A stretch of DNA of 64,000 nucleotides, taken from positions 682,001-746,000 of the forward strand of contig OZ025657.1 in assembly GCA_964019335.1 (NCBI GenBank). The letters are read 5' to 3'. The notes beneath the pieces are model-generated. The model was not told where the DNA came from, searched no databases, and saw only the letters and a list, made by a program, of their open reading frames with translations. Numbering within the stretch: the first letter of the stretch is position 1; every line of letters begins with the position of its first letter. A program made the position numbers and the translations under genes. This DNA comes from Diplonema japonicum (taxonomy: Eukaryota; Protista; Euglenozoa: Diplonemea). This document shows, one piece after another, positions 1-64,000 of the stretch.

Positions 1-184
1 CGAAACGAATAGAGAGGTGTGTGCGGTGAAATGGGGAAAAAAAAAAAAAAAAAAAAAGGTAACCGCTGGCCGTGCGATCTTGAACCGGATACAACGAAAA
101 ATCATCCAAAACAAGGCGATAATGTACGGCATGATCGTGCTGCTCCTCATCATGATCATCATCATAGTGTGGGTCAACCTTTAG
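1..184 (+). CDS. 3' end of a Vti1-like (Qb) tail-anchored SNARE; partial, missing from the ORF track
   Basis: Exons <1..16 and 59..184, intron 17..58 (GTGTG...polyA...AG). Spliced product ETNRE|VTAGRAILNRIQRKIIQNKAIMYGMIVLLLIMIIIIVWVNL* is a SNARE-motif end, a basic linker and a C-terminal TM, as in Vti1 family C-termini. Confidence 0.7.
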   Translation, partial: ETNREVCAVKWGKKKKKKKVTAGRAILNRIQRKIIQNKAIMYGMIVLLLIMIIIIVWVNL

Positions 185-402
185 GAAAGGAGTTTCCTCG
201 CTGCCCTTCCACATTTGTGCCATTCTTCTTCTTCTTTTTTTTTTTTTAATACACGCTGCTAACCCTCTTTTTTTTGTCTCTCCTTTCTTTGCTTCGTTTC
301 TTTTGCCCCCCCCCCCCCTCGTTTTTGTTGCTTTTTCGCCAGTTCGGGTGAGTGTACATGTATTTGATGGTTTCCTTCTTTTCTCCACAACCACAGGTCA
401 TC

Positions 403-2029
403 ATGCCTTTACTATGGGGGCTCTTCTCACTGCCCACAGTGAGCGAGTTTGGTATTGCAGCCATGCTAGGGAAGATAGGCGCAGGGTGTATAGGAGGCAT
501 GCCTGGGTACTATTGGCCTGCTGACAGAACCATCCGAGGCCTGGCCTTTTTGAGAATGCCCAGCGAAGAGGAGCTTAAAGCTCATGACCTGCACAAGAAG
601 AAGGCCCCGATGGCACTGAGCTGCGACAGCCTGGTGAAGGGAGACCTTTACAGTCTGCCTTTCTCCACGGGGTTCATGGTCTTGGTGAACGCGATGATCC
701 TGCTGACGGCCATCTACCCCCTCAGGTGGCTCTGGGACGAGGCGATGACCCATTCACCCCCGCAGGGCATGGTGCGCGCACTCAACTTCTCTCCCTCCGA
801 CACTGGTGCTGCAGCCGTTCTCTTGATCTCTGTCACCATGCTCCTCGGCCTCCAGCGCACTTGTTACTCCAACAAGGAGGCTGTCGGCATGGGTGGCACC
901 TACGCAGCCCTTGTGGCAGCCATCGCAGCCTTCGGCGTCATCTGCACAGAGGAGATCACTGCGCTGCAGTTCGGGTTTCATGCGTCGTTGCTGGACTTCA
1001 ATAGTTATCTGGAAGGCTTCCAGGTGCGGCATGAGGTGGCCCCCTGGTACTACTCGCTGACCCTGCCGGGGTACTTGACGTCGTCCCTGCTGAGCACCTT
1101 GTGCATCTTCGTGTCCTACGGCCTGACGTCTGCCACATGGAGGCTGGTGAGGTGTCATTATCAGCACAGCGACAGGGCGGCTAGCAGCTTGGCATCCATC
1201 GAGGAGGCTAGGGCTAAGTTCCTGCTCGAGTACAAACTTGGCAAGGTGAACGTACAGGACGGGGACCAGCAGCAACCGCCCACGAACCCCTTGGACAAGG
1301 CGACCGTTGCCGAGCAGTACTACACGTTCTTCTTGAAGCTCTTGTCGTGGGTCTCGCTCACGTTGCCTTTCATGATTGCGAGCACCTTCGTGGGGTCGGA
1401 GAGGTTCACCGCTGACGTGAAGCACATGCGTCTCTGGCTGTGTGTTATGCTCATCGCCTCAAGGCTGTGGCTTTTCAGGTATAAAAATGACAACAACAAC
1501 AACAACAACAGACCGTACCTGCAGACCTACCTGCACCGCGACGTCAACGAGGCGATGATGCAGAGCAAGAACTCAAAGCAATTTGCGTATGGAACTGATA
1601 AAGAAAAAAAGAAAAACTGAACTGAAACGCTCACATCACAGTGAGGTGCTGTCGGGGGTCCACACCAGGGCAGTTGCCCTTCTAGCACGAACAAGCATTC
1701 TGCTCATGGCGCCGATTGGAGTGTATTTGGCCCTGACCGTGTTGAGCCACAGGCTCTTGGTATGCACAACTCAATGCCACCACCACCAACAGGACACACC
1801 CGCTACAGACAACCCTGAGCACATCCTGGCGAACATCTTCGCTCCACGCCTTGTAGCTTCTGAGTACGCCGCCCCCGAAGATGTGGCACCGAAAGCCTTC
1901 TTCGCCAACGTGGTGGGCATCGCCATGTTCTGGATGGCAGCTTCAGAGAGCTTCTTCATCTTGTTCTACTGCACATACCGCTGGGGTCTTCGCTTCTTGA
2001 ATAACATTCTTCCGAAGAAGCGTCAGTAG
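403..2029 (+). CDS. TMEM161-like multi-pass membrane protein
   Basis: Joins ORFs 352..1620 and 1583..2029 via introns 1479..1511, 1587..1641 and 1760..1792. Splicing gives RLWLFRPYLQTYL, resembling the TMEM161 R-x-x-LQxYL motif. Many hydrophobic segments. Start ATG is uncertain. Confidence 0.65.
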
Positions 2030-2175
2030 ACAGTCATTTCGAGCTTAGCGTTCACCTTTTAATAGAGTTTTCCTTGTTTCGGGTTACGACAAAGTTAAGT
2101 GCATTGCCATTGTTTGAAAACCCAAATAAATACTTCAGGAAGGAGGTACTAAGAATAATTTTTAAAGGGGTGGAC

Positions 2176-4362
2176 ATGGAGTACCCCCTGTTGCCTCCTG
2201 AGAAGCTTCTAAAAGAGACACTGGTGACACCTGTGGTGACGATTGACAACAGCTACCTGCACACAGTGCTGCAAGGGATCCTTGGGGCTCTGAAGCTGCA
2301 TGATGCAAAGCTAGGGAAACTACACGATGGGCAGGCGTGGCTTGAGAAAGATGGATTCCGCGAGAAGCTGGGACGCTTAGACTCATTCGGGGAGATGACG
2401 AACGGCCTGATGCGGAGGCTCAGCGCGGTGGAAAAGGAAGCAGAGAAAATCAATGGCCTCGAGATGACCATCCAGTCACGCCCTGATAACGAAACGGTGC
2501 AGACTATGATCGACGATGCGATCGAGCAGCTGAAGAGAGTTGACCGCATCGCAGAGCGCAACGAAGAACGTGCCAAGCAAGACATGAGCTTCCAGAAGCA
2601 GTTGAATAACTTAGCTGAGAAGAACAAAATACTTGAGGAGCAGCTTGCTGACCAAAGCGACACGATTAAGCAGCTCAACGACAAGCTGGCGAATATACCG
2701 AAGCCCGTCAACACGGAAGCACGCATCGAAGCGCTGTACGATGTGTTCGAACTGGACAAGGACAAGGTGTACGAGGCTGTTGAGCACGACAAGGCCAGCA
2801 GACCGGCCACCGCAGATGTTTACCAAGCAGCTGACACAGACGGTGCACGCAGCATGTCCCCAGATGTAGATGCCGAACGGAGTAGAATGGCCTCTGTCGG
2901 GGGTGGCGAGAACCATGGCGAGAACACAGCAGGCAATGAGCCAGGTGCCGGTGGGGGTGAGATGGATGGTGATGCAGGCGCTGATGCGGGTAGGGGTGCA
3001 CGGGACATGACGCACGCACCAGCACCCCGAAGATCGTCGCAGGCTGACAGGAAGTCACTTGATGACATTCGCCGATCACAAGAAATGCCCGACAGGCCCA
3101 ACAATGGCTTCCTCGACTCTCTCCAGACCGCCAGGACAACAACCCTGCCCCGCCCCGGCACCTCGTACTCCGTGGCCTCTATGGCACACCGTGGCAGCTT
3201 TGCATCCGACGCATCTGACTCGAAGCGTGTGAGGCTGCTGCACAACACACCGGCCTTGAGCAGCATCATCAAGAGCCAGCTCACAGAAGTCATTCAAGAG
3301 TTACACGACAGGCTTGAGGCGTACCAGGATAACCTCAACAACAACTTACAGTCTACAAACAGAAAGATCGATGATCTGAACTCGCGCTTCGAGCTGCAGC
3401 AAGACTTGCACCAGCGGACGCTCAGCAGTGCAGGCAGCACATCAAACCCAAAGAAGATATTTGAAGAAAAGCCGGAAGGGAAGGTCGAGATCATGAGGAT
3501 GGAACCCTCTGCAGGCATCCAAGAGCAGCTGGACCGTGTCGCGGCGTATCTCGACAACCACGGCAGAGAGCTGCACGCGTTGAACGATAGGAAGCTCAAT
3601 GTCGATGATTCTCTGCTGGAAGATATGCGCGAGACGCTTGTGATGCTGAACGAAAGACTGAGTGACGTGTGGAAAGAGCTGGAGACAGCGAAGGGCACGG
3701 AACCAGGCAAGGGTGACGTCAAGGCACCATCCTTCAGGGACTTGGAGCACATGTCAAACAAACTGCATGGTCTCGAGATACAGCTGCAGAAGCTCAACAA
3801 GTATAAAGCAAACAGAAGCGAGTTGAACAAAACGAAGGCCATCCTGAGGAAAAGCCAAGAACACGCTCTTGACCTTGCGGTGCAGGGCACTATGGCAGGG
3901 GATGCTACGGCTGCTGTGCGGTACAAGTGCCTCTCCTGCCAGGGGCCTGCAGAAAGGATTGAGGACATGGTTCTTCCTAAGCCAGTCAAGATCTTCCCGC
4001 CAGGTTCAGTGCTTGTGTCGCCCACAGCATCGTCACCCAAGTCGTACATCGAGTGGGCCAACAGGATACCCACCCCGAAGGGGGCTCAGTCGCGCACCCA
4101 CTCTGAGGAAGGTATGTTGTTTGAAGTAACCATGCAACTCATAACAGCACCCTCCCCTTCGCCTCCTTCGAATAAGAAACAGTTCCGCGCAAGGATCGTG
4201 GGCACAGACCGGAAGATTTATCAAGTATGTTGTCTATAGTCACCCTCACCCTCACCCTCACCTTCACAGGGCGGCCTTGGAGATCTCGAGCAGCATTCGA
4301 ACCCTGACGTCGTGCTCCCATTGGAGCAGCAGCCTGACCTCGCAGAGGTGCAGGCAGGGTAG
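2176..4362 (+). CDS. Coiled-coil protein with a DUF4795-like C-terminal domain
   Basis: Long coiled coils, KA-x-R, CLSC and, after removing introns 4112..4147 and 4225..4269, GTDRKIYQG (GxDGxIYxG-like). Spliced stop TAG at 4360-4362. Confidence 0.6.
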
Positions 4363-5402
4363 ATGCTGCCACACTAAGAATTCGTTTCTATTTATAGAGC
4401 GTCATGTGTACCTTATGCCTCATGCGACCTCGATACGAATATCTTTCCTTTCATTTTACTGCTGTGCTGTGGTTCTGTTTTTGGTCTATAATAGGGTTCT
4501 GCTGCAAGAATTAAAAAAAAGAAAAAGTAATAACGACACGTGCGTGATGTCGCGTGCGACTCTTCGATGAGGTTTCATTTCCTTTCCTTCTTCTCCTTCT
4601 TCTTCTTTTTTTTGGCGTTGTTCTTTGTTTTTGTTCAAACCCGCATTGTCCCCCCCCCTTTTTTTTGGTTTCTTAGTATTGCACGTATAGCGTTGCTCTT
4701 TGTTCTGAATCCCCCCTCCCCTTCCCTCCCCTCCCCTTCCCTCCCCTCCCCTGCCTGCCAACTTTGCACCTTTGTTATTGCTGCTGCCAGATGCCTTGCA
4801 CATGACACTATGCACGGCTCTCGAAGCAGTCTTCTTGGGACAACACGCACACATAAGAAAAGAAAAGAGGAAAAAAAAAAAAGAAAAAAAAAAAAGAGCT
4901 GCAACCACAAATATAAAGGTGTCACTCCTCGCAGATATAAAAAAAGGGGAAACAAAAAAGAGAGAAAATAATACGCAGAAGCTAGGAGGCAACAAAAAAA
5001 GAGGGGAAAAAAATAGAAGCGAGAAAAAAGGGGGAAACCAAGAAAGAAAGAAAAGAAAAAGCGACGGGCACCAAGTGCCCCGACCTCCCTGCGAATTACA
5101 TTCTAACGTCAGTGATAAAGAGGAACAAGAACTATGCATATATTTGTTCCTGTATAAGGAAGATGGTGCATGCTTATCAGAAGGAAGAATGTATGTGGCT
5201 GGTCCCCCCCCCTTTCCCCCTTTCCCTCCGCTCTTTTTTTTCTCTCAAAAAAAAGAGGAAGCAGCCTCGTGCGAGACGACATCACAGACAATATGATTCC
5301 CCACCACCTCACCCCTACTCCCCATTGCACTCTACACTTACGTGCGACTCTTCTACTTATTTATACTGCTCACTCAGGTTACACAAAAGTGCCTCACATG
5401 TC

Positions 5403-6317
5403 ATGCTACTCTTAACTAGCCTCTATCTAGTGGCTACGGCAGTAAGTATGTCTGTGGGGGGCTGCTCTGTGCTCCCCTTGGGAGACTCCATCACGCAAGG
5501 CATACGGCCTTATGACTCGTACCGACGATGGCTTGCGGAGCAAGGCGGGGACAAGATACAATACGTAGGGGGCATGACAGGGGGGTGTGTCAAGGGGAAC
5601 CCTTCGAAGCAGGAGGAAGGGGTGTGGAAGGCGCACCATGAAGGGCATTGCAACTGGGACTCATGGCGATTTGTAAACGAAGTGAAGGGCATCCTCGAAG
5701 GGGTCGCGCGGAACGGAACGGCTGTGAACGCAGTTCTGATGCACATCGGCACCAACGACATCTTCAATGTGGTGCGGAAGAAACGGTCGGTTAAAGCGCT
5801 CTCTGCAACAGCGGCCAACCTGCGGAGCATCATCACGGCTGTCCATGCCAAGTTCCCTAATGCTACCATCTTCCTGGCGCAGGTCGTGGCTACCACGTAC
5901 CCGGAGCCAACCAAGCATCTCAACAACCTCATCCGCACCCTTGCCACTGTCGACCCCCCTGGGGGCAAGGGTTTGCTGAATCTCGTAAGCTTCCCCCGCT
6001 TTGAGGTAAGCACCCACACCTTTGACACCACGCACCCTAACGAGGCTGGTGAGAGGTATATCGCAGACGTCTGGCACCGAGCTCTAACCGGCTTGGCGTG
6101 CATGAAGGAGCAAGGGACTGTTTTGAACCACACTACCGTCTCCCCCCCTGTTGTCCCTGCTCGTGCCGCCATTGCCGCAAAGGAAGAGGATTTCGTTCTC
6201 TCCCTTCCCGACCTTGTCGTCTTGTCTGCGCTCAGCACCACTCCTCTCGTCATCTGCGGCATGAGGATGGCGTTCAGGGCGCTTAGGTGGTACTTTGTCG
6301 GAAAATTGCTAAGCTAA
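5403..6317 (+). CDS. SGNH/GDSL hydrolase with signal peptide and C-terminal hydrophobic anchor
   Basis: Block I LPLGDSITQG, HEGH, block III HIGTND, block V DTTHPN; hydrophobic N- and C-termini. Confidence 0.85.
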   Translation: MLLLTSLYLVATAVSMSVGGCSVLPLGDSITQGIRPYDSYRRWLAEQGGDKIQYVGGMTGGCVKGNPSKQEEGVWKAHHEGHCNWDSWRFVNEVKGILEGVARNGTAVNAVLMHIGTNDIFNVVRKKRSVKALSATAANLRSIITAVHAKFPNATIFLAQVVATTYPEPTKHLNNLIRTLATVDPPGGKGLLNLVSFPRFEVSTHTFDTTHPNEAGERYIADVWHRALTGLACMKEQGTVLNHTTVSPPVVPARAAIAAKEEDFVLSLPDLVVLSALSTTPLVICGMRMAFRALRWYFVGKLLS

Positions 6318-6831
6318 AAACAATTTACACCCCCCCCCCCGTTTAAAGATGATACTAAACTTGTACTCTTTGTGCCGAGTAAGGATTTACTTTTCTGCAG
6401 AGGGGGGATTTTTTTTACTGCTGCCCTTTTTTTTCTTCTTCCTTCTCCTTTACTCGAGCGAAAAAAAAACCAATAACGACAAGTCTTACCATTATTTTTT
6501 CTCCCCCCCCGATTTTTAATGCTAAAAAAGAGAGAGGGGGGAAAAAAAGTATGCACTTCCGTGCATCTCTTTTTTTTCCCTCCCCTTTTCTTTTTCAACT
6601 AAGAATTTGTATAATTCCTACTCCTAAGTAATAAGAATAGGGAAAACCCCCGCATTCGCAAACTGCTGTCAACTGAACAGAAACTTTGTTTGGAAGAAGA
6701 AGAAGGGGAAAAAAAAAAAAAAAAAAGTGGGCAGCAGCTTCGGAACGCAGCAAGGTGAGTTAAGGGTTATAAGTCCCCCGTTATTATCTTACAAATAATG
6801 AGTCGTGCTTACACCCTTCCAGACACTTAAA

Positions 6832-7452
6832 ATGAAAAAGGTGGTGCTAGTACGCCATGCGGAGTCTGAGTTCAACGCAGCCCTAGGAGGAGATGAGTCG
6901 AAGAGGTTCACGGAGAAGATCCAAGGGCTAGTTGACTGCGGAATAACGGAGAATGGGATCAAAAAATGCAACGAATGCCAGGGGTGTGTGGAAGTTGACT
7001 TCTTGGTAGTGAGTCCCTTGAAGAGGGCTATGCAGACCGCTGTCCTCATGTTCCCTAGTGTGGTGGACGGATCCCTAAAACACGAGGTGCAGCCCCTGGC
7101 AGCAGAGCATCTGCTGGATATATGTGACGTGGGGTCTACAAGGGACGCGCTGCAATCTGTGTTCCCATGGGCTAACTTGAACCTGGTCCCTACCACCCCT
7201 TGGTGGCACGCTAAGATGAGCGCTGAACAGACTTGGCCCCTCCTCCCCAAGAACGATCCCTTTGAGCCAGAAGAAATCTTTGCGATGCGAATCACGCAGC
7301 TTAAGGAGTACCTCAAGTCCCTCCCCTACGAGAGGGTGGGCCTCGTGTGCCACTCTCATGTCATCTTCGAAATGACCAAACACGAGAAGGAAGGCGAGAC
7401 ATTCGGGAAGTGGGCTGACAACAACGAGTGTGTCGAGGTCTGCTTGGAGTGA
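6832..7452 (+). CDS. Histidine phosphatase / phosphoglycerate mutase family protein
   Basis: LVRHAES, VSPLKRAMQT, LAAE and LVCHS motifs. Confidence 0.85.
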   Translation: MKKVVLVRHAESEFNAALGGDESKRFTEKIQGLVDCGITENGIKKCNECQGCVEVDFLVVSPLKRAMQTAVLMFPSVVDGSLKHEVQPLAAEHLLDICDVGSTRDALQSVFPWANLNLVPTTPWWHAKMSAEQTWPLLPKNDPFEPEEIFAMRITQLKEYLKSLPYERVGLVCHSHVIFEMTKHEKEGETFGKWADNNECVEVCLE

Positions 7453-7639
7453 CCACGGCTCGAATAGTGTATTTCTTAAAAAATAATAGTGGCAACTTGT
7501 TGGTTAACCTTCGTCAGGTTCAACCGGCTTGTACAAAAGAACAATCGACTCCTAACCTTATGACACCCTCCCCCCGCGGGCGGCCAACGAATGCGCCGAC
7601 CTGTTCCACTATTGTGAGAAACCTCTTGATTTTTTTTTT

Positions 7640-7688
7640 AAACTGCATGAGCGCCGAATCGTTACCTGGGACGCCCCGGCTGGGGTTG
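7640..7688 (+). repeat. Dispersed repeat, copy 1 (matches 63949..64000)
   Basis: AAACTGCATGAGCGCCGAATC---GTTACCTGGGACGCCCCGGCTGGGGTTG; 3 mismatches and one 3-nt indel versus copy 2. Confidence 0.85.
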
Positions 7689-7912
7689 AACTGCACACCG
7701 CACGCATTAAGGACGCGGCGGCAACGCAGAAGAAGCCCCAACTCGATCGCGGTACCCCCCCCTGTAATCAAGTAGACAGTTCTTGTGCAGGGCGCCAACA
7801 CCGGCCTTTAGCTCTTATATATATATGTTTTTTTTTTTTTGAATACTGTTTTTTGTTTTTCTGTTCTTTTTTTTCTTGTTTCTTCCATCCCCTTCATGTT
7901 CCAGGCCCTGCG

Positions 7913-8473
7913 ATGGGGGCGATCCTGAGCCTGCTGGGGCTCGCGGGGTCGACGAAGAAAACCAACATCTTGATGGTAGGGCTGGATGCTGCAGGGAAGA
8001 CGACCATCCTGTACAAGCTGAAACTGGACCAAAAGGACGCGGAGGTGGTGACAACACCCACTGTAGGGTTTAACTTGGAAGTCATAAAGTACAGAAGCCT
8101 GACACTCATGATACGCGACGTGGGGGGGCAGGACAAGCTGCGCAGGTTGTGGAGGAACTACTACGAGGGGACCGATGCCGTGGTCTTCGTGGTGGACAGC
8201 AACGACGGTGACCGCATACCCCTTGCGAAGGAGGAGCTCCACAAGCTGATGAATGACGATTTTCTGAAGAACGCAGTTCTCCTCATCTATGCTAACAAGC
8301 AGGACCAGCCCAACGCTGTGTCACCCGCTACCCTCGCCACGCAACTGGACACCCCGTCCATCCAGTCCAAGGGGTTCAACGTCTTCATTCAACCCACCGT
8401 AGCACTCACCTGCGAAGGCATCTTCGAAGGCCTCGACTGGCTAGCCAACACTCTGAAAAAGCAGGCTCGTTAA
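7913..8473 (+). CDS. ADP-ribosylation factor (Arf/Arl) small GTPase
   Basis: MG myristoylation start, [32 protein letters not shown]. Confidence 0.93.
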
Positions 8474-8724
8474 TCTTTAATACATACAGAAAAGATAGGG
8501 GGTGGGGCAACTAAAGGGGAAATACATGTTTTAAACACAACAATAGCTTGAAAGGAGCCGATCCTTCTATCCTAGTGTTTTTTTTTCTTCTTTTTTTTTT
8601 TCTTCCCTTCTACTCATGTGGGATTTGTCGTTAAGCATCGTGTTTTTTTTTTTAATCCTTAACCATAATGTTTTCTTCTTCATTTTCAAACATTTATGTT
8701 CTCGCAGGCAGCCAAGCAATCACC

Positions 8725-11700
8725 ATGAGCGAAATATCTGCTCCGGGCTGGACAAGCTACCAACAGAAGTCACCTACCTTGCGTGTCCTGGTATGGATAT
8801 ATTGCGAACCTAAAGCATGTTCTACAGAGCGGAGCTACCGAGACACCCGCAAGATACATGGCAGCACCTATCCCCACGGCACTGGGCGCGAGTCAAGTCC
8901 CAACCATCCACTCTTTGGTATGACCTTGTAGTGTGGCATAAACTCTCACAGATGGGTGCTCAGCCTATTCAGCTGAACCTTCACGCCCAGAGGCCGATGC
9001 AGCCCACGACCAACCCATCCCTGTTTGGGAATGTTCTCGGTGATAAGCATGTATGCTGCGCTAACACAGACAATGCCACACAGCCCATTGAGAGCACTCA
9101 CAGAAACCTCTCACCAAGACGTCCCACCCACGTAGTGCCCTCGCCTAATGTGGAGCGGGAGCAGATGCGTGCGATGCGCGACGAAGCACGTGCTGAAGCA
9201 GACAACCTGCGTAAGATCCAGGCACTACAGGCACTGGAGGAACAGAGAAGACTGCAAGAAATGGAGAAGAGAATCCAACAGCTCGAACAGGCACCGGTTT
9301 CCCCCGAGCCAATGACACCATCGCGAGCTTCTCAAGTTTCCCTAGCGTCTCAGCCTGCGAAATCATCGCATGCTTCTCAGCCTGCATCTCAGGATCCAAC
9401 CTCCCAGCCTGCATCACAAATTCCGGTTTCTCAACCCACGTCACAAATCCAGTCGCAACCTGCATCAGTCCTCCTAGCCTCGCGACCGACATCGCAGGTG
9501 CAGGCCTCACAACCTGCATCACAGGCACAAGCCTCGCAACCTGCATCGCAGGTGCAGGCCTCACAACACACATCGCAAGTACAGGCCTCACAACCTGCAT
9601 CGCAAGTACAGGCCTCACAACCTGCATCGCAAGTACAGGCCTCGCAACCTGCATCACAGGTACAGACCTCGCAACCTGCATCGCAGGTGCAGGCCTCGCA
9701 ACCTGCATCACAGGTACAGACCTCGCAACCTGCATCACAGGTGCAGGCCTCGCAACACACATCGCAAGTACAGGCCTCGCAACCTGCATCACAGGTACAG
9801 GCCTCGCAACTTGCATCGCGGGCACAGACCTCGCAACCCGCGCAACCCACATCGCAGGCTCAGGTCTCACAGGCATCCCACTCTGTCTCACAAGTCTCGA
9901 TGTCACAGATATCGAAATCTGTCACACATGGTGTCCCCACGAACCCCCCGTCGGAGAAGATCTCCGCTCCGCCTGTAACGCCCGTCCAGGAACCGTCGCT
10001 GCCCCCCTCCAACCACCCATCTGTGAAGGCTATTGTCTCGGCGCCTGTCCCCTCCCAGGGTGACGGTGTCATCCAAGCACTTGTCCATCAGCTCCAAGAG
10101 CTAAAAGAAGGTCACAACAGCCTGCGATCGCATTGCACCCAACTCCACTCAGAACATGAGGCATTGGCATCGCAGCACGAAGACCTGAAGGAGCAGTGCA
10201 GAGAACTCCACACAGAGATCGTTGAGGTGACAGATGCTCATGAGAAGCTAAAGGCCCAATGCAATGAACTTCACACTGAGCACACGCAACTGGAGAACTC
10301 CCATGAGACACTCACCGATAATTGCAGAACTCTGCACACTGAGTACTCGCAGCTTGAACACAGTCATGACTTATTAAAAGAAGAGTGCAGAACTCTACAC
10401 ACGCAAGTGGAACAGCTTGAGGAAGGCCACACGCTTTTGAAGGAGGAATGCAGAAACCTTCACACGGAACTGACGGCGGTCGAAGAACGCCACGAAACAC
10501 TGAAGGAGGAGTGCAGGGGTCTCCATACTGAGCACACTGCTCTCGAGCAAGGCCACGAGTCCCTCAGAGAGGATTGTCGTGAGCTCCATACTACGACCTC
10601 AGGTCTGGAGGAGACGGTCCAAGGGCTCGTGGGGCTGCAGGAACAGTGCAGAGACCTCCACTCAGACCACATAGAATTGCGCTCCGATTATGAAGGGCTA
10701 AAGGAAGAATGTAGGGATCTCCACACTGAGATCTCCAGGGTCCAAACTGAAAACAACCAGGCAGAAATCGACAACATGAAGGAGGCAATGACGCAGCTTG
10801 CCGATGGCTACAACGCCATCCAGAGCGACTGCCAGTCCCTTGGGGACAACCAGAACATCCTGAAAACCAACGTGGACAATGTCACAGAGGCAACAACTGA
10901 ACTCAAGACCGACATGGACACACTTCGCGAGGAGTGCAGAGGTCTTCACACCGAGCACACCGAGTTTGCGAACGGCCACGAGATGCTGAGGGAACAGTGC
11001 AACGCTTTGCACACAGAGCACACCGAGCTGGAGCACAATCACGAGACTCTGCAGACGCAAGCTAGAGAATTACATACTCAGCTGAGCCAAGTGGAGACCG
11101 ACTTTGATGAACTCAAGGAACAGTGCAGAGGGCTTCATAGTGATCACACGGAACTAAGGACCGAGCACGAGAGCCTCAGGGAACAATGCACAGCACTACA
11201 CACTGATTGCCAGGACCTTGACACTCAGACAAAACAAACGACCGCAAAGATTGACGAAAGTGTGAAGGCTCTTGGGGACAAGATTGCTGGAACAGAGCAG
11301 GATTTGCTCAAACAGCTGGCGCAGCTTGCTGAAATCTTGAAGAGAAACGACTCCGGTGCTGTTATGACGTTAAGGATAGAGGCAGAGAGGAAGCTTGCTG
11401 AGCAGCAGAACAAGAGCGATGCACTGTCGACGCAGCTTGACGCCAGTCTCACAGGTCTTTCAGCAACAAACACAGCGCTGCAGCGCCTGAACGACCGTTT
11501 GAACTATGTTGATGAAACTCTCGACACCATGCGTAGTGACAAGCGGGCTCAGACTGCGATACCGCACATGCCACCCATGCACCCTCCTCCAGTTGGAAGT
11601 CCTCACAACGCTACGGTCCTCCCTCCGTCCTTCGGACGCTCTGTCTCCCCGACTAGGAGAGACCTTCCTCCAGCTGGAGCCACTCCTTCCATGTCACTGT

Positions 11701-11765
11701 CAAACGAGAGCTCCCGCGTAAGGGAGCTCGAACGCCGCCTTGGTCTTCCCGGATACTCGCGCTAA
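8725..11765 (+). CDS. Low-complexity repeat plus His/Cys-rich coiled-coil protein of unknown function
   Basis: Exons 8725..8790, 8828..8917, 8952..9050, 9084..11765; introns 8791..8827, 8918..8951, 9051..9083 (all GTATG...ACAG) keep the frame. Contains a 9-aa ASQPASQVQ array and a 21-aa repeat with CxxLH. Confidence 0.75.
9478..9880 (+). repeat. Coding minisatellite, 27-nt unit (ASQPASQVQ)
   Basis: About 14 near-identical gcctcgcaacctgcatcgcaggtgcag-like units are visible directly. Confidence 0.9.
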
Positions 11766-12205
11766 ATTAATACCACTTTTGTATTTGTAACCTTTATTTC
11801 CCCCTGTTTATTCATTTATTTTTTTTGTCTACCTCCTGTTGTAATATTGGCTCCTGCTTCCCATCAAATAGATTTCGTTTTTTTTTTCCCCTAAAAAAAA
11901 AAAAAAAAAAAAAAAAAGAGGAAAAAAGCGTCAAAGCTTGCTGGACTGCGCAGGTGTCCCTGTAACACCTTTTTTATTGAAGGCTTTTCACCCCTTGTTC
12001 ATATTATGTTTGTCGCTATCAAAGCCTGTTGAAGGTGCCTTTGAGTAGCCCGCCTAGACTGTTGTTTAGTATTATCGTCTTTTTCTTTTTCTTTTTTTTC
12101 TTTTCCTCTTTCCCTCGATTCTTTTTTCGCTGTACACTTTCCTTTCTTTTATTCCAACTCTGCTTATCCTTTGGGGTACATTCTATCGCAGGCGGTGGGC
12201 CCACT

Positions 12206-15200
12206 ATGCACCGCTACTCGACATGCATGCTGGCGGCTATTGTGTTTGGTTTTTTGGTGGGTGTGATAGTGATGTGCTTGAGTCTTGCAGCCACTGATGT
12301 TGAGAACTCATACAGCAAGCAGCTAGAGGAAGGAGTGGTGGGGATTGTGGAGGTAGAGGACGTATTGCGGAGTTTAACTACGCATATTTTCACGTGGGCT
12401 ATTCTAAGGTGGCTGCCTGCCATGAATGGCCCTTCAGATGACCTTATCGCCGAGTTCGGCTCTCGAAATGTTGCTGGTTTTCTGCATGGAAGTGTCTCGT
12501 CCATCGGGAAACTCACTCTACCTACACAAGCAGTCACGATCCCAAACTCACGACCAGCGAAACCCCTCGGCAACAACGAAGGGAAGCTCTGCGAAGACGA
12601 TCCTGACGGCGTCCTTGCCTTGCACGAGTTGACGTGTCAGGACAGTTGCGCTCTTAGAGTAAGCAAACTGGGTGTCACGGTTGCCGACCTCTGTCCCATA
12701 TCCTGCTTAACATGCTGTACTGACGACCCTTCCAACATCCTAGCAGCTCTCGACCTTACCTGCGCATCCTATCCTTGCAGTACCAATCTTCATATAATGT
12801 ACCCAGCAATACCAGAAGGCACTTTAGTTAAAGATATCTGCCAGCTTCACTGTGGCGTGTGCTGTGGCTTGCGGACCCCGGATACAAATGCCTCATTTGT
12901 GTTCCAGGGCGCTGGGTTCTGTAAAAGGTCTTGCAATGCCCCTTCAATTATGAAATACAACCCTGTGTCACTAGCTCAGTGCAAGTTGTACTGCCTTGAA
13001 GAACCCAGGTGTAAGGGTGTACAGCACAAGGACATGGAATGCACGCTCTTCTTGCTGAACATAGTTACGGGTAGCCTGCCAAAGATCGACGGTGTCGACG
13101 TTAAGTGTTTTAGTTACGGTGGCGGCGGGACAGTAGCAGATATCAGTGCAGATATCATAACTCTGCCAGAAGGAGAACCGGCAGAGCTTGTGCTGTTCGT
13201 GCGAGATGATCACCAAGTGACCGGCACCAGGAAGACCAGGAACAGCACGTATGAGATCGGACAGATCAACACAGATTCGAGCTTTATAAAAGGACACTGC
13301 AACTACAAAGCAATCCTGGAACTACAGCACGGGGGGGGCATCTGCGCTACCGACTTCAATCAACACAACCCTATAGAGTTCATCTTCTGGGAAGGTGCTG
13401 CAACAGGGTTCGGCTTGGTGTACCGTCCAAAAGGTGTTTTCATCACGTACTACTCTACATGGTCGGTGCCTAGAATTGTGCACCCCGTGTACGGTACGAA
13501 AGGGGGTGCTTTATGGGCAGAGATCAGTGTCAAGGAGCTTTTTACGGATTTCAACTTGATCATGTCGAGCTGGCAAGACAGGTTAGTCGTAGAGATGGAG
13601 ATGGATAAGTATGCCGGGAGACACCTGGCTTACAGCACAGCTGGAGACGTCTTCCGTCTCATTGATGGGCTGTACAGAACAACACATGCTTCTGAGACGT
13701 TTGACCCTCTCGTGCGCAGCTTCTTTCTACAGTACACTGACGCTGGCAACATATCGGCACTATGGAACGGGCCCTCGCTGCCACGTGGATGCCACGACCC
13801 CCCTCAATGCTTCAGCAGACACGCGGTGTCCTGTGAAAACCCAGCACTCTGCCCTATGTCCTGCTCCTTCCCCTGTTCTCCCAACGGTACCGTGACGTAC
13901 TACGTCAAGAGAAAATCTCTCACCATACCTTCCACGGCTGTGACTTTGTGGGTCACCATCCTGAAGACCGATCCCTATATACATGTAAATGACGCACGCC
14001 TCCATGGTGCGTACCTTCTGTTTTTTATTTTGGGAAACGTATTGGTGATAGGCTCACTTGCAGCGTTGCTGGCGATGTACTACTATCTGCTCGTTGATCT
14101 CAACTCTGTTGTGCGCATGCTCGTGAGCTACAAGAATTTGGACTTCTCGGATGCGTGCAAACAGCGTTTCTATCTGTTGGGGATGTGCCACATTGATGTG
14201 GCTTTGCACAGCTTGGCAAGCCAGCTGGCGGACATCTTCGACTTCCTCCCCCCGCAGGTGCGTGCGTCTATCTACGACGACGTGTTTTTGAAGAAGCGCA
14301 GCATAAACACCTCCTCTGACTCCAGCAGCGATGAGCTGGGTTTGTCAGGGTCATCGTCTGAGTCGGACGTGTGGGCATCGCCACGGTTAAATTTGTCAAT
14401 GAGCGACACAGTGGGACCGCCGAAGCTCGCCCTGCTGAAGAAAGTAAACGCAACACTGTTAGTAGTTAATTGCTCGGAGTTCTTGAAGCACCTCAGCAGA
14501 AACCTCTCGAAGAACACCATCACATCTCTCCACTCGAAATACCTGTCGACCGTCTTCAGCAGTGTCAAGATCCACGGTGGCAGCCCCGAGTACTTCTGGG
14601 CGGATCGGGTCACAGCGTCGTTCAACACTCTGCGGCCCATCACAAACCATTGCATGGCTGGGGCTAAGAGTTCACTCGACATCGTGACAAGCATGAAGTG
14701 TGTAGCGGGAGGTGACATCCACATCTCCGTCGGGCTGGGCACTGGGCAGGCCGTCTACGGGGTGATGGGTGCTGATGGGATCAAGACACTGACCATGATC
14801 GGGAAGGTGAACTCCATAGTAAACCGTATGGAGAACCTGAGCTACACCTTCAAACTGAACGTCGTGACACACGACAGCGTGGTGCAGGCACTGATGGGCG
14901 CTGTGGACGCCAAACTGTTCGACGCCGTGAAGCCCACCAGATCGCCCACTGCCGTTGTGGTGTGGGAACTGCTTTCGGTCAGGAAGAACGAAGAAGTCGA
15001 GAATTGGGTATGCCACTATAACACACATAGCCATGACAGCTGTTCCAAACCGACTCTCGTGACGATCTCGCGGTCTACAACCAAGCAATGGGGAAGTACA
15101 TAGCAGGCGAGTACACCGCAGCAAGCGCTATTCTCGCCGAGCAAAACCATGCCATACTGGAGCTTCTCAAACAGAAATTACATGTTGCGATGGTTGAGCA

Positions 15201-16119
15201 TCCCACACAGCCGCCAACCCCCTTAACAGGCCCCCTGTGGCTCCGCACAGACTCGCAGAACGGGCCGCTCACAAGTGTCAAACTCGATGCTGGCGTTGCT
15301 ACGCTGCGCCGTGACAACGAAGTTCTATGTAATAAAGTATGTTGTATACAAAGAAAACCATGTAACCAACAGGCTGATGCGCATGAGAGGCTGTTGATGT
15401 CGCTACTACCTGTTCCTATTATTAAGCAACTCCAGACAGGGGGGACCCCGCCACTGGAGGAATACCCTGCGGGGTCTGTTTTGTTTGCGGATATTGTGGG
15501 CTTCACAGAGAGAAGCGCGCGGATACCCGTGAGGCAGGTGGTGCAGACCTTGGTGGAGTTGTTTGGCGCGTTTGATGCACTGAGCGAATCAAGGGGCGTG
15601 ACGAAGATCAAGACAATCGGCGATTGCTACATGGCGGCAACGGGAGTACCGGTAGGGAGTTCCACCCACGCAGACTCGTGCATAGGGTTTGCTCTGCGGG
15701 TGCTCGGCATAGTCCACGCTTATAACCTAGACAGGACCACAGACATAGCAGTTAGGATAGGGGTGCACAGTGGGTCGGTCATAGGGGGGGTCATTGGGAC
15801 ACGGCAGTTCTGCTTTGATCTATGGGGTGACACCGTCAATGTTGCTGCAAGAATGGAAACTGCTTCCGAGTCGAATAAGGTGCGGTTAACCGCTGCCACC
15901 TACGCACTCCTCAGCCAGTCCACTCTCGCAGACTTTGCAACAACAGAACACCACCCTGTGACTGTCAAAGGAAAGGGCAGTATGGACACTGCACTCGTCA
16001 CCCCTTCTAACAGCATCCTCTCTGACCCCACCCTTCGGTCATATGTCTCTATTAAAAATAATGCGCAAGCATCCGAAAAATTCCAGGCGCTTTTCTTGGC
16101 TGATTTCCTTGGTCTCTAG
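12206..16119 (+). CDS. Receptor-type class III adenylyl cyclase with a Cys-rich extracellular region, one degenerate and one intact cyclase domain
   Basis: ORFs 12029..15103 and 15088..16119 join via intron 15008..15039 (ENW|LFQTD); a further in-frame intron is likely at 15337..15372. C-terminal domain has VLFADIVGFT, KIKTIGDCYM and FDLWGDTVNVAARME (K/D pair indicates adenine specificity). Two TMs flank the Cys-rich region. Confidence 0.85.
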
Positions 16120-16258
16120 GATTTCTAAATTCTAATAGGTTTGCATTTCTATGCTGGCCGCAAAAAGAAAGAAGAAAAAAAGAAGGGAGGGGGGGAAGGA
16201 AAAAGCTATATTTGTGATTGAGGTTTCTTCTTCTTTTTGAGGTCTCTTTAGTGGAGGG

Positions 16259-16289
<31 letters not shown>

Positions 16290-16556
16290 GATATGACCTA
16301 ACCTGGTGACATAAAAGTGGTTTGGTGTTATTTTGCGTTTTGCTTTTTTTTTTTGCTTTTTTTTTTTTTTTTGGCCTCCCAACTTTCTGAAAATATGGTA
16401 AAGAAAAAAGAAGAAAAAAAAAGAAATTGCATAGGGGAGGGAGGGGGCGGGGGCGGCAGGGCAAAGAACGAGAATCTGAACGAAAAAGAACAAAACAAAA
16501 CAAAAAATCCCCCTTTCCCTGAACAAATATAAAAAAATAATAATAATAATAAAAAA

Positions 16557-19250
16557 ATGAACGATGTGGATCGCATCAAAGGAGCTATGAACATCTCTGC
16601 AAGCGAAGAGTTCGTGGGAGGAAAGTTATGGGGACAGAAACCCGTAAGCTGCCAATGCACCAGGAGAGGCGGAGCAAAACTGTGGCTGTTTAGGCACCAT
16701 ATGGGAATTGAGTTTGAGGACGGGCAACAGACTGAAGTCTTAGATTTTAAGAAGGTGAACCTGGAACCAAGCTGGAAGGCATATATCCAAAAAAGTTCTT
16801 TTTCCGTCCCACCTGTGTGCTACGCCGAGTTGCGTGTTGTTCCTTTAGACGTCTCTAAGCCGCCCACAACAGTTGTGTTTACAGACACTGCCAACGGTTG
16901 GGAGGCATCTCGCTCCATTCAGTTTGTATGGCAGTATAACAACAATGAGCTCTCGGAGACATCACACGTGTACCTGTCTTGCAACCGCTTCTCGGATGTC
17001 GTTGCTGTCGCCTCCAAGCTACCCATCGAAGAGCACTGCACTATGGCCACTCGTGACGGCGTCAAGGTTCCAGGCAAGTTGAAGCTCATCAACGGCGGTC
17101 TGCTGCAGTTCATATCTAGTTCGCAAAGACCGAACACCGACATGGAATGGTACTTAGAGGAGGTGCTCATGATACGCAGGAACAAGGGCATCGCGCAAGA
17201 GTCCATCGAGATGCGAGCCATCGTCACAGAGGGCGAACAAAGCAATCGGAAGAGAACAGAGCAAATATCTTTCAGCAACTTCAACGACATGACTTCACTG
17301 GAGGCAGCACTCGTCCGCGCGTGGTGCCTTGACTGCAACTCTGCAGTGAACTTCCGTCTCCGCAACGACATCGACAGCACTTACCTGCCGTCACCCCACA
17401 GGAAGAAGCGTACGTCGGTGGTTGCAAGCTCGATTAAAGAGCTGCCAGACAAAGTTTGCTTTCACGTTAGCGAAGTGATGCAGCTCCTGAGTACATTTCA
17501 GGCTATGGACAGAGACGGCGACGGTGTCATCTCGCGAGACGAATGGCTCAAATCACTTGGTTCTGTTTTCAGCAGGAGCAACATTGTCCCAGACGCCGTC
17601 TTCAGCGTCTTCGACACTGACAACGACAACACAGTGTCCTTCCCGGAGTTCCTGTTTGGATGCCGCATCCTGCACCTTGGCTCCAGCGAGGACAGGATCA
17701 AGTACCAGTACCGTATCTTCGACCCCTCTGGGAGCGGCTACATGACTCTCGAGCAGTTCGTCACCGTGGCGCGTGCCTTGGACGATGCTGTGGACCTCAC
17801 GATCCCCTACGGGGAGGACATCCCGACGTACTGTCGCAGGGTCTTCCAGCAGCTGGACACAAATCGCGAGAGCAGGATCGAGATCAATGAGTTCCACGAG
17901 GCCATTCACTCCGACGAGTCTTTCTCACATGTGAAGAAGGCGCTGTGCGGTTTATCACTCGCGAACTCAAAAGCCAACTCTGGTAAGACAACGACCGGGA
18001 AGCCTGTGTGGTTCGGGGACCCGCAGTGGCAGCAGTGCACCGCAATTCTTAAGGGCATCAAGCTATCTCAAGATTGCCGTGTGCAGGCAGCAAAAGTGAA
18101 AGGGAAGCCCCCCAGGAAGAGCGATATGTTCCAGGACGCCTTCACAGACAAAGCGCAATGGGTGCTTGAGTCAGGGGAGATAGTGAAGAACGGAAGGGCG
18201 AGGAGCGAGAGCCCCAGACGGCGCCCCGAACAATTCTTCACGGATTACTGTCCAAGGGTATTCTTGGCGTTGCAGGAAGCCTTCGGTGTGACCCCTGAGC
18301 AATACAAAGAGTCCTTGGGTATTGACCAACTGCGCAGCAGCATGCTTGTGGGGAGTCTGTCAAACCTGCTCAGTGTCTCAAGCTCAGGGCGCAGCGGGGC
18401 TTTCTTCTTCGCGTCCTACGACGGGCAGTTCATCCTAAAGACAATTGACAAATCTGAAGGGAAAATCTTGCGGCGGTTCCTCCCTGCATACTACAACCAC
18501 GTCATGAAGTACCCGAGCACACTGCTGACAAGGTACTTCGGGTTGCACGCGCTGGGGCATGGGGGTGACAAGATGTACTTCTTGGTGATGAACAACGTGA
18601 TGCAACCGCCCGAGAGGTTCCCCATACAGCTTCGCTACGACCTAAAGGGGAGCACTGTGAACAGAACCACACCACTAGACAGGCGGAAGAACGACGTGGC
18701 GCTGAAGGACTTGGATTTTAAAAGGAAACTGGAGATCGATTCAGAACTGAGACGGCTGCTAATGAACCAGATAAGGGCAGACTCGGGGCTGCTGGCAGGG
18801 GAGAAGCTGAACGATTACTCGTTGCTGATAGGGATCCACACGAACGAGTGTGTCATCGACGATGAGCCGTCGGAGGAGTTTGCACAAGAGCCGTTCTTCA
18901 GAAAATTTGAAGGTGGGATGCTGTCAGGTGATAAGAGAGAGATTTACTTTGTAGGGATTATAGATTTGCTGACATCTTTCGGTCTGCGAAAGAAAGGAGA
19001 GTACACGGTCAAGTCAGTGTGGTACCGTACTGGGAAGGTGTCGTGCGTCCCGCCCGACGAATACCAGGAGCGTTTCGTCCAATATGTGGAGTCCATATTC
19101 CCTGTCCCCACTGCAGTGACCTACCACGACCCCTCCCCCTCACCGCCCTTCCCAATCAATATGCGAAGCCCTTCCATAGCTAACTACGCCTTCCCTACAA
19201 CCAGCATAGACATCATCTCTCCTACCTCACCTACAGCCAAGCGGGTCTGA
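16557..19250 (+). CDS. Phosphatidylinositol phosphate kinase (PIP5K family) with EF-hands
   Basis: EF-hand loops DRDGDGVISRDE, DTDNDNTVSFPE, DPSGSGYMTLEQ, DTNRESRIEINE; PIPK motifs SGRSGAFFF, FILKTI, LVMNNV, YDLKGS, LKDLDF, DYSLLIG, GIIDLL. Confidence 0.92.
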   Translation: MNDVDRIKGAMNISASEEFVGGKLWGQKPVSCQCTRRGGAKLWLFRHHMGIEFEDGQQTEVLDFKKVNLEPSWKAYIQKSSFSVPPVCYAELRVVPLDVSKPPTTVVFTDTANGWEASRSIQFVWQYNNNELSETSHVYLSCNRFSDVVAVASKLPIEEHCTMATRDGVKVPGKLKLINGGLLQFISSSQRPNTDMEWYLEEVLMIRRNKGIAQESIEMRAIVTEGEQSNRKRTEQISFSNFNDMTSLEAALVRAWCLDCNSAVNFRLRNDIDSTYLPSPHRKKRTSVVASSIKELPDKVCFHVSEVMQLLSTFQAMDRDGDGVISRDEWLKSLGSVFSRSNIVPDAVFSVFDTDNDNTVSFPEFLFGCRILHLGSSEDRIKYQYRIFDPSGSGYMTLEQFVTVARALDDAVDLTIPYGEDIPTYCRRVFQQLDTNRESRIEINEFHEAIHSDESFSHVKKALCGLSLANSKANSGKTTTGKPVWFGDPQWQQCTAILKGIKLSQDCRVQAAKVKGKPPRKSDMFQDAFTDKAQWVLESGEIVKNGRARSESPRRRPEQFFTDYCPRVFLALQEAFGVTPEQYKESLGIDQLRSSMLVGSLSNLLSVSSSGRSGAFFFASYDGQFILKTIDKSEGKILRRFLPAYYNHVMKYPSTLLTRYFGLHALGHGGDKMYFLVMNNVMQPPERFPIQLRYDLKGSTVNRTTPLDRRKNDVALKDLDFKRKLEIDSELRRLLMNQIRADSGLLAGEKLNDYSLLIGIHTNECVIDDEPSEEFAQEPFFRKFEGGMLSGDKREIYFVGIIDLLTSFGLRKKGEYTVKSVWYRTGKVSCVPPDEYQERFVQYVESIFPVPTAVTYHDPSPSPPFPINMRSPSIANYAFPTTSIDIISPTSPTAKRV

Positions 19251-20532
19251 TTTTTTTTTTTTTATTTTGTAAATATTTGCAAAGTGGGAAAAGAAAAAGG
19301 AAGAAAAAAAAAAAAAAAAAAAAAAGCCCCGTTTTTTTTTTTCTTCTTCTTTTTTTCTTCAGAATTTGCTGGATGTGATAAAAAAGGAGAGCGGGGCAAG
19401 AGCAGCAATATGAGAGAAATGATTTTTTTTTTTTTTTCACCCACCCTTTTATTTTTTTTTCCTTTTGTTCTCTTATCAGGGGTCCGGTCAGGAGGCAAGT
19501 TTTTCTCGGGGCGAGCAATAAGCAGCTTGCGGCTATCGCAGTCCCTGACAAGCTGCCCCGCAGACATTACGCATACCTTTAAAAGAATAGGTTCTTTTCT
19601 TTTTTTCTTTTTCTTCTTGTTTGTATTTGAGGTCTGTATTGGGTAAAATCTTTTTTCTTTTCACCTAAAAGAGAGAGCCAGTTGCCTCACCACCACATCC
19701 CCACAACACCTTCCGCCGTGATGCGCAGCCCTTTTTTTTTGAGAGAAAATAACGAAAGAAGAAAAAAAAAAAAAGGGAGATGTGACACACAACAAAAAGC
19801 AACTAATTAACTTTAGTTAGGCAAGCAAGCGTTTGAGTAGGAAAGACCACGTAATGGAAAAAAAAAAAAAAAAAAGAAGAAGGCGGGTGTCTTTAACTAC
19901 ACTATCTGATCGAGAAGAAACTAAGAAGGAGAGAGAGAAGAAAAAAAAAAGAGAAAACGAATTGAAAAAAAAGGGGGGGATTAGTTTAATAAAAAGAATA
20001 AAAATAAATAGTGAAATCCTCTCATCGCGTTGCGCCACATAGAAAAAGTGCAAAAGAATAAGTGCATGGGAGCTGGGATATATTTAAAAGGGGAAAAGAG
20101 TTGTAATATGAGTCAGTCCACACACAAAGTGGCGCAGGACTACTTTTTACTTAGAAACTTTTCGGGCTTATATTTGTTTTTGGCTGGTTTCTTCTGTTCC
20201 TCTGTCCCCCCCCCCCCCCCCCCCCTTGTTTTTCTCCGGTATGCACCCCTTCCCCCTTTTTATTGTTCTATTGTTCTTTTACCTTTCTTTTCCCGGCTTT
20301 CCTTTTTTTTTTGGCGCTCGCTAATTGCTACTTTCTTCTACTGTGAATTTCTTTTTTTTTTCCTTTAAACGGTAGTCTTGTTCGTGTTCGGTCACCTCTT
20401 CTATTCATCCTTCGTACCCCCCCCCCCCCCCTTTCTTCTTTCCCCCTCACCCACATTTTATGTAACATTGTTCATTTCATTGAAATCAAGACTTCCTCAT
20501 AGCATTGCCACGACAGCACAGCAGGGAGGGGG

Positions 20533-22746
20533 ATGCCTCAGAAAGGCAGCGACGAGGGGAGGAAGGACACTGTGGCATGGAAGGGAAATGACGAGAGCAG
20601 CACGTGTGAGGACATCGGGTGCCAGAAGACCTTCTCGTTGATGAACAGACGGCACCACTGCAGGAACTGCGGAGGTCTCTTCTGTTCGGGTTGCAGCAAC
20701 AACAAGATTATCATGCCGAAGGTTGGGAATGGCCGGCACAGGGCCTGCAACAAGTGCTACATGAAGTACACTGCCAACTCAGACATCCCTGCAGAGAAGG
20801 ATACCTATTTTGCACTCCTAGTCTCGCGTCTTGTGAGATCACACGAAGAGCTCGTTGAAGCAGGCTTCAGAGTACATTACATACAACCCTTCGCTAAAAG
20901 GTCCACTCAATGGTGTGTCGTGACCCATCCTTCACGGCCTGAAGCCTGCTTTGTGTCCTTCGCCTCTTCCAAGCCTGTATTCGAATGCCTGTTTGAAAAC
21001 CAATCCCTTGACATCGAGACCATCAACGGCAGCAGGGTCCACTCAGGCATTTACACCGCCGTCCAGAACGAGATCAAAGTCTTGCTCTCTGTCCTTTTGA
21101 AGCAGATCCCCGACAGGCAAAACGTTATCTTCTCCGGCTTCTCTCTTGGCGGCGCTATGGCCACTGTTGCTATGATAGAGGTGCTTGCTTCGGGCTTCAG
21201 AAGGCGTGGCACGCAAGCTATCACCTTTGGTGCACCAGCCGTGCTTCACTCTGAAGACGAGGAAGGGGGTAGCAGGGTAAAGCTGCCTAGGAACGTTATA
21301 AAACCGAAAATCACAAATTTTGTTTGCAACTTCGATATTGTGCCCCGCCTCCTTTCCTTCACACCAGGGAACCTCACGTCCTTCCTCCACCACGCAAAGC
21401 AGGCAGACCCCGATGCCGCAGCCGCCTCGTCGACAGGCTTCCTGAAGCTTCTCACAAACACGACACCCCTGCACACCACCTACACACCTGTGGGGACACA
21501 TGTCCTGTTTCAAGTGATCACAGACCTCCCCTCCACCCCCTACCGTCTGTCTGCAGGGGTTATCGAACCCGACCCCAAAGAGGCCCCCGCCAACACCCTC
21601 GCCGCGGAGCTTTTGAACTACATCCCCTTCGACGGCGTGCTGCGCGGGAGGTTTTTCCCTGAGTTTGTAGTAAAACAGAGCATCGAAGCACACACGATGG
21701 AGATGTACTTTCCAGCCATAAGGCACCTGTGCAAGACAGGGTGGGGCTGCATACCGATTAACACGAGTGATCCCACCACAACTGTGCCACAGAGCCCCCC
21801 CAGGAGTGGCGGCGGGCTGTACAACACTTCGAAGCGAGTGCTGACAGTGTTGGGGGCAAACGAGATGGAGATCAGGCCAGGTGGGAACGAGATGCTACCT
21901 GAGGGGGAAAACAAAATAATTGTGGAAGGTGGCTCTGTGAGCAGCTGCCTTGTGAACATGGAGAACGTAGACGAGCTGACGGAGGTCGAGGTGGGCGTGC
22001 GGTTGCTCCAGAACATCATCGACAAGAACGAGGCACCGCAGTTGGAGGTGGTGGAGGGCGACCCGTCGCTGTCCCCTGCCGTCATCGACGGGGGTTCCGC
22101 GTACCCAGTGGCCGTGTGTCTGACACCGTCACAGCTCCTCCTCATCCCCCACAACCCTGGGCGGCCTGCGGTGGTGCACTCCGTTTCTGACATCGACATC
22201 ATCTCGACACCAATGCAGACTGACGTGGAGTGGCCGACAGGGGTGGGGTTCCTGGGGTGGGTCCTTATAAGGGTGTGCCAGAAGTACTTGAAAGTTGCTT
22301 TTAGGGACACAGACACGGCTGTGATGCTGTACAAACTGTTGAAGAACAAGTGCACGGGTGACATGGATGACCCGGAGGTCCTGACCCTCATCGAGGATGA
22401 CGGGCCGCCATCACGGGTGAGCCAGCACTCGACTTCCACTGCAGGAGACTCATGCGAGGGGGCGGTAACAGTTGCAAATGATGAAACTGGTTCTACCTGG
22501 GTGTTCCAGGTGTCCCCTGTGCTGGGATGCGTACTCTTCGAGCAGGGCACTGACCTCGCCCTCCTGTCGGCACTGTATGATGAAGAGGACAATACCTCAC
22601 GAGCTCCCTCGTACCTAGCCAGCGACAGGTGGCTTGCCTTGCACATGCTAGCACGGAAGATGGGCCGTGTCGACGATACCCCTGTCTGGAGGGTCGAGTT
22701 CTCAGACCCTGTCTTCCCGCCATACTGCGAGCCTCTGGGCAAGTAG
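20533..22746 (+). CDS. FYVE zinc finger plus class 3 lipase protein
   Basis: WxxxD...RRHHCRNCGGLFC..C...RACNKC (FYVE); VHSG, GFSLGG nucleophile elbow, TFGAP, DIVPRL and AH (lipase_3). Confidence 0.88.
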   Translation: MPQKGSDEGRKDTVAWKGNDESSTCEDIGCQKTFSLMNRRHHCRNCGGLFCSGCSNNKIIMPKVGNGRHRACNKCYMKYTANSDIPAEKDTYFALLVSRLVRSHEELVEAGFRVHYIQPFAKRSTQWCVVTHPSRPEACFVSFASSKPVFECLFENQSLDIETINGSRVHSGIYTAVQNEIKVLLSVLLKQIPDRQNVIFSGFSLGGAMATVAMIEVLASGFRRRGTQAITFGAPAVLHSEDEEGGSRVKLPRNVIKPKITNFVCNFDIVPRLLSFTPGNLTSFLHHAKQADPDAAAASSTGFLKLLTNTTPLHTTYTPVGTHVLFQVITDLPSTPYRLSAGVIEPDPKEAPANTLAAELLNYIPFDGVLRGRFFPEFVVKQSIEAHTMEMYFPAIRHLCKTGWGCIPINTSDPTTTVPQSPPRSGGGLYNTSKRVLTVLGANEMEIRPGGNEMLPEGENKIIVEGGSVSSCLVNMENVDELTEVEVGVRLLQNIIDKNEAPQLEVVEGDPSLSPAVIDGGSAYPVAVCLTPSQLLLIPHNPGRPAVVHSVSDIDIISTPMQTDVEWPTGVGFLGWVLIRVCQKYLKVAFRDTDTAVMLYKLLKNKCTGDMDDPEVLTLIEDDGPPSRVSQHSTSTAGDSCEGAVTVANDETGSTWVFQVSPVLGCVLFEQGTDLALLSALYDEEDNTSRAPSYLASDRWLALHMLARKMGRVDDTPVWRVEFSDPVFPPYCEPLGK

Positions 22747-23904
22747 GCATATTGAAATGTCGAAGAAAGTTGCGACGCAAAAAGGAGGTGAGGAGAGGGA
22801 GAGAAAAAAAATAAAAAAAAAATAAAAAGAAAGAAACCAACAAATGTTCGTTAATTTTGTTTCTGTGTTTTTCTTTATATCCCCCCCTTCCGGCGTGCCA
22901 CTTGTGTCCCCTTCTATGGTTGCAATCTTTACGATAAGATGAAAAAAAAAAAGAGAAAAAAAACAAAAACAAAAAGTTGTTATGTCTACTGTCTTCTTTT
23001 CTATCGTATCTCTTGATTCGCTCTCTTTTAATTTATTAATGTTGTGGAACAAAAAAGAAATGCCTAACCTGACCCCCCCCCCCCCCCCCCCCCCTCTGCC
23101 CGGATTGGGTCCTTTTCTTTTTTTTCTTCTCTGTCTTTCCACTTCTTGTCTCTTTTTTTGCCTTCTTTTCATTTATTCCTGTTCTGTGGTGAAGATGGGG
23201 GGAATACTTTAAAGAACATATAGAATAGAAATAAAATCACCAAAAAAGAAGAGAAAGAAAACCGAGGGGGAAAAGAAGAAGAAGAAGAAGAAGAAGAAAA
23301 GGCTCTAACAAGATGCGCCACCAATTCCTTATCTTTCTTTCCTCCCTTTTTATTCTACTGGTGGCACTTTGCTCAGGATGTTTGGCCAGTTGAAGAACAA
23401 AAAAAAGGAGGTAAAAAAAGAAAAAAAAAAAAAAAAAAGCCAGGGATTAATATTTTCGTTTTGCATTTTTTCCCCATTTTTTGCTGAGGGGTCAAAGACC
23501 CTTTGTATTTTTTTTCTTAACCCTTCCCCCCCTTCCCCACTTCCCATTACTCCTTTTTAAAGAGAAATCAGTATATCTTTCCAAGGATAATGGGGTGGGT
23601 GCCCTTTGTTTCTGGGGAACAGGATACGCAACAAAAAAAAAAAGAAAGAAATGCAAGGTCAAGTTGTACCAGGGGAGGGGAAAAAAATGGCAGGATCCCT
23701 GGGCTTGGCTATGCTAATGAGAAATATGGTTGGGTGTCTTAAGATTGTGTCGTCCCCCTCCTCCTCATCCCCCTCACTTAGTATTCTTATCTGTTTTTTT
23801 TTTTTTTTTTTCTTCTTCCTTCGTTTTCCCCCCCCCCTTTTTTTAATCCAAAAATACATTGCAATCTGATAGAATACTGCAGCATGCCACCCTGGTAGGG
23901 TAAG

Positions 23905-26900
23905 ATGTCTCTTTATAGACACAACACGAAAGAGTTGCTACGCGCTGAGGTGGAAAGACACTGTGGGCATGTGGCATCGGAGTACAAACTATTCAGAGGA
24001 TGGCAGAGTGAGTGGCGAAAGGCGGCAATAGTAGTCATCGAGAACACCCTCTTTAAACTCTTGATGGGCGGTGTTGAGGTGCTTGCTGCGTTGCTCTGTG
24101 TGTGGGAGGGCGTGCACATTGGTGTAGTAATCTCTGTGAGCGGGTTTCTCTTTATAGATATGGCTATGGTGGGCTGTGCAGTCGGATATCCCGAATACCT
24201 GAGATCGGCCCGCCATGTGGTAGAGTGCTCGTCTACATTGTGTATGGCAATGTACTTGCTTCTTGCCGCTCAAGGGACCACCGTGTCCTCCCTTCTCCTT
24301 CCCCTTCCTCTTAGACTGCTTAAACAGTTACGGCCATTTGTTCTTACAGATGCTTTATACACCGCTTCTCCTTACTGGGGAGGAACTCTCGCCACTGCCC
24401 TTTCTCTCACTTGGTTTTTCATCCTTCTTGGTCTTTTTATATGGGCCGATGGTTTGCACTACAGGTGTATTAATCCTGCCGGAGATTTTGAAGCGCAAGA
24501 CGATCCGTGTGGAGACAAGGCGTGCGGTTTGAACTACACATGCCAGTTCAGCCAGGCCACGTCGAGCCATACAGGGCTTGACAACTTCGGTGATGGGCTG
24601 CTTTATGTGCTTCAAGTCGCCACCTTCGACGACTGGGCACAGCTGCTTTTGAAGCTTGAGCATCGATCGGGGCACCTTGTCATCTTCTTTTTCATATCGA
24701 TCAACCTCTTCATCTCGTTCTTCGGGACGGGTATTATGTTGTCTGTCATCGCAAGGCTTTTAACCACCCCTACCCCGCGGCCACTTCCCCCTATCCCACA
24801 CCTCACACCCGCTGTGTTCCTTGCCTCTGTGCATCTCCATCCCATTGCTATAATTGCCCACCCCTACATTCTATGGGAACTGCCCCCAATGCAGCCGCCT
24901 TTCGTCGATCATCTTCGTATGGTTGCGGTGTTTCCTGACACAAAGGCCCTCCAGCACATGGAGGACCAGCTGCATTACAACCAACTGCTTGCACAACGAA
25001 AGATACCCGTTTCCCCGAAAGCACCACCCGCCCCCGCCCCACGCACCTCAGAAACCCCACCCGTCTTGAAGAAGATATTGACCCACCCTGCGTTCACAAT
25101 CACTATGTGGTGCTCAACTATTGTGAACAGCATTGTTCTGTGGCTATCAAGGATCATCCCCGACGACGCTGTCAGATACGTTAGTTACGTGTGCTCTGCC
25201 GTGTTCTTGGTCGAGGCGTGCCTCATTGTCGCTGTGCTCCGCAGGGACATGACTGGTTTCGATACTTTGCGCTGCGTGCTGTCCGCGGTAAGTCTATGGT
25301 ACTGCATTGCGGGGACGGGGCCCTGTTTTAATGCTCTGCGATTGCTCGGGTTGTTGCAGTACATGCAATACTCCGAAGTAGCCCCAATACAGCGTGTTGC
25401 CTGTGCCATCGTACACTCCGTGAATCCCGTTATGGCCTCGTTTGGGTTTTGCTCTCTCCTCTGGTACTGGGTGACAGTGATCGGCATGACCACTCTGGAC
25501 CCGCTGCATGACGAGAGGTGGGATAGGAATGTGTTTGATGGTTTCTGGGAGAGCCTCCTGACCGCCTACGGCTTGTTCACGATGGAGAAGTGGGCTTTCC
25601 TCACAAGAAGAGCCATGCAAACAGAGTCGCAATGGGCTGTGATGTATTTCATTTTTGTGGTGTTGTTGTCATTCGGGATGCATACCCTGCTCCGTGCCAT
25701 CCTCCTGTCTTCGTACAAACAGGTGGCATCTCTCCAGACGCTCCCCCCTGTCGTAAGGGAGCCCGTCGTGCAACCCACTGAACCCATCTGTGACGAGGAG
25801 TCGGAAATGTCGTTCCTGACACGTCCACCGACACCGGCAAGCGACTGCATCTCGTTCTACGCCCCCGGTCCTGTGGGCAATAAGGGTTGGGTGCGCTTCC
25901 AACTCAGGTGCGGTGTTATTAATATCAAAGTTAAGAACGACGTGCCTCTTGATGCGAAGCGTGTCAGCATCCTGCCACCCAATGAGTGTGAGCTGCCTGC
26001 ACTTTACGTGGCAACCCACGAAGGCACCTCCTTCAAGGCCTATATCCCCGACAACTTGCTCGCACGTGTTGCAGTCGAGCTGCGTGCCACACTCGGCGAC
26101 CAGCGCACCATATCCAAGATTTCACACAACATCGACGAGTGGCGCAGCGAACACTCCACCTACATCGTGGGTGAGGAGTATTGGCTCAGCACCGTCGAGG
26201 AACCGTCTTTCTGCGGGAAGTACCACCCGACAGCGTCCGGCAAGTGGGAAAACAGGGAGACTGATGCTGTACTGACCTGTAGTCAGCACCGCTGGACTGT
26301 GAAAGTTGACTCCAAATCTGTAAGCAGTGACGGGTTCACATGGGTAAAGAATAAAGATCAGTTTCCCATGCACATGGTGACATATACTGGCGGCAATAGA
26401 GTGTTCACTGTCAATGCCGATGACCCACTAGGGTTGCTGGCACGCCGTTATGTCGTTTACGAGGATGTCTTGTGGCGCTCCCTGCAGCACTACATCGACA
26501 CGAGCGGTGTCCATAGGCTCGAGGATCTTGTGGAGTATGTCTGCAAGGTGGACATCCCCTTCCGCAACGCACTCCTTGCAACGGGCACGAAACAAATCTT
26601 ATACATGTCAGACCCGTACTGGGGAGGTAAAGGGAACGGATTGAACGAGTATGGGAAGATATTGATGAGGGTGAGAAACCATGTGCCCAAGGGGGAATGC
26701 GAACAAATGTTCTCTGAGATTGGGTTGAATGCTGTGCTGGCTGAAGAGCTGCATCTTCGTGACTTTGCACCAGACACGCTGAAGTTATTCAAGAAACATC
26801 TGAAAGGCACTAAAAGCAAGCTGCTGGATCTGGAATACAAGCCAGAGCAGTTAGAAGAACTGGACAACGAAGATGACGAGTCCTTGCCGTCCCTTGGCTA

Positions 26901-29277
26901 CAACGATCTCGTGGAGTATGCTAGGATGTTCGCGAGGCTACAGAAGACAAGTTCGAAATTTCTCCCCGCCTCAGAACTGGAAGCGAAGACGTACGAGCCG
27001 AAACAGCCGCCCCCAGTTCTGATCACACACTTCGCGTTGGGGTGCAGACAGCTTGGGTGCATAGGCTTTTCCACAACAAACAGTCTCAGAACTGTTGCAG
27101 GCATCATCAGGAAACACTTTATGTACAGCACAATCCTCACACTGGTAATCATCGGGCAGACAGTAGCCATCTGGTTCGATGTGCCGAACTATGATGAAAG
27201 CGCAGCAGCGCAAGACGTCAACCGTGTCTGCGATATTGTCATCACGCTCGTCTTCATGATGGAGTCTCTACTCGGGGTGATTCAGATGGGGCTGGTGAGG
27301 AACGAAAACGCGTATCTACGAAACACATGGGACTTGCTGATGGCGTGGGGGGCTTTATTTGCCTTCCTCGGGCTCTTCGTTCCTGTTGTCAAACCTTTAA
27401 GAGGCGTGGTTCTGTTCCGCTTCATGCACAAGGACCGCTTCCTGTCACGCGTGACTAAAAGGCTGGTCGGGTGCGTGGGAGATGTCATCTCAGTGATGTT
27501 GGCTGCAGCAGCGTTTGGTATGCTGTGGGGCATCCTCGGGATACAGATCCTCAACGAGAAGGATGAATCCATGGGCGATATCTATGCTACCTTGTGGGAC
27601 ATCACGCTCTCCGATGGGTGGTTGGACACCTTGTACAACTCGCCTGGTGGCATTGTCATTCCCTACTACTGTGTCTACGTCTTTGTGGTCAGACTGTTGT
27701 TGTTCCTCTTCCCGGCGATTGTGCTGTGCCGTGACAACAACCGTGTTGGCTACACCGACCTGCAACTCAGGTGGATGGAGTCATTGCAATATTTAAAGGA
27801 CTTCAGTGTACTCCGTCCGCCTCCGCAGGAGCCGCAAGGGGGGTCGAAGTATTTTTACTACCTTGTCGCCAATCACAAGCTGACCACGCCATCGGTGAAC
27901 ACGTGCATCGCCTGTGTGTGCATAGTCTTGTCTACTCATGTGGTCAACAAGCCGACGCAGCTGTCAATCGTGCACCGCAACATAGCTATAGCTCTTATCG
28001 TAAGTCTGACGCTGGAAGTTTGCGTCAAAGTCCTAGGATGGGGCCCCAAGCACTATGTCAGGGACAACTGGCGCCGTGTTGATTTGCTGACTGTGGTGGT
28101 AGCATGGGTGGGCGTTGCCTTCGGAAATGCTGAGATCTTCGCTGCCTTTACTATGTCGCGGCTGTTTCGGTTGTACATATTGTTGGAAGACATGAAGTGG
28201 TGGTTGGAGCTGGCGGCCTGTCTTCGATCGTTTCTCGTTTTTGCAAAGCATGTTGTGCATGTGCTGGCATTCTTGTTGTTGTTCCTCTTCCTTACGGGGG
28301 GCATGGGCATCCAACTCTTCGGTGCCTCGCCCAACGTCGCCGAAAACAGCACTGGCCTCAACCCGTACATGAACTTTGAGAACTACCCCAACGCCATGAT
28401 GCTCTCCTTCCGCATTGCTGTCGGTGAGGGGCTCACTTCTATCATCTCAGACCTTGGCACGTCAGAGGCTCGCATCTATACCACTGTGGTGCGTGTAGCA
28501 GGTCTGGTTGTCGTTGGGCTTTTTGTAGCACAGGCTATGGAGGCTATGAGCTACGCACTCAGGGTGATGGCAACCCTCCGTTTAGTTTCCCTCTTGGACC
28601 CTTTCATCAAGAAATGGAAGACAAAGGATAAGTCGGGTCTCGGCAACCTGTGTGCACATGATGTCATAGACATTTTGTGTTCCCTTCCCTTGCCTCTATG
28701 GGACAAGGACAAGTCAGTTATGCAGCAGCTGAAAATGTTACCCATTCCAGTCACAAACCCAAGGGACCCTGACAACTACGGCCAGTCGAGGGCTAGGTAC
28801 ATGGACGCAGTGTCGGCACTGTCAATGAAGATGATGGGTTTGGACATTCAAGCGGGATTGGAGATCTCTGAGTCGAAAGAGTGCGTGTGGCCTCTGAGAG
28901 ACTGCAGACATGAATGGATGGGGCTACATCATTATCAAGCCGTGATCATTATAGAGAGGTTTGTCCTGAAGGGCGTGAGAAACAGAAAAAGCTCGGTTTA
29001 CGTATCTGTTGTTAAGGGACTGCAGTCACGCGTGCTGGGTTTGCAAAAAAGGGTTGCGCACTCAGAAGCCCTCATGGAGAAGTACCACGCGGACCGTGCA
29101 GTGGTGGTAGGAGAGTACCAGCACCTTGTGGCCTATGCAACTGACACTCTGCACTCCATTCCACCTTCTTCATCGTCCGAGCTCACTTCTGACGAAGTCA
29201 CACTCCCCATCACGTCGACCCCTTCATCTAACAGGTCGTCGCACCATAACACCGATCGCTCACTGTTCATAACCTAA
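23905..29277 (+). CDS. Four-repeat voltage-gated-type (Cav/Nav superfamily) cation channel alpha subunit with a NADAR-like insert
   Basis: Four TM repeats with pore loops ATFDDW, FTMEKW, TLSDGW, AVGEGL; YLRNTWD and DNWRRVD S2-S3 motifs; GIQLFG and NFENY in repeat IV; C-terminal EF- and IQ-like segment. Confidence 0.85.
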   Translation: MSLYRHNTKELLRAEVERHCGHVASEYKLFRGWQSEWRKAAIVVIENTLFKLLMGGVEVLAALLCVWEGVHIGVVISVSGFLFIDMAMVGCAVGYPEYLRSARHVVECSSTLCMAMYLLLAAQGTTVSSLLLPLPLRLLKQLRPFVLTDALYTASPYWGGTLATALSLTWFFILLGLFIWADGLHYRCINPAGDFEAQDDPCGDKACGLNYTCQFSQATSSHTGLDNFGDGLLYVLQVATFDDWAQLLLKLEHRSGHLVIFFFISINLFISFFGTGIMLSVIARLLTTPTPRPLPPIPHLTPAVFLASVHLHPIAIIAHPYILWELPPMQPPFVDHLRMVAVFPDTKALQHMEDQLHYNQLLAQRKIPVSPKAPPAPAPRTSETPPVLKKILTHPAFTITMWCSTIVNSIVLWLSRIIPDDAVRYVSYVCSAVFLVEACLIVAVLRRDMTGFDTLRCVLSAVSLWYCIAGTGPCFNALRLLGLLQYMQYSEVAPIQRVACAIVHSVNPVMASFGFCSLLWYWVTVIGMTTLDPLHDERWDRNVFDGFWESLLTAYGLFTMEKWAFLTRRAMQTESQWAVMYFIFVVLLSFGMHTLLRAILLSSYKQVASLQTLPPVVREPVVQPTEPICDEESEMSFLTRPPTPASDCISFYAPGPVGNKGWVRFQLRCGVINIKVKNDVPLDAKRVSILPPNECELPALYVATHEGTSFKAYIPDNLLARVAVELRATLGDQRTISKISHNIDEWRSEHSTYIVGEEYWLSTVEEPSFCGKYHPTASGKWENRETDAVLTCSQHRWTVKVDSKSVSSDGFTWVKNKDQFPMHMVTYTGGNRVFTVNADDPLGLLARRYVVYEDVLWRSLQHYIDTSGVHRLEDLVEYVCKVDIPFRNALLATGTKQILYMSDPYWGGKGNGLNEYGKILMRVRNHVPKGECEQMFSEIGLNAVLAEELHLRDFAPDTLKLFKKHLKGTKSKLLDLEYKPEQLEELDNEDDESLPSLGYNDLVEYARMFARLQKTSSKFLPASELEAKTYEPKQPPPVLITHFALGCRQLGCIGFSTTNSLRTVAGIIRKHFMYSTILTLVIIGQTVAIWFDVPNYDESAAAQDVNRVCDIVITLVFMMESLLGVIQMGLVRNENAYLRNTWDLLMAWGALFAFLGLFVPVVKPLRGVVLFRFMHKDRFLSRVTKRLVGCVGDVISVMLAAAAFGMLWGILGIQILNEKDESMGDIYATLWDITLSDGWLDTLYNSPGGIVIPYYCVYVFVVRLLLFLFPAIVLCRDNNRVGYTDLQLRWMESLQYLKDFSVLRPPPQEPQGGSKYFYYLVANHKLTTPSVNTCIACVCIVLSTHVVNKPTQLSIVHRNIAIALIVSLTLEVCVKVLGWGPKHYVRDNWRRVDLLTVVVAWVGVAFGNAEIFAAFTMSRLFRLYILLEDMKWWLELAACLRSFLVFAKHVVHVLAFLLLFLFLTGGMGIQLFGASPNVAENSTGLNPYMNFENYPNAMMLSFRIAVGEGLTSIISDLGTSEARIYTTVVRVAGLVVVGLFVAQAMEAMSYALRVMATLRLVSLLDPFIKKWKTKDKSGLGNLCAHDVIDILCSLPLPLWDKDKSVMQQLKMLPIPVTNPRDPDNYGQSRARYMDAVSALSMKMMGLDIQAGLEISESKECVWPLRDCRHEWMGLHHYQAVIIIERFVLKGVRNRKSSVYVSVVKGLQSRVLGLQKRVAHSEALMEKYHADRAVVVGEYQHLVAYATDTLHSIPPSSSSELTSDEVTLPITSTPSSNRSSHHNTDRSLFIT
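26398..26685 (+). other. NADAR/YbiA-like domain (truncated) in the channel II-III linker
   Basis: WRSLQHY resembles W-x-T-S-E-H-Y, and LLATGTKQILYMSDPYWGGKGNGLNEYGKILMRVR matches the NADAR C-terminal signature LLxTG...D-x-x-WG...G-x-N-x-LG-x-x-LM-x-x-R. Confidence 0.75.
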
Positions 29278-29376
29278 AGGGGCGTTAACACGTTCCCACT
29301 ATTTAACTTACTTGACCCAACTTTTACAGCAACATATTCACATATACAGGGCACAGGGCACAACAAAAGTGATAGT

Positions 29377-31005
29377 ATGGCCAGAATAGGTGGCATGGCG
29401 GACATCAACGCAAGGTTGATGAAGAAAAACTCGAAAGGCAAGCAGCATGCTAGGCCTGTGGAGAGGCTTGAAGACGAATATGACCTGAAAATTGAACCAG
29501 AGGACCAGGAACCTGGTGTGCTGGGTAAGGGAACGTACGGCATTGTGAGGAGGTACGAGAAGAAGGACCTGGACCACCTGAAGCATGTGCCATCCGGGCC
29601 TGTTGCGATTAAGGAGATCGACAAGATGCGTGCTTCGTCGAACACGAAGACGCTGAAGCACATCATGGTGGAGCTTGTGGTGCTGAAGCAGCTCAACCAC
29701 CCCAACGTCATCAAGCTGTACGACGTGGTGCACACAGAGGACAAGATCTACATGGTCATGGAGCTCTGCAGCGGTGGCGAGCTTTACCACTTCATTGCCA
29801 CGAACCGCGTGCTCCCTCCCGACACCGCCGCCATCATCCTCAAGCAGATCCTCATTGTGCTGAAGTACATACACAGCGAGCACATTGTGCACAGAGATAT
29901 CAAACCAGAAAACATCCTCATAGACAAGAACGACTTCCACATCAAGCTCATCGACTTCGGGCTTGCAAAGTACTATGGCCCTGCAACGAATGTGGATTTC
30001 CCCCAGTCGCCCTCACCTAACAACCCCCAGCACTTCATGTGCGGTGATGCGGTGCCGCCTAGCCCGCTCATTGCCAACACACCCTGTGGGACTGATCTCT
30101 ACCTGGCGCTTGAGTCCATCTGCGGTATCTTAGAAGGCCAGGTGGGCAAGAGGCCGTGGATGTCTACGAAAAGCAAGCTGCCTAAAGTGGACGTGTACGG
30201 CGCGGTATGGCAATGGTTTAAGAATTATTATTTCATCGCACGCAGGGTGTCATTGCCTACGCCATGCTGACAGGAAAGCTACCGTACCGAAGTGCTTACC
30301 GCCAAGTCCGAAGAACGCCACAGGAGCGCGAGCGCAGGTTAGAGGACTTGAAGGGAAAGATGAGAGATGGTGTGCAGTTCCCGGCCACTGCCCAGAACCT
30401 TCCTCTCGAGGCACTAGAGGTATGCTGTTGTGGCACATGAACCATCACAGTGCGTGCGTGAGCTGATGCAGAACAACTGCCAAGAGCGTCCCTCAGCAGA
30501 GCAGGCGATCATGCTTGACTGGTTGAGAGACGTGAGAACCCCTTCTAGGGGCGAGCCCGACGTGACTGTCATCGAGGTGAAGCAGGTATTGAATTGACAC
30601 GTGACGACACACTCAACAGGTGAAGCCCGTGGATAAGGCAAGCTTTGTGATGTCTGGGCCGCCCATTAAAAAGAAGGGCAAGCAGCCTGAGAAGGCACCG
30701 CTCCCGGATCTCACGAAGCAAGCTGTAGGGTATGAGGCAGGATGTAAAAGAAAACTTGACAGAGTTGAAGAAAAGAAGGTGATTGCTGGTGCTGGTGCAG
30801 AGAAGAAAGGTATGCTCGAAAAAATAATATGAGCGACATGTACACACACACAGAAACGCCAATTGAGTTCGTGGAGGAGGAGAAAGAAGAGGAGAAGGCC
30901 CCGGGCACTGCCGATCCTGCCAAGTTCAAGGACGGGTGGGCTGAGCTTATGCGGAATGTGAGAGGCGAAGAAGACGATGACTGTGAAGAGAAGAACTCGG
31001 CGTAA
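29377..31005 (+). CDS. Ser/Thr protein kinase, CAMK-like
   Basis: [24 protein letters not shown]. Introns 30205..30245, 30420..30450, 30586..30619, 30730..30762 and 30810..30853 restore [19 protein letters not shown] and RPSAEQA; stop TAA at 31003-31005. Confidence 0.88.
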
Positions 31006-31730
31006 GCACATCATTGAACGGTCCCATCAGTGTTTCCTAACCACGTAAGCCTGCGGAGCCCCCCCCTCCGACCTCCGACCCCCCCCCCCCCCCCCCTTTC
31101 ATTTCTCTTCTTAGCTCTTGTCTTTAGTTTCATCGTGCTCTTGCAAGAGTGCTTTATGTTGGTATTCTTAAGTTTTACGTTGGTTTGTAGTTTTATTTAA
31201 ACTTTTTTTTTCTCTTATTTTTTTTTCTGAGGACAGGAAGAGGCAAGACCAAAAGAGGTAACAGTGGAAGTATAAAATGGAAAAAGAAAAGAAAAGATGT
31301 TTTCTAAAATCAAAAAAAAAAAGAAATTTGAAAAAAAAAAAATAGAAGAGAGAGGAAAGAAGAAAAAAAAAATGACAAAAAAAAAGAGAGAGAGAGAGAA
31401 AGGAGAAAAAAAAATCACAAACCTAGAAGAAAAAAACTTAAAAACTTATCCTGTCTTTCGCTGTAAGAAGCTCTTACGCAAGAACAATGACCCTAGCCAA
31501 GTTGATCTTCAAAAGCAGGCTGCTATTTTTTTTTTCTCCCCCCCTTTTTTTTTTAAATATTGGTGGATGTCGCTAACACTTCTCTCCCATCAGTTCTCTT
31601 TTTTTATTCCTTTTTCTTTTTTTTTTATTATTTCCCCTCCAGCTGTGCTTCTTTTTTCCGAGGTCTGTCTTGCCTTTCCACTTCCATTTCTTCCCCCCTC
31701 CCATCTGTTGTTGTAAGCCCTCAGGGTACG

Positions 31731-33086
31731 ATGACTGATTATGATGTTCGTCGGCGCAAAATGTTTATGGAAGAGAGAGAACGACGAGACGCCATGAAGA
31801 TGGTGGAAGAGGGGTGCCGGCATACCTTGTACACATGCCTTCAGGGGTTCATGCCACAGGCAAAACCAGAGCCAGAGCCAGAACCAGAACCAGAACCAGA
31901 GACACCTGTGCAAACGGAAGAGGCAGGGTGCCAATGGGAGCACGGGTTCCACAACACCCACAAGCAGTACAGTTTGTGCCTTGACATCGACGGCACTATG
32001 CTGACAACAGGTTTTGATGAAGCAGAGGACGTGACACACATCAACACGAGGGCGGGGCTGCGCGAGATGCTTGAGGGTCTTGTTGAGAACGAAAACCTGC
32101 GGATTGGAATCTACACAGCCGCACGGTCGCTGTACGCCTCTGGGTCGAAGTTCCTTATCAACGACCTTGTGTGTGGGTTTACAGAGCCTGTCTTTGACTT
32201 CTGCATCAGCCACCAGCCTGAGCTCGACATCAACACCACCACAAAGGACCTGCGCCTTGTGCGCAAGGACAAGGACATCGACCACGTCCTCCTCATCGAC
32301 AACGACCCTAGTGTCATAGTGCAGGCGTGCAACACGGTCATCATCCCAGACTTCGACTACGACCCACGAGGCAGGGACCCTATCCTCCTCCACATCGCTG
32401 AGATGGTCGCTGCGCTCTGCAAAAGCGGCCTCACAGTACCCCTTTTCCTCCAAAAATCTCAACGTGAAAATAAATTCGTGCACTTGCACCGAAGCACATA
32501 CCACATGAACAGGTACTGTGTGAGCTGTGCTGCTCTTGAGAAGCCCAACGAAGCCTTGATCATTGACGAATGCTTTGGTATGCCACGGGATAGAGGGTGA
32601 GAGATGTTTTATAAAAACACAGGCACGTGGGATCTATTTTGCCAGTCATGCTGGGAAGCCGTACGTGTGGAACAGGAAGCCGATGCGGCGAAGGAACTCC
32701 TGAAACAGAAAGAAGAGGAAGACCGGAAACGAGAAGTGACAGAAAGGAAGCAACGGGCAGCGAAAGCAAAGGATGAGGAAGACCGGAGGAAGCGAGAAAT
32801 ACTCGTTAAAAAGAAGCGGGAGGAGAAGGAGAAAGTATTGAAGATGCAAGAAGAGAAACAGGAAAAGGAGAGGGAAGAGGCAGAGAAGGCAAAGCGGAAG
32901 GAAGAGGAAGAGAAGGCCAAGAAACAAGAACAGGCGAAGAAGCGACTAATCATCGACGAAGTGAGCCGACCCGTTCCATCGCAACAGCTTAAAGAAAATG
33001 GGGCAGGTAAGAATAAGAAGAAAAAGGGGAAAAAGGTGGACTTGAACGAGGTCTTGTGGCCGTCTCTTGGCGCCCCGCAAAGATAA
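31731..33086 (+). CDS. FCP/SCP (NIF, HAD-family) phosphatase with a CxxC-CxxC finger and charged coiled-coil tail
   Basis: LCLDIDGT, RAGL, IYTA, KDL, LLIDND. Intron 32578..32622 joins ORFs 31560..32600 and 32604..33086, giving CVSC...CQSC. Confidence 0.82.
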
Positions 33087-33364
33087 GACACAAGAAGAGA
33101 AGGGTTATGCTAGCTGCACCCACGCTCTCCTTCCTCTTAACCTTGTCTTCCTCTCTGCTCATTTCCCCCCCCTCCTTCATTCTTCTTTTTCTTTTTTCTT
33201 TTCTTGGGCTAAATTGAACAAAAAAAAAAAAGAGGAAAAAATATCGAATTACACCTTTTCCCTTTTTTTTTTTCTTTTTTTTTTTCTTGCGCAGCACGAC
33301 TGTGAGCCTTAAATCTAGTTTCTTTTCTTTTTTCCGGCGACAAGGGATTTTTTTCCCCGTGACT

Positions 33365-33404
<40 letters not shown>

Positions 33405-33542
33405 TTCCTATTAAAATATCGGGTCCTCTGTAGTTTCCCTCTGCCTACAGACAGCTCTTTTAAAAAAAAAAAAAAAAAATGAAGGAGGAAAAAAAGTCCT
33501 CTCGTATTTAGTTTCTCTTCTTTTCTTCTTCTTCTAAGAAAT

Positions 33543-33688
33543 AATATTTCCAGGGTTAACTGATCACCAATAGGGTTTTAAATACAACTGTATTGTAAAT
33601 TTGACAACAACCGGGGGGTGCATTGAAGGGGTATGGTTGCAGGCGTTTCAAAAACCCGACAGTGATCGTTTAACCCTGGGTACTATTG
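33543..33688. mobile_element. MITE-like element, family A (GGTTAACC-containing terminal inverted repeats)
   Basis: CCAGGGTTAACTGATCAC at 33550-33567 and GTGATCGTTTAACCCTGG at 33662-33679 are 16/18 inverted matches, extending imperfectly outward. The same TIR recurs at 62926-62978. Confidence 0.65.
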
Positions 33689-34506
33689 AAATAAGTTAAC
33701 GAAACACACAAAAAAAAAAACAAAAAAAAATAGCTTCATTACCCCCTCCCCCCTCTTTGTTTAGCGTGGGCCCCGATAGTTAAAGGCATTTTTTATAGTT
33801 CCAAGTGCCCATAAAAAAAATGGTTTCCCCCCCCCCCCCCTCCTCTTTTCTTTTTCGATATTTTATTTTGTACTGGTTCTTCCTCTTTTTTTTTTCTTTT
33901 TTTTTTTCTCGACAATCCTTTTTCTTTTATTTTTTTGTAAAGAAGGGGTAATTCACTTACTAATAAATAAATACACCCAAAACCGGTTTTTTTTTTTTTT
34001 TTTTTTTTGGACCCATCTGAATATAGTTTTTGGAGGCTGCTTAAGTGAGATTGTCTTTTACTTTGAGCTTTAGTATTAAGTGGATTTTTCGACTTTTTTC
34101 TTCCTCGAAGTTCTGTACTTTTTTTGGGTACCTGAGTGAATTACCCCCACCGCGACGTAAGATGAAAGAAACGAAAAAAAAAAAGGGAAAAAAAAAGCTG
34201 GAGCGCTCACTTAAAGCCCAACTAGGCCGGTGAGCACATTCCTTTAAAGAATAGTTTTTTTATCCCCCCTTCCCCTTCCCTGTCCCCTTTCTCCCCCTTT
34301 TTTTTTTGATTCCCATTTCCCTCCAATTTAGCATTCTATTTCGAGGCCCTCTTTTTCAAAAGAAAAAAAAAAGTGGTTACCTTCTCCTCTGCCCGCCGCC
34401 CCACCTCGAGCGGCGCCTCCGCAGCTTTTGGGGGTCTCGCCTGTTTTTTTATCTTATTTTTTATATTTTTTATTATTATTTTGGTAAATAGCGCGTAGAC
34501 ACATCC

Positions 34507-35495
34507 ATGCCAAACAAAAGAAAAGGGGGTGGGTCCACTATGGATAGCATCCATGCACTGGGGAAGATGATTAAGTCTGAAGTGAAGGCCATGACAAGGC
34601 CTTGCGACTTCGAAGTGCACCTTGAACCTGAAGGCACCCTAGGCTGCGGCATGGTGGTCATCGACAAAGAGAGTATGCTGAAGACGTTTCGGCCTGAAGT
34701 CTGCACGCTAACAGGAAGCGTGACAATCCGTGTGAAGAAGAACCACGTGGTGGAGTATGAGGAAGCAAGCATCGCCTACGTCGGGACACTGGTCACCTTG
34801 GAAGGTGTTGTCGCGCGAAGGGAACGCTTTCTTAATATCCGGCAACACCTTTCTGACGCGGGGTCCATCTCAGACAGCAAATGTTTCAATTTTACCTTTG
34901 AAAATGTAAGAAGCCCGTTCGATAGTTATAAAGGGTCGCGGGTCACCGTGAAGTACGCCCTTCGTATCAAGCTGAAGCGGAGCATGATGGCCTTCGACGT
35001 CACCAACGACGAGGAGATCTGGATACGATGCCAGCGGCCGCAGATGGACGCCGCGTTGTGCCCTTCACTGCTCGTTGCGCAAAACGATGAATCGTCCTCC
35101 CTCTGGAACAAGCCCTACGGGACGAACAATTACGAAGAACGGCCCTTCGTGCAGGCGCAGCACGGCTACGGCAACATTGTTGAGTATCAAAACCACGCCC
35201 TCCCGCCTGTGGCCGTTGACTGCAACCTCAACGACAGCGATAATGAAGACGATGATAATGACGTGCCCCCCCCACCCCTGGCTGTCAAGGCACAGTCCGC
35301 CCCAAAACCCTCACCGGTTATAAAGAGAATGCCCCCACCACCACCACCAGACTACAATGTGGTGGAGCGGCCCATCGACATCACCGTTGTGTTGGACACA
35401 CGCATGAAGTTGGGGTTGTTTATTGAGCGCAATGTGTACCATACCAGGGATATCATCAAAGGGAGGATGTGTTTCGAGGAGGTGTGTAGGGAAGA

Positions 35496-35531
<36 letters not shown>

Positions 35532-35889
35532 AAACAAGCAGTTGAACGGCTTTGAGCTTGTCGTCGCGAAGTTGCAAATTGTACGCAAGGAACAATACTG
35601 CAATAAGGAACTCTCGAATGAGGTGTTGTTCACGTCCGAGCTGCTAGGTATGTGGAGGAAAAAAAAAAAAAAAAAGAAAAAAAACCCACCAGATGGGGAC
35701 CCACCGCTGCACGTGCCGATACCTCTCTCCCTCCCCTTGCGCGGCATTACGTCTCTCTCGCCCACGTGCCTCAAAATCCATAATAAGGCGAATATGCGCT
35801 TTTTCCTTCGCCTCCTCCTCTTCGACGAAGGCCAGCTTCCCTACACAGCAGAGTCTGAAATAAACATCTGGCGGCAGCCGGAAGCCTAA
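34507..35889 (+). CDS. Vps26-like (arrestin-fold, retromer) protein
   Basis: FNFTFENVRSPFDSYKGSRVTVKYALR and YHTRDIIKG. Introns 35482..35538 and 35648..35692 give LQIVRKE...ELLDGDP...PIP...SPT...RFFLRLLL...ESEINIWR. Confidence 0.85.
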
Positions 35890-36278
35890 GGCGAGGCCAT
35901 CTCTTACTTTTGCAGTATTGTTTTTTTTTTTTTTTCTTTTTTTTTTTCTTTCATTCTTTCCTGTTTCGTGTGGAATGTCTTCATCTTTTTTACGAGGACG
36001 GAGCGGACCCGCGCCAGTGAACCTGACGAAAGCCTCACAAATACGAGTAGGAAGGAAGAAGCGGATAAGGAAGAGGCCTTTGTTTCCTGTTTTTATTTTT
36101 ATTTTTTTATGCCCCTTCTTTTTGTTCCGCAACTGCTTCCTCTTCCTTGTGGTCTTTACTGCTTCGTTCGTTTTTTTTTTTTTTTTTTTTTTCCCTTGAT
36201 ACTTTCCCCTTTTTCTTGTGATTAACTTTACTTTGCCACAGGTGGCACAGCCACAAAAAAAAAAAAAAAAAAAAAAAA

Positions 36279-37268
36279 ATGAGTGAGAATGCAGATATGA
36301 AGAAGTTGGCCTTCACGACGGCTATGCTGTTCCTGTCATGGGGCCTGCATGACTTCCTACAAGAAGCAGTGTTCCGGCAGCCTGGGTTCAGCTATGGGCT
36401 TTTTATGGCGTTTTGTCTGCAAACAGCAGCTGTGCTGGGAGCGAGTGCGAGTTCGTTGTATAGCAAGCGAATGAGCATGGTGGACAAGCAGGCGACGCCC
36501 TGCCTAGGGCCACAGCAGCACAACACGACGATCGAGATCGAGGAAGAAGTGAAAGTGAAGCCGTACGTTGTTTACGGGTACTACATACTGCTTGCGGGTG
36601 TCATCGCTGCCAGCAACGGATTGTCAACAACAGCCCTCAACTATGTGAACATGCCTGCAAAGGTGCTCTTCAAGTCCTCGAAGCTTATCCCCGTCATGGT
36701 CATTGCCGCATGTCTCGGAAGCGAGACCTTCGCGGTGCGGGACTACTTCTGCGCCTTCCTTGTCTGCACGGGCCTTGCCGTCTTCTCCTATGCTGACCTG
36801 TCGTCTGCTGCGCAGTTCTCAGTTATCGGTGTAGGCATCCTCGCCCTTGCTGTCACTGCGGATGCATTAGCCCCCAACCTACAGCAGCTCCTCCTCAAAA
36901 AGTTGAACCAAACAAAGGAAGAAGTCCTTTACTACACGAACTGGCTGTCATCCATCTTCACCTTGTGTGCCTTGAGCGCTAGTGGGACCCTCTTCCCAGC
37001 GATATCGTATCTCAGTGGCAATTCCACAGCGCTCGGACTCCTCCTCCTGCAGTCTGTTGCAGGGTATCTCGGCATTGTGACCTTCCTTTACTCTATCAGC
37101 GAGTTCGGCCCCTCTACTACGGTCCTCATTGCCTCCACACGCAAGATGCTCACCATCACTGTTTCGTATCTAGTCTTCAACAAGCCCTTTCAGGCCCCGC
37201 ATGTTGTGGGCGTCGTATTGGTGTTGGGCGCTGCTACCGCACAGGCATATTTCAAGAAGAGGAAGTAG
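36279..37268 (+). CDS. UAA-family (SLC35B-like) nucleotide-sugar/PAPS transporter
   Basis: ALNYVNMPAKVLFKSSKLIPVM, STRKMLTI, about 10 TMs, C-terminal KKRK. Confidence 0.88.
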   Translation: MSENADMKKLAFTTAMLFLSWGLHDFLQEAVFRQPGFSYGLFMAFCLQTAAVLGASASSLYSKRMSMVDKQATPCLGPQQHNTTIEIEEEVKVKPYVVYGYYILLAGVIAASNGLSTTALNYVNMPAKVLFKSSKLIPVMVIAACLGSETFAVRDYFCAFLVCTGLAVFSYADLSSAAQFSVIGVGILALAVTADALAPNLQQLLLKKLNQTKEEVLYYTNWLSSIFTLCALSASGTLFPAISYLSGNSTALGLLLLQSVAGYLGIVTFLYSISEFGPSTTVLIASTRKMLTITVSYLVFNKPFQAPHVVGVVLVLGAATAQAYFKKRK

Positions 37269-37579
37269 TCGTAAAAGAAGCCGTGCGTGAACATCGATTT
37301 TTTTTATTTATTTTCTTTATTTCTTCTTTCTTTTTAGGCCCTTTTCCCCTTCTTAATTACATGAACCCATGCACTTTTGGTGCCACAGCCCACTGCCTCC
37401 AGAAGCCTGATATCTAAATAGTCCTTTCCCTTCTTCTTTACGAGTGTGGCGTGTCTGGGGGCTGGGTTGCTGTGTTAGCACCTCTGCACCGTTAGAGCAT
37501 AAAGGCAATGGGGGTACACTCATAAGTTCTTTTGTTCTGTGAGTAGAATATGTAGCTTTATTTCATCACAGGTTTACAA

Positions 37580-38836
37580 ATGGTGAAGACACACTGCCAA
37601 GCTGGGACCTGCAAGAGATACACGTACAGGTCGGTAGGCAAAACGAAGTGGTACTGCTGGCAGCACCTGAGCCACATCAAGGAGGGCACGGTCTGTGTGA
37701 ATGTCTGTGTGAATGATGTCAAGAAAGATAGAGAATGCTCGAAATGTCAGAAAACAATGCATAAAGACAAACTCCTGCTCTGCGAGGAGATGGAGTGTGA
37801 ATGCGCGACGCACATATACTGCTTGGAACAGAAGCTTCCTTTCGTTCCACTGGAGCCGTGGTACTGCCCTGCACACAACCTATACGGGAAGAACATTGTG
37901 CTTGAAGACATCCTGCCCGAACCTGGCACAAAGATCATGGTGCTAATGAACTCTGAGCTGGTGTGGTGGCCTGCTGTGGTTGTTCCCACAGATGCTGCGT
38001 ATCTTCCTAAGGTTTTACCGAGAAAAGGCGGCGCTTTGGACAAGAAGAGGACTTTCAAAGAGAAGACAAGGACAAACAAGATATCGATGGACCCCAAGGT
38101 GAAGCGCCCCACTATCGTGGCGGCGTACTACGGGCAGCCCTTCGGCACCAACTCGGAGTTCACAGTCATCAAGCTAGACTGGGACCGCATCAAGAAGCTT
38201 GACTTCGAGTCGCCTTTCTTCGCGTCCCCTTCGAAACCCCTTAGCACCGCATTGCACTTGGCACGGAGATTCGACCTTGACACCACCAACAAAGGGAAAT
38301 TTGCATACAAATCGTGCAAGCCTGTGCACATTGCACAGGAAGAGGACCCACAGACAGCGGTTATGCTGTACCTGATGGAAAAGTGCATGAACTTGAAGGC
38401 TTTGTGCACAGGAAAAAAGGTGAAGTTTGCTATAGTGAAGAAGTGGCTGTGTCGTGGGAGCATGAACATAGACGAAGAAACGACTGCGGCCCTAAGCGTT
38501 GTGTATGAGCTCATCGGAAGAGTGTACGTCCCACCTCTACAAGCTCCTGTTTGCGCTGGGAGAGGACGGCCTCGCAAGCGCGTCTTATCAGCAACTCAAG
38601 GCTCTACACCGCGCGTTGCATCTCCAAAGAACAAGCGACCAAAGTTAGCGTCTCTGTGGATGAGCAAAATGAAACCCCCCCCGGCTCTGCAGGTCACCTT
38701 TGGCATTGAGCCTGCTACACTTGCCGCCTGGGAGCAGGGGAAGAGGCTTGCCAAACACGAAGCTGACTACATTGAGACAGTAGTGCGCCATGTCATAGGA
38801 TGGGAGCTGGGCTTTGACGAGTTACCTGCCAACTAA
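37580..38836 (+). CDS. PHD finger chromatin-associated protein
   Basis: CSKC...LLLCEEMEC...HIYCL...WYCPAH (PHD), a WWPAVV Tudor/PWWP-like strand, and GRGRPRKR (AT-hook-like). Confidence 0.75.
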   Translation: MVKTHCQAGTCKRYTYRSVGKTKWYCWQHLSHIKEGTVCVNVCVNDVKKDRECSKCQKTMHKDKLLLCEEMECECATHIYCLEQKLPFVPLEPWYCPAHNLYGKNIVLEDILPEPGTKIMVLMNSELVWWPAVVVPTDAAYLPKVLPRKGGALDKKRTFKEKTRTNKISMDPKVKRPTIVAAYYGQPFGTNSEFTVIKLDWDRIKKLDFESPFFASPSKPLSTALHLARRFDLDTTNKGKFAYKSCKPVHIAQEEDPQTAVMLYLMEKCMNLKALCTGKKVKFAIVKKWLCRGSMNIDEETTAALSVVYELIGRVYVPPLQAPVCAGRGRPRKRVLSATQGSTPRVASPKNKRPKLASLWMSKMKPPPALQVTFGIEPATLAAWEQGKRLAKHEADYIETVVRHVIGWELGFDELPAN

Positions 38837-38944
38837 TAAAAAAGAAGAAAACCCATGTGCTGGCAAACAATCTTTCATTACACTCAAATACTAACTCTCA
38901 AAAACTGCTTTCTGTGTTCCTTGTAAACGCAATTACCACAGGTG

Positions 38945-41830
38945 ATGGCAGAGCGCATAAACCCGCTCTTCAGAAGAATACCAAATGACAGGCTAAAATC
39001 ATTGCAAGGCAGTTTTAAAAAACTGCTCGATTTGGGACATAACTGCATACATGACCTAGAGGGCTTCAAAAAGACAGCTAAGGAGGAGGAAGTGATAGTG
39101 GACGCAGCGTTGCTACTGGAGTACGGAATCAGCAGTATCCCGGACTTGGGTGCTGTTGTGCAAGAGTTGGAAAAATTGTGTTGCATTTCTCCAAAGGTGG
39201 TAGCACTGTCGACAGCGCAGTTAGAGATCTCCGAGTGGCACGAGGATGTAGATAAAGCCTTTGACGGATGCTATAGAATAGCAGACTGTGAGGTTTGCGC
39301 GGAAATGATAGTATCGGAAGACTTCCAGCCGCACTGGGCAAACAACAAACCTCCTCCGAGTGACCGGATCCTCCAGAAGATCTCCTCTCCCCGGTCTCTT
39401 TCTCTTTCACCTGACCACACTGTGATAGAGACCGACCAAGTAACCAAGGGGCAGGACGAGGCGGGTAACAAGATGATCAACGAGTACACCTGCATCTCTG
39501 AGCTGGGGAGGGGTAGCTACGGAAAGGTGAAGCTTGTCTTACACAACCCAACGGGGAACTACTACGCCATTAAGGTGATGGGAAGGAGCATGAAGGACCA
39601 CGGCGACGTCGAAGAGATTGCGATCATGAAGCGCTGCAACCACACGAATATCTGCGCCCTGCACGAAGTGATCTACGATCTGGAGGGCGAGAAGATGTAC
39701 CTCATCATCGATTACTTCGAGAAGGGTGCCGTCTATGACATGTCATCGAACTCACCTCTCCCTTTGGAAAAGGTGAGGAAGTACTTTGTTGGTATCTGCC
39801 AAGGGCTCGACTACCTTCACGCCCACAAGGTGGTGCACAGGGACGTCAAGCCTGACAACATTCTAGTTGGCGGCGATGACGAAGTTCGCCTCACCGACTT
39901 CGGTATTTCGCACACCATCAACCAAGACACCGAGGTGGCCGACACTCGTGGGACGCCTGCTTTCCTCCCACCAGATGTGATCCGCAACGAAAAGATCCCC
40001 GGGAAGATGGCTGACGTTTGGGCTCTCGGTGTCACAATGTATATCATGTCTACGGGGCAGCTGCCCTTTACAGGGAGCAATTACAAAGAGCTGAGCGAGT
40101 GCATCATCGAAAACAAACCCGACTGGGACAGCGTTACGTCCACAAGCGAACCTCTTGCGGAGCTTCTTAAGGGAATGCTAGAACAGGAGCTGTCCAAGAG
40201 GGTGGGGTTCACCGATGGTGTGCGGGACGTGCTGCGGAGTGAGTTCCTTGTTCACGAACCCAAGGCGGAGATACAAGAGCACACGAAGATAAGCATCACT
40301 CAGGAGGAGAAAGAGAAGGCTATCCTTCAAGGTAGAAACATTAGGCTGAATCTGGGGAACACCGTGGGTGTGATGGTGAAGGTGCGTGGTGCTGTGCAAG
40401 GATTCAAAGGCCTGTCGAAAGGCCATGAAGACTTCATCGTCGTAACGTCCGACCTCTCTGAGAAAGAGACTCAAAGACAGGTTGAGCAGAAACCCGCCAT
40501 CCAAGACGTCGCTGACTCGGACACCGGCTCTGACTCCGACGATGGCGTAGTTAAACCGCCCGAACCCGTTGGCTTGTCTGCTACCAGTGCAGTAGGAAAA
40601 GAGCGACCACCTTCCTTCAGAGTTCAGTCACGTGGCAACCTCTCCCTGACACCAAAGCGGAGTTTCAGAACAGAAGAAGAAGCAGTGATGGAAGAAACCA
40701 ATGCCGATGATCTCATCGAAATCCTGAGAAGCAACAGGAAGATGGTATGCATGGAGCAACAACACTAGCAGCACATCACAGGAACAAAGGGAGCTCACGC
40801 TGAACTGTGTTAAGTTTAAGAGTTTGCCTGCGGAACTCCTTTTGTGCACCCGCTTGGAGCACTTCACAGCCCATCTCAACGGCCTCCAGCAGTTACCTGC
40901 TAACATCAACAAGCTCGAGAATCTTGTCTCACTTAACATCGCACAGAACGACCTTTGTTCCCTCCCTGCCTCCCTCAGCCAGATAAAAACGCTCACAAAA
41001 CTTGATTGCAACCACAATAAGATAGAGTTCCTTCCTGACACCTATGCACACATGTCGCAGCTCAGAAGCATTATCTTGGACTATAACAATTTAGCTGAGG
41101 TGCCGGCGTGTCTTTGCCACATTGTCAAACTGGAGAAATGCTTTATGGCAAACAACGAGAGGATCACACACATCCCGTACGGGGGAAAGAACTGGGAGAG
41201 TTGTCAGGTATGGCACACACAACACAACAACTGCAGGTCTGCGTGACGAACACGCCGCAGCTGATGGCCTCATGGGCGATGGACAAGAAGAACTATCCAA
41301 ACATTACAATGTTGTGGAACAAGCTGTATCCTGACCAGGTCACGGAAACCGTGTTTTTGGGGTCACTGAGGACGGCGCAGTCAGAGCAGGTGTTCAGCTC
41401 CCTGAACATCACGAAGATAGTCACAGCGGGAAAAGGGCTGCTTGTATTGAACCCACTACCGAGCACTGTGCAGCAAATCACGTTGAACATCGACGACAAC
41501 CCTGACCAGAAGCTGACCCCCTTCTTTGACGATGTGTCCGCGTACATCGAAGAGGCACGTGTTGCCAACGAGAAGGTTCTGGTGCATTGCTTTGCGGGGC
41601 TTAGTCGGTCTGTTGCTGTTGCGTGTGCCTATCTGATGAAAACCAAGGCCATGACGTTCAAAGAGTCCATCACACTCATCAAGGGAGCACGCCCTTCTGC
41701 GAACCCAAATGACGGCTTCCGCAAGCAGCTTATCCAGTATGAGTTCGATCTCTACGGGACACGCTTAGCACCTGATGATGTTGAGAACCACTCCAACGGT
41801 AGTGACACAACACAACACGACACAAGATAA
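38945..41830 (+). CDS. CAMKK-like kinase - leucine-rich repeat - dual-specificity phosphatase fusion
   Basis: Introns 40745..40781 and 41208..41236 join three ORFs in frame. Kinase GRGSYG/AIK/HRDVKPDN/DFG; LRRs (LxxLNIAQNDL); DSP VHCFAGLSRS and ANPNDGF. Confidence 0.85.
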
Positions 41831-41974
41831 CACCACAGGACCCACCGTTGAACCTGAAGTTGTAAAGTAATACCTTGCATGCGGCTTCCGCTGTTTGTTT
41901 GTTATTTCCGCTCTCTCTCTTTTGCGTCCTTCTTCTTCTTTTAATATCCATTCGCCATTCCAGACCACACTAGG

Positions 41975-44398
41975 ATGCCCCCTATACCTTGCAACCCGCT
42001 GTCACATGATACGCCTTGGAGAGGCACGGGGTTCAACCCCTTTTCAAGCTCCAAATATGGCAAAGTGAAGACAGGACGCTACAAGGTGTTCAAGAGGGTC
42101 ACCACCGTCGAGGTAGCAGGCAAAGACGTTAACAGGAAAGTAAAAGAAGTGCAGAACAAGGAAGACAGCAAAACTGCAGCGGTAGTGAAGGAGAAGGGTA
42201 AAAGCGTTCCAGGTGCCAAGGCTGCAAGAAAGATAGCAGCTAGGAGAGGATGTGTCATAGCTAGCGACGGTGTGGGGCATAGTGTGCGGCTGTGGTGGGA
42301 TGCTGAGGTAATCAGAAAGGCACAACTTGGTGAGCCCGATGGAAAAATGCCCAAGCACGGCGGCTGGAATCCGCGTGTCTTGAACTACTTGGACTGCCCT
42401 GGCTTCATCACTAGCATGAGCTGCGGCATTGCCCTTCAAGACGTCTGGATTATCAAATTCCGAGACGGCACTGAGATCCCCCTCCACAAGTCTTCTATCT
42501 ACAAGTCCCTTTACCCCCAGCTCCGCTGTTTGTACCGCGGCACCCTCTATCCTAAAAACCCCAAAGGCCTTGGCTGTAGTATCCTAACCCTCCCTGCAAG
42601 TCTCAGACACCAAGTGGCCTCTTTCCTCTTCCACAACCCGCTCCCGTCACTGCAAGACAACACGTACTCTGCCTTTATCACATGCGCTGACAAGCAGATC
42701 TCCACTAGTATCACACGAGACGCGCTGAAAGGGAAGAAGTACACGTTCACCGTGAAAAGGGGTGAGGGGTTAGACGTGTTGAAGGTAGACAGAAAAAAAT
42801 TCATGAAAACTGTGGAAGAAAGCCTGCCTAAGAAAGTAAGGGAAAAGTTCGCGAAGGAGCTGGGAGAGACGGGAGAAGCCACATGGCAAGAAGTGCTAAA
42901 GGTACACAAGAAGGTAGTAGGGGTAGGGTCTGACAATGGGAAAGAAAACGAGAAAGTAAATGACAATAAAGACAAAGCAACAGGCTCGAGGCAGCCGTCG
43001 CCAACAGCAGTAAAAAAGCCACCCGCAAAACCAGGTTCAGCGCTTCCGTCTCTTGCAGAAAGGAAGGCATCTGCTGCTGCTGCAAAGGATGCTACTACAG
43101 TTGTTGCGAGTAAACCGCCCACATCAACTGCCGTTCCTGACAAAAAAGATGTTGAAAAGAAAGAACCTGACAAGAAGGAGCCTCCGAAGAGTGAACCGCA
43201 GAAAACCCCTGCCGCCCAAGCCAGCTCCACAACTGTTGCCGTCACGGACCATGTTATCAGGAGGGACGAGCCAAAGCTCCCTGTCACTGCTCTGCAGGGG
43301 GAATGCGCTAGACTGACGAAGAGGATTACCGAACTAGAAGCACGCTGCAAAGAAGACACCGAAGTGAAGAGCAAGATGCGTGAGGCGATCCGTTTGCTGG
43401 AATGGACACAAGCGCACCATACCTCGCAGCCACAAAGCAGTCCTATGCGTGCTGACACTGGAGAGCAGATCATTGTGACTGTGAAATGCATGGCATCGAA
43501 GCTGTCAAGGCGCAGCATCCCGCCTGTTGACTTCACTGCACGAGAGAATGACACGCTGTACTCATTACTCTGCGAGATTGAGAAATACACAGGAATTCCC
43601 GTTGGGAGGCAAGTGGTGGCAACTGTCGATGAAGGGAAGAAGGTGCACAGAATACCTGCATCCAAGACTATGACAGTGAAGGAGGGTGGGCTCAAAGCTA
43701 ACTGCACGGTCTTAGTAGCAGAATGTGGCCCTGTCACCGTAGACGTGCGGATGGGGCCTAGCATAAAGGTGAGGGTACGCTGCTACCCTGATGAAAGTGT
43801 AGCAGCTCTAAAGGAAAGTCTAATGTCAAAAGCCAACACCTTGAGGCACGGCATGCTGCTACTCATGGATGGGGTGGAGCTGGGGCCAGACACAGCAACT
43901 TTGTGGGAGTGTGGTGTGCGGTGTGGGACTGTTTTAATGGAAATGAAGAGAAAAGAAAGCGACATCAGGATCCGGGCAGGGACGACGGTGACGCGTGTGG
44001 CTGTGGGGAAGCATGATACTGCTGAAGTCGTGAGAAGGAAGGCTGCCGTGCAGCTGGGGATGGATGAAGTGAGGCTGGTCCCCGAGGTGCCCGACAGTGT
44101 AGTCATGCGGCATGCCAACATTGGCTGCTTTACCGCAAAACCCAACGTAGAGCGGCAGCAGGAAGTCAAGTTAGCGGACCAGGTCTCAGACGTGCGTAAT
44201 GTGCTTACCAGGTTGGCTAGAAACACTTCAAGCCTCCAAGACACCGTCCTCTCCCTCACCATGCAAACAGACCCTTACGGGCACCCGTCTCCCTCGTCCC
44301 CCCCTACCACCGTCATGGCAAACACCATAGATTCCATTTCCTTCGCCACCAACAAGCTGGCCCATCCCTCCCGCCCCCTTGACGTCGTCAGGAAGTAA
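41975..44398 (+). CDS. Protein with C-terminal tandem ubiquitin-like domains
   Basis: DTLYSLLCEIEKYTGIPVGRQ...TVKEGGL and ESVAALKESL...DGVEL...TLWECGV resemble Ubl folds; a coiled coil and a low-complexity linker lie upstream. Confidence 0.65.
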   Translation: MPPIPCNPLSHDTPWRGTGFNPFSSSKYGKVKTGRYKVFKRVTTVEVAGKDVNRKVKEVQNKEDSKTAAVVKEKGKSVPGAKAARKIAARRGCVIASDGVGHSVRLWWDAEVIRKAQLGEPDGKMPKHGGWNPRVLNYLDCPGFITSMSCGIALQDVWIIKFRDGTEIPLHKSSIYKSLYPQLRCLYRGTLYPKNPKGLGCSILTLPASLRHQVASFLFHNPLPSLQDNTYSAFITCADKQISTSITRDALKGKKYTFTVKRGEGLDVLKVDRKKFMKTVEESLPKKVREKFAKELGETGEATWQEVLKVHKKVVGVGSDNGKENEKVNDNKDKATGSRQPSPTAVKKPPAKPGSALPSLAERKASAAAAKDATTVVASKPPTSTAVPDKKDVEKKEPDKKEPPKSEPQKTPAAQASSTTVAVTDHVIRRDEPKLPVTALQGECARLTKRITELEARCKEDTEVKSKMREAIRLLEWTQAHHTSQPQSSPMRADTGEQIIVTVKCMASKLSRRSIPPVDFTARENDTLYSLLCEIEKYTGIPVGRQVVATVDEGKKVHRIPASKTMTVKEGGLKANCTVLVAECGPVTVDVRMGPSIKVRVRCYPDESVAALKESLMSKANTLRHGMLLLMDGVELGPDTATLWECGVRCGTVLMEMKRKESDIRIRAGTTVTRVAVGKHDTAEVVRRKAAVQLGMDEVRLVPEVPDSVVMRHANIGCFTAKPNVERQQEVKLADQVSDVRNVLTRLARNTSSLQDTVLSLTMQTDPYGHPSPSSPPTTVMANTIDSISFATNKLAHPSRPLDVVRK

Positions 44399-44495
44399 CT
44401 AGCTGTTCCTCTTTGTATATTTGCACCTGTATTTCACACCATGTAATTGAGTTATTTATTATCCATACTCCTTACCACTCTAGCAGGATAGCAAG

Positions 44496-45789
44496 ATGAG
44501 CTTGTTCGACATCGCGGAGTCGTCCTGGTGGGCGAAAGCGCTTTACTCGCTGATGAGGCTTGATGCCAGTTATCCTAACAGCACTGCCGTGACGGAGGAG
44601 GAGGTTGTGCTTTTATTGTTTTTGGGGGTAGCAGCTTTGTGTTTGTTTTTGTGGGTGCCTTACAAACTGGCGAGGGTGACTACTAGCTCGGGCGGGATTC
44701 CGATGCTCAAGAACCTAGTGCCCGTGGTGATTGTGAGCTACATGTGCGTGTGGATGAAGGTGCAGGTGGACAGTAGGTACGGGTCGTATATTGCTCGACC
44801 GAAGAAAATTACTGAAGTTCCTGAATACAAGGGGGCGATCACCCCTGATGTGTTCAAAAACACTTACAAGGGACTACCAGTGGTGGCGAGAGGGGTGCTA
44901 AACCCTCAGAGTCTGAAAAGGTGGGAACCCGCCGCTCTTGCCAAGGCCTTCAAAGGCTCCAGGGCGGCCATGCAGCTCGGTAACGTGGAGCAGGGCGAAG
45001 CTGGTTATGGTGATTATGAACTGGGAGAGTTCTTCAGTAAGATGGACGACCCTGAGTGGGTGAAGCAGATCTCCGACAAGACTGGAGGGGGTGTGCCATA
45101 CCTTGCGGAAGAGAACAACATCCTGCGACAGGGCGGCAGCGAGTACATGGACGCTGTCTCCGACCTCTTCAAGCAGACGCTCATTGCGGAGAACGACACT
45201 TCGTTCCACTTCACAGACGTGTGGATCTGGGCGGGGCCGAGGGGGGTCAAGACAGGGCTGCATGCCGACTGGGACCCCACTAACCTGCTGCACCAGTTGC
45301 ACGGGGAAAAGACTATCTGGCTGCTGCACCCGTCAGAGTCACCCAAGTGCTACCCATCCACAAAGTACGACATGGGGGCCACCATAGCCAACGTAGACCC
45401 CTTCGACCCTGATTTCGAGAAGTACCCTAAGTACAAGGACGCGCACATCATGCGTGTGGACATCCGCCCTGGCGACGTGATACAGGTGCCTGCCGGGTGG
45501 ATGCACTACGCCGCTTGTCAGACCACATCGTGCGTTTCTCTCTCTGGCCGCTCCTTCAGCTTCCCAGAAACCGTCGCCATGTTGCCTGTCCTTGCAGGTG
45601 CCGTGCTCCACCGCTTCGGGCTCTACGGTGCTGGGAGCTCTACCAGCGGCTACGTGGCAGGTGATGAAGGTGTGAGACGTAGAAAAAGTAAAACAAACAA
45701 TAACTACAGAAACTGTCTCGTCTGACGACATCATGGCACGCCTCAGCAGGCTGGCGTGGTACAGAGCTGGCGAGGAATACGACAACTGA
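44496..45789 (+). CDS. Membrane-anchored JmjC (cupin-8-like) 2-oxoglutarate oxygenase
   Basis: WIWAG...TGLHAD...NLLHQLHGEK...PGDVIQVPAGWMH (HxD...H intact); two N-terminal TMs. Intron 45670..45709 moves the stop to 45787-45789. Confidence 0.85.
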
Positions 45790-45954
45790 GACCTGACGTT
45801 TTTTCTTTTTCTTTTTCCATTCATGTTCTTTCTCTTTTAGAGAAAAACCAAAGACATAGACACCCGGCAACAAGTATTCCTTGAATGGAAACAATATGCT
45901 TATTGTTTCTCTTGATCTCCCCCACCTAAAGCCCACCAAAGGGGGTTACTAACA

Positions 45955-47109
45955 ATGGCGACCCAGAATGAGGAAGAGAAGTACACCATGGAGGAAGTTG
46001 CCTCGCATCCCAACCTCATGGTGTGTGATGGATGGGTGCTGGATGTGAGCAGCTTCAGGAACGAGCACCCGGGAGGTGAGAGTTTCATCAGCGCGTGGGT
46101 TGGGAAAGATATCAGCGAGGTGATGCACAGCGACAGTACTCACAAGCACACGGAGTACGCATGGAGGGTGCTGGAGTCCCTCAGGGTGGGCGTCCTCATG
46201 GACGCAGTAGTGTCGAAGAGCGAGCGCAAGAAGTACGACGATATGGTGGACGTGAATGCGCCTTTCTTGTGGCAGATGGGTGAGCTTGGCGCAAACTACC
46301 AGGGGTGGATGGCCTCGCAGCCTGTTGTCAGACGCCTCACCATCTTCCCATGGAAGCCTATAGAAGACCTGTCGCGCTACCCGTGGTGGTGGATTTGGAT
46401 CTGCCTCCCCCCCATCATCGGCTACGGCGTGTACTGCGCTGTGCTGGCAGGACTCCCAGGCGTACAGCTGGCTGCCTCCTTCGTCGCAGGTCTCTTCTGT
46501 TGGATCTCTCTCGAGTATTGTCTGCACAGATACATCTTCCACATTGAGGTATGTAGTAGGGTAGGAAGGGTACACCACACAGGCGGGCACCTACGCGTCG
46601 AACATATTCCACTTCTTTGCACACGGTCTGCACCACTTGACGCCGCATGACACCTCGCGGCTGACCTTCCCCCCTCCTTTTGTCTTCTTGCTGGCGACGA
46701 TGTTCTGGAGCTTTTTTAAGTTGGTGTGCCTTGGCCATCCGTGCTTCAGCATGGTGTTCTCTGGCTTGGCAAGCGGCTACGTTGCCTACGACACGACGCA
46801 CTTCCTGTACCACCACACCGACTGCGCCACGTATGCACTTTTGGGTCATGGGTATAAATAATATTACAGGTACGGGCCTATAAAGTTCCCTGGCTTCTTC
46901 AGCTCATACCTAAGATTCATGAAGTCCTGCCACAATGTGCACCACTTCTTGGATGACGATTGCAACTTCGGTGTTAGTTCGCCGCTGCTTGACTTTGCGT
47001 TGGGCACCTACGTGTCGAAGAAAGATGTATGCACCTTGTCATCATATGCACCGTAACACAGGCCGAGATACGTAGAGCTACTAAGGCAGCTGCAAAGAAG
47101 GTCGATTAA
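45955..47109 (+). CDS. Fatty acid 2-hydroxylase (cytochrome b5 + FA hydroxylase; FA2H/SCS7-like)
   Basis: HPGG b5 motif. Introns 46549..46582, 46831..46869 and 47027..47061 restore His boxes HRYIFH, HGLHH, HFLYHH, HNVHH and NFGVSSPLLD; ends in KKVD (KKxx). Confidence 0.9.
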
Positions 47110-47509
47110 ACGAATTTTTTCTTTTCTTTTTTTTGGGGGGGGGGGGAGGGGAAAGAACGGCGTGATTTTTTTTGAGACAAGAAGGCGTTAAAAAAAATAA
47201 TAAAAAAATAAAAAAAGACGGGGAATAAAAGGTTCCTGACAATGGACACGGTATGTGAAACTGCTACTGTGGATAGAAGAAGAAAACAAAAAGAAGAAGA
47301 AGAGAAGGAAAAAAAAAAGAAAATATAGTTAGGGGAAAGACCCTTCTCTAGCTTGGGGCATGGAAGACGAGGGGTGTCTCGAGGGGTGTCTGGTTGCCAC
47401 CCTCCCCTATTTCTCCTTTTTCCCAATAGGCCTATTATTCCCCTTTCTTTCCCAAGTAACAGATATGCACCGCCTCACTACCAGGTCAGCAAGATGCCTG
47501 GCGGCTAGT

Positions 47510-47567
<58 letters not shown>

Positions 47568-47998
47568 CAGATTTCAGCTATTTGGAAATGTTTGTATTTC
47601 CCGTACGTGGGGGGGGGGGGGGGGGGGTCGACGATCAGGTAAAAGAAAAAACAGGGGGGGGGTGTACTAACCCGATACCCTTTCTTCTTTTCCCTTTGTC
47701 GTGTGGCGGGGGGGGAAGAAAATATAATAAAGCAGATGGTTCTTTGCTAATCATCCCCCCCCCCAACCCTTTCTTGGCAAGCACATTATACCGCGAACAT
47801 AAGGGGGGGGGGGGGGAGAAACACATCGCTGTCCTTTCTATGTTAATCTTGCGTGTTAGAGATCTTATCAAGAAAAGGGAGCAGTGGTGGATTAATTTGA
47901 GTGGATCTTGAAGAAACTGAAATAAGAACATTTGCCTTGCATGACAAGTAAATGAAAAACTTTTTTTTTAAACTTGCCATAAAATAGTTGTGTGTGTG

Positions 47999-48030
<32 letters not shown>

Positions 48031-48043
48031 CTAAGGACAGCGC

Positions 48044-48079
48044 GGCCGGTGAGCGCAAAAACGCATACCTTAAAAGAAT

Positions 48080-48081
<2 letters not shown>
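48044..48081. repeat. Short dispersed intergenic motif, also at 19569..19590 and 34225..34254
   Basis: GGCCGGTGAGC(G/A)CA is shared with 34225; ACGCATACCTT(T)AAAAGAATAG is shared with 19569; all three copies abut a T-rich tract. Confidence 0.6.
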
Positions 48082-48116
<35 letters not shown>

Positions 48117-49539
48117 GCATGAACAAGAAAAACAATATATTGATAATGAATTGCTAGTGCTAAAAAGAGTAGTGGTAGCATGTTGGGCTTATCCTTCTAC
48201 AGGTTAACCCCGGCTGTGCACAAACAACAATCAACCGACTCTCTTTTGCCGTTTTGGGAACGTAGCTTCTTAGAGGGATATTGTTTATAGACCTAGGGCC
48301 CTCTTCTTGTCTGTCCTTTTTTTTTCCTTTTTTTTTTCTTTTTTGCCCCCTTTTTCTTTTCTTCTAATTCCTAAAAGGGAATAAAAAAATAAAAGTGCGT
48401 GCGGTGGAGAGGAAAACCACATGTTTAACGAGCCGCAAAAACAGCTTCTTCTTCCCCCCCCCTCCCCCTTTTTTTCCCCCCTACAGGCGCCCTTCACTAT
48501 CAAAAAAAAAGCTCCTTCCTTTCCCCTTTCCCCCCTTTGCCTTCTTTTTTCTTGTTCTCCTTTTTCCGTCTTTTTATAAAAGAAATACTGTAACAGAAGG
48601 GCCTTTTTTGTCAATTCAATCAGAGGTTGCACTTTATTTTTTCTTTTCTTTTCTTTCTTTCTATTAAGGCTATTACAGTTCTGCTTAGCTCATGTATTTG
48701 TTTGCACTTTTATTTCTAAAAAAAAAAAAATATTTAAAAAAAAAATATTTAGGGAGAGAGAAACAAATTGATAACTATCCGTGGGTTTTAAGAGTTCCAA
48801 AGGTTAATTCCTCGAGATAACGAGTGCGGGTCACTTCTCAGAGTTCTAGTAGTCCATCATGAGCACTTCTATTTGCCCTTCCCAGAAGGCCATCAAAGTT
48901 ATCCGTTCGAATTTTCAGAAAACACGTCATGTTTCTCAGTTTTTGGGTAGGTGTTATGTGAATCCCTATTGTTTTGTTGAAATGCTCCCTACTTAGTCCC
49001 TTCCCCCCCCCCCCCCCCCCCCATCAGTAGGGCAACGCAAAGTGCAAAGTTTCTGAAGTAAAACGAGCCTAAAAAGGAGAGGGGGGGTCCAGTTTTTTTT
49101 TTTGTGGGAGTCAGCATTTCTTGAATAAAGGTGGGTCCACATTAACCTCTTTTTTTTTTGCCCCCCTTTTCTTTTTTTTTTTTTTTTCCATTTCTTCTTC
49201 CGTGACTTGGTATTTTTGAGTTTAACTGCGCGCTAGGGGGGAAAAAAATGCCCCCACCCCCCCCCCCCCCCCCCCAAGGCGCGTCGATCTTTTTCCAAAA
49301 AAAAAAATAATAAAAATTATAATATTAACAGGTAGTTCTTCTTCTTTTTTTTTTGTCCCTCTTTCCCTTTTTTTCTTTTCTTCTTTTACAGTGACAATGT
49401 GCTTTACCCCACGCCTCACGCCTCCACACCGTTCATCCCCAACCTTCTTTTTGCTTGTTGTGTTCTTTGTGTTATGCCCACCGCCCCTAATGTCCTTCTT
49501 TATGTGCCTATAGGAAGTGCTCAGTGCACACGAAATGAG

Positions 49540-50868
49540 ATGCTGCGATGTGCGCTCCTCACGTGTCTAGCTGCCGTGTGTGCTGCTCACACGTACAACG
49601 AGTGCGTCGAGGAATGTGCTGCAGACGACTTGAGCCACGGGTTGTGGGCCCTCAATGACACAGAGCGTGTGGTGGGCATTGTGGTAACCGCCTACGCAGG
49701 GGGCGTCCTAAGCAGCCTGACAGGAATGGTGGGTCTTCAGTGCTTGCTGGGTGACGACCCCATCCGTGTGGAGCTCGAGAAGCACGAACGTTGGTTCCTT
49801 TCCGGTGCCTTGCTCTTCTACATCATCCTGAACTCGGAGCGCCTCTCCAAGTACCTCGCCATCAAGCGTGTGGTGTCCTCGCTGTTCATCTGGTACGCAC
49901 AGATCTTCTACCACAACACAGTGCTGCAGATCGCAACCCTTTCCGACATCTACTACAACCTGCTGAACCTGTGCATCATGGCGGTCTTCATTGCAGTCAA
50001 CGTGCACACCCTGCACCTTGCGCTCCCCCGCCTGGCTGACACCTCGACAGGCAACCTCGACGAGCCCTTCGGCGACGACTGGCTGGGCACTGTGCAGAAG
50101 CTCATCGCAGGCAGCGTAGAGTGGATCCGCACAGTCAAGAGCGACGACAGCTCACGTTTCCTTCTGAAATACTACTACATATTGGAGCCCTGCAGGGACA
50201 GCAGGGGGTTGAAGGTGTTTATTTTTGGCACGGGAGCCGCTCTGACGGTCATCTCGCTGCCCCACGAGCACCACGTCCCGAAGGGGGTGGCGCTGCTGGC
50301 CATCGCTATGCTGTTCGCAGCGGCAGGTCCGTTCCTGCTGCACCGCGATACTGTCTTCACCTCCCTTGCCTACTGCTGCATGGGGGTCAGGTACCTGACG
50401 CAGGAGGACAGCTTCGTGTGGATAGTGCTGCTAGTGCTGACAGGGTTGAAGTTCATGTGCGACCTCGATATGACCTTCGTGAAGGTGACCTCTGGGCGGC
50501 GGCGGACCATTCAATACCTGTACTGGGCGCAGAGCGCAGTGGAGGCAGTGAGGAGCCAGCACACACGGCACTCAGTGGTCTCCATCGACACGACCCCCGA
50601 GTACAGCACCCTCCCACTCTATGCGCTGTCCATGAGCGATGGGAGCTTTGCAGCAGCATTGCTGCCCAGCCCGCCCAAGAGGCGTCCGCGTCCTACACTA
50701 CTCGGCAAGACCCGCGACCTCCCTGCTGTGGTTGCTGTGCTTGCAGCAGCCGTTGCGGCGGGCACCTCGCGAGAGAAGAAACTCGTGTCTTTAATGGGTG
50801 CCCTCCTCACCCCCCCGCAGCCTCGTGTCCTTGAGCCCACTCACCTGCAAAACCTCGAGCTCATTTAA
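49540..50868 (+). CDS. Uncharacterised multi-pass membrane protein with signal peptide
   Basis: Long ORF with the same codon style as its neighbours, a signal peptide MLRCALLTCLAAVCAA and several hydrophobic helices. No family recognised. Confidence 0.6.
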   Translation: MLRCALLTCLAAVCAAHTYNECVEECAADDLSHGLWALNDTERVVGIVVTAYAGGVLSSLTGMVGLQCLLGDDPIRVELEKHERWFLSGALLFYIILNSERLSKYLAIKRVVSSLFIWYAQIFYHNTVLQIATLSDIYYNLLNLCIMAVFIAVNVHTLHLALPRLADTSTGNLDEPFGDDWLGTVQKLIAGSVEWIRTVKSDDSSRFLLKYYYILEPCRDSRGLKVFIFGTGAALTVISLPHEHHVPKGVALLAIAMLFAAAGPFLLHRDTVFTSLAYCCMGVRYLTQEDSFVWIVLLVLTGLKFMCDLDMTFVKVTSGRRRTIQYLYWAQSAVEAVRSQHTRHSVVSIDTTPEYSTLPLYALSMSDGSFAAALLPSPPKRRPRPTLLGKTRDLPAVVAVLAAAVAAGTSREKKLVSLMGALLTPPQPRVLEPTHLQNLELI

Positions 50869-51197
50869 TTTCATGATGAGAACAGCACGCCTGTCGTAGA
50901 AGCAGCTTAAGAGGGGGACCCCGTGCCCCTTTATTCTCTGCTGTTTTCTTCTTTTTGTTTCCCCTGTGATATATTTTTAAAAGAAAGAAAGAAGAAGAAA
51001 AAAAGTGAAGTGTGAAAACTTGTAGTCTTTTTATTAACAACAAAAGGGGGGGGGGGGGGGAGGGACACGGAAATAACCTTAAAAAAAGAGGGAGGGTCCA
51101 TTTGTTTATTGGCCCCATAAGGATGCACGCTACCTTTTGCCGTGCTCTTTTTTTTCTTTCTCATTTGTTTCCCCCCCCCTTTTTTTTTAATAGCACA

Positions 51198-51436
51198 CCG
51201 TATTTAGACTTATGAAACGGAAAAAAAAAAAAAAAATTGCAGCGGGGAAATGGCTCGAAACTGATAAAATTACAAGGAAAACCGATTTGGAACCTTTTTC
51301 CTTAATTTTATTTGACTCTTTTGACACGGGCTACGGGGCCCAAGAAAAGAAAAAATTTTTTTTTGAAGTGCGAAAGATCTTTTTTTTTTCGAATTTGGAG
51401 CTTTTTTTCCCCGTTTCATATTAACTCTGAATACGG
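51198..51436. mobile_element. MITE-like element, family B (Tc1/mariner-pogo-like termini)
   Basis: Left end CCGTATTTAGACT---TATGAAACGG; right end reverse-complemented CCGTATTCAGAGTTAATATGAAACGG. Flanks are CA (left) and TA (right), compatible with a mutated TA target-site duplication. Confidence 0.65.
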
Positions 51437-52424
51437 TAATAGAAAATTTTACTTAAACCAGTATAGGGGATGTTGTCGCTAAACATCTTCCTTTTTTTTC
51501 CCTTCTTCTTGCTTTCTTTCCTTTTACCCGTATGTGCCTCAAGTCGCCTGTTGTTTTTTTTAGTTCACAGCAACGTGGCACAGTTTTATCTCTCCTGCTA
51601 ACGTGAGAGCCTATTCGCTTAGTGTTCTTATGTTATTCCTCAACCTTTCTCCCTTATGCCCTATTCTCTTTCTTTTTTTTCCTCTCCCTCATTTTTTTTT
51701 CCCCTTCCCTCTTCTGTCTATCTATCTACTGTTGGCGACATGACATTGTGTAATGCTTTGTGTTCTTTTTTTTTTTTTTTTTTTTTTTTCCCAAAAAAAA
51801 AAAAAATTGGAAAAAAAAAAAAAGAAAAAAAAATGCAACGGTGTACTGATTTTAAATAAAAAAGGGGAAAGAAGGGGGGAAAAAAAAAAGTTATAAACAA
51901 ATCTTTTTTTTTTGTGATCAACATAAACAGTTCTTTCATGTCTTCTGAGCCTTCCCCTTCCCACGTTCCCTAGCCAAGGGCGTTGTCCTCCTTCGTGCAG
52001 CCCTTTGTGTATATTTGTGGCACTTTTGTTTGATACAGAAGCCACCCAATTTCACGCGTCTCTGATAGGGACGGCATCATCGCTTGGAAAGAAACAGAAA
52101 CCAAAGGCAACCAATAAAAGAGGAATAACAAGAAGGGGGAAACCCCCTTCACATGCAGTTGAAGAATGAAAAGAGAAATAAAAAATAATACAACGACAAG
52201 AAGGAATGAATAAGAAGGTAGGTGAAGTAAGGGGACGAAAAAAAAAAAAAAAAAATAGAGAGCGGGAAAAACTGCTTTCTACTATGATTATAGAAACGGG
52301 GGGTTCAAACAACTATTATTCGGAAGGTACTTCGCTGTACTTCAGCATGGCTGATAACCCCCTCGTTATCTTCTTTCTCTTGTTTTATGATTCTTTCTGT
52401 CATTCTTTCAGCGAAACAGGTCAC

Positions 52425-54428
52425 ATGCCGTATGACACAGATGATGATGATGATAAGGACTGTTTAGCAGATCTGGAGGAACACGTGGTGAAGATACAAG
52501 CTGTGCTGAGGGGGCATCGATGCCGCATCGAAGTAGAAGCAAAGCGGGCAGAAGAGGAATTCAGAGAGAAAGAAATGCTGGAAAGTGAACGGAAGCGTAT
52601 TGTGACCGAACGCTACGGGGCCGCCGTAGGTGCTGGCGACAGCTCCAGCCTGCTGCTCATGCTGACGGAGGACTGCACCTTCAACAGCTACGAGCGGGAA
52701 ACTAAAGGAAGAGACCGCGCCATCGAAGCCTGCGAAAACTGGTGCAAGATCTTGGGCAAGAGCGCCGTAACGAAAACCTTCCAAATCGACCCCTCGGGGC
52801 TTGCGCACACGGTGTGCTACGTGGCAGCAGGGTGCGAGATCTATGACGAGATCAGCATCACGACGGATTGCTTTGTCAGCAGTGTGAACCGTGTGGTGTC
52901 CAACAGCCGCGACATTCTCAACGAGCAGCTTGAGAAGGGCATGCAAGAGGCAGCGACACGTTCTGCAACCATTGCATCTGTTGTCCGGACATGCTTGTAC
53001 GCCAACAGGGACCGTGGCAGGGACCATGCGAAGAAAAAAGCCAAAACGCGTCGTGCTGAAGAAGGCCACGCCCCCCGTGTGTCATGTGCTGATTGCGAAG
53101 CCCTCAAAGATGCCATGCGGGAGCAGACACTTCTAGGTCAGGAGACAATTAGAAACTTGCATCAGCAGCTTGCCCACGTGAAAGCACGGGAGGCTACACT
53201 AGTCGGAAAGCTTCGCGCCACCATTGAAGAGCTTAGGGAGGAGCTGCAAGAAGCATACAAACTTGCGGCATCTTCAGGGACTGCTGCGGACAACACTGCG
53301 CAAGCCCTTGCCTTGCAGCACCAAGAGAAACTAGACATACACCGCAAGCGGCAGCAGCTCAAGACAGAGGTACAGGGGAAGTACACGAAGAAGACAACGA
53401 CAACCCGAACCTGCACTTCGTCCACCCAGACAGCCCCGAGCCCCTGCACGCAGGCAGCCCCGAGCCCCTTGCGGCGATCTAGCACAACGCGACGTGTCCC
53501 GCACATCGACGCCGACTCCAAAGGCCAGGGAGCGGTGAAAGTTAACAATGTGCTGGAAGAAGGAAAACCTATGAAAATGACCACTGCCTCTGAGCCAGCA
53601 GTTTCACGTACTGTCCGCAGCACTGGTCCCAAGCTCTCAGTAGTCAGTGCCGCGTGCATGCCGTTCATACAAGGTCCAACCTCAGTACAAGGTCCAACCT
53701 CAGTACAGGGTCCAACCCCAGAGACTCTGGATGCAAAGCAGGTACCGTTGGCCTTGCCACCCCAGGACACCCTGCCATCGATAGGTACAACCGCACGTGC
53801 AGTGCAAGAGCACGTGCTCCCTACCCCTTGGCCATGTCGGGCATCTACCTCTGTTGCCCTTCCACCCCCTGTAGCCTCAGAACGCTTGAACGACAACAGC
53901 AAGCCACAGACAACCATTGAGCAGCAGGTCGAGAGCCCTCCTGCCGTTGTGCACACGCTGCCATCGAAGCCTCCTGATCCTATGCCTACTTCCACTGCAT
54001 GTGTTTCCCCTGTCTTGACACCACTCACACTAGATGCATCGCCAAATTCACAGACACCTACCTTGTTTCCTTTGCTATCACACACTTCTGAAAAAGCCCC
54101 TGCCAAGAGCAAAATGCTAAAACCACCATCTTTCAAGTTTAAGTCTTACAAGCCCTGTCTGACAGACAAGGTCAACCGTGTGCCGAAGTGTGACAAGATG
54201 GCGACACGCGCGAGGTCCTTTTGGGAAGTCCACCGATTGTGGGCTCGCATGGACCCTCAGAACGTGGGACATGTTCCCTTCGTGACTGTCTACAACCAAT
54301 GCTTTCCAGCAGCGGCAGGCAGCGCACGGGGCACATCGTCTTATTTAAAGTGCTTCCGAGACCCTGAGATGGTCACGTTCCCGGAGTTCACTAGCTTTTA
54401 CTTGATGTTCGTCGACACACGGTTTTAA
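52425..54428 (+). CDS. IQ-motif protein with SnoaL/NTF2-like segment, coiled coil and Pro/Thr-rich region
   Basis: KIQAVLRGHRCR (IQ); GDSSSLLLMLTEDCTF...KGRDRAI (SnoaL-like); C-terminal EF-hand-like DPQNVGHV...VTFPEF. Confidence 0.65.
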   Translation: MPYDTDDDDDKDCLADLEEHVVKIQAVLRGHRCRIEVEAKRAEEEFREKEMLESERKRIVTERYGAAVGAGDSSSLLLMLTEDCTFNSYERETKGRDRAIEACENWCKILGKSAVTKTFQIDPSGLAHTVCYVAAGCEIYDEISITTDCFVSSVNRVVSNSRDILNEQLEKGMQEAATRSATIASVVRTCLYANRDRGRDHAKKKAKTRRAEEGHAPRVSCADCEALKDAMREQTLLGQETIRNLHQQLAHVKAREATLVGKLRATIEELREELQEAYKLAASSGTAADNTAQALALQHQEKLDIHRKRQQLKTEVQGKYTKKTTTTRTCTSSTQTAPSPCTQAAPSPLRRSSTTRRVPHIDADSKGQGAVKVNNVLEEGKPMKMTTASEPAVSRTVRSTGPKLSVVSAACMPFIQGPTSVQGPTSVQGPTPETLDAKQVPLALPPQDTLPSIGTTARAVQEHVLPTPWPCRASTSVALPPPVASERLNDNSKPQTTIEQQVESPPAVVHTLPSKPPDPMPTSTACVSPVLTPLTLDASPNSQTPTLFPLLSHTSEKAPAKSKMLKPPSFKFKSYKPCLTDKVNRVPKCDKMATRARSFWEVHRLWARMDPQNVGHVPFVTVYNQCFPAAAGSARGTSSYLKCFRDPEMVTFPEFTSFYLMFVDTRF

Positions 54429-55192
54429 TTGCATGGAAGGAATTGTCGTTCAAGGCTTACTCCACACAGGGGACACTCCACACAGGGGACCGACCACTAC
54501 ATGACAGCTGACCAACCTTCCGACTCGGCCTGCACGGTGGGGTGGCGTAGTTTTTTATCAGCGACAAAGTTACAGGAGATCTTAAAGCGCGCTAGCGTGG
54601 GCCTGCCTCACACTTGGGGATCGTGTTCAACCGCTCTTGCGATGGCGAGCGAACATCATGACCTTGCCTACAAGAACAAGAAGCGCACTATCTTCAGTGG
54701 CTCGTTGGCTCTCTTGGTTTGCCTCATCGGCCGCATGGGTTTAAAAGACGCTGTCCTTGAGAAGAAGCCTATCTTGAAAGTCTGAACAAACGCTTTGATG
54801 AATCTCTGATTTTATCATTTGTAGCAAACCCCCGTGTGAGTATACTATAAAAAAAAGGGTTCAAAGGAACAGTACTGACTTCAGGCCAAGCCGAAGTACA
54901 AATATTTCATCCCGTCTTCTAAGGTTAACCGAACTTCCAACTAGCTTCTTCCATCCACCTGCACAATTCATATCTAATGAATCTCTTCCTCTCTTTTGTA
55001 AAGTATGAATATTGCACTCGGGGCGCCGTGCATACATCTTTCAACGCCTCTCTCTGGGAGCGCACCGACAAGCTTGCTCTGCCCTGCTAGGTGCGCGTGG
55101 TGTTTTCTTTTTGCATCCTTATGTGCATGCTCTTGACTGTATTTCTTTGTTCAAAACTGCCAACTCTTTGTAAAGGGAGGATGTAAGATGCC

Positions 55193-56878
55193 ATGTCGGG
55201 GGTGTCCATCAATGTCCAGGACCATTGCGATGAGGTAGCGAGCCTCAGTAGTGAAGAAAGCAGCGGGACTGGTAGGGGGGGCGGAGTAGATGTGGGGAGG
55301 ACGGCATGGTCGCCGCAGGAGCAGGCAGGATGCAAGGGCGATGTAAGCATAGGACGGCGTGTGCCGAGGGTCAGGGGTTACAGGAGTAGATCGGTCCCCG
55401 AGCGGGGACGCAAAGGGATTCCTCGCGATGCTGATGAAATGGTAACACTTCAGTCTTCTGACAACATGGCTTCCCTGGACCTAGTGCGCCCTCATGCGGG
55501 ATGCAACCTGAAGCCCTGCATCCCCGTACAACGTACGACTGCGTACACAAAGAAGCGCCGATACGGCAACGACGCCCATCTCCCCTCTGACAACTCATGG
55601 CTGCTGAATGTCGCGGAAATCACACCTTCGCCCCAAGCTGCCATAGTCAGGATTACCTTTCGAGGCGTGATGCGAGAGCCCAGCCCGACAAATACTGAAG
55701 TGGAACCCTTGCTGTTGTCCTGGTTCTGCGTGGTGCTGGGCGTGGTTTCGTGTGCGCTGATGTCTTCTGATGTTAAGAGCATGTCACAGGACGACTGTCT
55801 GGTCATGGCGTGGATTTATATGGGTGCTGTCTTTTTCACAATCATTGTCTTCTCTTGTGCTGCGTGCTGTAAGTCAGGAAGCTTTATGAGCCGCGAGGTG
55901 TCACAAGACAAGCTGGCCCCCAAGACTAGCAGCACGCTGCTCGCCCTCGCAACCCTGCTGACAGGTGTCTCGTCATCGCTGTGGTTTGTCGCGGTGCGAT
56001 ATGTTCCAAGGGACTCGGGCACCTTCTTCTTCACATTCCAAGCAGCAGTCGTGCTCGTGATGAAGGAAGTTGTAGGCGACGGGTCCACGACAGGCGAGAA
56101 GATAGGTGTGACAACCACATTGCTGGGTGCAGCGTGCTTCGGGCTGACTGACTATATCGGTGAGGACAAAAAGAGTGTTACTGCAAGTGAGCTTGGCAAG
56201 GGCATCCCGCTGGCACTTGCTTCAGGAGTTATCTTCGCCATTTCCATGATAATGGCAAAATTCATCAGATCTCACCGGGGGATGGTGCACACGTTGCCAC
56301 CGCTCATCATCATGTACGTGTGCATGATGTGCTTCTGCACAGTGATCACTGCTACAGTGTTTCCTGGAGGGGGCGCCATGAGCTTCTCTACTAATGCAGA
56401 TACCGGTCTACTAGGGTGGACCCATATCGTACCCAAATGGATGCTGCTCACCGCTTATGCCACCACCACGGTGACGTGTCTCTTGTACAGCTTGCAAGTA
56501 CTGCCCACTATTGTTGTGAGTGCTATTGCCACATTAGTACCACCGCTAATCTTTATTTCGGACTTGGTTAACCAAACAGCCGACTCCTCTGTTCCGCTTC
56601 CCACGCAATCGGTGGGTGCACTGTGCGTGATAGCAGGGTGTGTGTGCGTGTGTAGGTCGGCCACCAGAACACTAAATGGCTATATAGACACATCACACGC
56701 CGAGCCCTCATCACAAGACAGACGCGGTGCTCGGTCGTACAAGGGCGACACCTACCTGGTATGCACTACAGTAAAGAAACGCTGAATTTACACACAGCCC
56801 CTTCCGCGTACTTTGGTGCCACCATTGATCAATGAGGCAGAGCCAACCCCACGGCACTCGAGCGCTAGTGACTGCTAA
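55193..56878 (+). CDS. DMT/EamA-superfamily membrane transporter (divergent)
   Basis: About 10 TMs with EamA-like GIPLALASG and EKIG. Intron 56759..56797 extends the ORF to TAA at 56876-56878. Confidence 0.65.
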
Positions 56879-57147
56879 TAGTGCCAAATTCGCGTTTCTG
56901 TTTTCTTTTCAATGTCTGTTATGTTATTTCGGAACCTCTTTGTTCCTCTCACACGGACTGGCAGTTTGACGGGCCTTTCGACTTGCAAGTGCTGCTGAAA
57001 ACAATGCCACACAAGAGCATCCTCCTATCGGGTAAGGAACACTGTGTGAAGGAACACTGTATGAAAGAGCACAACGGTATATATCTGTGCAGTTTTTCTA
57101 TTTTACGTGTTGCCTTCCTACTTACACAAAGGTGGGGAGTACACAAG

Positions 57148-58061
57148 ATGTTGCTGTTTGTGTCAGTGCTGTGTGTGCTGGCAACAGCCGAGCCCACGCG
57201 GGAGAGCGATCTGAACAGTGGTGTGCAGATGGTGGTGATCACCATCACGGTGGCCATCCTTGCAGGACTGATAGGTGTGGTGGTGTTCCTGCTGCGCAGC
57301 GACGACGAAGACACCAAGAGGCAAAGTGTCCTGGGGGACGATTTGCAAGAGCTAACGAAACATTATATGCCGCCTTGTGAGAATTGTGGCCAGAAATTAC
57401 CGCAGAATATGCTGTGTGAGAAATGCCAAGTAGTTGGCTACTGCACCGCAGAGTGCCAAGAGGCGCACCTTCCCAGACACCGTGAGGTGTGCCATAGGTT
57501 GGCTGCGCTGCGTACCAAACATGCGGACTCGAATGCGACGGGGGGTGCTAAGGAGCCAGCCAACCACGCGTCGCAGAGGGGGTATTTCAACAACTGGGAG
57601 GCCACAAAGCATACGGCCATACTGAAGGACACTGCTGCATTCTTTGTGAAGTACAAGCGTGGCATTATCGACTGCGCAGTCTCGCACCTTCCACAAAGCG
57701 GCAGGGGACTTGTGCTGGCAGATGTCTCAACCGAGCGCTTTAAGCCCCTCCACAAAGTAGAGGACCCTGTGAGGCTGATGTACGTGTCGGCACAAAGCAT
57801 TGTGGCGAACCCCATGCTGTCGCTCCTGGCGTGCAACAAGATCAAGGACCTTGTCACCGGCTACGACCCTAACAAGTCAGCAGTCGTGGTATTCACAAAC
57901 GGGCTCAACTACCTCGAGGTATGATTCGTAGCAACGCACCACACTCTCAGCGCATGGATGCCCACTGCCCTGCACTCGTTCTCAGCTTTGACGATGAAGA
58001 AGCTTGCCGCACAATACTCAACATGACTAGCACCTTTCTCGTAAATAGAAAGTCACCTTAA
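57148..58061 (+). CDS. Single-pass membrane protein with a MYND zinc finger
   Basis: Signal peptide, TM, then CENC...CEKC...YCTAECQEAHLPRHREVC (MYND). Intron 57919..57950; stop at 58059-58061. Confidence 0.8.
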
Positions 58062-58344
58062 CATTATATTTTGTTGCCATCCTTGCTTGTCCTCCCTGTG
58101 GAGGAAGGCGAGTAGAACACTGGTGTGCATTTCATGCATAGTGCTACAACCGGAAATGATCACCTTTAAGATATTTAGTTTCCTGTTTTTTTTTTTTTTT
58201 TTTTTTTTTTACTTAAGCCAAAGTAAGGTGTCTTCGATACCCACGGATAACTGACCGTATAAAGCTCGTTGGTAGATGGTTAATATATTTCCTAACATTC
58301 TTATTCTCCCACACCCCGGCGATGCCTGCACCTCACACAGTAAG

Positions 58345-59124
58345 ATGGTGAAGACATATGGGGAGGCCTTCCCGAACATCGCAGCAGGGTCGTCGATAAT
58401 ATCTGTGGCGACAGTAGCGTTCACATATCCACAAGTAGTGACGGTCAGCAACGGCAGGCTGCCGAAGGCGACATGGGGTAACACCGCGAAGGTGATTTCT
58501 AAGACAATGCCGTTCCAGATCCCTGTGAAGTTCATGCAGTTCTCGTGCATGAGAGGCCTGAAGCACAAGCTGGACAGCATCTCCCCCGCAACATCAGGCC
58601 TGAACACGATGATTTCCTACGGTACGACAGGTGTCCCCTTCCAGTCGGTGATGTACAACCAGTGCATCAGCGACATTTATAAATTCCACAGCGCATCAGC
58701 CCCATCTGTGGGCGGCAATACGTTTATCGAGAAATCAAAGGCACTTTTCTGGACGAAGGTCTACCCTGGCATAGCATGGTGTTTTGTGCGAGAATCCTGC
58801 GCAACAGGTGGTGCTCTTGTGCTCGGTCCCCTCATTCGTCCGAAGGTCGAAGAAGTCGTGGGCTCGGACTACCCTACCCTTCTCAAATTTGGCACGGGCC
58901 TCTTAGCTGGTTTCGTCACTGCATTCCTTACACAGTGGATCCACAACACAGCGCTGACTGCGGGTGCCATGGCGGAGATGGGCGAAAAGGCCACCACAGC
59001 AGCGTCCTTCAAGCGTGCCATCACGGAGCTGGGGCCGTCCATCGTCTACAAGAACTACGGGCGCCGCATGACATTGATCGCCATCGCGTCGGCCACGCTG
59101 AACACCATCCCTCTCTTTGAGTAG
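58345..59124 (+). CDS. Divergent mitochondrial carrier (SLC25)-like protein
   Basis: About 260 aa with tripartite hints: TYP, GVP, YPGI...VRE, GLLAG...FLTQ, ELG...YKNY..R. Signature motifs are degenerate. Confidence 0.55.
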   Translation: MVKTYGEAFPNIAAGSSIISVATVAFTYPQVVTVSNGRLPKATWGNTAKVISKTMPFQIPVKFMQFSCMRGLKHKLDSISPATSGLNTMISYGTTGVPFQSVMYNQCISDIYKFHSASAPSVGGNTFIEKSKALFWTKVYPGIAWCFVRESCATGGALVLGPLIRPKVEEVVGSDYPTLLKFGTGLLAGFVTAFLTQWIHNTALTAGAMAEMGEKATTAASFKRAITELGPSIVYKNYGRRMTLIAIASATLNTIPLFE

Positions 59125-59399
59125 AAGCCGCGCTTGCGGTAGAGCACGTGTCTTGTTGTAATTCGTTGCGCCGTGTCGGGTGTCTGCGATAGAACTGCGA
59201 ACACCAGACCACATTACGTATCGGTGCTAACTATACTATCGTGATCGGTGCACTCAACAGTATTTTCATGTTGGCAGTTGTTTCATCACTTGTGCGCATG
59301 CTGAGGGAGTCTCAAAGACCTGCAGCCAGTGCTTCGGCCTTTTACGTTTATCCTACCTTATTCCCACTTAGTTATTTGATCCAAACAGTACATATAGGC

Positions 59400-60884
59400 A
59401 TGGTTGTTCCTGTAAAATGTCCACCGCCCCCTCTCCCTCCCCTGCCCGTGTCAAGGGGAAGGGGGCCTCCCCCTCCCCCTCCCCCGCCCCCAGGTAAGGG
59501 GAAGGGTCCACCACCTCCACCTCCACCGCCGCCACCTCCACGTAAAGGGGCAGGTTGTGTTGTAGCGGTTAAAACACGGCCGATTCACTGGAAAAAGGTG
59601 CTGAAAACCAGCAAGCGGTGTCTCTTCGACCAACAAGGAGAGTCGGTGTTCGTGTTGGATGCCAGCAAGCTCCGCGACACCTTCAAAGTCGACAACAAGA
59701 AACGCAAGACAGCGTCTGGAAAGGTCTGCGCGGCACCAATCCAAGCAGAGACGGTCCTCCCTGCACAAAAGATGAAAAATGTTGAGATCACTTTGAAGGG
59801 CATCGGTTTCAAGTCCTGTGACGTGAACGAGATACTTGAGTTTGTGGACACACTGGGCGACGACTGCGGTTCTGAGCATTTAAAGGAGGTGGCAACACTG
59901 ATGAAAGGACTTCTCCTCACAGTGGACGAGCGCAAGCTGTTGGCACGCATGGACGAGGCAAAGCTTTGTGAATGCGAAAGGTTTCTTAAAGAATTCTCAG
60001 GTTCTCCACAAATACGTGAAAAGCTCAGTGCTGTGGAGGTGATCAGCACCTTTGCTGAGACGTTCGAATTCCTTGCCGACAGGCATGCCGTGCTCAAGAG
60101 GGTTATCATGGACATCACGAACAGCACCTATCTACACGAAGTGCTTCGTGCTGCAATAACGCTAGGCAACGAGCTCAACACAGGGAAACCATGGGGCAAC
60201 GCAACGTGTGTAGCACCGGAGTCGCTTTCCTTGTTTGCATCGGTTAGGACACAAGACCAAACAAGTGCCATAGACTACTTGGTGCAATGGGTGGCAGACT
60301 CGAAGGGGCAGGCATACTGGTCCATGTTCATCGCCTCCCTTTCGGAGTTGACAGTACACGCGAGCAAATTGTCTCTTGCCGACGTCATCTATGACAGTGA
60401 CAAGCTGATGCGTGCCTTGCATGCCATCCACTCCGTAGAGTGGGAGAGCGCGCTGTTTTGTGAAAATGTGGCTAGCTTCCTGTGTCATGACCCAAGTGTC
60501 GAAAAGTTCAAGAAAAGGTATAAAGAGTTCAAGGGTCTGCACAACAAAGGACAGCAAGCCTTGGCGCTGTTTGGCTGGGACGACTATAAACTGGAGGACT
60601 GTTTGTCTGCACTGGTGGCATTCAAGGCCGATGTGGTGGTCAGCATCAGGAAACTGAAGCTCGTGAATGTGTTCAAGAAGCCTTCGAAGGACTTCTTCAA
60701 GAAGTGGGCCGCCGGCAGTGTCAACATACCTATAACAGAAGGCAAGTTTGTGACGCTAACCGACCTCCTTATACAACCGGAGTCCCCCCCGTGTCCACAG
60801 ACCTCTGCTGCGTCAACACCGCCTTCCGACCGGTGGTTGCAGTTGCAACAGGCTGATGTAGCGTGGGATGCCGACATGTGGTAG
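59400..60884 (+). CDS. Minimal formin (FH1-FH2)
   Basis: Poly-Pro FH1, then KTRPIHWKKV, KNVEITL, ERF and LGNELN (FH2). Confidence 0.85.
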   Translation: MVVPVKCPPPPLPPLPVSRGRGPPPPPPPPPGKGKGPPPPPPPPPPPRKGAGCVVAVKTRPIHWKKVLKTSKRCLFDQQGESVFVLDASKLRDTFKVDNKKRKTASGKVCAAPIQAETVLPAQKMKNVEITLKGIGFKSCDVNEILEFVDTLGDDCGSEHLKEVATLMKGLLLTVDERKLLARMDEAKLCECERFLKEFSGSPQIREKLSAVEVISTFAETFEFLADRHAVLKRVIMDITNSTYLHEVLRAAITLGNELNTGKPWGNATCVAPESLSLFASVRTQDQTSAIDYLVQWVADSKGQAYWSMFIASLSELTVHASKLSLADVIYDSDKLMRALHAIHSVEWESALFCENVASFLCHDPSVEKFKKRYKEFKGLHNKGQQALALFGWDDYKLEDCLSALVAFKADVVVSIRKLKLVNVFKKPSKDFFKKWAAGSVNIPITEGKFVTLTDLLIQPESPPCPQTSAASTPPSDRWLQLQQADVAWDADMW

Positions 60885-61003
60885 CAAATAACAATCTCTC
60901 ATGTTTTCTCTCTTATCTCTCTTTTTTAACTAGTATTTGCTGTCTGCCACATTTCAACTCCCAGACACAACACACATGCGTGCACCCCGGTGATCACCTT
61001 CAC

Positions 61004-62596
61004 ATGCACAGACGTCCAGGTAGGCGCCAGTACTTGTGGTGGCCGTGTTTATTATTCTTGTTCGTTTCCAGTGTAGCTGTACTATGGCACAAAGGGGATG
61101 CGGGGGGCGAGCTAGAGGGGCCAGGGCGGAGGCTGTTGCAGGCGGCTAGCGGGTCGAAGATAGCCAACGCAACTGATGTGAATGCCACCAGCACGGCAAC
61201 ACTAGAAGCAGCGAGCAGTGACAGCGGGAACCCGTTGTACCCACCAGACCTCTTCACAGATGAACAGATCAGAAATGGAGCCTTCATCCTGTACCTAATG
61301 GGCATCTTCTACACCTTCTTTGCTTTGGCTATTGTCTGCGACGACTATTTCGTGCCCGCGCTCGAAGTCATCATTGACACACTTGGTCTCAGCGAGGATG
61401 TTGCTGGCGCCACCTTCATGGCTGCCGGTGGCTCTGCACCGGAGCTATTCACCTCCTTCCTTGGGGAGTTCGTGGCCAAGTCCAACGTGGGCTTCGGCAC
61501 CATCATCGGCTCTGCCGTTTTTAACGTGATGTTTGTGATCGGCGCTTGTGCTGTGGCGACACTGAGCCTCTACCCTGAGGGCATTCCTCTCACCTGGTGG
61601 CCGTTGTTCAGGGACTCTGCCTTCTACGCTGTCGACCTGGGGCTGCTCACGTACTTCTACTCCGACAAGAATATCGAGTGGTACGAGTCCCTGTGCCTCC
61701 TAGGGATGTACGGGCTGTACGTGCTGTTCATGTCCAGGAGCGAGAGCATACAGGAGTACATCGAGGGTTTTGTCAACACACAGGGGCGAACAAAGGAGAA
61801 CAAAAAGGCCTCCTTCGCAAGCATGGGGATCCCAGGAGAGCTCACTGAGAGTTTGTCCCCGAAGAGCGCCCCCCCTGTGATCGATGATCAGGAGATGCAG
61901 AGCATGCTTCTCATGGATGAGTCGGCGGAGCTGGCGAAGACGCTCTCAGTGGTGTCGACACGGTCGTCTTCTTCGGAGGAAGAGGACGGTACGTGGGAGC
62001 CGAAGATGCCGGAAGGGGCGTGGGAGAAAGTGAAGTTCATCACACTGTTCCCGATAAACGTGCTATTGTGGCTGACGGTGCCCAACTGCGCGATAGAAGA
62101 GAAGAAGCGATACTTCGTTGTGGCGTTCCTGCTGTCGATCCTGTGGATCGCCGTGTACTCCTACTTCATGGTGTGGTGGGCAGAGGTCCTGGGTCGGGCA
62201 CTAGAGATCCCCATTGAAGTGATGGGCTACACACTGCTAGCAGCAGGTACAAGTGTACCGGACTTGATAACAAGTGTCCTTGTGGCACGGCTGGGGCGTG
62301 GCGACATGGCAGTCTCTTCATCCATAGGGTCCAACATCTTTGACATCACACTGGGCCTCCCTCTGCCTTGGTTCTTGCGGAGTATAACGTCTTCAGGAAG
62401 CCCAGTTCACGTTGAGTCCACGTCCTTGGGCCCCTCTGTGGGTATGCTCATATTGATGCTTATTAGCGTGATTGCCTCTATTGCTGTATTTGGGTGGCGG
62501 CTTGATAAAAGGCTGGGTATCATTTGCTTTGGGCTGTATGTGGTGTTCGTGACCCTCTCGCTGCTCTTGGAATATGAAGTTATTACTGTGTTTTAG
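61004..62596 (+). CDS. K+-dependent Na+/Ca2+ exchanger (NCKX/SLC24-like)
   Basis: LYPPDLF, IVCDDYFVPAL, alpha-1 GATFMAAGGSAPELF, GTIIGSAVFN, alpha-2 AAGTSVPDLITS, GSNIFDI. Confidence 0.93.
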   Translation: MHRRPGRRQYLWWPCLLFLFVSSVAVLWHKGDAGGELEGPGRRLLQAASGSKIANATDVNATSTATLEAASSDSGNPLYPPDLFTDEQIRNGAFILYLMGIFYTFFALAIVCDDYFVPALEVIIDTLGLSEDVAGATFMAAGGSAPELFTSFLGEFVAKSNVGFGTIIGSAVFNVMFVIGACAVATLSLYPEGIPLTWWPLFRDSAFYAVDLGLLTYFYSDKNIEWYESLCLLGMYGLYVLFMSRSESIQEYIEGFVNTQGRTKENKKASFASMGIPGELTESLSPKSAPPVIDDQEMQSMLLMDESAELAKTLSVVSTRSSSSEEEDGTWEPKMPEGAWEKVKFITLFPINVLLWLTVPNCAIEEKKRYFVVAFLLSILWIAVYSYFMVWWAEVLGRALEIPIEVMGYTLLAAGTSVPDLITSVLVARLGRGDMAVSSSIGSNIFDITLGLPLPWFLRSITSSGSPVHVESTSLGPSVGMLILMLISVIASIAVFGWRLDKRLGIICFGLYVVFVTLSLLLEYEVITVF

Positions 62597-62925
62597 CAGT
62601 GCAAACAGAACACGAGAAAGAAAGAGAAAAAAAAGAGAAAAAAAAGAAGAAGAAGAAGAAGAAAAAGGTGGTGCGTCGTGCCTTCATTTCCCCTTAGCTG
62701 GGTGTCCCTCTCCTTTTGATACCGCCTTTTTCAAAAGAATGGAAGAAGAAGAAGAAAAAAAAAATATACAAAAGTTAAAAAAAAAGAAGAAACAGATAAC
62801 AACCTTTTTTTTTTCTTTTTTTTTTAAATCAAAGGTGAAGAGAAACAAAAAAAATGGCCTTTTGTATTTGATGTGCAAAAAGCTATCATCACGGTCCTTT
62901 TTTTTTTTAATTTACTATTATTGAT

Positions 62926-62978
62926 CATAGTATCGGGGGTTAACCCGCGTGGGTGATCGGTTAACCCTGGATGCTATG
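62926..62978. mobile_element. Internally deleted copy of MITE-like family A (almost pure palindrome)
   Basis: CATAGTATCGGGGGTTAACC and GGTTAACCCTGGATGCTATG match 17/20 as inverted repeats and share GTGATC-x-x-TTAACCCTGG with 33662-33679. Confidence 0.6.
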
Positions 62979-63449
62979 TATTATTATTATTATGGTTTGT
63001 TGTCACCGAAGAATCATCTTTTGAAAGGGTTTTCGGCTTCAGTCAAGGTGGTGGGAAAAAATGGCATGGAGTGGGGTGGTGGCAAAAAAAAAAAAAGAAA
63101 AAGCCATCTAGGTGAGTTTTTTTATTCTTTCTTTTCTCCTTTGTTGATGTAGTTCCCCCTGCCCTCCCCGCCCCCTTCGTTAATTCGGCCATTCTTCTCA
63201 TTAACCCTTGCCAACCTTTACTTGATATCACTTTAAAGCCTATTCTTTTTTTTTCTTTTTTTTTCCCCTGCTAGACCATCTCTCCTTTTTTTTTTGTTTT
63301 TGTTTTTTTACCTAGTCAGCGGGGTTTTTTCAAATAGAAAACTGTGTTTTTAGCACACTGAGTTATTTAGTTTCTTTTTTTTCTTCTTCTTTATTTTACC
63401 TCCTTTCCCCCTTATTTATTTGTCTGCCGCAGTTGGCACTCTTTAGCAA

Positions 63450-63483
<34 letters not shown>

Positions 63484-63948
63484 GGCACGGAAGAAGCGAC
63501 GCCCCTTCCCAGCGGACGAGAGAAAAAGAGTGAAGTCCCTCATCGCCATTGGAGGAAAGGCAGCTATTGGTTTCTCCAGGAGGCCTATTTTCGCCACCCG
63601 CTCCACGCACGACAAGCTAATGGAATTGAAAGCCGACTACAAGCGGGACCGCATCACACGACTCCGCAAGACGCTCACGGCCTCAATCGGAATGAAAGCA
63701 ATGCTCCAGAAGGGGAGTATTAACAGATAGACCCCCCCTCCCATAGGGCGGCCCTCTAGCGGGGGGCTTGTCCTGTACTTTGAGTTTTTTTTTCTTTTTT
63801 TTTTTTTTTTTTCAGGTGGTGGGGATAACATGAAAATATAAGAAAAACATCAGATGTGTTGTTCGCTGTTGACCTCCTCGTCGGTCATCACCGGTAGCAC
63901 CCGAGTGGAAGAACGTAACGCAGATGCTCAGGGTGACGAACAGGCAGC

Positions 63949-64000
63949 AAACTGCACGAGCGCAGAATCTTGGTTACCCGGGACGCCCCGGCTGGGGTTG
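63949..64000 (+). repeat. Dispersed repeat, copy 2 (runs off the window edge)
   Basis: AAACTGCACGAGCGCAGAATCTTGGTTACCCGGGACGCCCCGGCTGGGGTTG. Confidence 0.85.

Follow-up and report, generated by a model that had tools for sequence, protein, structure and literature searches.

Partial homology to NADAR domains in the II-III loop of a predicted four-repeat calcium-type channel from Diplonema japonicum

The Cav1, Cav2, and Cav3 channels and the Cav-like channels of protist flagella and cilia carry four Ion_trans repeats in one chain. The pore loops of Cav channels (T-x-[E/D]-x-W) contribute one acidic residue per repeat to a filter of the EEEE or EEDD type, and a long cytoplasmic loop separates repeats II and III. 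In animal Cav channels, this II-III loop is a docking platform (i.e., the synprint site and RyR coupling). TRPM2, a tetrameric TRP channel, carries a catalytically inactive domain that stems from an ADP-ribose-metabolizing enzyme; this NUDT9-H domain lies at the C terminus of the channel and keeps a complete fold and a complete binding pocket. NADAR/YbiA domains (PF08719; structures 2B3W, 8BAU, and 8BAT), enzyme domains that remove ADP-ribose, are free-standing or occur in tandem arrays, and the physiological roles of eukaryotic NADARs have been stated to be unclear (PMC11125620).

Here, we describe a predicted channel that resembles Cav channels in its repeats and pore loops and NADAR/YbiA domains in part of its II-III loop. 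The gene lies in a 64,000-nucleotide stretch of Diplonema japonicum DNA (contig OZ025657.1, positions 682,001 to 746,000; here called the window), and the coordinates below are positions in the window. The initial annotation of this DNA knew of no described Cav-NADAR fusion. Our literature search likewise retrieved no paper joining "NADAR domain" with "ion channel," and we found no earlier description of a four-repeat calcium-type channel with a NADAR-derived segment.

Channel architecture

The open reading frame (ORF) at 23905..29277 (+) runs without interruption for 1,790 amino acids (aa) plus a stop codon. Pfam detected Ion_trans in four stretches (E = 5.4e-60), hydropathy revealed the four clusters of transmembrane (TM) segments expected of the four-repeat Cav/Nav superfamily, and among solved channels Cav2.3, Cav2.2, and Cav1.x match best. 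The assignment to a four-repeat calcium-type channel, made at first from the letters of the DNA, is thus upheld. Repeat I (24022..24744; aa ~40 to 280), delimited by hydropathy, motif, and alignment with the TMEGW loop of Cav1.3, carries the pore motif TFDDW (aa 240 to 244; nucleotides [nt] 24622 to 24636) with filter residue D242. Repeat II (25081..25704; aa ~393 to 600) carries TMEKW (aa 559 to 563; nt 25579 to 25593; E561), repeat III (27109..27744; aa ~1069 to 1280) carries LSDGW (aa 1235 to 1239; nt 27607 to 27621; D1237), and repeat IV (27877..28560; aa ~1325 to 1552) carries VGEGL (aa 1506 to 1510; nt 28420 to 28434; E1508), which was aligned to Cav2.3 TGEDW and TGEAW; all of these features are on the forward strand. 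As in Cav channels, each repeat contains an acidic pore residue. In phmmer comparisons with Cav1.3 and Cav2.3, D242, E561, and E1508 aligned with the Cav filter glutamates (TMEGW, TGEDW, and TGEAW). The predicted filter is D/E/D/E, with D1237 assigned from the LSDGW motif alone, and both the filter and the motif positions are as the initial annotation had given them.

The II-III loop (25705..27108 [+]; aa 601 to 1068; ~470 aa) contains no hydrophobic segment and is cytoplasmic according to the even-TM topology of the superfamily. The C-terminal tail (28561..29274 [+]; aa 1553 to 1790) has no recognized domain, and a Pfam scan of nt 28600 to 29274 yielded zero matches. Against these likenesses to Cav channels, several differences were observed. 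The D/E/D/E filter departs from the EEEE and EEDD types, the pore motif of repeat IV has a leucine in place of the usual tryptophan, and the S4 segments carry few charges. By eye and by pattern scan for R/K-x-x triplets, the S4 of repeat I (LPLRLLKQLR) has three charges; by eye, that of repeat II has a single arginine and those of repeats III and IV have two to three. Pfam found no match in the channel to the Cav-specific families of the vertebrate matches (PF16905, PF08763, and PF16885), and identity to animal Cav channels, which differ also in lacking the NADAR remnant of this II-III loop, is only 19 to 26%. Judging from its sequence, the channel is probably Ca2+ permeable.

At least about 25 four-repeat calcium-type channel genes, this one among them, occur in the roughly 62.5-Mb trans-splicing genome. 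Protein homology searches with the loop region, the whole protein, and aa 826 to 1560 detected no ortholog, the matches being distant vertebrate and ciliate Cav channels (19 to 26% identity). With the loop as the query, a metagenome locus scan found no relative and a search of the same genome found no paralogous loop; for the part of the loop outside the NADAR remnant, no homologue was found. A protein-atlas search with aa 780 to 940 gave only subthreshold leads (0.87), with NADAR clusters at ranks 2 and 3, and one with aa 655 to 845 gave nothing. The channel has no exact match in a 15-billion-protein collection, which holds one neighboring protein under EukProt. Contigs from a second organism (organism B; 1 to 2% divergent) covered repeats III and IV, with the loop outside their coverage.

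The NADAR-derived segment

The segment assigned to NADAR spans aa 833 to 927 of the loop and consists of three parts, all encoded on the forward strand. The N-block remnant (26401..26511; aa 833 to 869) contains DVLWRSLQHYID, with Q861 in place of the glutamate of EHY and G868 in place of the conserved lysine. A bridge of 16 aa (26512..26559; HRLEDLVEYVCKVDIP) occupies the place of about 43 to 55 central NADAR positions. The C-block (26560..26685; aa 886 to 927; FRNALLATGTKQILYMSDPYWGGKGNGLNEYGKILMRVRNHV) has Y900 in place of the glutamate of LvE and retains D903, W906, G912, N914, G917, L920, and R924. Compared with NADAR/YbiA domains, the C-terminal 42 residues are alike in LLxTG, DxxWG, and GxNxxGxxLMxxR, and the N-terminal W-x-S-x-x-H-Y is present in the correct order. 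The absent central part comprises the G-R-x-R ... R-x-D-W ... A-K-F helices; ~43 alignment positions are deleted, and positions 40/50 to 94 of the NADAR profile have no match. About 40 missing residues and the changes from EHY to QHY and from LVE to ILY had been proposed by comparison with YbiA, and the alignment bears out all three. With ~43 central positions gone, the segment falls short of the complete YbiA-like fold of ~140 to 160 residues. Independent DNA runs from other studies span 26100 to 26675 and 25738 to 27685 and show zero differences from the window, which excludes an assembly error as the cause of the deletion. We also considered whether the residues upstream (aa 650 to 830) hold a further degenerate NADAR, but no profile matched them and the idea was rejected.

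The initial annotation had read the string ...WRSLQHY...LLATGTKQILYMSDPYWGGKGNGLNEYGKILMRVR (aa 857 to 924; nt 26473 to 26676) as the NADAR/YbiA signature and had called for a profile search. Pfam NADAR matched at 16.8 bits for the whole protein and at 20 to 22 bits for excised pieces (E = 8e-3 to 2e-4), below the gathering threshold of 35.1 bits and only at profile positions 107 to 161 of 163. These scores would fit a chance resemblance without NADAR descent, as would the single-domain matches of only about 18 to 20 bits and the whole-protein phmmer E values, which are inflated by tandem NADAR domains in the matched proteins. Against chance, hhalign of the C-block with six of this genome's NADAR domains gave 96.4% (E = 1.2e-9), a profile built from 77 NADARs with the channel left out scored 27.8 bits on the segment, and all nine phmmer matches among 1.84 billion proteins were NADAR proteins, i.e., a single family (best match, about 51% over 40 aa). 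In BLASTP, a free-standing NADAR paralogue (contig C8) was 45% identical across 42 aa (E = 7e-8). Furthermore, the segment retains every one of the 10 columns that are invariant across 78 sequences. MAFFT and HMM alignments place the N-block, which alone scores 0.6 to 2.4 bits, in collinear order with the C-block; local alignment of the N-block with the nearest paralogue scored 43, compared with 23.9 ± 4.4 for shuffled sequences (z, about 4.3; 3 of 2,000 shuffles reached 43). Chance resemblance is therefore close to refuted. The signature reading and the profile match both stand, the latter below the Pfam cutoff, and these comparisons show that the loop segment is derived from NADAR, with a homology that is real yet partial.

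In structure prediction, which had also been suggested as a check, no confident fold was obtained: single-sequence AlphaFold2 of aa 650 to 999 was unusable (mean pLDDT, 35.5), and the AF2 model of the NADAR segment, whose input alignment was made of NADARs so that it is not independent, reached a mean pLDDT of 66. With that NADAR-alignment model, Foldseek gave an E value of 0.065 against YbiA, and the top rows of VIA-align were the NADAR structures 2B3W, 8BAU, and 8BAT (Z = 6.0, 5.9, and 4.7; next row, 4.1).

The ADP-ribose pocket and other NADAR fusions

In the Phytophthora nicotianae NADAR, 13 positions are described as binding or hydrolyzing ADP-ribose (PMC11543638). When these positions were transferred to the channel via the 8BAU alignment, 11 of the 13 were found to be substituted or deleted. 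E43 corresponds to Q861, K50 to G868, and E125 to Y900, while K75, G78, R79, V81, Y84, D86, W89, and R93 fall inside the deletion. The only retained ligand positions are D130 (D903) and W133 (W906); in the P. nicotianae enzyme, as described in the same source, the hydrogen bond of W133 to the pyrophosphate is direct and that of D130 passes through a water (PMC11543638). E88Q, the counterpart of the E43-to-Q861 change, is reported there to leave the C7 enzyme of E. coli inactive, perhaps because it interferes with how the distal ribose is recognized (PMC11543638). In light of the Q861, G868, and Y900 substitutions and the deleted K75-R93 wall, the suspicion of a catalytically dead NADAR is confirmed as far as these described positions go. 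We infer that the segment is not a hydrolase, and binding of ADP-ribose in the canonical pocket is unlikely.

The same genome joins NADAR to a TRPP/polycystin-type channel, a Na+/H+ exchanger, a lipase, and a VPS13-like protein, and it contains at least 45 ART (PF01129) matches. In the NADAR-ankyrin-polycystin channel (contig C86), the NADAR is full-length and above the Pfam cutoff (73.3 bits), as is the main NADAR of the Na+/H+ exchanger with NADAR domains (contig C98; 72.5 bits). These fusions resemble the four-repeat channel in that the same family is joined to large membrane or transport proteins. In contrast to the remnant described here, both domains are full-length, and that of the polycystin-type channel retains both the glutamate of EHY and the lysine, neither of which is found in the channel segment. 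The third case, a VPS13-NHL-partial NADAR protein (contig C43), is like the channel segment in its layout of N-terminal strands, internal deletion, and C-block: HMM positions 2 to 29 score 3.9 bits, positions 30 to 74 are absent, and positions 75 to 140 score 39.8 bits.

The initial annotation went further and proposed that a NADAR-derived sensor of ADP-ribose, NAD, or a related metabolite gates Ca2+ entry in the manner of TRPM2. Part of the evidence is favorable: the NADAR origin was confirmed, D903 and W906 survive, and the full-length NADARs fused to a TRPP-type channel and a Na+/H+ exchanger, together with the many ARTs, make it plausible that linking ion transport to ADP-ribose chemistry is a theme of this organism. 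The two channels are also alike in carrying a catalysis-lost domain from an enzyme of ADP-ribose metabolism. However, TRPM2 is a tetrameric TRP channel with an intact C-terminal pocket, while the present protein is a four-repeat channel with a II-III loop remnant whose pocket is mostly deleted. Of the 13 described contact or catalytic positions, 11 are lost; the losses take in K75-R93, which form the whole wall around the adenine and proximal ribose and most of that around the pyrophosphate, so that the intact ligand pocket of TRPM2-type channels is missing at these positions. The C7 enzyme of E. coli is inactivated by the matching glutamate-to-glutamine exchange (PMC11543638), and the segment has no confident fold. 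On balance, the sensor proposal finds no support and appears quite unlikely. Since the domain is gutted, the idea of Ca2+ entry gated by ADP-ribose as in TRPM2 should be advanced for this gene only together with binding data.

Retention of the C-block and its implications

Comparison with 71 bacterial NADARs revealed different degrees of conservation in the two blocks. The mean identity of the channel C-block to these domains is 42% (six full-length paralogues of the same genome, 30 to 51%), while that of the N-block is 20% (paralogues, 23 to 68%). The channel C-block is 31 to 48% identical to each of the six paralogues, which are 24 to 38% identical among themselves. A C-block near the family consensus beside a decayed N-block suggests selective retention, with the qualification that the likeness to the consensus may be partly a detection bias, only those remnants that are still NADAR-like being noticed. 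No close copy of the C-block occurs in the genome (best other loop match, 45% protein identity), and it is thus not a recent copy; with no close source in the genome or among 1.84 billion proteins, the segment is old, yet consensus-like.

We therefore weighed several histories for the segment. To the explanation that we consider best we give about even confidence: the protein would be a probably Ca2+-permeable four-repeat channel with a reduced NADAR pseudo-domain, whose C-block is probably kept as a noncatalytic docking or structural module. A NADAR domain would have entered the cytoplasmic II-III loop long ago and later shrunk to a pseudo-domain comprising a weak N-terminal strand with W-x-S-x-x-H-Y, the 16-residue bridge, and a well-kept C-block (LLxTG, DxxWG, and GxNxxGxxLxxxR). 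The C-block would then have been held by selection as a structural or partner-docking module, as its near-consensus sequence beside a decayed N-block and the similar remnant in the VPS13-like protein suggest; candidate docking partners are parts of the expanded ADP-ribosylation machinery of the organism. By analogy, such a role would fit the II-III loop as a platform in animal Cav channels.

A somewhat unlikely alternative is that a shuffled-in NADAR lost its function and is decaying as a neutral relic with no role in the channel. The score under the Pfam cutoff, the ~43-aa internal deletion with loss of catalytic residues, and the absence of the segment from the channel paralogues are all compatible with a relic, and other partial NADARs in the genome (the second domain on contig C24 and those on C43 and C98) fit frequent shuffling and decay. 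A decaying relic is harder to reconcile with a C-block that retains all 10 family-invariant positions, that is closer to the six paralogues than they are to one another while the N-block has decayed, and that remains consensus-like despite its age. It is very improbable that the segment is removed as an in-frame intron and is absent from the mature protein, because the 5.4-kb ORF is open throughout with its four repeats in frame, the NADAR blocks share the reading frame of the channel, and no joint was seen in any contig, the contigs being DNA. A search of sequencing runs returned none recorded as RNA and one that is only guessed to be so.

Returning to the retained pseudo-domain, a bolder and unlikely extension is that the C-block is an autonomous noncatalytic mini-module ("NADAR-C") that diplonemid-type protists have repeatedly built into large membrane and trafficking proteins and that here would tie a calcium-type channel to the ADP-ribosylation system. 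If so, NADAR-C might dock an ART or a full NADAR or bind a small ribose-phosphate ligand by a novel mode, and the channel would be part of a wider, lineage-specific linkage of ADP-ribose chemistry with ion transport, beside the TRPP-NADAR and NHE-NADAR fusions.

At least two large proteins of this genome, unrelated to each other, have kept the C-block alone and near the family consensus, and it may be a separable module. Several ion-transport proteins of the organism carry NADAR domains, and its ART domains number in the dozens. Whether ADP-ribose signaling controls ion flux in protists is better asked of the full-length fusions (i.e., those with the TRPP-type channel and the Na+/H+ exchanger).

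The channel gene and its surroundings

The channel is encoded by an uninterrupted ORF of 1,790 codons (positions 23905 to 29277, plus strand), and this strand carries every large ORF of the 64-kb window. Ion_trans was detected in four stretches (Pfam; E = 5.4e-60), and hydropathy placed the transmembrane clusters of repeats I to IV at approximately aa 40 to 280, 393 to 600, 1069 to 1280, and 1325 to 1552, with 470 residues without hydrophobic segments separating repeats II and III. The closest solved relatives were Cav2.3, Cav2.2, Cav1.x, and Cav3.x, with Nav ranking behind. The pore motif of repeat I (TFDDW) aligned onto TMEGW of Cav1.3, that of repeat II (TMEKW) onto TGEDW, and that of repeat IV (VGEGL) onto Cav2.3 TGEDW and TGEAW; LSDGW of repeat III, identified by motif reading, has the same form. 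Since the pore motifs match Cav filters in this way, the D/E/D/E filter and the pore coordinates (about 24625, 25582, 27610, and 28423) of the initial annotation are correct. S4 charges, read directly from the motifs, are few (one in repeat II) and imply nothing firm about gating.

A six-frame search of the genome (62.5 Mb, 132 contigs) with repeats III and IV gave 71 matches across roughly 25 to 30 long open frames, i.e., a strongly expanded family of four-repeat channel-like sequences. The nearest relative of the channel in the genome shares just 27 to 29% identity, and a genome search with the II-III loop (aa 601 to 1068) found no other channel sharing it.

The upstream neighbors encode a FYVE and Lipase_3 protein (20533 to 22746, plus strand) and a PIP5K protein with an EF-hand pair (16557 to 19250, plus strand); of ten window proteins, the PIP5K protein alone has an exact-sequence match in the public collection (source, EukProt). 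A protein kinase ORF (29377 to 30270) begins 100 nt past the channel stop. A contig from run X5, generated in another study, tracks the channel gene as far as 27685, beyond which it reads CGGGTTTGCGGGTTTGCGG, the reverse complement of an 8-base (GCAAACCC)n repeat; no repeat of this type is present at position 27685 of the window sequence. The junction may reflect breakage and healing in a rare variant, or a chimera created during assembly. Four short contigs from another external run (X11, organism B) cover 27440 to 29101, a range outside the loop, and differ by 1 to 2% from repeats III and IV; this similarity places organism B at the level of a very near relative or strain.

A NADAR-derived segment in the II-III loop

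Residues 886 to 926 of the channel matched positions 107 to 161 of the 163-position Pfam NADAR profile, with scores of 16.8 bits (whole protein) and 20 to 22 bits (excised pieces), both under the 35.1-bit cutoff. A phmmer search with aa 650 to 999 against 1.84 billion representative proteins (E up to 1e-3) returned nine matches, all of them NADAR proteins by Pfam and all aligned at the same block; their whole-protein E values are boosted by tandem NADAR domains, single domains scoring about 18 to 20 bits. In hhalign, the loop matched six NADAR domains from the same genome (96.4% probability; E = 1.2e-9; 43 columns), and a channel-free profile of 77 NADARs (71 bacterial and the 6 from this genome) scored 27.8 bits for aa 886 to 926. 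The channel also keeps all ten invariant columns of the 78-sequence alignment of these NADARs and the channel (H862, Y863, L890, D903, W906, G912, N914, G917, L920, and R924). Because these four tests agree beyond the subthreshold Pfam match, we regard the homology as secure, and the NADAR origin proposed in the initial annotation holds. Upstream of this C-block (aa 886 to 927), the N-block (aa 833 to 869) carries DVLWRSLQHYID, whose register matches that of DVVWPTMLHYIE in the closest paralogue, a free-standing 359-aa NADAR. The alignment scores 43 versus 23.9 ± 4.4 for shuffles (3 of 2,000 as high), and the N-block by itself contributes only 0.6 to 2.4 profile bits.

The two blocks are bridged by 16 residues, versus about 55 in NADARs; approximately 43 consensus positions, corresponding to the "...GRDRkRPLR.DW...vM..A..aKF..." helices, are missing. 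DNA contigs from other studies are identical to the window over 25738 to 27685, 26344 to 26675, and 26100 to 26471; therefore, the deletion is not an assembly fault. The ADP-ribose contacts listed for the Phytophthora nicotianae NADAR are E43, K50, K75, G78, R79, V81, Y84, D86, W89, R93, E125, D130, and W133, and the Escherichia coli C7 enzyme is reported to lose function on E88Q substitution, which corresponds to E43Q, and when K95, the counterpart of K50, is altered (PMC11543638). We mapped these positions by aligning the ADP-ribose-bound structure 8BAU to the alignment profile (chain numbering offset by two). E43, K50, and E125 correspond to Q861, G868, and Y900 in the channel, the contacts from K75 to R93 all fall within the deleted part, and only D130 (D903) and W133 (W906) survive. 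Since these residues are substituted or deleted, the segment is predicted not to be a hydrolase, as had been suspected, and to have lost the canonical ADP-ribose pocket; an unknown ligand mode is possible.

An AlphaFold2 model built from the same alignment had a mean pLDDT of 66 (70 to 86 across the C-block). YbiA (E = 0.065) and 8BAU (E = 0.96) took the top Foldseek ranks, neither significantly, and three NADAR structures led a VIA-align search of 48,161 chains (Z = 6.0, 5.9, and 4.7; next, 4.1). These matches to the model are consistent with a NADAR fold and are no independent proof, because the input alignment consisted of NADARs.

Retained module or relic

Protein homology searches, the 1.84 billion-protein phmmer scan, and metagenome loci yielded no channel ortholog, and the genome search with the loop found no close source copy of the segment. 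In the C-block, the channel averages 42% identity to the 71 bacterial NADARs, a value inside the 30 to 51% span of the six full-length paralogues, and at 31 to 48% it resembles each paralogue more than the paralogues resemble each other (24 to 38%). In the N-block, the channel is the most divergent (20% versus 23 to 68%). A C-block that is old yet consensus-like beside a decayed N-block fits selective retention, an argument that detection bias weakens for the C-block. This pattern also speaks against a neutral relic without a role, which we consider possible but somewhat unlikely.

We favor, with about even confidence, a noncatalytic structural or docking module; docking would be modeled on animal Cav II-III loops, the basis of the analogy. 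The initial annotation, sound on origin and dead catalysis, is unsupported in its ADP-ribose sensor: with the canonical pocket gone and two listed contacts left, a sensor is improbable. Removal of the segment by splicing is very doubtful, and chance resemblance is hardly credible given the nine-of-nine phmmer result, the hhalign E value, and the intact invariant columns.

NADAR proteins elsewhere in the genome

NADAR occurs at 14 places in the genome, and ART (PF01129) is strongly expanded (at least 45 matches over the cutoff, mostly within long open frames). No paper in the literature collection searched contains both "NADAR domain" and "ion channel." A 3,994-aa open frame with VPS13-like sequence and NHL repeats (C43:115381-127362, minus strand) contains an internally deleted NADAR laid out like the channel remnant, with N-terminal strands (3.9 bits) and a C-block (39.8 bits) and without EHY and the central part. 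A 1,604-aa Lipase_3 protein (C24, ORF 4539 to 9353, minus strand) has two NADAR matches, the first with AHY for EHY and the second comprising only the C-terminal half; another C-terminal-only match occurs in database protein P0020. A Na+/H+ exchanger (C98:313765-318921, minus strand) precedes a full NADAR and then another NADAR, whose C-terminal block resumes in a different frame past a lysine-codon run (KKKKKK); the change of frame reflects a frameshift or else misassembly of the homopolymer.

The free-standing NADAR nearest to the remnant (C8, ORF L026:2904-3983, minus strand), whose gene neighbors one with SHIPPO (sperm-tail PG-rich) repeats, has neither acidic residue, with LHY in place of EHY and LVY in place of LvE; thus, judging from these substitutions, a noncatalytic NADAR subfamily seems to exist in this organism. 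A 3,403-aa open frame (C86:338961-349169, plus strand) combines NADAR, many ankyrin repeats, a Polycystin domain, and a PKD/Ion_trans channel. Its NADAR is full (73.3 bits, Pfam) and retains both the glutamate of EHY and the lysine, and by its predicted domains this fusion is a better candidate for a nucleotide-regulated channel than the Cav-type gene.
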